From NCBI GenBank assembly GCA_964057225.1, contig OZ059900.1, forward strand, positions 9,610,001 to 9,674,000: a stretch of 64,000 nucleotides of DNA. Reading direction: 5' to 3'. Origin of the DNA: Auanema rhodensis. Taxonomy: Eukaryota; Animalia; Nematoda. Under the pieces are notes generated by a model. That model searched no databases, was not told the DNA's origin, and saw nothing but the letters and a program-made list of their open reading frames with translations. The first letter of the stretch is position 1; the number at the start of each line of letters is the position of its first letter. The translations under genes were made by a program, and so were the position numbers. Below, one piece after another: positions 1 to 64,000 of the stretch.

Positions 1-3000
1 ACTATTAGCAAACATTGCATTGAAGGTTATTCTTGCCATCTCTCTTATTTCTCTCTCTCTCCCTCTTTCTCTCTCTCTCTCGTTCTCTCTATTCTCCTCT
101 TTCTTTATCTTTATCTATCTCCCTCTGTTGGTCTCTCTCAATTTCAAAGTCACTTTCATGCTCTTACCTCTCTAGCCCTTTTCCTCTTTGTGAAACAAGA
201 GAGAATGTACGAGATATACATAAAGCATACGAAAGAAGAAGAAATAGAAAGCAGATGAGAGAATGATTTTGAGCGAACGAGCATACGAAAAGAGAAATGT
301 AGGAGATGACATAGAAAAGCTATAGAGAATGAGAGAGAGAAAAGGGGAGAAATAGGAAGCTAGAGCTACGCACAAGGCGATTTGAGTCATGGCCACCGAC
401 TTCAGTTGTATGATTCTAATCTTGATCTTCCTAACGTCTTTGTGTCCGCTTCCGGGCCATTCTGGCATTTCATTTCAACGACTTCGTTGTTGCTATCATC
501 TAGTTTTTTTTCCTCGAAAAACACATCAACATACATACACGCGTGCCCCTCGCATACACCCTTTCTAAATCGCACATGTATGCGCAACGAACAGACATAT
601 GCACCAACTATCTCAAAGGAATACTATATGTAGCCCTCGACTATATGAATATTACATGTTTATATCTGTTTAATAATACTATTATATCAACATTTCTTGT
701 ATATTCGACATCTATCTGCTATTCTTAGCGTGATGAATATGCTTATATATGCGTATGTGATGCACCTAGTTCCCTAACACTCACAAATCCAGAGCATTTT
801 ATATAATGTTTGATGCGTATTCTGCTATCTAACCTACTTTTACAACATGTCAGATACTCTCTGTCGTATTTCTACTTTTCGTTATCTTGTATGCATCCAT
901 CTATCGCAAAGTTCGTAGTATTTCACTTCATCATCTCATGTTATTTATGTGTTTTATACTAGCTACAATGCTTTCTTTAAAAAAATGCCAAATACGTGTT
1001 AGAAGTCAAAATAACATCAATTTGAGTTTTGTTGTCTTCTTTTCCCCTGATAGACTAAATTGAATGTCTCAGTCATACAGCCATACAAGGATATTTTTAA
1101 GTTGAACAAATGGCTTTGTGTATATAGCAATGACCGCAATACAAGTATTTTTACATGTCCTTCCTGTATTTGTATGCACTTTTTGCATTTTATCCTTACA
1201 TTTTCTCAATTATTTCAAGAATCTTTCGACGGGTGAAAGCACATCATTTTTAATTTTTTGTTCTTTCTTATAAACTGCTTATTTTTCGATTTGGCTGTTC
1301 ACCACATTTAATCTTTGTTGATTCTGGACACGCGTTGTATTTCAATGCCAAAAAATATTTTCTCAAGCTGTAAGAATAATTGAGTTCATTTGGATGCTTC
1401 ATCCGTTAATCGGTAAAGACATCACATTTGACTGAGCCTCAAATGTGTGATGTTTAGCCAATTATATTTTTTCAGGTCATTGGAGTGCTTAAAAAGCTCC
1501 AATCAGTGTCAAGAATGTTGACGTTAAATGAGAGAAACAGATCTTCTTCCAGCGAAATGCATACTTAATCGAATTCTCAAGCACATCTAGAAGCGTAGTT
1601 TGCAATTAAACTCTTGCAATTGCCTGCTTTTAAAAATTTCTTTACTTTTAATAGATTTCGAGAGCTATAAATACAAATGAAGGTATATACTAAGTTTTAA
1701 GCTGCAGCTATCTGCCGGAAAAGATCAAAATAACGTTAGTTGGAAGTAAAAATAAAAAAATAGAAGAGCGGTGATAGTTAATTTTTAACTGCATTTTCTT
1801 AAAAGATGGCAGGACTGAATGAACGATTCGCCATGGTGTATATGAGAGTAAAGACGCCTGACTCAAATTAGGCGACGCATATATGTATATGTATATACCG
1901 AAAATGAAAAAGCGCATGCACGTGAGAGACGCAGACAGGAAATGTCACAACTTGTTGTCTACACAACATATATTTGGCAGACTGCCGAGTAACAACAAGA
2001 ACTACCAAGCACAACATTGCTGTCAAGCAGTAGCCCCAGCGTATCAAGGCCAGAGTTGAAAAGAAAGCAACATTTTTGGCTCAGCGGAGCTCTTTCCTCC
2101 ATTTTCATTTTTCTCTCTTTTCGAATTTTGTTGTCCTGAAAGAGGATGGGCAAAAATGAGGGCATGTTGTTGACTGCATACACTAGCTTGTGTTTGTCCT
2201 CAACAAAGATGGCCGTATCATTTTTTAGTTGGATAAAATGTACATTTGTCCTAAAATAAAATCATAAAAGCAAAGTAAAAGCTACCAAAACGGTTTCTTG
2301 CTTCTTACTTTTTCGTTTCAATATAATTCCACCAAAGGATTACTTGTTTTCGTCTTTTACAGCTTCATGTGCTTATAATCTTTACTCATTTTCTTAAAGA
2401 ATGCTCTGGTTGTATTTCAAAAAAAAAACATCTTCTCTTCAAAAAAAAATTATTTTGAATCACATAGTCTTCAATTCGAATTAACAATTTACAAGCTTTG
2501 CACTATTTCATGTGAATAGGTTTTTATCTTGAAAACATGTAGTACAACTTAGCTTATTAAAACGTATCTAGAAAAGTTTTCAACTAATCAATAGTTACAA
2601 CCACCTGGTATGGAAAATGAACAATTTGTTTATCTCTCAATAATGAATATATTGTTTTTACTCCCATTTCCCATTCAGAGAGAAAAAGCTTGGAGAAAAT
2701 TTGAAACGAACGGCGGCTTATTCAGTACAACAATTGGAAAAAAGGCTTTTCCTATTTTTTCTTGTTTCGTATGTCTTTTTTTTTCGTCTGTTTCTTACTT
2801 ATTTTATTTTTTTTTCTTATCCAATTTTGAAAAAGTAGGTGCTTGAGTATATCTGTCACATGGCAATTATTTGGCTTATTTTGCTATTCTCTTTTCAATT
2901 TTTTTCTGGTTCCAGAATAAGCACAACATTTTTCCTACTACCTATTAAACTGAATCAATAAACAACTAATTTTTATCAGTATTATTAATAATTTCAAATG

Positions 3001-3966
3001 ATTTCCATTGTATAAAGTACATCTATTGATTAGATATAATCATCTGTTTATCTATACCATATTGTTAAAAACAGTACATATTATGAATCATTCTCATCTA
3101 TAATTGCAAAACATCTTTTCATCTTACACAATCGCGCGCTTAGTCACATTTACTCATATTCAAAAGAATTTATATTGTATTGATATAGTTTATATTCTGT
3201 TTTGCCAAAGTAAGTGAATAGTATTGCATTTTTTTTGTTTATGTCCTTCATTTACTTTCGTTAATTTCATTTTATTATTTTCGAAGATGACTTTTCTATC
3301 TATATACTCTTTCTTCCAGTATTGCCTTTCCTTCTGTTCCATCAGTGACTCCTTCATCTTTTTCGTATTTTTTATAATCAAAAACATGCATAAAGCCTTT
3401 TCTCAATGTTCTGTATTATGTATATCCCTTCTATTAAGTCTGCTCGATGCATACATCTTCCTTCATTTTTTTTTTCACCATAAAATGTTGATATATCTAA
3501 AACATAATATAGATATACATATATATTTATATTTATATGTATATATACATATCTCTGGATATTTAGAACATAAAAGGAGCATTTATCTGACAGATATGAA
3601 ATATAACACATTGCGTAGGCATAGTCAGTATTCTATTCCCATGTGATGCTTTTTTTCATTTGATTCAGATTTATTGTATTTCATCTTCTCAATCTTGAGT
3701 CATCGATTATGCATCATATTGTTATGTGTATGTGTTTTTTTTTTGTGTTGCCTTTGTATTCTCATTTTAAACTTACGCATTTAATCTGTTTTCTTACACA
3801 TATTGTATTGTTGTCATTCATTTTGGTCTGCTCTCAACTAATGCATCTCATGTTGTATTCAAATTTATTTTTCTGTTTGTTCTTGTTGGTATTACTAATT
3901 TTTTTATTTGCAGCTTGTAGTTGGAATACGTTTGTCATCCAGGCTGACGCTTGACGTAGTTGCATA

Positions 3967-5212
3967 ATGACCGAGAGGTCGTCTGTTCGATTTTTTCCGT
4001 TTCGAAAGTATCAGGAGAACGGCTCCTCCAGCGAGCAGGTTAGTATCACAACTTTGGCGATAAAAATCAGAACCAATTTGATGACAAAGATGTTTTTAGC
4101 AATGCTATCTTAATGTTTCTTATTTTAGGTTCAACGTACAATCCAATTTGATGAAGGTTCTTCTGAATATCGATGCCTGTGCAGTTGCTTTCATGTAAAA
4201 ACGGGTGGATTCATTATTGCTACTGTCCATATAGCCATGATTATATTCTTTTTTATTCATTCACTTCTTGTTTATTTTCAACATGATGGACGTTTTCAGG
4301 AGGTAAGCAAAAGTGCTAGTATATTTGATTGATTTGCCGTTTGGCTTCCAAATTTAGAAAGAAGTGGTAATTCATATTAAGCAAACTACTTGAAATAGCA
4401 GCCACAACAATTTGAATATTCTGCGAATCTCCCTTTTTTAAACGATTTAAACTAAATTTCTATTGTGGAGCAATTTTTACTGTTGTTATCCAATGATGCA
4501 GTTTCAAGTCATTAAAATCTTTTGAAAACATCCGAAATCATGAATAAATGGCACGCAACTAAAGAAAAAACACGCATTTGCTTTGGTTTCAAAGTACATT
4601 GTTGTAAATTTTTTCCAAAATCATTTTGATAATAAATGTTTTTTTCAGGCACGTGGAGTTAAAGAAAATTATGTATTTGGATCATTTCTAGCAGAAATGA
4701 TTGGATTAGGAATTGCATCATTTGCTGTATTTCTTCTCTTAATTGGATTAACACGAAATATGTCACTACTGCTGATTCCCCATCTTATAGTTCAGGTAAT
4801 ATTCTGAACAATGTACAGCTTCAGCTAATCTTCGGTCTGATCTTTTCAGGGCATTTCCGTTGTCTGTTTTGCATTACTAGTAATCGCAGGAATTGTCGCT
4901 GTCACAACTGACTTGGCTGTATTCTATCGGCTAATTAATGCAGCACCATTTGTGGAACATCCTAGTTATAGCACCGTAGGATTAGACGGTGGTAAGTCAC
5001 ATATGCATACAATTTCGAACATGTTCACAATGCTTTCAGGCACTATGCTACGTATCTATTTTCTTCTAACTATTTACGGATTATCATTTTTCTTTGAGAT
5101 TTGGTTTATATCCATTATATACAGCTGTGTCAAGTATCTGGATGAGCGTTCCACCTACATGAAGTATTGCTTAGCATTCTCGACGCCCATGAAGCGTTTG
5201 TCAGAGCGTTAG
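3967..5212 (+). CDS. 5-exon gene for a 4-TM membrane protein, nematode LAPTM-like family (FDE..EYRCLCSCFHVKTG N-terminal motif)
   Basis: Exons 3967-4038, 4129-4302, 4649-4795, 4850-4991, 5040-5212 join in frame across GT-AG introns. Protein MTERSSVRFFPF...RCLCSCFHVKTGGFIIATVHI...WFISIIYSCVKYLDER...SER* has four hydrophobic segments. Family recognised from the CxCxxHVxTG motif only. Confidence 0.85.
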
Positions 5213-5348
5213 ATCTCGGTAAATGGCTTTGTAAACGGATAATTCTCCCTAATTGCTGTATAATTTATTTAATTAACCGAAGAGACTTCTCATTTTCCAC
5301 GATCTCTATATGTGATTCTTTTTCGCTATATAATGCATTAGGCGTAAA

Positions 5349-5353
<5 letters not shown>

Positions 5354-5381
<28 letters not shown>
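5354..5381. repeat. (TA)n microsatellite
   Basis: About 14 TA units, seen directly. Confidence 0.9.
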
Positions 5382-5383
<2 letters not shown>

Positions 5384-6088
5384 CGATATATATACATTTT
5401 TTAACATTGAACTACTATACTATATATATACAATTTTGGAGAAGTATATTGCTGAAAGCTTGTGTCATGAAGCTTTTCATTTCGAAGATGTAAATATCTC
5501 AAATATGTTGTAATTTATAATTTTTTTGTTGCAAAAAAATTTGTCAACGGTCTTCCAAGAAAAAAAAGCTTAGATATAATCATATTCGAATTCGACCTGT
5601 CATGAAATAATAGTTAAAAATTATATTTGATCTGTATTTAATAACAAGAATATATGTATATAGATGATGTATTCATGTTATAACTTCTTCTTTACGATTG
5701 TAATTTAAACAAAAACTATTTTTTTCTATTATGATTATGATTATTAATATTTAATTTTATAATTATTATATTTTTTTCCAATTTTTATTAATTATGTACA
5801 TGCCAAAACTAATTGTTAATTAATAGTATGAAATTCAAAATAACCTGTAGAAAAGAATGTTTCAAAGATAAATGAAAAACGATGATTAAATAGTTAGTTA
5901 GTTTAATACGTTTTATTGATTATTATAAATTAAAATAAAAAATTAAATTATATCCTTCATGGATTATTGCATGACACGTTGGAATAAAGCTGAGTACAAG
6001 GTTGATTGGGGAGTAAAATAACTTTTTTTTAGTTTTTTAAATTGTTTCTCGAGTAATATACACACAGGAAGTTGTCAGACACTACATC

Positions 6089-8790
6089 TTAGTGACCATC
6101 AAGATACCATGGACGCCATTTAGTAAAATGCTCCTCTTTTCTATGCAGATCATGCGGCATTTCATTTTCTATAATTGACAGTTATGAAAGATTTCTAAGT
6201 ATTACGCTCACGTTTAGAGTTATCTTGATTAGTATTTGTTGTTAAAGGCAAATAATTTTTCATATTTGGTTCAGTTTTTGAATTCAATGCTTGATGAGCG
6301 TATAAGGGAACGCGAGTTGTTGAAATGAAGGGTGTTGGTGTTGTAGCTACGCTCTGAGCAACAGGAACTTGGGTCCGAACTACCGGTGTAGTTGAAGCTA
6401 AATTCTGCAGAAACGAATCAGGGTCAAAAGCATTTTTTAAATCCCAATTGATATTTAATTTGTCTTCATTTGACTTGATCATATTCACAAACTGAGGATG
6501 AATATTTGACTGCAAAATCCCTTGAATCAAATTGTAGACCTTGAAGTAAGAAAGTTGTTTTAGAAGAAAAAAAGATATTCAGCTTACTCGATAAGTTTTT
6601 GTTGTTTTTGTTGTTTCCGTGTTTTTATTTAATTGGCTTTCAAATGTCCCCAAATTTTCATCAATGAAATTGTGAAATTCCTGAGACAAAGAAAGTTTTC
6701 CTAAATTTAAATGTTCGCAGAAAAATGCTTGACTAATAATTTCATACGGGCAGGCATGTGTGCGTATTGTTGAGGCGCAATGTTTTCAGGGCTGCTTGCA
6801 ACTGCTTGATGAGTGATAGGCTTGGTTACTTTTGAATATATTTTTGTTGTAGACTTTGGTGTCGTTAGCTATAAAGAATTAACATTATATATTAATTGCT
6901 ATTGTGCTGGCTGAATGAGTTCATAACATCAGCATGGTGTAAAATAAAAGAACAGCATACTTGAATAGTTTGGCGGTTTAGAGGCTCTTTCACAGTGTTC
7001 ACGTTCGTTTTATTTGAGTCAGACGGGGCTAGATCATCTAATATATTTATAATTGCAAACAACTTTCTTATTATTTTTTATTTTTTTAAAGTCATGAATA
7101 TTGTTTAATTTCATATTTATATCCAAACTTTAACTTTTGTTCTTAACCTGTTGATTCATTTTTCACTTACTTCGCATGTTTTCTTGACAGATGATTGGGA
7201 ACATTGGATCAAAGACAGATTTCTGAATATCTGTGTAGAATCCCGTTGCTTCACTTCCGCAGTTTTCTGAAAATTATTTGAATTCAATTATGAAATATAT
7301 TGAGTCAAAGTTTTAATACAACATTAAGTACTATCAAAATCTTTTAAAAAAGAAAAACTTGCAAAACGCTTTTGCTGCTTTTGGACATTTTTCCAACTTT
7401 TCGGCAACAAAAAGAAATAGAAAAAATGAAAAAGTACAGCAATATTTGTAACATAATTCTAGAAAATAAACTGCGCTGGCTATATTTTATTCATAATATT
7501 TCATTTTTTATTTTGCAAAATCAGACTTAAAATTCAACTTACTCTCAATTTCATTGAGAGTGCAAACATTCTGCTCCGATGCCCAGCTATTAACCATACA
7601 TACTATATCAGTTGTGCCATTCAGTGCACAGCTATCCCTGAATATGAAATCAAATGTAAGTTATTTAGCTAAATTCTATTTCTTTTCTATATTCTAAACA
7701 CGTATTTCATCCTAGATCAGATGTTATTTATTTATTTTACAACGTACTTGCATTTCTGCACATCCCGTCCATGTAACGTACTGCTTAAGTTGCACTTAGC
7801 TTGAGCCTGTTCTTGATTAAGAACTGATGAAATACATTGCCGATGTGACATAAACAGCCTGAAAACAAACATAGAATAAGAAAATTCTTAAATTTCATCC
7901 CTATTATTTTATTTTGAGCGGATAAGTTTTAACACAAAGGGCCTGCTTTTAATATTTTTTCTGGCATTCATTTGAGATTACTTCGTACTTATTCGTACCT
8001 AGACTTCGACATGTTTCTTTATATATGTAGTTTCGTTTTTTTTTGTTGAATTATTTGTATTTCAATAGAACCTTACTTAATATATATTGCATATGAGTTT
8101 TGGACAGCGTTCACTTCCCCTTGGAATCCTAAGTTGTCTGTTGTTTGGCGGAATCAGTCGCGTGAAAGAAAAAATCTTTTGAGCAAATACGAGAAAGCGA
8201 TATACTTTGAAGAAAAATTGAAAATACTCGAGAAAATATTTGACTCAATTTTGTAAAAGTCAAACTACATAATATCAATAATTTGATTAATAATAGTAAT
8301 TCTCACATGTGTGTTTTTTTTGTGTTTAAAAATGCGGGAGAAAATGAGATAAACTTTACATACTTTTGTCTCTGCAAGCTGAACGGGCTGCATAAGTACA
8401 TAATGACACTGCCAACTTCTTTCATAATACGTTTCTGTTTGGTGTTACCGCATTTATCAATTTTTTCCCGAAAGCATGGCAATACATCACTGTATACTCT
8501 GAAACAGTTTTGTGTACTTGAGTCGGAAACATTGCTAATACCTGCATGTGTGTAATAACTTTGCTTCCGTTTCTAAATCGAATACAAGCTTCATAATATT
8601 TCTGCCAAATGGAGCTCCTTGTGCTTTCAGTCGAATAACACAGGTAAGAAATTCGCTGTCAGAACATGTAGACATACAAGCTGCTACTGAAAGTAAAAAA
8701 AGTTTTTTTTTGCAAAATATTATAAGTGAATAAAATTTTAAGTAAGTAAAACTTACCGAAACTCAGAAAAACAATCGTTCGAAATAGCAT
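6089..8790 (-). CDS. 11-exon gene for a secreted protein: signal peptide, Cys-rich helical domain (DUF19/CPG4-like), Thr/Pro-rich C-terminus
   Basis: ATG at 8790 (MLFRTIVFLSF|VAACMSTCSDSEFLTCVIRL...). Exons near 8757-8790, 8541-8687, 8363-8496, 7748-7857, 7543-7637, 7170-7266, 6961-7037, 6748-6868, 6588-6700, 6211-6539, 6089-6168 keep phase; ends ...KWRPWYLDGH*. Domain name is inferred from Cys spacing. Confidence 0.8.
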
Positions 8791-11700
8791 TGTCCGTAGT
8801 TTATCTTATAGATTCTACCAACCGATTAAAACAAAAAGTGTAGAAAAACGGACTATAATGATGCGAACAGTTCAGCTGACTGTCACAAACTAAACTCCTG
8901 TACGTGATGCTGATCAACGTAAGAACGATTTGAATGTGCTTAGCAGATGGTGGCGTTAGCCCAATTTGAGAAAAATGAGAGAAAGATAGATGAAGAGAGT
9001 GCTAGGTGAAGTAAAACAGATAGCAAACCAAGATATACAGAAAAGGATACGATTGTGGCTTCGTGTGGACTATACAGAGTAGTAGTGCAAGCAAACTCCT
9101 TAATAGGCTATAAACAAACAAATGTTGTGTTTTATACTCTACTTTCGCCAAGTCCATAGAATAGTCGAAGAGAAAGAAGGTTAATCGTTTTCTCTGTTTT
9201 ACTGTTGACGAACCGATATTTCTCTCTGATACTCAGATCTACTATATTGACAATACTGAAGAGGCATTGTGTTAATATCTCTCAGTCATTCAAATACTTT
9301 TTCTATCTTCCCTTTTGTTTTGTCTGCACATTGCATATCATCTTCTTTCTTTGTACCATTCAAGTGCCAAAATTTGCATTTCATCACAATTTCTTGGAAA
9401 ATATTTATATTCATAATTTATTATAAGTATAAATTACAAGTTAAAATATAACACAGCATAACTACAATATGAGAAAAATAACTTATGTGTACCGCCATCA
9501 AAAAAAAAACAAATTCTGCAAATTGTCAAAATAAATCCATATACAAAGAATGGGAAATATTTGAAAAACATGCAAACTTATATTATGTTTCAAATCATAG
9601 GTATATAAAAATATTTGAATGAAGCCAATTCACTTTTGGAATTGGAGCACAGTGACCTAACACTTGAAATACTTATTTTAGCGCCAAAAATATAACAACA
9701 AATCGCATTATTATTATATTATTCTTTTATTTATCCTAATTATATCGTTTAAAAATTTGATATTTATTATAATTTCATCTTGAATTTTTGTTTGAAGTGC
9801 TAGGTTTTGTGCAACAAATTCTGCGATTTACTCACATACTCATAAAAGAATGTTTTTATTCTAAACAATAGATTGACCTAACTTAGTGGTTGTAGAGTCT
9901 TTTTAATGTATTTTGTTACATTATATTGCGTACAAATAGATTGTTTAGCACAGATCGCAGGTGCTACCATCATATTAAAATGTATAAATTATATGTTTTT
10001 CTGATGCTCAAAAAGTAATTTTATTGCTAATTCATGCGATAGAGCCATTATAAACAAGTTTAGTGCGTATGGCAGCTCACAGTTTCGTAGCCAACAATCT
10101 AGCTATAGGATTGAGCAAAGCAATCTATGTTAATTCACATGGACAAGTCTAGCGATGAATCGTGATTGTAGTCTAAAATTCAGTAGAACATTAATATTCT
10201 TAGCCAAGTGACTAGTTATTGTTAAATAATGGATTCTGGATAGGACGGAAGTGAGCTAAAAGAGAAAAAGTCAGCCACTCTTTCAACTTCCCGATATGTT
10301 ATGCTAAGGAAGAAATTTCTGATGCCCCATGAAAGCTCATTTGGATTTTTTTTTACCAGTTCCTATGCCTTTTCCAGCTTTTTTCATTTCCTTCAGCTCT
10401 TAAATTATATATGATTTTTGTAAAAAAAATTGATTTAAAATACGCGTTTTTATGTATTAGCATCGACTTCCATAGTGATCTAGATAAAGTTATGAAAAAT
10501 TCATGTTCAGTTTGATTCATATTTTCTATTTTGAGAAGTATTCGCTAACCCTTTGTTCTCATCTCTCTCACTCTCTCGATCCGGAAATTACTGCATTTTT
10601 CACGGAAATCTGATATTATTGCTTTAGCTCATGAAACGGTTTATTTCACGTTATGAGCACGAAGCAAAAAAAAAAGTATAATATCAAATTTTTATTTCTC
10701 GTTTTGCTAATCTTCGTGCTTTGACAGTGGCTCATTAAGCGCTCCGCATGTATTAAAACTGATTGTCTTCCTTGAAATCTCATATTTTATTCGTGACATT
10801 TGTAACACTTGATCATGATTGAGCGGATTTGTACAAGATGCTCAAAGGGAAAGTAATTGTGTAAACTCAATTCGTCTAATTATATAATTGCCATCTATCG
10901 GGCAACAAACTTGAGTATCGCATACAGCATTTTATGCAAAAAAATCCGTGTAACTCCTACTCCTGAGCTCTATAATATTTTTTCTCAGTAGTTCATATTA
11001 GCTTTGCAGTCATTGTTCATATTTTTTTTTCCAGGGAAAAAAAACTTTCGCTATTTTTGCTCCCAAACAATATGTGATAAATAAACAATTTCCAAAAATG
11101 AAATTGTAGCTAAAATGACTGTTTTCCATGTGTCAGAGAACATCAACCGCAAGAATTTTTTTTTGTTGACTTTTTTTGCTCTTTTTTTCTGTAAACTTTT
11201 CTGCTTTTACTGTTTTTTTTTGATATACTAAACGTGTTCTTTAAAACATTATGACGTTATGTTATGGGCTTAGTGACGAATACTTCCTGAATTATTTCCA
11301 GTACATTCCAATATTCTGTTACAATGAACACAATATTTAGAAAACAAATTTTTTATTTTTTCTTCGATGTTTTGTTGTGATTTTCTGAAAAAAATTGTAG
11401 CTTCATATCTGGTACTTCAATTCATTTTGCTTTCGCTCTAATTATATCATGAGAAATTCATTAATAATCAAAGTTCTTTTATAATGAGTTAGTTCGAACA
11501 ATAGTTCAACGTTATGCAGTTTGAGCATTTGTGGATAAGGATGCTTGTCTTAAACAATTAAGTGACAAACAGACATGTTCGGAATGAAGTGAAACATCTT
11601 CAGACCACTTTCCATTTTGTTTTCTGGCCATTCACCGAAATTCCCCTCGTTTTGTGCCTTCTTTACCCTACCTCTCATTCCAGCAATCCCAGCGTATTCC

Positions 11701-14700
11701 CCCATGTCTCTCCCTCGCATTTTCTGCCTTTTCTCTTCCATTCAATCTCTCAATCTCTTTTTCCTTTTTCTCTCCTTTTTCATCACTGTCTGCCATAATT
11801 CTCTCTTCGAATACTGGCCATTTCTTTATTCTCTTCTCTACTTTTTCTCTATGTGTTGAGTACCAAATGTGAAGCTTAGATATGGTCTCTACTCCTTTGT
11901 CTTTGTTCATTCCGTTCAGTGCTACATTGTGATTTTTCATCTGATTCTTAAAATTTTCTTCTTTTATTCTTTTTATTGGAATTGAAGATACTTACCAATC
12001 GTCACTTATCGTCTTTGTTTGCTCCACATAACTGATTACTTAAATGCCTTTCTTCTGTCTCATTCATGAATTTACACCATCTGACCAGAAATCATTGCCG
12101 TAAGCTGAGTAAAAAAAGCTAATAGGACACAAATTCTAGCTGAATATGTTTAACCATATGCGCCTGTATCAAATATCCAGCTTTTTGTCTCTTATCTCAA
12201 ACGTGTCCTGCAAGCAACCGACTGAAGATTGCTTTTTCTCTTTTTACCAGACAATCTACAACTCTACTCTGACATTTGTAGAAAAAGACCCTTCCCGTGC
12301 ATTATAAGTTCTAAATAGTTCAATCAGATTTTTCATAAACAACATATAGAGTTTTTTATTATTTAATTCAATTTTCCCAGGATTATAACGACTTGGAAGT
12401 GCTTGTCCTTTTTTGCATTTGTGAGAAAAATTTTATTCTATCCTGAAAAAACTCTAAGCTATGCTAATAGTGTTAAAAAGTTTGTTTTTCTCATCAAATG
12501 CGCTAAATTGCTAAGAATTGTATTTTTTTCTTTCAAATACTCTCCAGATACCTATCACCATAAGCTGTTATTCACTTTTCATAGAAGCACATCTTTATTT
12601 TCTTGAAATCATTCTCTAAATCGTCAATTTCGTCGTAGTTTTTTTGTGAGAAATGAAACTGTTATCCTCATTGCTAGCAATGCTTTTGCGAATTTCTGAA
12701 ATCTTTAGTTTTTCTTCTGTTGATATTGAATATAACATTTCGGAAAAAAGGTTAAAAGAAGTAATGCGATAACTTTGGTTAAACTAAACCTTTGCTTATC
12801 TTATTTAACGATCCTCTTCAAAAATTCTGCTTTACCAGAGATTGTTTTGTTAAAATTTTTCAAATATTGTAGTAATCCGTATCTTTGAAATGATTTTACA
12901 ATTCTTACTGTGGCTCAATGATATATGTTTCGTACTCTGGTCTTTAAAAACTGAAATTTGAAACAAATTGAAGATTATTTCAATTGTTATACCTATCCTT
13001 GACTAGCAATCGAATTCATTCTCTAATGTCTACTTCTCTTTGTCAACGTCCTCTTACGAATTTATTATTTTTCTTTCTTTTACATATGTGGCACTATACA
13101 TGAAAGGCTGTTACTCTTCTTTCTGCTCGAACTTTCGCAATTCTCTCACCCATTCGCTCTCAAATTCGAAGCAGCGTTGGAATAAAGCAAAATTGTTTAA
13201 GGATTCTCCTATTGTTTTGCTGACCAAACTCCAGCATCATATGAACTTACATATGTCGATGTAGTTTACTAGATTTATGCGTTTTCCTTCCTCTTTTCTC
13301 ACGTTCAATCCCTCACTTGTCCAACATTCTATATAAAGAATTAAATAAAAGAGAATAGACTTGTTAAGCATCTTGCTCAGTGGTCTTCCAAGACAAAAAG
13401 TTTAGCATTTCGAATTGGAAGCCATCATCCCCAAACTAAATCTGTTTATTTCAACACCTCCGCTATTCCACATACCAATGCTTTATCTCTGCGTTATTTC
13501 AATCCGACCAATATTGCTCTCTTCGTTTTTCTCAGTCTTCTTTGCAACTGCTCATTCAATTTCAGTTTCCGCCTTTCCAAAACTTACCACTGTTATCCGA
13601 TTGCATCATCATTTTCATGATTAGTGTCAATATTTCCAGTTAATATATACTATATGTTCTTGCCGCCTACATATGATTTTAAGCAGCATCCTAGTTTACT
13701 GAATCTGATTATATTTCAGCCATAATGCACATTTTTATTTTCATTAGAGCTTTTTTGTGTTTCTTTCCACTGAACTTGCATCATCTTCTTTTTTTCTGCT
13801 ATTTCTTTTGTTCTTTTATTTTGGATTCATTTACGGATTTTCCCACATCTTATACCAAACATTCTCAACTGTTTCTAATAACAAAAAAGGAAAGAAGAGG
13901 ATATTTTTCGTTTGCATAACCCCCTTCTTCAGATTACCTAAGATTTTTCCTTTTATCTGCTTTTGTTATTATAGACGTCATAGTCGTGCTAACAATAGGG
14001 TATAAGAAATAAACAGGTTGAAGTGTAAAAAAATGCAAAAAAAAAGAAAAAAAAGAAAAGAAGAGTTTCTTATGCGGTTGGCAACTAGCAACTAACCTTT
14101 AAGTGTGCCTAAAGCAAGCTTTGGCCTATCGCTTCAATTGAATTTGTCTTAACATTTCTCTTAATCAGTATGTTGAACTTGTATTTCATGAGGAATACAC
14201 ATTTTCAAACAAAATTCCGCGTTGTAACTTTAATTAGAGGAAGAAAGATTGGATTTAATTATAAAGTGTTATATCTTATATTGAAGCTAATGTTGCAAAC
14301 ATAGAAATTTGCGTGATTCATCTGGTTAATGCCTATTGTCACTAGTTTGTATTTCTGTCTTTGTAACAATCAATTTACTCATAATTTTCTTTAATTATTA
14401 TGCTAATTAGAATGCATAATTAGTTGTATATATATAAATATATAAGATTGTTAAAATGTCTATACTATTTCATCTGTCATCATCATTCTTAGTTCTCAGC
14501 TTCTTTCATGCTCATCAGCCGGTTAGCTCTTTCATATATGGCTTAGCATATAGCTCCCATCATAATTTCCGCGTCATAAGGACCAATCATCATTCAGAGC
14601 ATGTGAATTTACTTTAATTTTAATCCTAATCAATTACTATTGAATTTATGAAATTCTTTATCTATGTCAGATTTTTCGTAGCAGTCTGTACCTCACTCAC

Positions 14701-16084
14701 GAATTTCAGTCCATTTTTCTCATTTTTCCATGTTAGTTTTAACTATTTTAGAACTATTTGCCAGAAATTCAATCTTTATGCAAATTCATAACAATCTTCA
14801 AAAGCTAGAAAATTTTATTCTGGAAGTTTTGTGCATTCTAATACTTTTCAACGCAATTTATACTAAACACAATCAACAACACTCGTACTTAGCATCACAC
14901 GTTTCTTATTAGAACAAATTATGGAATTTTCGAACAAATCGGCTATAAAACGTTTCACCTTTAAATCTTCTCTTGAGTCATTTCTTGTAATTCGTCAGCT
15001 GATACATAAGAAAGAGCGGGTGAATGTTGTGAGAACAATTGTGGCAATTATCGTCGAGATATCGGCCAATTCAAAATAGATAAGTGAAAAATAAAAATAA
15101 TTAATGGTAACTCTCTGATTACAAAATTTTTTATTTGATCTCTATCTGTTTTCTGCTCAAATGTTCACTTTTTAGTTGTGTTTACTTGATGTACTGTTCC
15201 AAGGCTCGTTTCGCCAATTGCCGTATTGTCCATTAAACTTCTATTACTTCTGTTTTTTCTTATGTTTTGCAACAATTATCTGGCGAAAATGGGCGGAAGA
15301 CACAAAAATGAAAGGAAAAATGCAAATAAAAAAAAATGTTTTTTTTTCAATATTATTTGTTCCACTACAATTTACTAGCTAATATAAAAACTTTATAAAA
15401 TCAACAGCCACTTTTTGATATTTAATCATTTTTCGTTGTGATCATATGAAAACGTTTTTGTTTTCATCAATTTTAAGTCGTAATGAACCTAATCTGTGAT
15501 CGTTTGGAAATATTAATTGTCGTTTTGATTTCTGTTTTTGATACTTTCATATTAAACATCGATTATTCAATCATTTCTATATTTCATAAAAGCTTAGAAG
15601 CTTGAACATTTGCTTAGTTTATGCTATAACCGTGAATATTACATATTTATTCTGTTTTATATGCCTCTATTATTCTTTAGTAATACCTCAATGCATTGCA
15701 TTCTAAGGCAGTCGCAGAGTGTCAGCTATCTATAACAATTCTACAACAAAGCCAATCAAACTATATGCTCGATTAGCATCATTCAGCCATCTACTTGTTA
15801 ACTATTCAAATAGCTTTGCGTAGAAATTTCTGAGACATTTCGCTCTGTGCTTTGAGTTTGCTTGTTAGCCAGCTTGTTGATTCTTCTTGATTTCATGCTT
15901 TCGCAAAGCAAAAACATATCTTAGTTAACGTAAAATAATTTTTGAAAATCTTCAATTTTGTGCTCTTTTCACAGGTCTGGGAAAACTGGGCAAAAATCTG
16001 TTTCAGGGTATTTTCTAATATTCCACTTTTTTTGTTAGTTCAATCTTTTCACTGTTTTCGAGGTTATTAAATGACTATTCTTAG

Positions 16085-16486
16085 TCTCCAAAAGACCTAC
16101 CAAGTCTTACAAATCTTGACCTCGAAGAGCTCGTTAAGGAGTTAAAAATAAAAGATTTCTGTGGTGTTTTCATGCAAGATACTTTCCCAAATAAGATACT
16201 CTCAAGAGAAGTCGGAATTGTGAATTTAGATTCTTCAAAAGACATGAGTACTCATTGGGTTTAATTTAAAAATATGAAGGAAAAAAGTTATTACTTTGAT
16301 TCTTTCGGATTAGATCCACCTCTAGACATTATCAATTATCTAAAAAATAATGGTAAAGAGGATAATATAATTGAATGTTTGACATTTCATATACTAGATT
16401 TTGGTACACATAATTGTGGCTATTACTGCCTTCTAGTTTTGAAAATGCTTGAATTTGTGATTTTCAAAAAGTTGTGTTATCTTTAA
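16085..16486 (+). pseudogene. Adenain-like (adenovirus-type) cysteine protease pseudogene
   Basis: One frame reads LTNLDLEELVKELKIKDFCGVFMQDTFP...GIVNLDSSKDMSTHWV*FKNMKEKSYYFDSFGLDPP...HNCGYYC. The HW, YFDSFG and CGxYC motifs are present. Premature TAA at 16262-16264, no in-frame ATG, and the oxyanion Gln is not seen. Confidence 0.85.
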
Positions 16487-17034
16487 TTTAAATTTTGTTG
16501 AACATCTGTTTTAATCTCAATATTTTCATGAGCGATTGCTGCGAAAATTGACAAATCATTTTTAGAGAGGATAATGTTGATTTAAAATAGTCTTGTTGTC
16601 TCTCTCTTCGAGTGTGTCAGACTTTAACTTTCCGAGAGAAATAGGTCGATCGAATGATAACATCTTCTTTCTCTCTTATTTTCAATCTGTTGGTTGTTTC
16701 ATAATAACCACACATATTGCATTCTTATATTAGAAGCGACTATTACAAAAATTGTTCATATTTCCTCTCTTTATATATCGCTGGTGCAATATATTTCCAA
16801 GGAAATCTATGTTGACAACACTCATCGTATGCCTCTGTATTGGAACCAATATACATACAGGTAAGAGCGCCTTAATAATTAGAATATATTGTTGCACAAA
16901 TGGAAATGTCACGTTTTTGGCTAATGTGCGTCTTTTAGGTAGCACCAGCAGCGCCCCCTTCGATCTCTACATTAACGACCGCTGCTCCAACAGACAGTAC
17001 ACGTGTTTTCGCACCTGCGTCTTTAACTTTCGAC

Positions 17035-17533
17035 ATGGACGCGGAGCTGAAAAAGATAGCCATCACCTGCCTCACCAATCGAGAGCACGAGCTGCTATCG
17101 GGCGACATTCTTCAATACAGATTGGCCAGAACTGTAAATGTAAATTTGGTTCTCGAAGCGCAAGAAGTTATTGGCCTGGCGGAGTTGCGGGACGTGCTTG
17201 GATTTGCACCACTCGGGCCTTGGACTAACTATACGGAGCCGAGCGAAGACGAGATTGCAGCCGCCCCCACGATCGAGGCCTACTATAAACTGAGAGCCAC
17301 GCAGTGAGACGCGCAGCCTAGACAGCCAATTCTTTTATGAGAAAAGCTTTCCTCCCGCCATCGCGTTCCTGGACAAGCGGATTCCAGCCATTCGCACCAT
17401 TTATCGACACAAATTTGAAGAGATTCGTCGTCGTCCTAATGCAAACGTGACAATAGATAGGAAAGAAGTTGATCGCATGATTGATGAGTTTATCACCATT
17501 TCCCTCCGTATATACAATGCGTTTTCTCTTTGA
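17035..17533 (+). pseudogene. Frameshifted intronless ORF of unknown function, probably part of the Polinton-like element
   Basis: MDAELKKIAITC...EAYYKLR (17035-17300) continues after a frameshift as RSLDSQFFYEKSFPPAIAFLDKRIPAIRTIYRHKFEEIRRR...YNAFSL*. GC is clearly above host background. Confidence 0.6.
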
Positions 17534-17739
17534 AAGCCTTGCAAGCATAATGCAAACCAGTAGACACCGTTTCACGATTTCCATACGTAAGAAATTGTTA
17601 AATTTATTGTTTGTAAATGCATATATCTGTTATAGCCCAAAATAAAAAAACTCAAGTACAAATTTTTTATTCAGTGAAGGATTTGCTTTAACAAGGGAAA
17701 CTCGGGAACATGAACTACACGACTCATTGAGCAGATAGA

Positions 17740-18030
17740 TAGATAGGGGAAATGGAGTGCAGGCTTCTAACGAGCAGACTACTTGCATTTTATTACGTCC
17801 TCACAAACCTTCTCGATGGCCACCTGAAAATGTACTGAGTTCAAAATTATTTCTAAAGAAAATATTATGTAAAAAATACCTGTCTACGATTTGCATGAAT
17901 TCCGATTTGCATTCTTTGCCAGCTTCGCGACACAGCTTGTCCCCTGCTGATCTGTTGAGTTGCTCGATCGCATCCTTAAGACTTGAAAATAGAAGCTTAT
18001 TAGTGGCATTAAGCAAAAAGGTATGCTTAC
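17740..18030 (-). pseudogene. Disrupted intronless Cys-containing ORF, convergent with the previous one
   Basis: LNATNKLLFSSLKDAIEQLNRSAGDKLCREAGKECKSEFMQIVDRYFLHNIFFRNNFELSTFSGGHR; coding-like sequence continues past the stop; lies within the relic. Confidence 0.45.
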
Positions 18031-21000
18031 GGAGATTGAGATGTTGAACAGGCTAGAACTAATAAAATTATTGCTATACACTGTCGGGCAGGCTAAAATA
18101 GAGCTTTATCCCTTGCTTTTTTGAAAATAATTTTTATGTGAAAAGAAAAGAAAAAAATTATTTCATCTTAATTTTTCTTGATTTCAAGCATTTAGAAATA
18201 AAATAGAAATGCTAATAAGTGTAGAAAGTAGTGAGATAATTCTCAGTCACGTCAGTCAATCGTCATACATGAAATGAAAAAAAATCATTTTCGTGGGAGA
18301 CAATAGAACAAAGTGTGGGATGAATGACGAAGAAAAACGCGAATAGGGCCTCCCATGCTGATTAGGAGTTGTAATCTAATATTATTCGCAAAAATGTCTC
18401 TATGCATAATTAAATCGTCTTAAAACAAACATCTGGACATGAAAATTATTTGTCATCTGTCTTTTTTCTTTTGCCTTTTTTGAGCAAATGATCTGATTTC
18501 ACACAATTGTTATTTCATAGATCTTCAGCCTATTTTCATATTTTTTTTTGCTTTTTTTAGAAACAAACAAAAATCATTTTTCTAAATATTGTCAGAGCGA
18601 TGAAGATGAACAATTGTTTCTTAGCCATATGTTTTTATTCCTATTCTCATGAATTATGTTAATAATCTTTTTTTTTGTTGGTATATAGATTTGTTTTTAG
18701 ATTGAGCTAATGTTCTTTGATTACTTATTGGTTTCTATCAGTTATGCTGGTAGTGTTTGAAGCTGAAATCAAACTATGCTCATCACAATGCCATGAGTTT
18801 TCAGTAAAACAAAAATCACAAAGTCTTTTCGGTTGCTGTGCATATTTGGCTTTTCAAAAAGAACAAATTTTTAAAAAAAGCACTTCACTCTTTTTTTCTT
18901 TTTCCGGTTGGACTTCTTTTATTCAATTATCGTTTCATTCATATCTTCATTTATCAGATTCTTTACTGATTTTTCTCAAAAATTGTCTGAATTCCATAAT
19001 GAACATAATTGGTTTAGTTTTTTTTTTTAAATCATATGTTCAATTTCGTCAAAGAATTACTTATATGATTACTGGTTTTTTTCAACTTGTACTCAAAAAT
19101 GCATTGAAGAAGGCTGCTTTTTCTCTTCATTATTCCCCCCCCCCTCCAACCTAGTGTCTATGTTTTCAATTGTGCCAGTCAGCACAACGAATCTATGGAT
19201 ATAATCTGCTTTTTGTTCAACATATACTTGCCATTGAAAACAAGTTATCATTCAATTCGTATTTCTTATTTCAGCTTTGATTAGTCCAATGAGTCTATGG
19301 CATTTCATAGAAATACAACAAATTCCGTTAATCCATCAAATCATTCATATCCACTAAATATAGTTTTATTCTTTCTTCTCATGTATGTTTGATTTTTTTT
19401 CATTTAAAAATTTCTAATTCCTGGTTTAAAGCTATTTCAAATTCAAGTCGAATGTCAGTAGATTTAGTCTGTTTATACTTAGAAATATTGGATTAAATGA
19501 ACAAAAAAAGTCTTGTTCTCGCAAAAGAAATTGAGCAATCTGATGATTTATACATTGTTCGATCTTTCGATTTTTTTAGCTTGTATTCATTCTAAAAATT
19601 GAAAGATTGAGCTTTTTTTATGAATAAAAGGATTATCTTATTTTCACATTTTCATTATATGGCTGCTCTTACTCTAGACGAGTTTTTTTCAAAGTTTTTG
19701 AACATTAATCGACCACTTTCCCACTAAGTTTCAACTAGCATGACGAAACTTTTAAATATGTTGGGATAACTAGACTAATTAGCAATTTCAGCAAAATACT
19801 TATTGCTTTTACGTTTGCTATTTTACCCACTTTTAAAACGTTTTGACATATTTTGCGTTATAAGGATGTAGAAACCATCAGCAGAATGCAAAAACTAAAT
19901 TAAAGCTCGCACATTTTTTGAACACCAAACCTTCTGCCTATATTTTTTCCAGTCACTGAGCAATCATCTTGAGCTTGAATTACGTTATGTTTTCATTTTT
20001 TCTTTTATATCCTATTGTTTCTTCCTCATTCCATTTACTTAAACACAAAATATTTGATGTTTCATAATATATTGAATTGGCTTCCGGAAATCAGAATAAG
20101 ATTGAAGCTAGCATATACTACTTTGCAAATAAGTTCGTGAATGAGATCAGAAAGTTTGGGCATTATTGCAGTAATTATGATCTTTTGCTTTTTTGCATCT
20201 TTTTGGCTATGAAGAATATTGTTGTTTAGACTGAAAAAAAAAGTTTGGATTCTATTTGAAATATTTTTTTCGTGTGAATTATTCCACTAAGACATCAAAT
20301 TGAAAGTTTTTTTTCTCATTTTACTTGAAATAAAAAGGAATTGTCTATCTATATGAAATACCATAGAATCAAAAGAAATTCAGTCGTTTTTTCTTGTTTT
20401 AAAAAGAATTTCTCAAAAAAAGTAGACAACATTGCGTGCTGCTGTCTATTGCTCATGAAACAACTTTAAATTATCTTACAATGTCTCATTCTTCCGTATT
20501 TCTCTTTTTGGTGACCAATAATCTATGAATTTAGTTATACTAGGAAAATCTTGTAAAACTTCTCGTTAAACATTTCCGTTTTCTTTGATATATTTAGAAT
20601 TTTGCACTGTTTTATTATATACATAACATCTTCGATCTGTCCTAAGCTGTGATGTTCGATAACTGCTTTGACTGCAAGCTGATATATGATGTAATGGTCT
20701 AGCTGATTGTCTCTGTATTCTTTCTTTGCAATGCTGCTCCCAAAAAAGCTTGTATGAAGTTCAACTGCAATGCATGAATTTCGGCTAATTGCTTCAAATT
20801 GAAGCTTCCAGATTTGGATCCAGGAAAAGCCAAGTTATTTCATCTATGTCTTGCAATTGCTGCATGCCCGAATAAAGCATCAATGGAATTGATACAAATT
20901 TCAAGTAGCCTAGATTTCTTAGTCAAATCACAAATTGACGACATTGCGTGAACGATATAGACAAATTTTTGTCAAGACCGGAAATATCACTCTTTCTAAA

Positions 21001-24000
21001 CCAATGCAAAAGAGAAAAGTCAAGCTGAATCGGAAACGACCCGGGCAGCCATCTGCAGTCTTGAACTCTGAATTAGCTGTGTGAAAGTCTTCTGAAATGT
21101 TCATTTTATTGTTTGTACATCAACCAAGTAATCTATAACCACATGGTTGACGATAATATTGTTTCAATACCTCGTTTCATGCTTATCTGAGAAGTTATGA
21201 GCTTTTTTTTATTTATTTTGACTGTGTTGTGAGTATATTTCCGAGTGCATGTAAAAATAAAAAGTTCAGTAAAAAAGAATGTCGATGTTTGGTCTGCTGC
21301 CAACAGAATTTGAAGAATATTTTGATTAAAAAAAAGTTGTATAGTTATTGTATGCTCAAAAATTTCATTTCTCTTTTTTTTGTTCTTAGCTCACATAAAA
21401 AAAAGAGAATGCTATGAAAATTTTTTTATAATCTCACATGAAGGTATAAATCTTCTATCTATATGTATGCACATACATAAATTAATATATGACATATCTA
21501 TATCATATAATATATGTTATATATACAAATTGTTTTTTTTTATGTTATGGAACAGCTTCATGATTTTCTAATCCGTTATAATTTGTTTTTCTTCATGAAT
21601 ATACCTCCGTAACAATCATTATAATTTAGTTTTGACAATAATGGTGAACTAATGATATTATATATCTATAACTATATAATTTTGGCTATAGATAATAACA
21701 TATAACTGAGGCTATATTGATATAATCCTGAAAAAATATATATATCAGTGTCTTTTTCTCTTTGATGTTATTTTAGAATAGATCGATATATCATTTTTTA
21801 TAATTTTCATTTTCATATTTTGTGTTTGGTGCTTCCTAAGTCTAGAAACAGTTGTTTGAGCAATGTTTTTTTAATATATTTTTTTGAAATTTCAGAAAAA
21901 AAATTGTAAACAATAAAAAGGTGTGGGGGAAATATGTACCACAGATCAATCTAGATTTTCTTTATAAGTTTTCATTATATTATATGCATGTCTACCTGTT
22001 ATTCTATTTCTTTCAGTGTAACATCATATACTTCTTGTCCTCTTATTTTTTTTCCTATTTTTATTGAATTATTTAATAATAAAAAGATGAATGTCTCATT
22101 CATTATTTATAAGCTAAATAGAGTAGTCTAAAAAAGCTTGAAATGGCTATTAGCATGCTAAGTAAACCAAACAGCATTGAATTTGAATACTTGTTCTAAG
22201 TGGAAAGGTGAAAGATGTTTTTTATCTTTATATAGTGCTTTTTTGGATCAATCAATTAATAAGCTATTTTATGAAATGAGCGAAGTTCAAAGACCTCCGT
22301 GCGATTATAAAACGTTTTTTTGACCAAATTATCTGATGATGTTAACCCCCTCTATTCGTATATTACGGCTCATTCAATCATAGAATAACAATGCACTCAT
22401 AAAATGTTATATATATAGTATAACAAAGTATATTTATATTGGCAAAGTGTAATTTCCATTTTTGTTAGCTCATAAATCATCTTTTCAACTTATTTTTTTC
22501 ATTGCTCTAGTTGCAATTTATTGTTTATATTCTTAAATCGAATTAGAGTTTATGGCGTTGAAAATCATTCTTCAGAATAATATATCATGTTTTCTTCATT
22601 GTTCACAATTGTTTCCACAATTTTTTGGCCTTCTTGAATTACGTCACGGTTTCAGCTTTATGTTAACTTTATATACGGTTTTTATTTTGCAACGAACACA
22701 TCTCGGATACATGATTTCTGATCATGTGAAGTTTACGTAAAAGATAATCTCTGGGCATCCAGGAATACCTTGCAGGACTTCGAATATCATGTTTTTATTT
22801 TATTTTTAATCTACTCAGCTATTCTCAAGCAGAAAAAAAGTTTGATGAAGCACTTTATTAGATATTAACTCAATTTATATCGTGTCATGAAGCAATCTAG
22901 TTTAACTAGAAAAATAGCTGGGAATGGTATCACATAGTAAATAAGTAAAACATGCTTGATGTAACGGATGTGTACATAAATAAAAAAAGGTTTCATCAAG
23001 TTAATCAGCATCAGATTTCCCATCATCAATGTTTACTCAGCTTGATACTAGATAATCTAAGATCAAGTAATGTATTTCTTCAATTACATCTCAGAAGCCA
23101 TTTTTTCTCATTTTGATGAAAAGATTCATTTCTTTTCCAACATATTTTCTTATTATTTATGAATAAAACATTAAAATATTTCAATCAATATATTAATTTT
23201 TCTTCCAGTCATTTCCATTTTTGAATTAAGATAATTCGTAGAATCCATGTAATGTTCACACATCACCACCATTTCTATTTTCTATTGAAGACATCATTTT
23301 TTAAAGTGCGGCATTTTCAAAAATATTGGGTGGCCATGACGTTGAGCACGGCCAAGTAAACGTCGTCATATGCTGTCAGCATTGTCAGATGGGCATATCC
23401 GTTTGAGCTGCTCATGTCATCGATGACAGACTAATAGACGTTGAACAACGAATATTCATAGACAATTAAACTGAGCTGTTCGCTTTCATTGAGATATTAT
23501 AATTTATTTCTTTACCTATTACCTTCTCGATGAATATACTTAAGGTCATGCATATTTATACTCAAAATGTCCTTTCATTTCAAAAAACAGCTCCCATATT
23601 ATTGTTTTTCGATTGAATCACGTAATCCCAAGTCTATTTTTTTTTCAATCTATCATTTCAAATCTTTATATATAAACAATTTGTATATCTGCCAAGTAAT
23701 TGTGTAATATCTTGTAAACCCTATGGATTTTGCTGACAGTTGGCTTACTTATCAGTCATCTCACTATTTCAAAAATGCTCTCAATTGCATTTGCCTTGCA
23801 AAATCCTCTTCCGCAACGAACAAGAGCAATTTTTCTCTTAAAATTTTTGAAAGAATTCAATTGATCCCCATTCAATCATTCATATGTTCTACCTTTTTCC
23901 TTGATTTTGTTGGTGCATTCTTTGTAAAAATATAATTTATGTTGTTTCATTTGTGAAACTTTTGCATGTTTGAAGAATAATTCTCTCTGGTGCATTCTCA

Positions 24001-25004
24001 TGTAAACATCATCAACTAAACGAAATAGCCATACATACATGTATACACACACACATACACATCCAATATTTTCTTTTTGTCTAATAATAGTTTTGCAAAT
24101 TTTTCTTGATGCATTGAAAGAAAGAAAAGTTCCGTATTCTGAGATCAATCTAATTATTTAATCATAACATGTATGAAATCTTATATCAACATTCATGTAT
24201 ATATATATATATATTCATTCCTGTTAATTTAAAGAGATGACGTACTAGCGTGCATATTCATTCTTCTCATACTTTTTTTTTATTTCTATGATCATGTAAG
24301 ATCTTGTCATTCTGTCGGAAAGCCTATACTAAGCAATCTGTCATTAAGCATTACACGAACGTCAACGGAAGAATTCTCTTGGCATACCTATGAATCATAT
24401 AGGTCATATTCACCTCATATCTTGAGATGCACTCAATATTCTCCGCAGTTAAAGAACATTTTTTTGAGGTTGGGGTACAATGAGTTTAAAGTGTAACACT
24501 CATTACATTGTGACTTTGACCAAATTAATGTAATTGAGTAACGCCTATTTCCTGAGGTGGCATTGAAAACGTTCTATAGAAATCTTTTCGTAGCTTGAAA
24601 TTTTTCTTGTAGGACTTAAAGGGAATTAAACGCATTGATGAGTAATTCATTCGATAGTCATGACATAAATAAGCTATTTAAGTATTTTAAAGAAAATATT
24701 TGATGATTCTCGTTGTCATCCGTCATCTTGCAAATGCAAAACGTGAACCGATCATGATCTTGCCATATGGTTTCACTGAATGTACATTTTCCTAACTAAC
24801 TTGTCTTTTACTTTCTTATGAATTTTTATGAATTATCCTTCTTTTTTTTTATTTAAACGAGATGTTGTGCTCAAATATTTGCTGCACATTTCCGCTGCTC
24901 ACCTTCGCTGATATATTTTAAGTCGTGGCCTCTATAAGCCGTTCATAATATTTCAGCAGAATGATGTTTTTCCATCTTATCTTTCTTGACGTTCCGTTCA
25001 CTAA

Positions 25005-25038
<34 letters not shown>

Positions 25039-25851
25039 ATGTATATGTATGAATTAACTTTTTTTTTCAAGATTTTACTGATCGAGTTATAAATCTCATC
25101 AAACATCAAAGCATATTCCAGCTGATAGCCAACTCATTTCTTTTCCATATTCTGTGCTGATAAATATGTTTTGATCGAATAATTTGTCTCTAGCTCCTCC
25201 TTTCCCTCTTTCGATGATCAAATGTGAAAAAATAATGTTAAATAAGCAATAGATTAAGATTTACTCCTACATTCCTATATTCGAACATGCATATCATATT
25301 TTCTTAGAATATCAGCTAATCCTTAATGCTTTTCCTTAAACTTATATATATATTTTAAATATTTCACACATTCTTACCTATAAATGTGTTTATTAAGGAT
25401 GAGAATTAAGCATTCCTATTCCTTTTTCACGATTTCTTGAAGTAATTTATTGTTTTTTTATGCATTTATTTCTATAAGATTGTAGCAAAATATTGTAGGC
25501 AACTAACTCCAAGTTTACGTGTATTGTTTAAAGAACGGCAAAAAAAAGTTTTTTGTATTTATTGCCTTGCGTGTAGTATGGTTTTTGTACCTTTGTTGTA
25601 TTATTTATGTTATTTATGTTATTTTTTTATGAAATTACCATATTATGAGTAACTTTATTCATTTTATTACTTATTTATTACTTTTTTTTAAAGATTTAAA
25701 GCTTTAATCTAATTTCTATTAAATTCTCATGCATTTATTTAATTATTACAGAAATCGCTTTTATTATCAACATACAAACATTAACATATATCAGAGCTTT
25801 AATATTCACTGAATACTATATTAACTATATAAATCTGTTTGTTCGAGAAAC

Positions 25852-27753
25852 ATGGATTCCACAACTACGATTGCTGAAGCAGAAAAAGATATGGATTATG
25901 TAAAGTCAAATATTTTGCCAACAGTAGAACTCGTTCTGGGATTAATTACATATTTTGTGAGTAAATAACATTTTTTTCACTTTGATATTCGAGAAAACAC
26001 AAACTTAATTAAGTTTTGATTATTTTCAGTATATTCATTAAATATTTAAAACTAAAAATATTTAATTTAATTTTGATTACAAACATTGATTATTGTTTCA
26101 ATATTCAGGTTATTATTGCTATGACTGTTGTGGGTAACACGCTCGTTGTTGTGGCTGTTTTCAGCTATCGTCCCTTGAAAAAAGTTCAAAACTATTTTCT
26201 TGTATCATTGGCAGCCTCAGATTTAGCCGTTGCTATATTTGTCATGCCACTGCATGTGGTTCAGTTTTTAGCTGGTGAGTTAGTTTACATAATAATCATT
26301 TTGATTGCAAAACGAGACAAGAAATATGTGAATGATTTAATAATGTTTGAACATCTTTTGTCTAATTATCTAATCAAAATAAACTATTTAACCAAAATAT
26401 CAAGATAACATTTATTTTCTTTAGATGGACGATGGCTATTGGGCATCTACGTCTGTCAATTTTTCACAACAGCTGATATACTTTTATGTACTTCATCTAT
26501 TTTGAATTTGTGTGCTATTGCTATTGATAGGTAAGATAACTATACCATCACATAGTTTTATCTTGTATTATATATTATTCAAGTTTTAATTGAATATTTG
26601 TTTTAGGTACTGTGCCATTCATGATCCAATTAATTATGCTCACAAAAGGTCTCCAAAATTTGTTTGTAAAATAATAGCTATTGTAAGACTTTATTTAATA
26701 ATATTAATTAGTTTGTGTAATATTTGTAGGTTTGGGCGTTATCCGCATTAATATCAGTTCCACCTCTGATTGGTTGGAATGATTGGAGCTCACAATCTCT
26801 TCGAGATCATTGCCAGCTTTCTACAGAAAAGTACTGAAAAACATTTATAGTTCTGAGTACATTAATTTTTTTAATTTAAGAGCTTTTGTTATTTATTCCG
26901 CAATGGGTTCATTCTTTTTGCCACTTCTAGTAATGGTAATCGTCTACTTGAAAATCTTTTTGAATGCCCGTCAACGTATACGTACTAATCGAGGTATATC
27001 CTTGTATGTATGGATAATCAAAAACATTATATTTCCAAATAGGCCGAAGTGCTTTAATGCGTATACAAAACCCTGAAGAAATAGGAATACTTACAACAGA
27101 TGACAGTCGTGGTAAACAGAGCAAACGAAGCTCAGCAGTAAGGACTGATCTCTCATCTTTGGCAAGAAAATCGGTTCGTACCATGTTTTGAAAGCAAAAT
27201 TACATTATAATACATGTTACAGCTATCAGAACGCAGTGTTTCCGAGTTGCCTATGGAGATTCGCAAATCTCTTCGTAATGGTCGCAGTAAAAAAGACTCA
27301 TTAGCTGCCAGAGAATCATTAACTAAAGATGTACGCCTTAACTTTTTTTGCAAATAACCTACTTCATTCACTTTAGAATCCAGCAGCTGTTTTGCGTAAA
27401 CGTGAAAAAATTAGTGTAGCTAAAGAAAGACGTGCAGCAAAAACAATTGCAGTTATTATATTTGTTTTCTCATTTTGCTGGCTGCCATTCTTTACGGTTT
27501 ATGTTATAATTCCATTCTGTGACTCGTGCTCTATTCATCCTAAGGTAATAATTTATTTTTAATACTTGTTTCTTCTTAATATTATGTTTTTAAGGTTCAA
27601 CAAGCATTCACATGGCTGGGCTATATTAATTCATCTCTGAATCCGTTCTTATACGGAATTCTGAATTTAGAGTTTCGTCGGGCATTTAAACGAATTCTCT
27701 GTCCCAAATCGAGCCTCGAAGAGCAGAGACGACGACTAAGCGCAGCACCTTAA
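25852..27753 (+). CDS. ser-2: Tyramine receptor SER-2 orthologue (class A GPCR), 10 coding exons; further 5' exons may exist
   Basis: Spliced product [14 protein letters not shown]|[51 protein letters not shown]...[21 protein letters not shown]...[32 protein letters not shown]...[25 protein letters not shown]...[10 protein letters not shown] closely matches recalled C. elegans SER-2. Confidence 0.93.
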
Positions 27754-28888
27754 GCTCATTCAAATCATCCAATGAATATGAGTCAATGAAAAAAATACGT
27801 AATACATGTTTCTTCTCAATATATTAGCAATAATTTGTTTCTCATATAATGATTCTCCTTCTTCTTCTTTTTTTTTATCAAAATATATGATTAGGATAGA
27901 ACTGATAAATAGGAAATATGTTCTAACGAATATTGTTTTACTATAACTAAAGAGAAATGAGCATATGATATACAATTATAAAATTATTACCATATTTCGA
28001 TATTGAAAAATCTTTAAATATTTCATTCATAAACGATTATCTTTCTTTAGCACCGTTCCATTACAATCACTTAAAAAAACTGTTATTATGCGAAAGATTT
28101 TTCATAGTTTAAATTTGTGGTATTTTCATCCTAACAACGCTAGAACAAACTATTTTCTTTTTTTTTTCTTATAATGTTTATGTTTGAAAATTTCAGTTCC
28201 TCTTTGTTCAGTATATTTTCAAATTTATTATGTAAATGTTTATAATATATTATAGTTACTTTGTAATAAATTTTTAATTGAAATAATCATAATTATTTCT
28301 TCAACTTTTTACGTTCTTGATTTTCATAATTGCTGTAAAGTTTCACAGTTTTCTATTTGTCATTCGTTGTTTGGAATTGAAACCATCCTTCTCATCTAGA
28401 TGTGTTTTACGTAAACAGTAATGTGATAAAATAATTTCAAGAAAAAAATTCTGATGATAAGACAAAAGGAGATACTGTACTCAACATATTTATAATCTAT
28501 GCTGTGTTATAGGACGTGAGATCTGTTATTTGATATTTTGCTGAATAGAGCCTAGGAATAGCTCTTGATTTATGTTTCTAAAAGTTTTCCTGAAGATGAT
28601 TGCTAAAGCATGGTTATAACGTTTACGTTATCGTATTTTCTCTTCATTTCAGTATTATTTAGGCTACAAGTGTTTTTTTAATTATTGTATAAAAGCGCTT
28701 TTGTAAATCACAACCAGCTGATCATTCGTACTTGTTCGAGTAAACAAGACATTTTTTATTTTTTATCAATCAATTAAATGTTAAAAAAAACTCTTATTAT
28801 GACGTAATTCATGGAAAATCTTTAGAACTCTATTGAAAAGGAGACAAAGAGCTAACTCTAGACAACAACTTCATTTGATTAATTGTAT

Positions 28889-29007
28889 CAGCTCTAATCG
28901 ATGCTGCTGACAGTAGGCTATCTTGTAAGATCTGGTACCTCACCCAACGCGGCTACTGGTTAGTACTAAACGTGAAGTCGGCTTGTTCAAACTATTTCAA
29001 AATTTTT
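28889..29007 (+). pseudogene. Degenerate 5S rRNA copy
   Basis: 28908-28986 aligns without gaps to the intact 5S in this window: TGACAGTAGGCTATCTTGTAAGATCTGGTACCTCACCCAACGCGGCTACTGGTTAGTACT..AGTCGGCTTG vs TGAAAGTACGCCATCCCGTCCGATCTGGCAAGTCAAGCAACGTTGGGCCCGGTTAGTACT..AGACGGCTTG. Both ends are decayed; outer coordinates are extrapolated. Confidence 0.7.
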
Positions 29008-29029
29008 TATGATTTCAAAGATACGGTAT

Positions 29030-29115
29030 GTTATTGACAAATATGATCACGTAGGTGCTCCAATGCGACGCGGGATTATTTGTCAACACGAGTAATTCAA
29101 ACAGCGTATTCAAAC
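29030..29115 (+). promoter_or_regulatory. Conserved upstream block with CGCGGGAT (E2F-like) and ATTCAAA (CHR-like) motifs
   Basis: Homologous to 36415-36487 (-) and shares its core with ~46118-46146. Each copy lies 120-240 bp upstream of an orphan gene ATG. Confidence 0.55.
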
Positions 29116-29314
29116 ATGACGAAAATTTTTATTTTTTATTTTTCTTTATTATTTTTATTATTTCTTTATTAGTTTTTTATTATTTTTTAATTTTTTCTTC
29201 ATTATTTCTCTGTTTTTTTCTATTTTCTGTTGTTTTCTCAAAAGTTTCAATTACTTAATAAATTCTTTAAGGTGATTCAATATCTTCTTGTTAGTGTATT
29301 CAATCTATCAGATA

Positions 29315-30430
29315 ATGAATAACACAGTTAGTCATTTCCCAAGTGTTCCTTCTGTTATTTCGTAAATTTTAAAGATTGTGTCCGACAGTGATGTTTCTAG
29401 TGACGAATCTAAAGATTTCTTAACAATTGAAGAGTTAAGGGAATGTTTAGAAGAACGAACTGAGGATTATACCACGATATGCAAAAAGAATGAAGACCTA
29501 CTACTTAACGAATTTTGGACAAAGCAGGAGATTTCCTTTTATATGAAAGAAATCAATCATCTCAAAGTTTGCAACAGATCGGAGAGAATAAGTCCGAGTG
29601 ATTTGCTACGTGAAAAGAATAAAATGTTGGAAATGGAATCATTGTGTGAAGATATGCTGAATGCAATGGATGTTGTATACGATGGATTGACTGCAAGCTC
29701 TATTGATATGGAAAGAGTTGGCAAAGTGATCACGCAAACGATTCGAGACCAGAATTGTAAGATTCTTTCTCTTAATAGTGATAAAAACCTGATATTTAAT
29801 CGTTGCACAGAAAAGGTTAGTTATAACATGATATTAACAATTAATCGTTATTTCTCAGAAATTTGCTGAAGATCCTGCAAGTAAGGTTACTAACAACGAT
29901 GTTTTCAATCTAATACAACAACTGGTGAGCATTTTTTTCACTTTTTCAATGAACTATTCATGGCTTTCAGAATGTTTTTGGATCCAGGAAGTTTAACAAG
30001 CATGTAATGACTATGAGAGAAATAGTGGTAACGATAATTCTGATGTTCTTTATCTATTTATGTAATCAATTTCAGTTATATAACAGTAAATACCCTGATC
30101 TTCAATTACGCGAAGTAAGCAGCTCTGTCTTTAACCGTATCAAGTACTTGGTAAATGAATAGTATCTATTAAATCCTACTAATACTTCTGTTCGCAGATG
30201 AACGGCAAATATTTTCCTCAGCCAATTGATGTTCAAAATTTGAACAAACCATATAGTCGCACAAGACTAGCACCCTATACTCGTTATGAAATGAGAGTAA
30301 TGGGAAGCATTGTATGTTTTTTCTCTAATATCTCTAGTTCTTCAATATTTTTCAGGTTTACAAAGACAACTTTTTGGAAGAGCCAGTTAACGCTCCGAGA
30401 AAGACATCAAGAGAAGGTTGCAGCAATTAA
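29315..30430 (+). CDS. 7-exon orphan gene with an acidic/coiled-coil N-terminal half; function unknown
   Basis: Exons 29315-29326, 29375-29815, 29859-29924, 29971-30027, 30076-30150, 30198-30296, 30356-30430, with all-phase-0 introns of 43-59 nt. Reads MNNT|IVSDSDVSS...|VYKDNFLEEPVNAPRKTSREGCSN*; AATAAA at ~30612. Confidence 0.8.
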
Positions 30431-31780
30431 TCTGCCACTTCGGTTTCATTCCGCTTTCGTAGAAATCTTTTTTTCATTAATAAATATGAATGATATATAT
30501 TTATTAATGTTTTGTAACATAATTTTGAGTTGTATCCTTGGGTCCTATTTTTATAGATGTGGGCAAAGTTTTTATGCTTTATTTTCCAATTTTTGTCTTG
30601 TATTTTAATGAATAAATTTTGATTATTTTATTATTTTGTTCTTCAAACTAAATGCTAACTGCGTTCATGCCTGTTTTATGCAAGCTCGGTATATCATTTC
30701 AACAGCTAGTTGAATTGCATCAAATTGTAAGAAACTTGGGTTTCAATTTGAATGTAATATATATATATAGTTTAAGGATAAACCAAGTCCTATTACTACA
30801 AGCTAAAATTCCAAATAATTTTGAATACTGATTTTGTTGTCTTGGAAGAGATATGAAGATCTATATATAGCCTAAGAGTTATTTGTTTATGAGGATTCGC
30901 AAATTTTCTTATCTCTATCTTCGTGTTTGAATCAATATATCTGATAATCGATAAATTACTCTTTAGACTGAATCAAAAATTAATTTCAAGGACTGTACTC
31001 CGCTCTTCCATTTATCGATTTCTCAAAATCATATTTGTTATATTTAGGAATAAAACAAAAAAAAAGTTTCCGGTTAGTTGGTAAACAGTATAGAAATGGA
31101 ATTCTCGTAAGTCTCAAAAGTCTTTCTTTCTCTCTCTCTCTCTCTCTCTCAATTACTCACTCTTGCTCTCTCTCTCTCTCTCTGTTATATTTTTCTTTTT
31201 TATTGAATGCTGTTAGGCTCAGCCTCTCCTTTAGCCATTTTTGTTGAAAATCTGAATAACTCAAATTTTAACAAGTAATCATGAACCTGACTATTGACAG
31301 TCATCTAGGATGACGTAAATGAGAGCAACTGACAATAAATTAACAAAAAAATTCAGTAATTCAGAATTGATTATCCTATTTATCTTCTGGCTTTTAATAT
31401 ACAACACTAATTTGACATAAGTTTAACTGTCTAATTGTCTAGACATCAGATTACAACCTATATATGTAATAATAATATTTTTCTGCATTTATTAACAAAA
31501 TGTTTATCAGATCAAGAGTGCAAGAACTCGTGAATGGGTGTCAGGAGTCAAAATTATTCCTTCAGCAAGAAATGGCATAGAGTAGGAAACTTGACATGAC
31601 GAGATTTTAACTCATGAATCGCGGTTTCATTGACACTTTATCAAATAATTAATTATTCTATCGCTCTATTCGGTTCCCCGATGGAAATAGTGTACGTAAT
31701 ACTAGGCATTTTTATAGTTTATCATGTATGTAGTATGAATTATCTTATTATATATTTTATATTTTATAGTTAATTCATAT

Positions 31781-31853
31781 AACATCTTAGTATAATGGTT
31801 GTATTTCAGTTATAGTAAGGTGCACTTGTAGGTTCAAATCCTACAGTGATATC
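31781..31853 (+). pseudogene. tRNA-like element in the left arm (mirror copy 34257-34329, -)
   Basis: A-box TAGTATAATGG, B-box GGTTCAAATCC, perfect T-arm GTAGG/CCTAC. Acceptor and anticodon stems do not pair. Confidence 0.55.
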
Positions 31854-32106
31854 AAAGAAAATATAAAATATCTCTCTCTCTCTAATATATAAATCTCTCT
31901 CTCTTTCTCTCTCTCTAAAATAGATAAATCTCTCTATAATCAGACACTTGGCCAAGTTACTACAGGAAAAACTTGAAGCTGCACTAATCATAATCATAAA
32001 CAAATTCTGAAACTCGTCTTACCCTCGACTCCATTGTTTCGAAAAGTTTTAGATTTCAGATACTCTTGTCACTCTTCTTATTTGCGATTAAAACATTAAT
32101 ATTATA

Positions 32107-32177
32107 AGCCAAATGGTGGAGTGGTCTGTATGGTAAACGCTTACAAGCCACTGTAAAGGTACGATCCTTTTCTGCGT
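32107..32177 (+). pseudogene. Second tRNA-like element in the left arm (mirror copy ~33933-34003, -)
   Basis: A-box-like TGGTGGAGTGG/TGGTCGAGGGG, B-box-like GGTACGATCC, T-arm AAAGG/CCTTT, followed by a T-run. Anticodon arm is non-canonical. Confidence 0.4.
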
Positions 32178-35100
32178 TTTTTATGAAAATCAATACCAAA
32201 TCGAAAATCCAAAAAACGCTCCGATGGATTTGGACCTCAAAAAGACCATTTTTTTGAATTCCAAAGCTTATAACTCTGTTCATAATCAATTTTCTTTCAA
32301 ATTTATTATTAAATCTCGAAGCCCAGCAATAGGCCCTCCTTTTCACAAAAATTCAAAGCTGTATCTCATCTCACTCAATAGTTATTCCTCCTCAAAACGA
32401 ACACAAATATTCAAAAACTTGACTTTAAAGGCCATTATCTCCTTTCTCCTTCAAGTTATCGAATTTTTTTCAACAGATTCTAAACCTACTCAACGAGATC
32501 TATCAGATGAACTACTTATATAGAAGTTTAAAGCTCTATGAAATTTTGAAAAATCAAGAATTTAGCCATTTTTCAGTTTGAGAAATAAAAAATTTGCATT
32601 TTCTTTGTTTTGAGTGATGAATCTGAAGCGGATTGAAACGCTGATTTCAAATATGAAAACCTTAACTTCCAATTTTCACTCTGAAAAGAGTTACGAGGCT
32701 TTAAACGTTTTGACTTTGAACATTCAGAAGGCTATATCTCCTTTCAGATAGCGTTTTAAAGACTCGTAAGTATCAGAATCGTTTTCTACGCCATTGTTTC
32801 ACCTTATGTAATCAGTTTCAAAGCGTTACCTCAATATTTTCAAATTTCGATCAAATTGTCCGATTCCATGTACTCCCCCCTTACCTACTTTTCGACCAAA
32901 ACTGGCCATCACTCAAAAGATATTTTCAGTTAAATCGATAATTATATGATATAATTAGAATCAAATTGATGTTTAGGAGAAAGAATAACATGAATACTCA
33001 TCTTCAAACTCTTGAATTCCTCAGTTGCATAATGGTAACTTAGATTCTACTTCATGAGGAATCAGAAATACTTCATGAGGAATCAGGATTAACAACTGAC
33101 AACTCTTCAGAAAAAGTTTGAGAATGTGTTTGATTTACATCATTTTGATTCTAATTATATCATATAATTATCGATTTAACTGAAAATATTTTTTGAGTGA
33201 TGGCCAATTTCGGTCAAAAAGTAGGTAAGGGGGGAGTACATGGAATCGGACAATTTGATCGAAAATTGAAAATATTGAGGTAACGCTTTGAAACTGATTA
33301 CATAAGGTGAAACAATGGCGTAGAAAACGATTCTGATACTTACGAGTCTTTAAAACGCTATCTGAAAGGAGATATAGCCTTCTGAATGTTCAAAGTCAAA
33401 ACGTTTAAAGCCTCGTAACTCTTTTCAGAGTGAAAATTGGAAGTTAAGGTTTTCATATTTGGAATCAGCGTTTCAATCCGCTTCAGATTCATCACTCAAA
33501 ACAAAGAAAATGCAAATTTTTTATTTCTCAAACTGAAAAATGGCTAAATTCTTGATTTTTCAAAATTTCAAAGAGCTTTAAACTTCTATATAAGTAGTTC
33601 ATCTGATAGATCTCGTTGAGTAGGTTTAGAATCTGTTGAAAAAAATTCGATAACTTGAAGGAGAAAGGAGATAATGGCCTTTAAAGTCAAGTTTTTGAAT
33701 ATTTGTGTTCGTTTTGAGGAGGAATAACTATTGAGTGAGATGAGATACAGCTTTGAATTTTTGTGAAAAGGAGGGCCTATTGCTGGGCTTCGAGATTTAA
33801 TAATAAATTTGAAAGGAAATCGATTTTGAACAGAGTTATAAGCTTTGGAATTCAAAAAAAATGGTTTTTTTGAGGTCCAAATCCATCGGAGCGTTTTTTG
33901 GATTTTCGATTTGGTATTGATTTTCATAAAAAACGCAGAAAGGGATCGTACCTTTACAGTGGCTTGTAAGCGTTTACCATACAGACCCCTCGACCATTTG
34001 GCTTATAATATTAATGTTTTAATCGCAAATAAGAAGAGTGACAAGAGTATCTGAAATCCAAAACTTTTCGAAACAATGGAGTCGAGGGTAAGACGAGTTT
34101 CAGAATTTGTTTATGATTATGATTAGTGCAGCTTCAAGTTTTTCCTGTAGTAACTTGGCCAAGTGTCTGATTATAGAGAGATTTATCTATTTTAGAGAGA
34201 GAGAAAGAGAGAGAGATTTATATATTAGAGAGAGAGAGATATTTTATATTTTCTTTGATATCACTGTAGGATTTGAACCTACAAGTGCACCTTACTATAA
34301 CTGAAATACAACCATTATACTAAGATGTTATATGAATTAACTATAAAATATAAAATATATAATAAGATAATTCATACTACATACATGATAAACTATAAAA
34401 ATGCCTAGTATTACGTACACTATTTCCATCGGGGAACCGAATAGAGCGATAGAATAATTAATTATTTGATAAAGTGTCAATGAAACCGCGATTCATGAGT
34501 TAAAATCTCGTCATGTCAAGTTTCCTACTCTATGCCATTTCTTGCTGAAGGAATAATTTTGACTCCTGACACCCATTCACGGGTTCTTGCACTCTTGATC
34601 TGATAAACATTTTGTTAATAAATGCAGAAAAATATTATTATTACATATATAGGTTGTAATCTGATGTCTAGACAATTAGACAGTTAAACTTATGTCAAAT
34701 TAGTGTTGTATATTAAAAGCCAGAAGATAAATAGGATAATCAATTCTGAATTACTGAATTTTTTTGTTAATTTATTGTCAGTTGCTCTCATTTACGTCAT
34801 CCTAGATGACTGTCAATAGTCAGGTTCATGATTACTTGTTAAAATTTGAGTTATTCAGATTTTCAACAAAAATGGCTAAAGGAGAGGCTGAGCCTAACAG
34901 CATTCAATAAAAAAGAAAAATATAACAGAGAGAGAGAGAGAGAGAGCAAGAGTGAGTAATTGAGAGAGAGAGAGAGAGAGAGAAAGAAAGACTTTTGAGA
35001 CTTACGAGAATTCCATTTCTATACTGTTTACCAACTAACCGGAAACTTTTTTTTTGTTTTATTCCTAAATATAACAAATATGATTTTGAGAAATCGATAA

Positions 35101-35617
35101 ATGGAAGAGCGGAGTACAGTCTACACTATTTCTCTATTAGTCTATTTGGACTTCCCGCTTCTTGGAACCATCGAAGATCCGAATTGAATGTCGACATTCA
35201 TGTTTGAATGAACTCTTAAATCAGATTCTTTTCATTTTCCTCACTAAATAGATAGTGAGAATTCAAAATTAGAATAATAGGGTCTTGAGAGACCCGTTTC
35301 ATTTAGTTTTTCTGCTTAAACGACTAGGTTGACCTGACATAGTTGTGCGCCGTATGCCACATGGGGGCAGATTACTTGTTCATTTTGAAAATATCCCTGA
35401 TTTGGAAGATTGTTGTGTAGGGTTAAAGAATTAAAAAACCAAACTTCTTTCGAATAGTTAGACCAAAACTACAAAACGAATAAACGGTGTTTGGATAGCC
35501 TTTCACATGTTTTGTTTGTAAAAATAAAAGAAAAACTATGAAAGATAACATGAAACATTTATTGAAAAACAAAACAATTTATGAAAATAAGAAAGAAAAA
35601 TCAATTTCAGCAATAAT

Positions 35618-36292
35618 CTAGATGTCTATTCCAAATTGGTAGAATCGTTGAAACATTGTTCGACTGAAAACAGATGATTACAACGAAAAAAAAAAAAAAA
35701 CTCACTGTTGCTGTGCCAAAAGTGTTTTCAACTTCCTGAAATGTTTTCGGTTTGCATCCAACTCTTCCAGAACACCGGCCGGAAGTGAAATACCACGTTC
35801 ACGGTGAAGTTCTACTTGTGTTTGGACAAATTTCATATAATTCGTCATGAAAATATGAAGTTTTCGGAATTCCAATTGTGTCATGTATGTGTGTCTTTCA
35901 TCTATACTTAAGGCGTTTGCTTTCACTTCGAGGAATCTTCTCATATTAGCCAAATTCTTCTTTAAGTCTAGTACTAACTCTGAGTTCATGTTGTACAGTT
36001 CGATCTCATGAATAAGCTGGTCTTCCAACATTGAAATTCTAGAATTCAGCTCTTCCATTCCTTTAGCCGAGTCAGGGTCAGTCTCCAAAATTGTATCCAC
36101 TTCATCAAAACGATCATATCTCTCTAATCGAATTCGTGTGATCTCTTTTTTACATTCAGCAATACGATCTTGAATGATTTTCTCATGAGCGTTGTCATGA
36201 TCACGAAAAATATCATAATCGCTATATAAGGGTGCCTCTACTTCCTATAATCAAGTGGAAACTAAGAAAATCAACCAATAATAGCTAACCAT
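35618..36292 (-). CDS. 3-exon orphan coiled-coil protein, paralogue of 46245-46791
   Basis: ATG-only exon 36290-36292, exon 35706-36244 (EVEAPLYSDYDIF...LEFRKLHIFMTNYMKFVQTQVELHRERGISLPAGVLEEL...), last exon 35618-35663; GT-AG introns of 45 and 42 nt. Confidence 0.8.
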
Positions 36293-36414
36293 ATCATATA
36301 ATTTATATTCAGGAAAAAAAGAAAAATAATTGAGAGTGATGAGAAGCAATTACCTAGAAAAACTAAAAATTTAATTCAAAAATTCAAAAAAATAAATCAA
36401 AAATATGCCAAAGA

Positions 36415-36487
36415 CGTTTGAATAATTGACAATAATAATCGAAAATCCCGCGTTATCAGTAGAGCGCATATGTGATTATCAATAACT
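36415..36487 (-). promoter_or_regulatory. Second copy of the CGCGGGAT / TTGTCAA / ATTCAAA upstream block
   Basis: Reverse complement GTTATTGATAATCACATATGCGCTCTACTGATAACGCGGGATT...TTGTCAA..ATTCAAAC aligns with 29030-29115. Confidence 0.55.
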
Positions 36488-36520
36488 AATTTCAGGAACT
36501 TTTTTTTGTGAAAACGAAAA

Positions 36521-36639
36521 AGCTTACGGCACCCGGGATTCCCAAGCCGTCTCCGATCCAAGTACTAACCGGGCCCAACGTTGCTTGACTTGCCAGATCG
36601 GACGGGATGGCGTACTTTCAACGTGGTATGGTCGTAAGC
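36521..36639 (-). rRNA. 5S rRNA gene, intact, 119 nt
   Basis: Reverse complement GCTTACGACCATACCACGTTGAAAGTACGCCATCCCGTCCGATCTGGCAAGTCAAGCAACGTTGGGCCCGGTTAGTACTTGGATCGGAGACGGCTTGGGAATCCCGGGTGCCGTAAGCT, followed by a T-run terminator. Confidence 0.97.
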
Positions 36640-36695
36640 GATTTCAATGTTTAGTTTTGCGCCTATAATTGTGAATTTTCTTAAAGGTCTCGCAG

Positions 36696-37112
36696 TGTTA
36701 CATACATATCTCAAAGGAAAGCAGCTGACCATGGCAGCTGCTATTATTAAACTAATGCAGATAGTTTTTAAGCAATTCTGAGAATATTCTAGATGCACTT
36801 TTTATAAGCTTTGTAACAATTTGTGTAAACTGAGTAGGAGTTGTATGGATATATAAACCTGAGTCCTCAAGACTCAGGCATCTCATTATCTCATTATCTT
36901 ACTTTCTCTTTATCTTCTTTATATTCTCTTTCTTAACTTTAGCTTTAATCTTGGTATAATTATATTATAATGCGAACAATAAACCTTTATATATTTCATC
37001 TTTTGTTTCTTATTTCACCTTACATTACACACTTATATTTAAAATCATACTCATCGTCTCATAGTCTGTTTGGATCTCTCAACTTGGAACCATTGAGAAT
37101 CTAAATGGAACG
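36696..37112 (+). repeat. 5' LTR (TG...CG ends; TATATAAA ~36850; hairpin 36858-36878; AATAAA 36978)
   Basis: Direct repeat of 44294-44710. Confidence 0.97.
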
Positions 37113-37130
37113 TGGAGGTTCCGCCGAGAT
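37113..37130 (+). other. Primer-binding site complementary to the 3' end of tRNA-Gln
   Basis: TGGAGGTTCCGCCGAGAT is the complement of ATCTCGG(C/T)GGAACCTCCA, the conserved eukaryotic tRNA-Gln 3' end. It directly abuts the LTR. Confidence 0.85.
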
Positions 37131-38372
37131 CCTTCCTTTTGGACAGGATCTCGTAAAGGAACTCAAGCGCTACCGTCTACATCTCTTATTCAATTAAAAA
37201 TCTTATCTCTCTCTTAAAGTTAGCTTATAATATTTTCTTAAAAAACTCTAAAACTTTTCTATTAAAAATTATATCCAAAAACTCTTTACAAAAACTCAGT
37301 TTCCATTCATTATATTCTCATAAATCATTTTCAATTATTCATAAGAGTACTTATATCATTTATCATTCTCTCTATCCAAAATCCTATATACGAAAATTAT
37401 TCAAATTCAATAATTAACTTTTCTAAGAATTATAAGTTTATTTTCACATTTTTTGAACAAAAATAGTTAAGTTCTCTATAAAATTAATTTAGAATTAAGA
37501 AATAAAAAAGAATATTGCTTCTATACCTCTCAATCTTAATCATCTTATCATCTTATCTGAATCTTCATCTTATCATACTATCTTAATCATCCTATCATAC
37601 CATATTTTCATTATTTTCTTTATGTTCGTTTATAAAACTATTATTCTCATGCTACTACACTGTATTCTCATAAACCCACCCCTTCCCCCCCCCCCCCCCG
37701 TAATTTCATAAACAAGAAATCCCGTGTTAAACACGACAGTAAAAATATTTATTAGGCGCAGCGTATCCAAATTCCGATTACCTTAGCACCTGAAAAAAAA
37801 AACGAAAAATAATTAAATTAATCAATAAGTTTTAACTCATACGCAAAAACCACCCCCCCTCGTTAAGAATAATGCCAGACACTCAAGAGACTCGAGCGGA
37901 GGCCGACACTCAGGATAAGACGTACGCCCCATGAAATAATTAGAGAATTTTTGAATTGAAATCTGCCCCACATTGATATAAATAATAAGAGTGGTCTCGC
38001 CATCATAGAGTCAGGGAGCAGGATGCAGAAGGCAGCTGACATACCTGTGACTCAGATAGGTTAATGAGGTCTGGGAAAATGGAATGATTGCGAAAATTCT
38101 ATTTTGTATCCTTGTCCCAAAAGACTGGCGAACTATTAACTTTCATTTCATGCCTTTTTCACAATATAGAACTTGTCCCTTCGAAAAGGCACACTAGTTT
38201 CAAACCTGTGTTAGACCCGGACGAGCTATATTGGTAAAGAGATTACTTGCAAGACTAGCTACCTTCATAAGAATCGCGCACACAAACCCAACATTATTCT
38301 TTACGTTTTTCTATATATAAAATTATTTTGGCACACGTTGGATATAACAAATTTCCTTACAGGATACCAACG

Positions 38373-41300
38373 ATGCTGCCCAATACTGGTCCAAAACCTC
38401 CGCTGGACCCTGCTGCCACTTCAAATATTATAAGAAGAAAAAGACAACCGCCCGCAACATATTCTCCCCCCTCTGCAAAACAAGCGAAGTTAAGCATTAA
38501 AACAAAGTCAATGGTAATACATACCCCAAGACATCGCGGCATTCAAAAACAATTCACCAATCCCAAATCACATGAAAAAACGAAGAAACAAAAAACAGAC
38601 ATAGTCGAAAGAAACACCTTAGAAAAGAAAATTATCCCAAACATTAAATCTATTCCTAAAAACATAGCAAGCAAAGGGAACCCTCAAAACCCCCCAACCA
38701 ACACCATACCAAATACAATCAACCCAATCAATCCTTTAATAGCCACCCCTAGAAGAAGCAATACACCAACCACACAAAAATCACCTACGCCCGCACTTTC
38801 TTCAACCACACCCGCAGTAAGCTCATCCCCACCTCTACGAAACTCACCTTCATCCATTGATCATTCTACATCCGGGCATTCTCTATCTCCGTCTCTTCCA
38901 TCGCAAACTAATCAAGCAAATACTTTTGTTGCAGAAAACAAGAGAATTAACCCAAGAATGGACCTAATGGACGAAGGCGCACCACTTACGCAAACCTCGG
39001 GAAGGGCACCTGTTCCAACACCTACAATCATCCCTCAACCAGCAGCGATTCCGTCCGCCATACGCGATATAAAAGCTCCACGCTACGATGGAAAAACACC
39101 ATTCAACCGCTATCTACTATACCTAGATGAACACTTCAACGCTACAAGAACAACTATGCCCGAACGTCTTCAAAGCATACAATTATTGCTAGAAGATGAT
39201 CGAGCAAGAGAAGCGTACAGAAAACTCACAACCGAAGATAAGCGACTTGGATGGGACCATGTCAAGAAGCGACTCTCAGAAATGATCACACCGAAAAAAC
39301 AGAGAGAACGAGCAATGCACCGCCTACATGGCTTGAAACAGTTACCAACGGAATCGGTACAAAGCTTTGCAACAAGATGTTCTAACGAAGCCTACTCGGC
39401 TATGGACATGAACAACGAAAGTGAGCTTATCGGCACAACACATGTTCCACTAGCACGAGAAACATCTCCGTGGGAACACCAGACCACGAAAGCATATGTG
39501 GTTAGCTTAGAAAACAAAACGCTAAGACCAGGAGAAACAAGAACGCTCACGCTAGAAGTACACGATCCAGAAAGCTATGAACAGGCGTTTCTAGATTGTA
39601 AGAAACCAGGCAACAAACTCTCTTTCACGCCTACTATATTTACGCCAACTGGATACGGAGTACAAATTTACGCGACAAACATATGCAAACAGCCACTCGA
39701 AATTCAAATGAATCAAGAAATAGGGATAGCAGAAGCGATACCAAAGGACAACCAAGAAAAATACGAAGGACAATACATACCTCCAGAAGCTCGATGGGAA
39801 GAACAACTGCCATATTTCCCAGACAATTTCATCAATGAGCTTGACCTCTCAGAAGCCTGCTTCTCGCAAATCGAACAACAGCAACTGAAAGAAATAATTT
39901 TACTACATAAACAAGCGTTTCTCAACGAAGATAGAAATATCGGACTCTTCCTAGGACCAATTGAACACTCCATTCCAATCATGCCAGGAAAAACACCATC
40001 ATTCAAAATTACTTATCGTATACCACTCTCCCAACAAGAAGAAGTGGAGAAACAAATAGAAGAAATGCTACAACAAAGAATCATTGAACCATCAAACTCA
40101 ATGACAACTAGTCCAGTAATTTTGGTGAAAAAGAAGGACAAAACTTACAGATTTGTAACGGACTTTCGAGCGCTGAATGCAATCACCCAGAAACAAGTAT
40201 ACGTCATATCAAACATACAGGACATCCTAGATTTGGCCGCTGGAGCAAGGATCTTCAGCAACTTTGATTTAGTATCTGGATTTTTCCAAATACCTCTTAA
40301 GAAAGAAGATCGTCATCTTACAGCTTTCACAACAACAAGTGGAACTTATCAATATTGTCGAATGCCGATGGGATTATGTGGATCACCCCATACTTTTCAA
40401 AACGCAGTACGATACCTGCAATCAATGGTTAAATGCAAGCTATTCGTATATCTAGATGATTTACTGTTAATCTCTGAATCTACGACAGCACATTTAAAAG
40501 ATATTGAAGAAGTTTTGGAAGCAGTAACTCAAATAGGATTCAAAATAAAACTGAAGAAATGCGCATTCGCAAGAAAGGAAGTAAAATTTCTAGGATACAT
40601 AGTTGGACAAGAAGGAATTAAACCGGACCCACATAAAATTAAGGCAATACAAGATTATCCCCAACCAAAATCAACAACAGGAGTAAGAGCTTTCATGGGA
40701 GTAGTAAACTACTTCAGAAGGTTCATAAAGAACGCTGCAGGAATAGCAACACCACTCTACAACCTCACTCGGAAAGACACTCCGTTCAAATGGACAGAAG
40801 AAGAAGAAATTGCTTTTAATACTTTGAAGAAAACATTGACTCAAGCACCTGTGCTACAAGCACCAATCCCGAAACGACCATATGTTATTGAAAGTGATGG
40901 AAGTATGATAGCAGTTGGCGCTGTACTACTTCAAGCGAAAGACGATCAAGAACCATTACATCCAATAGCTTTTGCTAGTCGGAAACTCAACAAAGCTGAA
41001 AGGAATTATCCACCAATAGAAGTAGAAGCATTAGCTCTTACATTCGCCGTCAAACAATTTCGCACCTACATACTAGGAACAGCAACCAAAATTATCACGG
41101 ACCATAGACCACTCACTAGTTTAATGACTAGAAAGGATTTAATAGGTCGTTTAGCAAAATTTCAAATTGTTTTACAAGAATACGATATTGAAATTATCTA
41201 CAGACCAGGAAAATTAAATAGTGTATGTGACGCATTATCACGATATTTTGAAGATGAAATCAACGAAGCAAAACCACCAGCAAAGAAGAAAAACGAAAGA

Positions 41301-43262
41301 AAAACGACGGAAGATACTATTCATCAGATAAACACCTTCACGATAGCAGATATTCGATCAGTTCAGAATCAATCAAATTGGATAAAAGAAACTATGGATA
41401 AAATAAAGAACAATACAGCTGGACGACAACTGACGGACAGATATATTGTGTACAACGATGTACTATACTCAAAACCAAAAAGAAGCCTACAAGTACCACG
41501 AACAATTTTACCACGAGAAGAGCACATAATTAATCCAATTATGAAGAAATTTCATGAAGATCCGACACTCGGAGCTCATCTAGGAATAAACAAAACAATG
41601 GACTCAATATCAAGACGATTTACATGGACTGGAATGCAAGAAGACATTACAAACTACATCAACAGATGTCTTGCTTGTGCGAAAAGAAAGAACAACCCTC
41701 ACGAAGCAACGGTGGAACCAATGAAAAATTTTCCAACATCAACAAAACCATGGCAAAGAGTACACATGGATATACTCGGACCATTACCTAGGACAGAACA
41801 AGAAAACAGATATGTTCTTTCAATTCAAGATTCTTTTTCAAAATGGATAATCGCAATTCCGCTAATCAGACAAACATCAGAAGAAATTATATCAGCTATC
41901 GAAAAATATCTCTTTTATGTTTTTGGACCACCTGTTACTATCATCACAGACAATGGATCTAATTTTATTTCAAACGATTTCACCACTATGTGCAGTAATT
42001 TTGGAACTACACACCACACTACTATGCCGTATTACAAAAACGCTAACGGACAAGTAGAAAGATTACATCGGACGATCGAAGAAGCATTAACAGCCTACGT
42101 TAATGACGAACAAAACGATTGGGATAAGATACTTCCGAAGATTATTTTTACACTCAACAGATTACCAAACGCCACCACTAAAACATCACCATACGAATGT
42201 TTGTTTGGACAAGTAGCACGTCTACCCATTGACAAAAACTTGGAAACACCGGAAGAACAAAATACCACGGATCAGCTCAAAAACTTAAGAGATATTCAAG
42301 AAAAAGTCAAGGAAAAGATTGCCACCAATAAAGAAAGAATGAAGCAGAAATACGATCAAGCACATAGGACAAAAGAAAGAATATTAGATATAGGAGATCG
42401 AGTATTTGTACAAAGAGCGAACCCAAGCAACAAATTACAAATACGAAGAGATGGACCTTACCGGATAGTGACAATTGAAGGAAACAACATCAGCATAACG
42501 GACCAAGATGGAAATATTATAAAAGCTCACAAAAATAACATACGTTATTTTCCACCAGACGATAATCTTATATCAACAAGAAATAATGAAGAAGAGGAAG
42601 AAGAGGACCAAGACATAGCAAACGAAGAAGAAGAAGAAGAAGCAAGTTGGAATAATCTGGATGAATGGGAACAAACCAATAATACGGAAAATAACAACAA
42701 CTGTTACCCAACAGGCAGTCCAGATACTTTCGCGCAACTGTTACCTATCACAGGGAATAACAGAGGAGTAAACGAAGAAGAAATTGAACATAATTCAGAA
42801 ACACCTGACGACCTTGCTACAGCAAGAAGAATAACAAATTCTAATATACAATTAGAAGATGAATCAACAACAATCGACAGAATTCAAGAGGACCTCAGAC
42901 AGCTGACACCTTTCTCTCAAGAAGAAGGTCCTAATCAAAACGATATAGAAGATAATAACGCAAAAACATACGAAAAGCTACGAGATCAATTCAAGAATGA
43001 AAACAGAAAGGAGCTATTTGAGGACAGAAACAAAAACTCACCAGCAATCAAAAATTGGAACACTACACTTGCCGCAGCACTAGGAATAGGAAATGAAAAC
43101 TCACGCCCGTATCATGTTAAACTACAACCCAAAAGAAAAACACAAGACGAAGAAATCAGAAGTAATGGAGAATTGGAACTACATGGAAAAGCGGATCAAA
43201 GCAAAAAGCAGCAGAATAAATCTCCAACGCAAAACAAAGGAGAACAAGTACGAAACTTTTAA
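38373..43262 (+). CDS. Single-ORF Gag-Pol polyprotein: partial Gag, RT, RNase H, integrase, acidic tail; no recognisable aspartic protease
   Basis: RT motifs FDLVSGFFQI, MPMGL, YLDD; RNase H ESDGS, EALAL, TDHRPL; integrase H-H-C-C, HMD, TDNG, NGQVER and GPY. First ATG at 38373 (the track starts at a TTG at 38328). No D[TS]G motif upstream of RT. Confidence 0.93.
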   Translation: MLPNTGPKPPLDPAATSNIIRRKRQPPATYSPPSAKQAKLSIKTKSMVIHTPRHRGIQKQFTNPKSHEKTKKQKTDIVERNTLEKKIIPNIKSIPKNIASKGNPQNPPTNTIPNTINPINPLIATPRRSNTPTTQKSPTPALSSTTPAVSSSPPLRNSPSSIDHSTSGHSLSPSLPSQTNQANTFVAENKRINPRMDLMDEGAPLTQTSGRAPVPTPTIIPQPAAIPSAIRDIKAPRYDGKTPFNRYLLYLDEHFNATRTTMPERLQSIQLLLEDDRAREAYRKLTTEDKRLGWDHVKKRLSEMITPKKQRERAMHRLHGLKQLPTESVQSFATRCSNEAYSAMDMNNESELIGTTHVPLARETSPWEHQTTKAYVVSLENKTLRPGETRTLTLEVHDPESYEQAFLDCKKPGNKLSFTPTIFTPTGYGVQIYATNICKQPLEIQMNQEIGIAEAIPKDNQEKYEGQYIPPEARWEEQLPYFPDNFINELDLSEACFSQIEQQQLKEIILLHKQAFLNEDRNIGLFLGPIEHSIPIMPGKTPSFKITYRIPLSQQEEVEKQIEEMLQQRIIEPSNSMTTSPVILVKKKDKTYRFVTDFRALNAITQKQVYVISNIQDILDLAAGARIFSNFDLVSGFFQIPLKKEDRHLTAFTTTSGTYQYCRMPMGLCGSPHTFQNAVRYLQSMVKCKLFVYLDDLLLISESTTAHLKDIEEVLEAVTQIGFKIKLKKCAFARKEVKFLGYIVGQEGIKPDPHKIKAIQDYPQPKSTTGVRAFMGVVNYFRRFIKNAAGIATPLYNLTRKDTPFKWTEEEEIAFNTLKKTLTQAPVLQAPIPKRPYVIESDGSMIAVGAVLLQAKDDQEPLHPIAFASRKLNKAERNYPPIEVEALALTFAVKQFRTYILGTATKIITDHRPLTSLMTRKDLIGRLAKFQIVLQEYDIEIIYRPGKLNSVCDALSRYFEDEINEAKPPAKKKNERKTTEDTIHQINTFTIADIRSVQNQSNWIKETMDKIKNNTAGRQLTDRYIVYNDVLYSKPKRSLQVPRTILPREEHIINPIMKKFHEDPTLGAHLGINKTMDSISRRFTWTGMQEDITNYINRCLACAKRKNNPHEATVEPMKNFPTSTKPWQRVHMDILGPLPRTEQENRYVLSIQDSFSKWIIAIPLIRQTSEEIISAIEKYLFYVFGPPVTIITDNGSNFISNDFTTMCSNFGTTHHTTMPYYKNANGQVERLHRTIEEALTAYVNDEQNDWDKILPKIIFTLNRLPNATTKTSPYECLFGQVARLPIDKNLETPEEQNTTDQLKNLRDIQEKVKEKIATNKERMKQKYDQAHRTKERILDIGDRVFVQRANPSNKLQIRRDGPYRIVTIEGNNISITDQDGNIIKAHKNNIRYFPPDDNLISTRNNEEEEEEDQDIANEEEEEEASWNNLDEWEQTNNTENNNNCYPTGSPDTFAQLLPITGNNRGVNEEEIEHNSETPDDLATARRITNSNIQLEDESTTIDRIQEDLRQLTPFSQEEGPNQNDIEDNNAKTYEKLRDQFKNENRKELFEDRNKNSPAIKNWNTTLAAALGIGNENSRPYHVKLQPKRKTQDEEIRSNGELELHGKADQSKKQQNKSPTQNKGEQVRNF

Positions 43263-43465
43263 TTAACTAACAAAAATCATAGAATTGTAAAAATAATTTT
43301 TCTTTCTTTCGTATAGTACATTAAACATAAGACATAGATCAAAAACCACCGAAATTCTAATTTCTATCCTTTAATTTTAACAAATTGTAACAATCACTGG
43401 AAAACAAACTATATAAAGAGAAAATTTTGATAGAGAAAAATTCAATAACACTTTTCTTACTCAAA

Positions 43466-44110
43466 ATGACCTCCTCTCTCGCCAACGTCACACTCTCTAC
43501 ATTCCTCGCAACTCCAACACCACTGGTCCCTCTAGCGACCACTATTGAACAAGAATGGATAGAGGTAGAAAACCTTCGTGAAGGTCTTCTACCTATCAAC
43601 TGCATGAAGCCCAACTTAGGACCAATAATAAGCCTCCAAACGAGCAAATTGGAAAAGAAGACACAGCACATCCTATTTATGATGGAACTATTGGAGGAGA
43701 AAACCAAAAACTATAAGGATCACGATCTGAAGGAGCTTTGCCAGCATCAAAAGAAATGGACAGAAGGATGTTCTCTCAGCCAGAAAGAGAACAGAATCCG
43801 AAACATAATGCTGGGACAACCCGCCAGAACGCAGACCACAGCTGACATCTACAAAGCAATGCCGACGTGGACAACACAGATGACACAACAAGCTGTAGGA
43901 AATAGCGGAACCGAAGAAGAAGCATCGTGGATAGAGATAGGGCAAGACCTATCAGTAGTAATCAAAAAACTACTGACAAAAAGGACTACCAACACGTCCG
44001 CATCAAAAAGTAAGGCAAAAGCAGTTAGCCAAACCATCAGAACAATGGAGCTGCTTGGACTAGCATCAATGACGGAAATGATCCAGGAAATTGACCAACT
44101 GGCGGATTAA
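43466..44110 (+). CDS. Extra 214-aa ORF between pol and the 3' LTR; function unknown, not env-like
   Basis: Intact ORF MTSSLANVTL...IQEIDQLAD* with the same A-rich codon style as pol. No obvious signal peptide or TM helix. Confidence 0.7.
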   Translation: MTSSLANVTLSTFLATPTPLVPLATTIEQEWIEVENLREGLLPINCMKPNLGPIISLQTSKLEKKTQHILFMMELLEEKTKNYKDHDLKELCQHQKKWTEGCSLSQKENRIRNIMLGQPARTQTTADIYKAMPTWTTQMTQQAVGNSGTEEEASWIEIGQDLSVVIKKLLTKRTTNTSASKSKAKAVSQTIRTMELLGLASMTEMIQEIDQLAD

Positions 44111-44293
44111 AGAAGAGAGGAAAGGTTTAAATCATTTATAAAATTCTATCTCTTAAAATTTTTCTCTTTATCAATAGTTTGTTGAAAAATTTGCTTTATC
44201 TCATGCCATTTTATTTTTATTTTTTTATTTTTCTCTCTTAATTATTATTTGCATATAACAGCTGAGGTCAGCTGACTTGTATCCGTTGGGGCA

Positions 44294-44710
44294 TGTTACA
44301 TACATATCTCAAAGGAAAGCAGCTGACCATGGCAGCTGCTATTATTAAACTAATGCAGATAGTTTTTAAGCAATTCTGAGAATATTCTAGATGCACTTTT
44401 TATAAGCTTTGTAACAATTTGTGTAAACTGAGTAGGAGTTGTATGGATATATAAACCTGAGTCCTCAAGACTCAGGCATCTCATTATCTCATTATCTTAC
44501 TTTCTCTTTATCTTCTTTATATTCTCTTTCTTAACTTTAGCTTTAATCTTGGTATAATTATATTATAATGCGAACAATAAACCTTTATATATTTCATCTT
44601 TTGTTTCTTATTTCACCTTACATTACACACTTATATTTAAAATCATACTCATCGTCTCATAGTCTGTTTGGATCTCTCAACTTGGAACCATTGAGAATCT
44701 AAATGGAACG
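44294..44710 (+). repeat. 3' LTR
   Basis: Direct repeat of 36696-37112, preceded by a short G-tract (TTGGGGCA). Confidence 0.97.
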
Positions 44711-45143
44711 GCAGTTTTCTTATTTATTTTCTAATGTTTTTCCTAAGTTTCATTCTATTTGAGATTTTTTTTTTCAGATTGTAATTTTTCGACACGCTTT
44801 CCTACATCGTTATCTTTAGGATCGTACAAACAAGATAGCTCAAGGGAACCTAAAATATAGATCGACTATAGACGATCTATATTTCGTTGAAACTGTTAAC
44901 TTTTCTAATAAAGCATTCTTCCACTGATTATCTGTTTTATCGATCCTCAGTGGAGTACCGACAACGAATTACCTTCGCCGAAGCGACAAAACATGATAGC
45001 AGAAAGTGCACTATTTTTGGCAGAAATAAAACATCAAATAAAACATATATTCTTTAAGCATTTCGTTCCATCTGGATCCTCGGTGATTCCGTGTCCGGGG
45101 AAGTTCAAAATATACTATAAGAGGAAAATTGTAGATTTGTGAG

Positions 45144-45368
45144 CGACCCGTGAGATGGAGCTAGCAAGCCAGAATCCACCTCAGGTCTCAAAAATCGGTT
45201 AACCTTATTGTGATCCAATGGAACACACATCGAAAGTTAATTCGATAAGAACGATCATTCTCCCCCAACGCGGATGGGCCGTTCCCGCCAGCAGAACAAG
45301 GGCTGTTGGTCCATAATATTGTGAACCAATGGAACACATATCGAAAGTTATTTCGATAAGAACGATTA
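45144..45368 (-). pseudogene. Two tandem 5'-truncated U2 snRNA copies (45275-45368 with internal deletion; 45144-45257 also 3'-truncated)
   Basis: Both start at about U2 nt 38 (TAATCGTTCTTATCG / TGATCGTTCTTATCG) after the same TTGGGGGAGAA junction. Confidence 0.85.
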
Positions 45369-45385
45369 TTCTCCCCCAAAGGGGA

Positions 45386-45569
45386 TGGGCCGTTCCCGCC
45401 AGCAGTGCAAGAGCGGGTCGACCCGTGAGATGGAGCTAGCAAGCCAGCATCTACCTCAGGTCTCAAAAATCGGTTAACCTTATTGTGAACCAATGGAACA
45501 CATATCGAAGGTTAATTCGATAAGAACGATTACTACACTTTGATCTTAGCCAAAAGGCCGAGAAGCGAT
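45386..45569 (-). ncRNA. U2 snRNA, full length (~184 nt), variant just 3' of the branch-site pairing region
   Basis: Reverse complement ATCGCTTCTCGGCCTTTTGGCTAAGATCAAAGTGTAGTAATCGTTCTTATCG...; Sm site GATTTTTG; stem-loop IV TTGCACT; ends CGGCCCA. Confidence 0.93.
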
Positions 45570-46244
45570 ACTGCAACATCGTCAGAAACATAAACATTGA
45601 GATTATGTATCGTACTTCATACGAGTGCACTCGCTCTTTTGACCACAAGTGTCAGATTTGACTATTTTCGGTGTACCGGTCATTGCTGGCTCCCAGTAAG
45701 TGACAGATTTAGGCAATTCGTGTATTTCTTATTTTTTGTTTAATTGAATTATTATTGTATATATATATATATATATATAGAAATTAAATAATAAAATAAT
45801 TTTTATATAAAAATGGAAAAATAATTTTTTTCAGAATTTTTTTTAGTAGCTACCTAGACCCTTTATAAACTAATGTCACTACTGTCCACTATATTTTTTT
45901 CCATATTTACTAGAAATACATATATATATATATAACCAAGTGAAGAAAATAAATAAAAAGAAGTATAATATACCATACAAAACAACTTCCTATAAAACAT
46001 TTTCATGGAAACGCTTAACTATATAGTATGATCATCAGGATCGCCTAGTTTTGTTTTCTCCTTAGATACGGTGACCTGATGTGCTTGAAGTTTAATGTAA
46101 TTAGCGTCCTTTTCATGCGCGCGGGATCAAAATATAATATTTGAATCATATACCAAATATATTTTTTGATTTCTGTCTATTATTTTCTATAATTAACTGA
46201 GTTGTCATCTATCCATTTTCTGCTAATTTTATTTATAATTCAAT

Positions 46245-46791
46245 ATGGTTTGTTACTGTTTTTCTATTTTCTTGTGACTAATATATTCTTAGGAGACGTT
46301 TGAAGATTTGTTTTATCCAATAGATCTCGAAGCTCTTGAATCTGATTCTACTGTTGATGAAGCCAAATTTGATGAACTTTATGATGAAATAACTACACTT
46401 AGGCAGGAGATCAAAACCCAAAAATTGCGAAACCAACACAAATTGCTTGAAGTCGCAAATACAAAAAGTCGGATAGCTGACATGAAAGCTAGAATCGAAG
46501 CGGAATTACTAAAGAAAACCAATCCAAAGCAGAAAGACGTTGAACTTTGCAAAATGGAATATAGGAAACTTTATTCTCTTCAGCATGAATATATAAATTT
46601 CTTTTGTAATCAAATTAATGTTTTAAACGAAGCTGGAATTCCAATCCCAATCACGTTATTGGACGAATTTCAAGAAACTTGTGCGTATTTCAAGAGAATG
46701 TTGTCAAATATCAACGAAAATGTGTAAGTTTTCTTAACTATACGTATAATTACTAAAGTATAATAATTTTAGAAGTGATATTAAACCATAG
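46245..46791 (+). CDS. 3-exon orphan coiled-coil protein, paralogue of 35618-36292
   Basis: ATG-only exon 46245-46247, exon 46293-46723 (ETFEDLFYPIDL...MEYRKLYSLQHEYINFFCNQINVLNEAGIPIPITLLDEF...), last exon 46773-46791. Intron phases match the paralogue; CGCGGGAT at ~46120. Confidence 0.8.
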
Positions 46792-49484
46792 ATATGAAGA
46801 AGGATAATACCATGTGAAGCTATCCTGTTTCTCTAGTTGTCTAATCATGTATTTCTCATTCTGTGATTTGTTTTTCATGTTTTTAGTTTTTCAATAAATT
46901 GATTTTCAACTAGTTATACAACTCTTTCATCAACAGTGGTTTCTATAAAAAAAATGAAAACGCATATGAGATTTCAAATAACTCAATCTATGTTTATTAA
47001 TTATAAATTATATGAAAGATAGTAGAGCATATCTGAAGTAATATGGATGCGGAACGTGTACGAGGTTTTTATTGTTTGAGTTATTACGTGAAATAAATAG
47101 TTAATTACCAATTTGACTAAATTGGAAACCCCTTTTTTATGAAAAATGCTTTTATTTCTTTAGAATAATAACTAAATGCCAAAATTACCAAAATAAGACC
47201 AGATCTTCTCAACAAATTCATAATTTTGTTGAATATCTACGATTATTTCCATTTATTATAGTCATGGTATGAATATAAACAATCAAAATTTGTAATATTA
47301 TCAAGCGATTATTGGTAAAAATAATTTATTCAATTCATAAACAACCTTTTGAATTATAAATTGAGCAGTTATGAAATTAGTATTTAATAATATTTACTAT
47401 TAAATATTATCAAAATTTCTAAGTATTTCAATGAAATTAAAATGTAATAATTTTTTTAGTTTTCTCAGTTTTAGGTATTTTTCCGATGAAATTATTCTAT
47501 AACTCTTTCCTGTTTTTTTTATTTTAAACTTTTTACTTTTGTTTTTTATCTAGAATATGTTCAGTTAGTGTTAACTATTTCAATTAAATGTATCAAGTTG
47601 TATAATTTATAATCAAATTCTTATTATTTAAAAACATTATTGACATGTTTATAATAGTGAATATTGCTAAATATTTTAATTAGCACCCAGAAATGAGGTT
47701 TATATACTATGTGTTGAACTCAATCTTGATACTTCTGAGATTACCTAAAATTTGAAAATTCTTCTTAAGATTTGATTCCAATAAAACAAACTGCTCAAAG
47801 TCAGACTAACTCAGCATCATAGATTCAAATAACTATATACAATTTTGCAAATAGCAATAGAAATGAAAATTTCATATAATATATCATGAATTTTACTGAT
47901 TGTATAAATAAAATAAAGGTAATAACAAGTAGAAACTTGCAAAAATTTCAGGCGCCAATTTTTATTTCAAAATCATATTATCTTTTGGCTCTTGTTTTTC
48001 TATTCAATTATCCTTAATCTATTGTACATTGTACGAATTACTCAGAAAAGGGTATATATTTCAAATAATTGTCAATTTTTCCGTGTTTTTTCACTTTTTG
48101 AAAACATTCTGACAACGATTTTAGCTTCATATGCTATTTATATAAAATTTTGTTTGTGTTAAAGAACATGCATTACCGAAGGCTACAACTTTTTTAAACA
48201 CATCTCTTTACGCTTTGGTGAAAATTTAGAAAACTGATTCACTCAATAAGCATTGATTTTATTGTTACGATTGTTCATCTACGATAAAGTCTTATCATGT
48301 TCATTTTCTATTTTAATACCCACATTTACTTGCTCTCCGTTGTGCACTTTATATATTTCTCGACTATACAGTCAATTCATTTCATTGATTGATAAAACTT
48401 TTTGATTTACTATCGCTTGACTAGATTTGTAATCAAACATCTCTTATCCCTATAACGCTTTTTTTTGTTAAAACATGAATACATGCAATTTTGTTTACAT
48501 CTCAGCCATTATAGCTAGTTTTCAAAACATTTCAATCATATCAACTGTTATAGACTCTCATTTTAAACTTTTTCTATCAGCATATCATCGCATTTATAGT
48601 TCCATTTCTAAAAAAAATGTAATTCTTCCAAATTAAATACGTAAAGTTAATGAAAACACAAAAACTCGAAAGAAATCATTCATTTCAGTTATAGTTGTAC
48701 ATTCAACTATGGTCTTTCACTGATTATGTCAACACTGCTCTCTCTTTTGACGAACAAACATATTCGGAAATAACTGGGTCTCCCTTTCTATTATTTGTCC
48801 ATGGTGAAAGCTCACAGTCCAACGTTTAATAGATAAGCCATTGTTATGTTTTCCTGATGACGCTGTCGTCACGTAACTATGAATATATTGATATTTTCGT
48901 GACTACGTGAAGGCGCTAGACCGCATGTTCTTTATTGATTTTTTAAAATTCCATTCCAAGAAGTTGGCTATTCTGCTACTTAGTTAATGCGTTGAAATAC
49001 TAAATATTAATTTTGCTTGTTAAAATATTAGCAAAACTTTTGGAAACTCTCTATTATAATATTTCCTAGCAATTTGCTCCATTCAATTATTTTCATACTC
49101 ATTTTCGTTTTCTGAATTTATTTTTAGATGTGACGCATGGCAATTTTTCGATTTTCTATTCATTCCGGTTTTTGTGAAATCCGAGATATTTTGTTTTCCT
49201 ATCTTTCTCATTCGCTGAGGTACTTTTTTTTGCCTTTTTTGGTTTTAAAAATGTTGTGACAGTTCTGTTCTGTCTTCTTTCAATGTTTGTTTTATCAGAT
49301 TTTTCACAATGTAACAGTATGTTTAATGTGATTAATGATATTGCTATCGTTCTCTGATAACTTTTACTATTATCTCTTGTAAACCATGTATAGCTTTCAG
49401 CAATGCCCGCTAGGCACATATATTTCTTTTACTTGCTACTTCATCACGTGTTCTAATTGAAACTTTGAGTGAGCATCCATATTT

Positions 49485-49645
49485 AGTTGGCGTCATCTTC
49501 TAGCTCCGCCTCATGCCACAAACTCCGCCCTCTTCCATCAGCTATGGCTTTCTGTTCATTCTGTCCGCCCATTATTCAGCTCATTCGCAAGTCCTTCAAC
49601 TCCCCATTCCCTTGTCCAGATACCTCCTTTTACTGCCCGCCAGAC
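49485..49645 (+). promoter_or_regulatory. GC-box cluster (CCGCCY x4), putative promoter of the miRNA cluster
   Basis: CTCCGCCT, CTCCGCCC, GTCCGCCC and GCCCGCC within 150 bp directly upstream of the first hairpin, in AT-rich DNA. Confidence 0.35.
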
Positions 49646-49690
49646 TTGTCCTATGATCTTATTCATCTTCGAAACAGGCATCTCTGTTTT

Positions 49691-49759
49691 ACCCTCACTG
49701 GTTCGGCAGTAGTCAACACATGTGTTAAAGTGATGACACTGGAGCGAGCCAGTGAGGGT
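49691..49759 (+). ncRNA. pre-miRNA hairpin, miR-63/64 family seed (3p GAUGACACUGGAGCGAGCCAGU)
   Basis: Fold-back CCCTCACTGG...CCAGTGAGGG. The 3p arm carries AUGACACUG..GCG as in C. elegans miR-63/64/65 (UAUGACACUGAAGCG...). Confidence 0.8.
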
Positions 49760-50071
49760 TTAATATGAGCTCTGCTATTGAAGACAATGGTCTAAAGCTT
49801 ATTTTGCTACTATAGTGAGAATTAGACCTTTTTAGCTATCCAATACTTGAAGCATGATAATTCGATATTCTGTTCTGGCTCTGTTGCTCATAATCTAGTT
49901 CTATGTGCCTGATCTGCAATGCATTTATTGAATAAGTTTCAATACTGCATTTTGTGTCAGATCCTATACACTATTGCTCATGCAACCACTGCTTTTTAAG
50001 TATTCAGCCTTAAAACATATTCTAAGATATATTTCATCACAAATCTGATTTAAATGGTTTTATTCTTTTCT

Positions 50072-50139
50072 TTCCGACTGGATCGGCAGCAGTCAGCACG
50101 CGTTGACGCCGTGATGACACTGGAGCGATCCAGTCGGAA
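50072..50139 (+). ncRNA. pre-miRNA hairpin, miR-63/64 family (3p GAUGACACUGGAGCGAUCCAGU)
   Basis: TTCCGACTGGATCG...CGATCCAGTCGGAA, with compensatory changes relative to hairpin 1. Confidence 0.8.
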
Positions 50140-50834
50140 CGACAAGATGCATTGTCTCATCTACACAATTTCCGACCAATGTCTGTTGTAGTATGCATAC
50201 GCTCACGCTCACACACACACTCTCCCATGCACATATATACAAACTGAAAGCTTATGCATACATATATTTGTATTCTAATTAAGCTGACAATTTAGCCCTT
50301 CATAAGATTTTATTTCAAGCCAGCAACAAATTGTAGTTCCGTAGCAACAAACATAGAGAAGAAAATCTTATATTGTACTCAACAAATAAAAATAATTTAA
50401 TATATCTAAATGCTGCTTAATGTAGCAGTTTCATATGTATATCTTTCAGAGCATGAAAGCTGTCTTTGGCGGCTTTAGCACATCTAAGTGCCTTCGTTAA
50501 GTAGAGATTCAGAGCTGTCATCTCTTATTTGATGCGACACATTAAGCTAAATGTTGCTTTTCATATTAACCAAATCAGTTGCTCGAGATAAATGCTTGAA
50601 AATGAAAATTGCATGACTTTTGAAAAGCGAGCTTTTGTCAATTATTCCTCTAGTCTTTCATTTGCTTAGTTAACATATGTGGATATATATTCGTAAATAA
50701 CCATCATATGCCATCAAGCAATAGCTGATTCAACAACATCGTGAGTTCCAACCTACGTAATGCATCTATTTCTTCAGCTATTGATAATCATTTCCTACAC
50801 ATACATCATCTTTCAATGACGAAGATTAATTTTT

Positions 50835-50930
50835 TCAAACTCAAATATTCCCCACTGGTACGACAGTAGTCAACACCATTACATAGCGTGATGACACTGA
50901 TGCGTACCAGTAGAGAATGACTGAGTTTGA
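50835..50930 (+). ncRNA. pre-miRNA hairpin, miR-63/64 family (3p GAUGACACUGAUGCGUACCAGU)
   Basis: ACTGGTACG...CGTACCAGT plus lower stem TCAAACTCA/TGAGTTTGA. Confidence 0.8.
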
Positions 50931-51184
50931 TGAGCAGAATAAATGATTCATTGTTTCACATATCAACATTCTTTGTTATTATTTTACAATTTTGTTTTTA
51001 TATTTTATTACATTAGCAATTGTGTAATCATTTGTTATAAATAAAACATTTAATCTGAAGTGAGAATATACAGGAAACACTGAAAACGATTGATTTATGA
51101 AAAGAATTTATTGAATTATACAAAATATTATACAAAATAACAAAGCCGAGACCATCTATATTTACAGATAACGATAATATTTTT

Positions 51185-54100
51185 TTAATGTAAGACGAGT
51201 TTTCTTGCTCTTCGTCGATTGAAACTTTCCATAAAATCGCGTAGTTCTTGCTTAACTCGTGGTTGAAGTTTCATTCTTTTATCGTCTGAAAGCTATGATT
51301 GTGTAGAAATTTCTGTTAGAATCTTTTCAAGTGGAAAGAAATAGCTATATTTGATCAGAATTCACTTAGAAAATTGTACAGCTAACATAACTTTAAATTT
51401 AATGATGTTAGTGGTTAGACAGAATTAGTTAGCCAAATCAAAGCTGAAGATTGTGAAGCAGCAAGATTAATCCGATATTAACTTCGTTATACACATAAAT
51501 CGGAGATGTGGATACATTAAAGCCGAAAAGGCGATAAGATGCATAGAAGCAGAAAGAAATAGGAAAGAGGATGAAAGAATAAATGGCCAAATTACCATGA
51601 AGAATTCGTTTTGGCAATAAGTAACAACTAGCTAATGCTATTGAAGAAAAGCTGCTGGCTCTGTTGTATAAGAAGATGAGAGAGTAGAGCAGTATTACAA
51701 AGAAAAAGAGGGAAAAAGAGAAAGAGAGAGTGAAAAAGTATGTGATGAGCTGTAGTGAGAGAGATGAAAGAAGACTCTTGTATTCGTACGACAACCCGGT
51801 AGTCAGTAGGTCAAGATGCATAAAATCGGACATCTGCCACTACAGCACTAATTGGGGATTCAACCTTAAGTGCTGCTGAAACCATGAGAATATGTCTCAT
51901 TTCCGTATAAGACATAGGATTATAAAGTATATAGCATCATCCGGTCACATCAACTATAAGATGTCAGCGTCATCTAAAAGGAATGGCAAAAATCTAAGTG
52001 CAATTCATAATGATATCTAAAGAAAATTAAATAAAATTTGAAGCGTAAAAGGATTTAAACCAGATGAAGATTAGGAATCTGTATTTAGAAGCTTTCAACT
52101 TTCAGAAAAATGGATATATTCGTTCCTTTCTTAATCTTTCCTTTCTTATTCTTTCATCATGAGTTCGGTTAGCATATATTGCAAATAGAATAATATAACG
52201 AAATCGATGCAATGTGAAGCATTCTCAAGCAAATTCTTTTTTAATTTCAGCTGCTGGCTTGATTATAGTTTTGAATTAAAATTCAGCTATCGGTATTGAT
52301 TTCATTAAAGAGGCTGTGTATATACTAGCTTCTGAATTAATGGAAATGTAGCTCAATTAACTTACGGCTAACACTGAGTTCATGCAATGCTCTTCGAGCT
52401 CCAGAGCTTAACTGAGACATTTCTTGTTCACGGGCTTTGAGAACTTTTCGACGCATTGTAGCCCATGTGTTGTATTCTTCCAGCTGTTTGGAATTCAGTA
52501 ACGAGACAGCTAGATGTTGAATCTGAAAAGCAACATGTGTGAGATTTCATTGATATAGATAGTATTAGCAATATATTGCATATAAAAGTAATAAAACAGC
52601 TTGAATAGAGTGGGAATACGCTGAATGCAAAAAGTTCCAAAAGATGAGAATGAAGAAGATAAAAGAAACATGAAATGAGGATTTTTCGGGACCGATATGA
52701 AAAGAGTTTTGGAGCCTACAATGGATTAATTTATGCTAAAACATTCTATAGTAACAATTATTTCGTGAAAGACAAAATTTGAATAAGACACAAAGGGAAT
52801 GAGAAAATGAATTCAAAGAATGAAAGACTTTGTTGTAATGAAAATCAGAATATGCTTCAAGGAAGGAACAAACGAAATTTCTCATCCGCTAAATCATTTT
52901 CATGTTTTTAAAAAAATTGGAAGTAGCTTTTCTTGGTTTTAATCAAAGAAACGAATGAATAGAATGTATTTCAGCTAGATTACAACAGTTATTATTTGAA
53001 TTAAATCTGAAAAAAGTAAAGAATATATGCTTAACTATGCCTTAAGAATTGTGTATTAGCATGATTACATATACATATTTACAAATCGGGCAACATTTAA
53101 ATTTTTTAAAATTTAAAACTTTTTTTTTTCGAAAATGCTTTGTAACTGACCTTTAATGTTCGAAGGCCTTCGCTAGGAATATCGTCATCCTTCCAAACTC
53201 GTTCAAATTCATTTTTAACATTATTACTGGCAGAACGTAAAAAGGGAGCATCAACACTGTTAAATTGCATGCTTGCTACATCATCAAGAGTCATCTGAAT
53301 TATACTTTGATCGCGTGTACTAGTTTCAATTGAAGTTTAATTTCCTTTTTTTAATAGTTCAATCAGATTTTTGTATATCCACATATCCAATCAATCACTA
53401 TTTTATATTGAATTCGAAGTAAAAATTTAAAATTTTCATAATTATTTTTCTTTTTTTTTCAAGTTTTTCATTTAGCTTTATTTTATGCTTATTTAATGTC
53501 GAAAGAGTAAAGGAAACAGCTAGTAATGGCTTGCCAAAAATAAAATGTAATCTTATTTTAGTTAATTGTACTTTGAACTCTGTTAGTTTTTTTCTCACAA
53601 TTTTTTTCTCGCCTAATCCATGTTGAGGAATTATTGCCAAATCTTATTCCTTAATTTTTCTAGCATCACGCCATGTCAAGCGTCTAATATAATATTTTGG
53701 CATTATATCAATTTACATATATAAGTTTTACACAGAAATTGTAAAAAAATGTAGCATTTTACTATGCTTTTTCCTGTTTTTTTAATCTTATTCATATTTC
53801 ATCATCAACAGATTATATAGAAATCTCGTTTAAAATCTATTGAGCCTATAATCTTGATGTACTCTTTTGAAAAGGAAATTTTCCAAATAATCAGTCTTAG
53901 ACATGATACTAATCGTTTAGAACTTTTTCACCAAAAGCAACTAGTTTATAGTTTATATACATAACTATTGATTAGATATATGTATATATTCTTTTATATT
54001 CGATGAAATGCTTGTTTAACTTGTTTTATATGTCTATAGTATTTCATCATATTTTCAACATATGAGCGTACAAGGAACAATATATTGCTGTGTCTCTTTT

Positions 54101-55798
54101 TGGTCTTTCACGCAATTTTTTTCAACAGAATTTTTTAAACTAACTGATTCAAGATCTCTATCGAATGCATCATCGGAAGTATGATGTGAAATTATTTTCT
54201 TATTCTCACTGCGATCTCGACTGCTATTTTCAATCGATCCTGAAATATGAAATAGGCATTTTCTTAATTTTTTAAATTTTTTCATTATCATTATAGCTAA
54301 ATAAACCTTTGATGAGTCTATTATTATTATTATTTATACTGTTAACTAACCCGAATTTCCAAATTCTTCTGCTAATATGTCGTTACTAGCAGCAATGATG
54401 TCAGCTTGTACTAGTAATTCTTTTTCACAATCGTCACTTGGTTTCCATGATCTCCTATAATAACTTTTCAATTATGAACTTTAGTGTTTTCTAATTTTAG
54501 TTTAATGAAAACCTTTAAAATCTATTCAAAAGCTACAATTTTTAATTTTCTTTGATACCTACCAAAGGTCATTCAGCTCTTCTTGTACATAATCTGGTAG
54601 TCGAGTCAAATTCTTAGGTGGACTACATAGTAGATTCTAAAAGAATTTCAGTTATTTTTCTTATCTTCAACAATAATATTACAATTTTTTGTGTGTTTAT
54701 TACTAAATAAATAGAAAAATTGACTTGACTGCAAATTTTCATGAATAATTCTGGGGATTTTCATTATTTTTTAATAATTTTAGAAATAAGTCATTTATTA
54801 GTCTTGTGTTCATGATAGATTTTTCATCAGATCAATCTCATTACATACATAACACTAGTTAAGTATACTACAAACAGTAGACAGAACTATATACATAGCT
54901 ATATATAAGTATATGTATAACTTTTCATAATAGAAGTCTATATTTATTTCATAGTCTGTTCTAGTTTTCTTTTTTTTTCAATCTTTTCCATTTGCGACAA
55001 TCTTCTTCATATTTCGCTCATACACCAATCATTTCTCTCACTATCTACCACACTCTATCTCTTATATTTCTTTCTTTTTCTTGCTAAATACCTCTTTTTC
55101 ATGCACCCCATCTCGTTTTCTATGTTCCTGTTTCCTTTTTATGCTTTCTATTAGCTATAAGATAAGAATAAGGAATAGTCGAGAACGATATAATATAATT
55201 AACTATATTATCTATTATGATTTTTTTGGAATAAAAAGGTAAAATTAACTGAAATTCAAAGTGACTTGTTTACTTGTAATACTTATGTATCACATTTTAC
55301 ATTTTTTGATCTATGAAGTGCTTGAGTGTCATAATCTCGAGTGTTACCACGGCATTGCACAAACTTTTTCTTGTTAATCAGATTTGATCAACAATCAATT
55401 CATGCTTTCCGCTCAGAATATTGAATGAAACTAAAATGTATTTACATTTCACATGATGCGTGTTAATTGGATGAAATAATGAATGAAAAGCTATGTATAT
55501 CCGTGCAGGTTGAAGATCACAATATTTCAAAAGCGCCGTAATTAGATGTATTCAATTTAGATTTTAATTAGATGTAGTATGTACGCAACATGTGAATAGA
55601 AGAAAAGAAATATGCAATTTCTTGCTATAACAAGCAAAATATTAATAATTGGTCTATTGCTGGTATTAAGTATTCAACAGTTTCAAAGATTAATGATATG
55701 GGTTTTCAATGAGTGCCAAGCTCTAAGTGATACACACTTACCGAAGCTGCAGTAGATTGTTGAACCAGTACACTGGCACAGAATATTAGCCAAAGCAT
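51185..55798 (-). CDS. 7-exon secreted nematode protein with a CxPP..LP..W..W...C module and an SXP/RAL-2 (DUF148)-like helical domain
   Basis: Exons ~55742-55798 (MLWLIFCASVLVQQSTAAS), 54563-54636 (NLLCSPPKNLTRLPDY), 54351-54454, 54145-54239, 53151-53294 (APFLRSASNNVKNEFERVW), 52366-52522, 51185-51285 (VKQELRDFMESFNRRRARKLVLH*). Phases are consistent; some junctions are uncertain. Confidence 0.75.
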
Positions 55799-58700
55799 AG
55801 TAGATTTGCAAAAATAATCAATCTAGATAGAATTATAAACTTGTAATCTTCAACTAATAAGAAGAAAATAATTGGAATAAGACGTAACGGTTGTCAAGAT
55901 GGAGGACGACTGCCGATGGTGATGCGTCAGACGAGATGTAATGCAGAAGTAATGCCTGAAGCAATTTTCTTACTGAGAGGCTGGGCTATATGTTTTGTTT
56001 GGCGGCTTAATCCCAAGGACGAAAACAGGTAGAGCGCCGGGGAGATCTAATTGAGGCGCAAAAGAGCGGAGGATGATGATGTTTATGAGGATGACGAAGA
56101 TGATGATGTTGATGAATCTGCGCGACGCACGAGTATCTGGATGAATGCCGATAGACCAGCGGGCAAGCTTAGAGTGGATCCAGGTTTGAGAATAGTATGC
56201 TGGCTAGAATATAAGGTTTGAAGAGATAGATAGAGTGAGGAATGTATAACATCTATTGTATAGAATTCATTCAAAAATCGGTTCTCTTTAACATAAACAG
56301 CTTGAAAGAGTAGGAGAGTAGAAGAGGAAGCAGTTGAACAAGTGGAGAAAAGAAATGAGGAAGTGGCTAGCTAACAAGTAGCAAGGGTATGACAGGATGG
56401 AACAGTTTCACATGTATTCATGAAAGCCGGATGCAAGCCGATGGAAGGACATGATCAAGTAGTTGAGTATGCCCCAAAAAGCTGGAAATAAATGTCTGCA
56501 ATAAGTGTAAACATTGTTTTTCGATGGCATCATATCAAGTATTACTAATTTCTGTTTCTCGCTTTTTTCGTCAATGTAGGTGATTTTTGAGTTGAAGGAT
56601 TCTTGCATGACCTTGGAATAGCTTTTGCTTGTACTGGCTCAATGCCGAAATTGAGAGATACGACCGACAAAGGTGGCACATAATCATTAGGTTCTCAAAC
56701 GACAGAATGAGGCAAAGAGAGAGAAAGAGAAGGAGAAGAAGTGAGAGACAGAATATGAGGTGAGAGAATCAGAGAAATGGACAAATGATCACACCAAAAA
56801 ATTCATTTTGAATATATACGCACAACGGTATTCATGTTGTCAATGTTACTTGAGTTCTCATGGGACAATCATCAGATTCCGTTTGACGTAGCTATTGTAA
56901 TGTGCTTGTTAAGATAAAAATACAAATTTATTCTTCAACAACACAGCATTTTGCTCAATAATACTATACTGATTCCATTCTTCTTTTCGAAATTATATTG
57001 TTGCAGTTTAATCATTTTTCTATAATCTTTACTATATTTTAACTTTATATGAATACCCTCTTCTTCGACAACCAATCGACCGTTTGTTATAGTTAGCGAT
57101 CGATTCGTTCACGAAGGAAAGGTTATCTCATCATAATTATCAGTTTTTGTTTATGAGAAAATACACTTTTACCAACTTTTTACTAACCTTGACTACTCTT
57201 ATTCGCTTCTTAACTATTCGTTTACTATTTTCTTTTCAATTTGTATGAGATGAATATAATACATGACCATATGGTTTTAGTTGAAAATAAGGCAATGGAG
57301 CTCCTTGAAACATTTTCGAAGAATTCTCTCTTTCAAGTTGCCAATTCAAGTAATGTATTCATCTCTTTAGTACTTCAAGTAGCCAATAATAATGTGCTCT
57401 GTCAGCTGCATATGACACTTCGTTCAAGACATAGTCTTCACCATTTTACGTAACGGACTATGTTTGCTTTTTTGTGCTTTCCGCTAACTTCTATACGATT
57501 TGAGTTAGGCTCCGATTTCTTTGACAGATTTAGCATGCGTCGCATAGCTACGTTTCTAATAATAGTGTCTAATCCAAATAATACAGCATATATCAAGTTT
57601 TTCCTTCGGTTTTGTATAAAAATCCGCGTTTGATTGTTATTTTCTGGTAAAAAAACTTGTTTGAAATTTTGAAAATCATGACTTCACTAGAAGGCCATTG
57701 CTTCCGCTTTTCTACTTGTCGTCATCTTTTGGCAGTGTATGTGCGCTTATGTGTATATGTTCGACCCTTCGTCGTCTAGTACGAAAGCATTTGCGAGGAA
57801 CTATGATTCAAGGACATACGTCATGCTGCCTTACCTTCTCACCTTGTTTCATTGAAGACCTTGTACCCTTCATTTGATTTCCTCTTTTCAGTCTCGCTCT
57901 TATCTAGCAGCGCTTCTTATATATTTCTCTCATTATCCCTGATGCTGTCATAACCTTTTCCTTGAAACATCGCCCTGTTCATCAAGTGAAACCTGGTTAA
58001 ACACTTTGTTGCATGGTCGACCTAAGAGATGAACGGAAACTTGATGAGGACATGAACTAGCTTTTTTTCATAATGGATGCTTACAAGCAGAAAAAATCTG
58101 TGATTATAAACAGCTTTGGTTCAGAATTGAAAGTACACGCTAAAGTCTTCTCTTAAATCGTAATACAACACTCAAAAACATTAAGTAAAAAGGGAAAAAT
58201 ATCTAATTAAACCGATCTTTCATGCTTGAAAAATTTTATATGGGAGATAGGTATGGGGGAATTGCATCATTGAAACTTTATAATTTCAATAAAACGAACA
58301 AACTTTTAGTATATTTTAACAAAAAACTTTATGGTGCCTATCAAAAAGTATCACTATAAACGTTGTGAACTATGAAATATTGATTCAATCTTATCACTCA
58401 ATGTTCAATAGAACTGTATGTTATCAACTCATCGATTTCCTGTGTAGCAAAATAATTTTTTTAATCGTAGAAGCTCTCAAGCATATTATTTGCTCCACAT
58501 TTCATGAAGGTATGAATTAATTAAAAATTATTATATAAATATTATAATAGGATTTCTTTAACTATATGTTATATAATGTAAAAATAGTAAAAATAAATAT
58601 AAATAAAAAGAATTACGCTTTATATAAGCTTTATATACATTAATAAAGTATTGTTTTGATGCTTTTTCAATTATCTCAAAATTTTCTTAATGTTTTTTCA

Positions 58701-61700
58701 ATTATCTTAAAATAGTTTCCAACAAAACGCATTTTCTGACAATTTTAGAGATAATTATTAACTTTTTAAGAGATAAATGTTAATATTAATTTCCCAATTC
58801 TGTGTTTGTATTGATAATTCTTTGTTTATTTTGTTTTATTTTTTATTAAAATGTTATTCATATTTGTTATTTGCATCATTAATACTCAAATTCAGCAATT
58901 AAAATTTATTTGCAAAGAATTTTCAATAAAACAGTTTACTTTACTTCAACTTAATCTTTTATGTTTGTATTTTCAAAAAAAAATTGCATTATATCTAGAT
59001 TAACCTTGCTTTCTTTTTTTCCAAATTGTCATTTCAATTGAACTTTTTTTCTTTTTATCGTTTGTGATTTTTCAATCAACATCCGCATATTTCATTACTT
59101 CCAATAGTATTGCATGATTTGCACTTAAAATATCATAAAATTTAAGAATATGTATATTTAACTTATTATAACTATGCCTAAACAAAACTAAGCAGTCCCT
59201 CTTTTATAAAATAAACCACATAATAATCAAATCGCATAGTTTATAATATGAGATGTATTCAATTTTATTGGTCACTGCACTTTTCAAAACCTCAAGTTAG
59301 CTTATCAGGACAGGACAATAATTACAGTCTTGAGGGACGTCAAAACTATGGACAAGAGCCATTTTCAGATGGGGTGGTCTAGATTGTGTGTGACCAAATG
59401 TCCTCGATCTGATCTTTATATCTCTTGAACTATATTGCTGTGACGGCTGCTGTCACCATCTACTTTGACGATTTCTACTTTTTTCCCCAAGCTTTCTCTC
59501 TATCGTCCGTCAACCCCATTATTAGACCGTTTTTCATTTAATTTATTAGCTATTCATTCTTCAGATTTTGAAAAGAAAATATTGAAAAATTTATAAAAGA
59601 TAATGTGGAGCAGGAGCAGTTCAATTTATTAAGTATTTCATGATTTTCGAGTTAAAACACTGTTTTGGGTGCTAAAATTAAGCTGATTATAGATGTCATT
59701 GAATTATTTTCAGAACTTTTTTGCTCGAAAATGAAATTCTTATCATCTTTAACACGTTAGAAATTATATTTTTATCTCAATTGCTCGCAACAGTAAATTA
59801 TATGCAACTCTATTTCGATTAGCCAATTAGCTGATTTTAGTTGATTCAGTTCGCAGAACATAATACTCAAAGTATATGAAATTATATATTTTAATATCGA
59901 TTTACAACTATTTTCATTATCAATCTTGTTAACAAGCTAGCCAAACTGAATATGAAAGCCGACTAACATATTTACAAAGCTGGTGATCATTATAATTGTG
60001 TTAAAAACATATTTTTTGCTTGTTTTTTGACTCAAATATATAATTATTTTAAATATTTGGTGGTATTGTTCTGAAATATCTAATATGGGTATATGTTTTT
60101 TAAAATGCTCCATATCCTCATAATTTTTTTGAATTATTTTATTCTCTAGAATCTTCTCACTCATTTAAAGATTTGCAGGTGATTCCTCGATTATTTCTTG
60201 CTTTTTCGCAAAACATATGATTCAATTTTCGCGATATCACGTCATCTCGTCTAAAAATGATTAACTGAAATATGCTCAGAAGCTATACTTCAATCTTGAT
60301 CACAATCTCGTTAACCATCATATTGAAGGCGTTTGAGTTCTTTTTTTGCCATTCACTCATTATATGGCATAATAGCATAAAAATATTGAAAGCATATCTA
60401 TACTATAACTCTTAAAAGGAAAAATATTTAACATGTTTGAATGTGCCGATTAGCATCCATTAGATGCTATCGCATTTTGATTTTTTGCTTCGTTTAACAT
60501 CTTCGGTTTTTCGTCCATTACATCGTTTTCCTCTTACATTGCTTTGCTTTCACTGCTTACACGTCATTGCATATATTATGAGTTAATCGTTGAAGTTTGC
60601 CCATATCATGCAAACGTCATACATCTAGCTCTATTGAGCACATTGCTTTTAATTTCATGTTATCTTGTTCTGTTTCTTTTTCATTTTTTCCTCAATCAAA
60701 AACTCAAGATGAAAGAGATTCAAATTCTGATTGTTTTACTCTCACTTGTAGATTTTGTACTTGATTTTTTCTTTATTTTTCTTTGCTATTTTTTCTTTAT
60801 TCAATCGGTCTCTTCTTTTTTCGTCGCTGTCTAACCATGCTTAGTTTTTTGAATTTGAGAAAAGTTTTCGTTCTCTCTAATTTCAAACAATATTTGTGAT
60901 CTCATTTTCATAGCAAACCTTAAAACATTTCTACCGACGATTTAATATGTTTCTCCGAATAACGCTCTCTTTCCATCTTAAACATAGATTATCTTGTCCT
61001 GTTTTATACAATTTCAGAATTAAACGTATAGATCCTCTTTTGAACTTGAGAGAATATAATACATAGAGTATGTATATATCAATTTGCCAATCTACTATGC
61101 GCCTATTTCCGTATATTGCACTTAAATATTCTCAAATCAAACCGTCAAATCTTTTATTTTACTTTCTTTTTGAAAGTCTTTTTTCATTTTTTCCTAATCT
61201 TTTTCATTCATTCTCCAGTTTTATGTCCAGCTGGGTAATTATTCTACATTCATCACTAGCGACAAGTTATAAAAAGAAAAAAACATTTTCTATCGCTTCT
61301 TCATAAGTGAGGTCAAACGAGAAAAAAAACTTGGAAGCTCTCACTGATCCTAAAACTTTTTGTTATCTTTATATTCAGCTATGATAATTCTCATTTATTT
61401 ACAAAGTTTCAAATATAGACAGTAAGATTATTCTTTCATTTCTTTAAGTACTGATATTTCATATTTTGCTTATTATATCAGATTTTAGAAGAAAACTACA
61501 AACTTACATTCATTATATATATAATCAATATTATGTTTTTCATTAATATATCAATATAATACCTTTTTTAAAGTATTCCCCCCCTACAACAGCAGAGTAC
61601 AATCACTACTTTGATGGGAATATATTTCATTTCTCTCTTTCTTGATATATTGATTCGAACAGAACGATTTCTTATGCTCACCTTGTCTATATATCGATCA

Positions 61701-64000
61701 GTTTTTTTTCGAAATTTTCTTTTTTTTATTGAATTTTGCTTTTAAATTATTCATGTTTTATGTATACAGACTAATGTTTAAATATCTTCATTCGAATATG
61801 AAACTGAGTGTTTACTACTATATCGTTTGTGCGCAGCTGATCATTTTTTCTTTTTTTTCACTGTTCTGCTATAGAGTTCACTTTTCTCATTTTGTTTCTG
61901 TTTTTGTAGACAATTTACTGAGAGAGTGTTCTTCTATATGTCGAAAATACCATGAACCAGAATGAAGAGGCTTCATGACTTATATTATGCTCCACAAAGC
62001 TTCTTTACGATCCCTTCATTTGATTATTTTTCTTTTCTTCACAGCTGGAGATATCATAAAAGAAATTCAATGGCATGACGATGACAAATTTTTCCGAAAG
62101 AAAAAGATTGTCAGGTGATGCTGTTGACGCAATCGCTTTTTCTACTTTCACTTGCTTATATCTCTGAATGAAATTCGCAAAAAAAGGGAAAAGACTAAAT
62201 ACGCGCACGAAAAGAGTTTTAAATGAGACAGGAAGAAGACGCGGGGTGCGTGGAAGCGTTACGAGGAAAAGTGATTGTGAAACAGGCTAACAAGTGGGAA
62301 TATGTATGGCTGAAGGATGATGTTGCTGGCGATGTGGTAGTTGTGGAAGCAAAAGGAGGAGAAACAGGGTGGATAGAAAAAGAGAAAGTGAGATTAGCCC
62401 GCGTGAGAAAGGAATTAATGTATAGGCGCAACAAACTAGCAGATACGTTTAGAGGCTGTAGATATGACGATATAAGCATAAGATTGAAAGAGTATTAGAG
62501 AGAAAAAAATAGAGAGAGAGAGAGGTAGAGAGAGAGAGAGACAATTCCCCCCCTCTCCCCTCATCCTACAAACGAACGTGTCTGGATATCGAAACGTGAC
62601 AGATGAGGACGACTGGATGCATGTTGTCGTTTTCCCTAACAAGATAGCCCAGTTGACGACGCAAACGTTTCTCTTGCATGTTGAAATGAACGCTTCTCAT
62701 CGTCATCGTTATCTTTAACACAGTCCACATTGCTCAAAAAAATTCATCATCAGCCACCGAAAGAAGAAACCGAAAAAACGCAGTAATTTGAACAATTTTT
62801 CAAGCTCAAAAAAAATTTTTGTACAATTATTATAAGCAGTGACGTTAGCATTTGTTTTACTGAGAAGAAGAGAAAAAAAACATATTTTGGATCAACTCTA
62901 CTCCGTTTACACAAAAATAATTTTAACTTACTCTTATCTAATTAGCATTGAAAACTTGGCCTGTTATTACATATGAAAAAATAATTTATTTTCATTTCTT
63001 TCATTATAATACTTCTAAATTTATCTTTTCATTCTTGAACAATATTTATTTTTCAATTGAAGCATGCTTAAAACTGGCATGTAACAATGTGTTCGAATGA
63101 ACAACATTCCTTGTTACTGTATTTTTTGAATAAATAACTATATATATATCTTCCTCAACTAACTATATATATATATATATATAGAAAGAGAAAAATACGT
63201 TCAAGCAGATGGTATAGTCTCCTAATTAAAGTGAGTAAATTATTCTTCTCTAAAGCTGTTATATACAATGACAGCTATACTTAAATAGATAGATAATATA
63301 CCATTTTATGAGCAGTGCTATCCATTGTCCACATCCATTTATACTTTTTCATTTTCTCTTGACAATCTGACCTCGTACCCAATTTCAAGCATTTTTCAAT
63401 TACTTTGCAGCCTCTGCTCAAATCTACAGCTTGAAATTTTGATTCTTCAAAATTTTGCCATTTTTGAGTAATTAATCCAATGAAATAAGCTTCATTACCT
63501 ATTATCTTGTAATTTAAAGTTTTGTGTAACATGGTTTTAATGAAACTTATTATATATCTCAGTCTTGTCTCTAGACAATTTATTCAACTTCTCACGATCA
63601 GTATGCATGGTCGACAACTCAATCACGTCAAAAGTTTTTTTCAATTCTTCTGTTTTTCCCATTGCATGCATCATCATTATTGGTATCTTGTTTTTTCTTT
63701 TATTTTCATATAGTAATAACTCATGTATTTTGTCAAATAATATGAAATTTACTGCTTTTGCATATTAGGCAATATAACTTTCTTATCATTAGAACATACT
63801 ATTCATTATTCTTGTCACCTTTCTGCTCATGGTAATGGTTGTTCTTTCTACTTTTCACAGAGGATTCACTGTTTTCCTTGATAGCCACGTCGTCAGGAAC
63901 GTGTCACTACTGTACCAACGAAGGCCAAACTGAAAGCTTAACAATCTTTGGCTTTATTTTCGCTTTTTATCATTCTGTCGCTCCTTTCCGATTTTTTTGT

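Follow-up and report, generated by a model that had tools for sequence, protein, structure and literature searches.

5S rRNA gene linkage and palindromic amplicons

Primate and mouse sex-chromosome palindromes hold ampliconic gene families that are maintained by arm-to-arm gene conversion, and 5S rRNA genes also turn up within repeats formed by conserved housekeeping families (rDNA, histones, SL RNA and snRNAs). The 5S units found on the chromosome-sized contig C8 of the nematode Auanema rhodensis look like an unusual variant of this known linkage of 5S to other multigene families. As in the described cases, the 5S gene is embedded in a repeat unit, co-amplified in tandem and kept uniform, and a U2 gene lies beside 5S as it does in oysters and fishes. 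The partners, however, are two lineage-specific protein-coding orphan families instead of conserved housekeeping genes, and the units are dispersed and palindromic besides tandem, the main 5S arrays lying elsewhere and without a partner. In Caenorhabditis elegans, the 5S rDNA unit of about 1 kb consists of a 5S gene and an SL1 gene (PMC8961926). Here, too, 5S occupies a short repeat unit together with a second gene transcribed separately, but that gene is a predicted intron-containing mRNA gene in the same orientation downstream of 5S, and an Rfam scan of the 5S units for SL1 revealed none. With sex-chromosome palindromes the C8 units share short-spacer inverted repeats, arms of 97-100% identity and lineage-specific multi-copy genes in one region; the C8 palindromes measure kilobases, in contrast to the tens to hundreds of kilobases of the mammalian ones.

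Two cassettes on either side of a palindrome

The window, meaning the whole stretch of 64,000 nucleotides analysed here, contains two cassettes, termed A and B, in which a 5S sequence is followed by a promoter-like block and a small gene. The features of cassette B are the following.

36521-36639, minus strand: 5S rRNA gene, intact and canonical (RF00001, 107.5 bits, full length)
36640-36678, minus strand: C8-type 5S upstream element, TATA-like ATTATAGGCG..AAACTAAAC, conserved among C8 5S units
36393-36497, minus strand: promoter-like block B, GCGCTCTACTGATAACGCGGGAT (core 36445-36452, TTCAAA 36417-36422; from alignments)
35618-36292, minus strand: gene B, family B (splice model inferred from sequence, and family alignment)
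35193-35501, minus strand: cassette B 3' flank, query 1300-1608 (BLAST)

The Infernal score of the cassette B 5S gene, which covers model positions 1-120, compares with a gathering score of 38 bits for RF00001, and its sequence is that of the commonest 5S of the main arrays. The layout proposed in the initial annotation holds for this gene, with 69 nt from its 3' end to CGCGGGAT (36445-36452) and 229 nt to the same-strand ATG (36290-36292). Block B matches the block model R1 at 58.1 bits (E 1.3e-13). The 5S upstream element differs from the spacers of the C3/C4 arrays and is interrupted further upstream by an LTR element. BLAST copies of cassette B begin at query 123-129, and at least 10 partial copies of the 3' flank exist at 87-92% identity.

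Cassette A, on the opposite strand, carries a 5S sequence that has decayed.

28889-29007, plus strand: decayed 5S rRNA pseudogene (Smith-Waterman above null and collinear blastn)
29024-29128, plus strand: promoter-like block A, GTGCTCCAATGCGACGCGGGAT (core 29069-29076, TTCAAA 29096-29101)
29315-30440, plus strand: gene A, family A (family alignment; later exons and 3' end approximate)

An Infernal 5S search of 28.5-29.4 kb at E<=10 gave no match. The segment 28889-29007 is nonetheless the top non-self Smith-Waterman match to 5S in the window (32, runner-up 22); against a null of about 1480 random windows it scores 27, the null maximum being 15, and the similarity covers 5S positions 20-97. The wider segment 28908-29217 is collinear with 36620-36314 at 60.6% identity over 322 columns (blastn E 5e-11). 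A sequence that is significant and collinear with its flank but falls below the gathering threshold is best described as a pseudogene or relic and not as a 5S gene, and the decayed 5S with the same layout is thus borne out: 62 nt separate its end from CGCGGGAT (29069-29076), and the gene A ATG follows at 29315-29317. Block A matches R1 at 35.2 bits (E 1.8e-6), and its match to the 20-nt motif described below carries 2 mismatches.

Both cassettes sit either side of one palindrome, whose near-identical arms end before the genes.

30964-32972, plus strand: palindrome left arm, between cassettes A and B (non-coding core 31702-32972)
32973-33136, no strand: palindrome spacer, 164 nt
33137-35144, minus strand: palindrome right arm, 98.5% identical to the left arm

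The palindrome core belongs to a family of at least 25 inverted pairs on C8, with no copies elsewhere among the matches listed. It shows no frame preference and is thus taken as non-coding; protein, tRNA and known-RNA genes were each considered for it and rejected. At locus L057 the two arms match perfectly over 2,349 nt and at L056 they are 97-100% identical, while identity between palindromes ranges from 68 to 93% and spacers from 164 to 372 nt. Arms being far more alike than separate palindromes, we infer arm-to-arm conversion as the likely process. The inverted pairing of the core brings two half-units into a head-on arrangement.

The block and the 5S gene across the genome

The shared block consists of GCTCYAnTGATAMGCGGGAW followed 26-31 nt on by a TTCAAA-like hexamer, with about 100 nt conserved in all. 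The 20-nt motif has 45 matches in the 181-Mb genome, of which 44 lie on contig C8 between 5.7 and 10.3 Mb, the sole match outside C8 being on C1 with 2 mismatches; the reversed pattern, used as a control on the same genome, has 0 matches. Model R1 finds at least 46 blocks at E<0.002, all of them on C8 among the matches listed. A cross-table of these 46 places an intact canonical 5S gene within 200 nt upstream of at least 19. Behind at least 32 a same-strand family exon follows in the next 2 kb, and no fewer than 13 have both, so the further 5S units that the initial annotation anticipated do exist. Because the genome searches score the best candidates only, these numbers of blocks and family exons are minima; 12 extra family loci were inspected at sequence level, and for most of the 65 family matches what lies upstream was judged by coordinates.

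The 5S-to-block distance is 62-78 nt and constant across lineages. When 18 C8 5S genes are aligned, the block is present in all but 2, from which an insertion or deletion removed it. The 5S-block layout is far beyond chance. In the 5S arrays of C3, C4 and C6 the block was not found, and only 5S itself is common to both settings. Nearly all C8 5S copies are indistinguishable from the most frequent array sequence, with one-base differences in a few, while their flanks are 59-93% identical. Tandem units of 2,676 nt (L054) and 2,258 nt (L060) each contain 5S, block and a family-B-like exon.

A U2 gene and a third copy of the block with a family gene also lie in the window.

45380-45569, minus strand: U2 snRNA gene (RF00004, 146.7 bits)
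46075-46179, plus strand: third block copy, GCGTCCTTTTCATGCGCGCGGGAT, no upstream 5S
46245-46727, plus strand: third family gene, family B (HMM, 159 bits)

In other C8 units (L055, L057, L059), U2 lies 130-370 nt upstream of 5S. An snRNA promoter of the PSE/SNAPc type was considered for the block and rejected: the 120-nt regions upstream of six full U2 genes are conserved among themselves and unlike the block.

Two orphan gene families

The predicted exon 1 of gene B is the ATG alone (36290-36292), followed by a 45-nt intron (36245-36289) and by exon 2 from 36244 to 35706; its 3' end is either a stop at 35704-35702 or an intron at 35705-35664 and then a 15-codon exon ending at 35618. The same ATG|GT mini-exon is seen again in gene B paralogs. 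The third family gene has its ATG at 46245-46247, a 45-nt intron at 46248-46292 and an exon 2 that starts at 46293, and its protein is 98% identical to that of a copy at C8:9768552. Gene A begins with a four-codon exon (29315-29326), a 48-nt intron (29327-29374) and exon 2 (29375-29815), exon 3 probably occupying 29859-29885. Searched exon by exon, family B has at least 43 exon matches and family A at least 22 (HMM), mostly open and all on C8 among the matches listed. The AF2 model of the gene B protein is all-helical (pLDDT 83.5) and that of gene A helical (pLDDT 76).

Alignments of both families show invariant residues and dN/dS lies between 0.34 and 0.53, with proteins of different lineages only 25-40% identical. 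Pfam returned noise only for the A and B proteins. Among 5.8 billion proteins, searched by word index, neither family profile had a relative; for family B an exhaustive profile search over 1.84 billion representatives also gave no match. Nematode coverage may be incomplete in both collections. Structural comparison by Foldseek against the PDB (A and B models) and by an ESM-Atlas shape search (B) returned generic helical matches with E>0.3 and TM<0.5. By these searches A and B are fast-evolving orphan families restricted to C8, in keeping with the orphan status first assigned to the genes. The accompanying observation that promoter blocks still align where proteins barely do has to be reworded: the blocks do align, but between the gene A and gene B proteins BLASTP finds no match and profile-profile comparison (hhalign) gives a probability of 0.2%. 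With no detectable similarity, A and B are two different families and not diverged copies of one.

Independent loss of 5S or gene

Units in which one part is missing bear directly on the proposal of a duplicating Pol III + Pol II unit. Block and family gene occur without 5S at L065, L071, L074, L075, L076 (twice), L058b, L059b and L061c and at 46.1 kb in the window, where no 5S relic was found upstream of the block. The gene is kept and 5S lost in window cassette A and at L054b, where the last 16 nt of 5S remain. Conversely, 5S and block are kept and the gene deleted at L056, at L057 and in the second 5S cassette of L055 (5S 8413-8531). Each of 5S and gene is thus retained without its partner, so neither requires the other for retention, and their independent loss argues against an obligate unit; duplication itself is upheld. 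The block is a property of gene families A and B, not of 5S.

Functional coupling would give 5S a larger role. Occupied by TFIIIA/TFIIIC/Pol III, the 5S gene would contribute to the function of the Pol II promoter that follows it, for instance as a nucleosome-free anchor or insulator, and 5S plus block would form a dual-polymerase module recruited by two unrelated families. The 62-78 nt spacing found in all lineages speaks for it and, persisting as it does despite protein identities of 25-40%, could reflect functional coupling and not hitch-hiking alone. Linkage in deeply diverged family B lineages as well as in family A, the persistence of an identical 5S while its flanks diverge, and the in-frame stop in L054b, the sole D-type gene with a truncated 5S, point the same way. 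Many open-frame family genes, however, carry the block without 5S, the gene A exon is still open downstream of a dead 5S, and gene-deleted loci still hold 5S and block, which makes coupling unlikely in our judgement. A fuller scenario is improbable: here 5S would be a Pol III/TFIIIC-bound promoter part about 70 nt from the block, families A and B, possibly selfish or engaged in germline conflict, would have acquired the module through palindrome-rich recombination, and the inverted cores would serve as sources of hairpin RNA. A family-B tree labelled by 5S state has too poor a resolution to separate ancestral linkage from repeated gain.

E2F-like features of the block

The initial annotation had also read the block as an E2F/CHR-like element of germline or cell-cycle genes. 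Read as a DREAM target, the block would combine E2F and CHR elements, and the genes would be germline or cell-cycle genes repressed in the soma. The E2F part of this proposal amounts to a half-match to the E2F-type site (TTTSSCGC/GCGSSAAA): most copies have GCGGGAA or GCGGGAT, in line with the consensus half GCGSSAAA, and some have GCGCGAA or GCGGATT. The CHR spacing does not fit. The hybrid motif of C. elegans DRM targets joins the E2F site directly to the LIN-54 (CHR) site (PMC3093354). The C8 block resembles C. elegans DREAM promoters in having an E2F-like site and a TTCAAA-type hexamer near the presumed transcription start, and a TTCAAA/TTTGAA-type hexamer follows the core in most copies; but in the block copies no CHR (TTYGAA/TTCRAA) was found directly beside the E2F site, the putative sites standing 26-31 nt apart with an extra conserved 5' half. 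The conserved 12 nt further upstream (GCTCYAnTGATA) are unexplained by E2F, and the long motif is found nowhere else in the genome. The DREAM assignment is accordingly doubtful, though as a statement of promoter identity it is compatible with the local co-amplification proposed next.

Probable local co-amplification of 5S with a gene-family promoter

The best reading, to which we assign a probability of roughly 0.65, is that a 5S gene and a gene-family promoter were co-amplified locally on C8, at about 5.7-10.5 Mb. A half-unit runs from U2 (often present) to 5S, which has an upstream element and a T-run terminator of its own, then across a spacer of 62-78 nt to the block and, about 100-250 nt further on, to a small gene and often the non-coding core. 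The small gene has a predicted exon 1 of ATG only (or of 4 codons), an intron of 42-48 nt and a long exon encoding an all-helical A or B protein. The block would serve both families, A and B, as their core promoter for RNA polymerase II, and the 5S copies would be presumably working genes maintained by selection and/or gene conversion; 5S would be a co-amplified neighbour, which the promoter would not require. Units would multiply through segmental duplication, both tandem and fold-back (inverted), and through ectopic recombination, a process that would also have shifted the 5S and block module between unrelated A and B gene bodies. This transfer is proposed because the two proteins are non-homologous; no breakpoint was seen. 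In cassette A, 5S would have lost its function and then decayed, leaving the gene open. Co-amplification is favoured over an obligate Pol III + Pol II machine.

Spread by a mobile element—a foldback or long-TIR transposon, a Helitron-like capture or a 5S-derived retroposon carrying the cassette or the whole palindrome—would account for the recurrent copy end points (query 123-129 and 1605-1608/1637) and for the recurrence of the inverted core. It is very improbable, in that the block, both families and the core are confined, among the matches listed, to about 5 Mb of one contig, the unit has no transposase or reverse transcriptase ORF and a non-coding core, neither poly-A tail nor terminal repeats were seen at the outer ends, and tandem arrays with 100%-identical arms suit segmental duplication. 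Judged from the sequence, spread is purely local, over about 5 Mb of one contig and probably by tandem and inverted segmental duplication. The earlier suggestion that the unit spreads genes with 5S is therefore retained as to multiplication and narrowed in that the block is tied to the gene families rather than to 5S and that spread is local only.

Implications

Dispersed 5S genes of this kind call for caution in annotation, as they flag unannotated orphan genes. The paralog series with intact, decayed, truncated or absent 5S offers a natural test of the influence of a Pol III gene on a Pol II promoter. If coupling is absent, the units would be an instructive case of co-amplification only; if it is true, an animal would possess a naturally occurring dual-polymerase cassette. 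The locus is a compact example of the expansion of new gene families within nematode palindromic amplicons.

Layout of the two window cassettes

The layout described in the initial annotation, in which a 5S rRNA gene is followed on the same strand by a promoter-like stretch (here the block, measured at about 100 nt) and an orphan gene, is present in the window as an intact version, cassette B, and a decayed version, cassette A, the features being as follows.

Features of the window
28889-29007, +, decayed 5S of cassette A, on the strand opposite to cassette B (Smith-Waterman, blastn)
29375-29815, +, long exon of gene A, 147 codons
31702-32972 and 33137-34407, palindrome core copies, the inner part of the arms
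36244-35706, -, open exon of gene B, 179 codons
36290-36292, -, ATG of gene B
36521-36639, -, full-length 5S rRNA gene (Rfam, 107.5 bits)
45380-45569, -, U2 snRNA gene (Rfam)
45230-45445, -, partial U2 copies (Rfam)
46245-46727, +, third family gene (family B, HMM), with its block at 46075-46179

The 5S gene, nematode-like in sequence, and the U2 gene are the only two RNA genes at Rfam gathering level in the window. In cassette B, CGCGGGAT lies at 36445-36452, 69 nt beyond the 3' end of 5S and within the longer block GCGCTCTACTGATAACGCGGGAT, TTCAAA follows the block core at 36417-36422, and the ATG of gene B is directly followed by GTTAGC and a 45-nt intron leading to the open exon. The block of cassette A is GTGCTCCAATGCGACGCGGGAT, with its core at 29069-29076 and TTCAAA at 29096-29101, after which ATGAATAACACA is followed by GTTAGT and a 48-nt intron preceding the long exon. 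Infernal did not recognise the decayed 5S even at E<=10, but alignment identified a relic: this stretch is the top non-self Smith-Waterman match to 5S in the window (32 versus 22 for the next), its score of 27 exceeds the highest value of 15 among about 1480 null windows, and blastn places 28908-29217 collinear with 36620-36314 (60.6% over 322 columns, E 5e-11). Together with the anatomy of the intact cassette, these alignments confirm in all details what had first been observed.

Recurrence on a single contig

A search of the genome (181 Mb in 112 contigs) with cassette B DNA returned many full and partial copies, every one on C8, the contig that carries the window (C8:9610001-9674000). Eleven C8 regions hold 23 intact 5S genes (Rfam), many of them with a U2 gene 130-370 nt upstream; sequence was inspected for 23 additional loci, most family loci being placed by coordinates only. 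When 18 C8 copies were aligned with their flanks, 5S did not vary in sequence, conservation extended about 55 nt upstream to take in a TATA-like ATTATAAGCG near -30, and the block lay 62-78 nt past the 5S end in 16, the other two having an insertion or deletion there. Past the block, these sequences fall into at least five types, unrelated or barely related, which lead into A-like genes, B-type genes and two further types, C and D, with a weak likeness to B. Tandem arrays occur at two loci, with units of 2,676 nt and 2,258 nt that each carry 5S, block and family exon.

R1, the sequence-only model of the block, has 46 genome-wide matches at E<0.002, all on C8, and its next tier is a satellite on contig C1 at a chance-like 22.6 bits. 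The 20-nt motif GCTCYANTGATAMGCGGGAW, allowing up to two mismatches, matches 45 times in the genome, 44 of them on C8, while its reversed control matches nowhere in the whole genome. An intact 5S was verified no more than 200 nt upstream of 19 of the 46 blocks, 32 are followed within 2 kb by a same-strand family exon, and 13 combine the two; all of these counts are lower bounds because the searches score best candidates only. Further pairs of 5S and gene, as the initial annotation had supposed, thus exist. The C1 satellite (C1:10.94-11.48 Mb) consists of more than 100 evenly spaced weak R1 matches in a tandem repeat of period ~2.47 kb, and probably reflects chance similarity of AT-rich sequence.

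Two unrelated orphan families

The blocks of the two window cassettes align, as had been noted, whereas the proteins, which had been said barely to do so, belong to separate families: BLASTP between the exon-2 proteins of genes A and B gave no match, and hhalign of the A and B profiles (11 A-like and 8 B-like paralogs) gave a probability of 0.2%. Genes A and B are unrelated, and the cassettes did not arise by divergence of a single gene. A genome search found 43 HMM exon matches for family B and 22 for family A, all in the 6.18-10.53 Mb interval of C8, the majority with open frames of 150-200 codons; in both families, a first exon of one to four codons precedes a 42-48-nt intron. Invariant or near-invariant residues are E-YRKL...EYMKF.CNQ...P.P...EF...YF in family B and FW.KQE..FY.KE.NH...C...MD.LC...L in family A, and dN/dS of 0.34-0.53 in the seven measurable paralog pairs indicates coding genes under relaxed constraint. 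The third window gene shares 98% protein identity and a dS of 0.014 with C8:9768552-9768932, ~112 kb away in opposite orientation, and this duplication is very recent.

The description of these genes as orphans stands, the searches having been run exon by exon. Pfam gave only noise for A and B, a word search of 5.8 billion proteins with both family profiles found no relatives, and an exhaustive search of 1.84 billion representatives with the family-B profile found none either. The AlphaFold models consist entirely of long helices, four in B (pLDDT 83.5) and three in A (pLDDT 76), and structural-neighbour searches with them gave no significant match; the proteins are probably coiled coils or helical bundles.

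The block and its 5S neighbour

The block stands before family genes that lack 5S, namely at window 46.1 kb (the third window gene) and at the C8 loci L065, L071, L074, L075, L058b, L059b and L061c and both genes of L076, with no 5S relic detectable upstream of any of them. The main 5S arrays, on contigs C3, C4 and C6, have 5S alone in common with the C8 units, the spacers being entirely different. By this distribution, the block belongs to the gene families and not to 5S. An snRNA-type PSE was considered and rejected, since the element found ahead of the U2 genes in this genome does not resemble the block. Most simply, it would be the core promoter of families A and B, because it is placed 100-250 nt ahead of the ATG, is conserved while its surroundings have diverged, and is kept before open genes with or without 5S. 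The more specific proposal of an E2F plus CHR element is a possible but unlikely identity for this promoter: GCGGGAA/T matches half of the E2F site fairly well and has a TTCAAA-type hexamer after it, but 26-31 nt separate the two in the C8 blocks, whereas DRM targets of C. elegans have their E2F and LIN-54 sites side by side in a single hybrid motif (PMC3093354). The proposal also leaves the conserved 5' half, GCTCYAnTGATA, unexplained.

5S and gene are also separable in other ways. The 5S of cassette A decayed through point mutation, that of the second gene in the L054 units is reduced to its last 16 nt, and in L056, L057 and the second cassette of L055 (5S at L055 8413-8531) the gene body is deleted and 5S plus block are fused to the cassette 3' end. 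L054 (C8:9325000-9334999) is the tandem array of 2,676-nt units, each ordered as 5S, block and C-type gene, then the 5S remnant, block and D-type gene; the D-type copy translated (L054 142-378) has an in-frame stop, and the D-type genes behind intact 5S at L063 and L064 are open. The C8 5S copies have exactly the sequence that is commonest in the main arrays, although their flanks are only 59-93% alike; this indicates selection or conversion acting on them and suggests that they are working genes. In a family-B tree of poor resolution, genes linked to 5S are dispersed among the branches, as expected from an old linkage that was lost repeatedly or from module exchange, and not from one young clade.

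Two further kinds of repeat adjoin these genes. A Ty3/gypsy-type LTR retrotransposon at 38328-43262 (+), extending to ~36690 and whose 1,644-aa gag-pol ORF (RT, RNase H, integrase) is open, abuts the window 5S ~56 nt upstream, and the same LTR end followed by 5S occurs at C4:15518744 (L049), hinting that the element inserts beside 5S genes. Behind full U2 genes come partial copies arranged head to tail (also at L056 2027-2787 and 7496-8420 and L061 9421-9851) with a period of ~164 nt, each beginning again near U2 position 35 (Rfam 80-84 bits).

Palindromic organisation

Between the two cassettes, mirrored ORFs revealed an inverted repeat (30964-32972 / 35144-33137, 98.5% identical, 164-nt spacer), with each cassette pointing inwards, A to the right into the left arm, B to the left into the right arm; outside the arms, the cassettes align in the 5S-plus-block stretch alone. 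The core at 31702-32972 is non-coding, with no frame preference (tblastn), no tRNA and no Rfam match, and its transcript, should there be one, could fold into a long hairpin. C8 carries at least 25 occurrences, 68-93% identical to that of the window and almost always arranged as inverted pairs between 5.65 and 10.33 Mb, with cores of ~0.75-1.4 kb and spacers of 30-370 nt. By coordinates, family genes run convergently towards such cores at for example 9421-9433, 9341-9346, 6182-6187 and 7117-7122 kb. Arms within one palindrome are 97-100% identical (window, L056, L057, L059), those of L057 holding a U2-like copy, 5S, block and core over 2,349 nt at 100%; arm-to-arm conversion or very young fold-back duplications would leave this pattern, and the palindromes read as the local mode of growth. 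Both window arms carry a (CT)n/(GA)n microsatellite (31121-31200 and 34909-34991), and a (CT)n repeat at the oyster 5S-U2 linkage is named in a title cited in PMC3464664 (Cross & Rebordinos 2005).

Origin of the unit and relation to known 5S linkages

The unit is most likely a co-amplified neighbourhood. A canonical 5S, sometimes with U2, adjoins a small gene's putative promoter, and the whole neighbourhood would have been copied within one C8 region by tandem and inverted segmental duplication. The 5' module may have moved between the gene bodies of families A and B by ectopic recombination, a transfer suggested by the presence of the same module, short first exon and 42-48-nt intron in two unrelated families. 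We infer transcription from the cassettes, in all its aspects, from sequence.

5S has been linked repeatedly to 45S rDNA, histone, spliced-leader and snRNA genes including U2, according to PMC3464664, which cites Drouin & Moniz de Sa 1995 and Cross & Rebordinos 2005, and in C. elegans each 5S unit contains an SL1 gene (PMC8961926). A literature search found no description of 5S combined with a shared block and two orphan families in a palindromic arrangement, which is weak evidence of absence. The C8 case has the defining features of known 5S linkage to multigene families, 5S being embedded in the repeat of a second multicopy family with its copies kept uniform, but it differs in that the partners are lineage-specific, fast-evolving protein-coding orphans, the promoter-like block is common to two unrelated families, and the architecture is palindromic.
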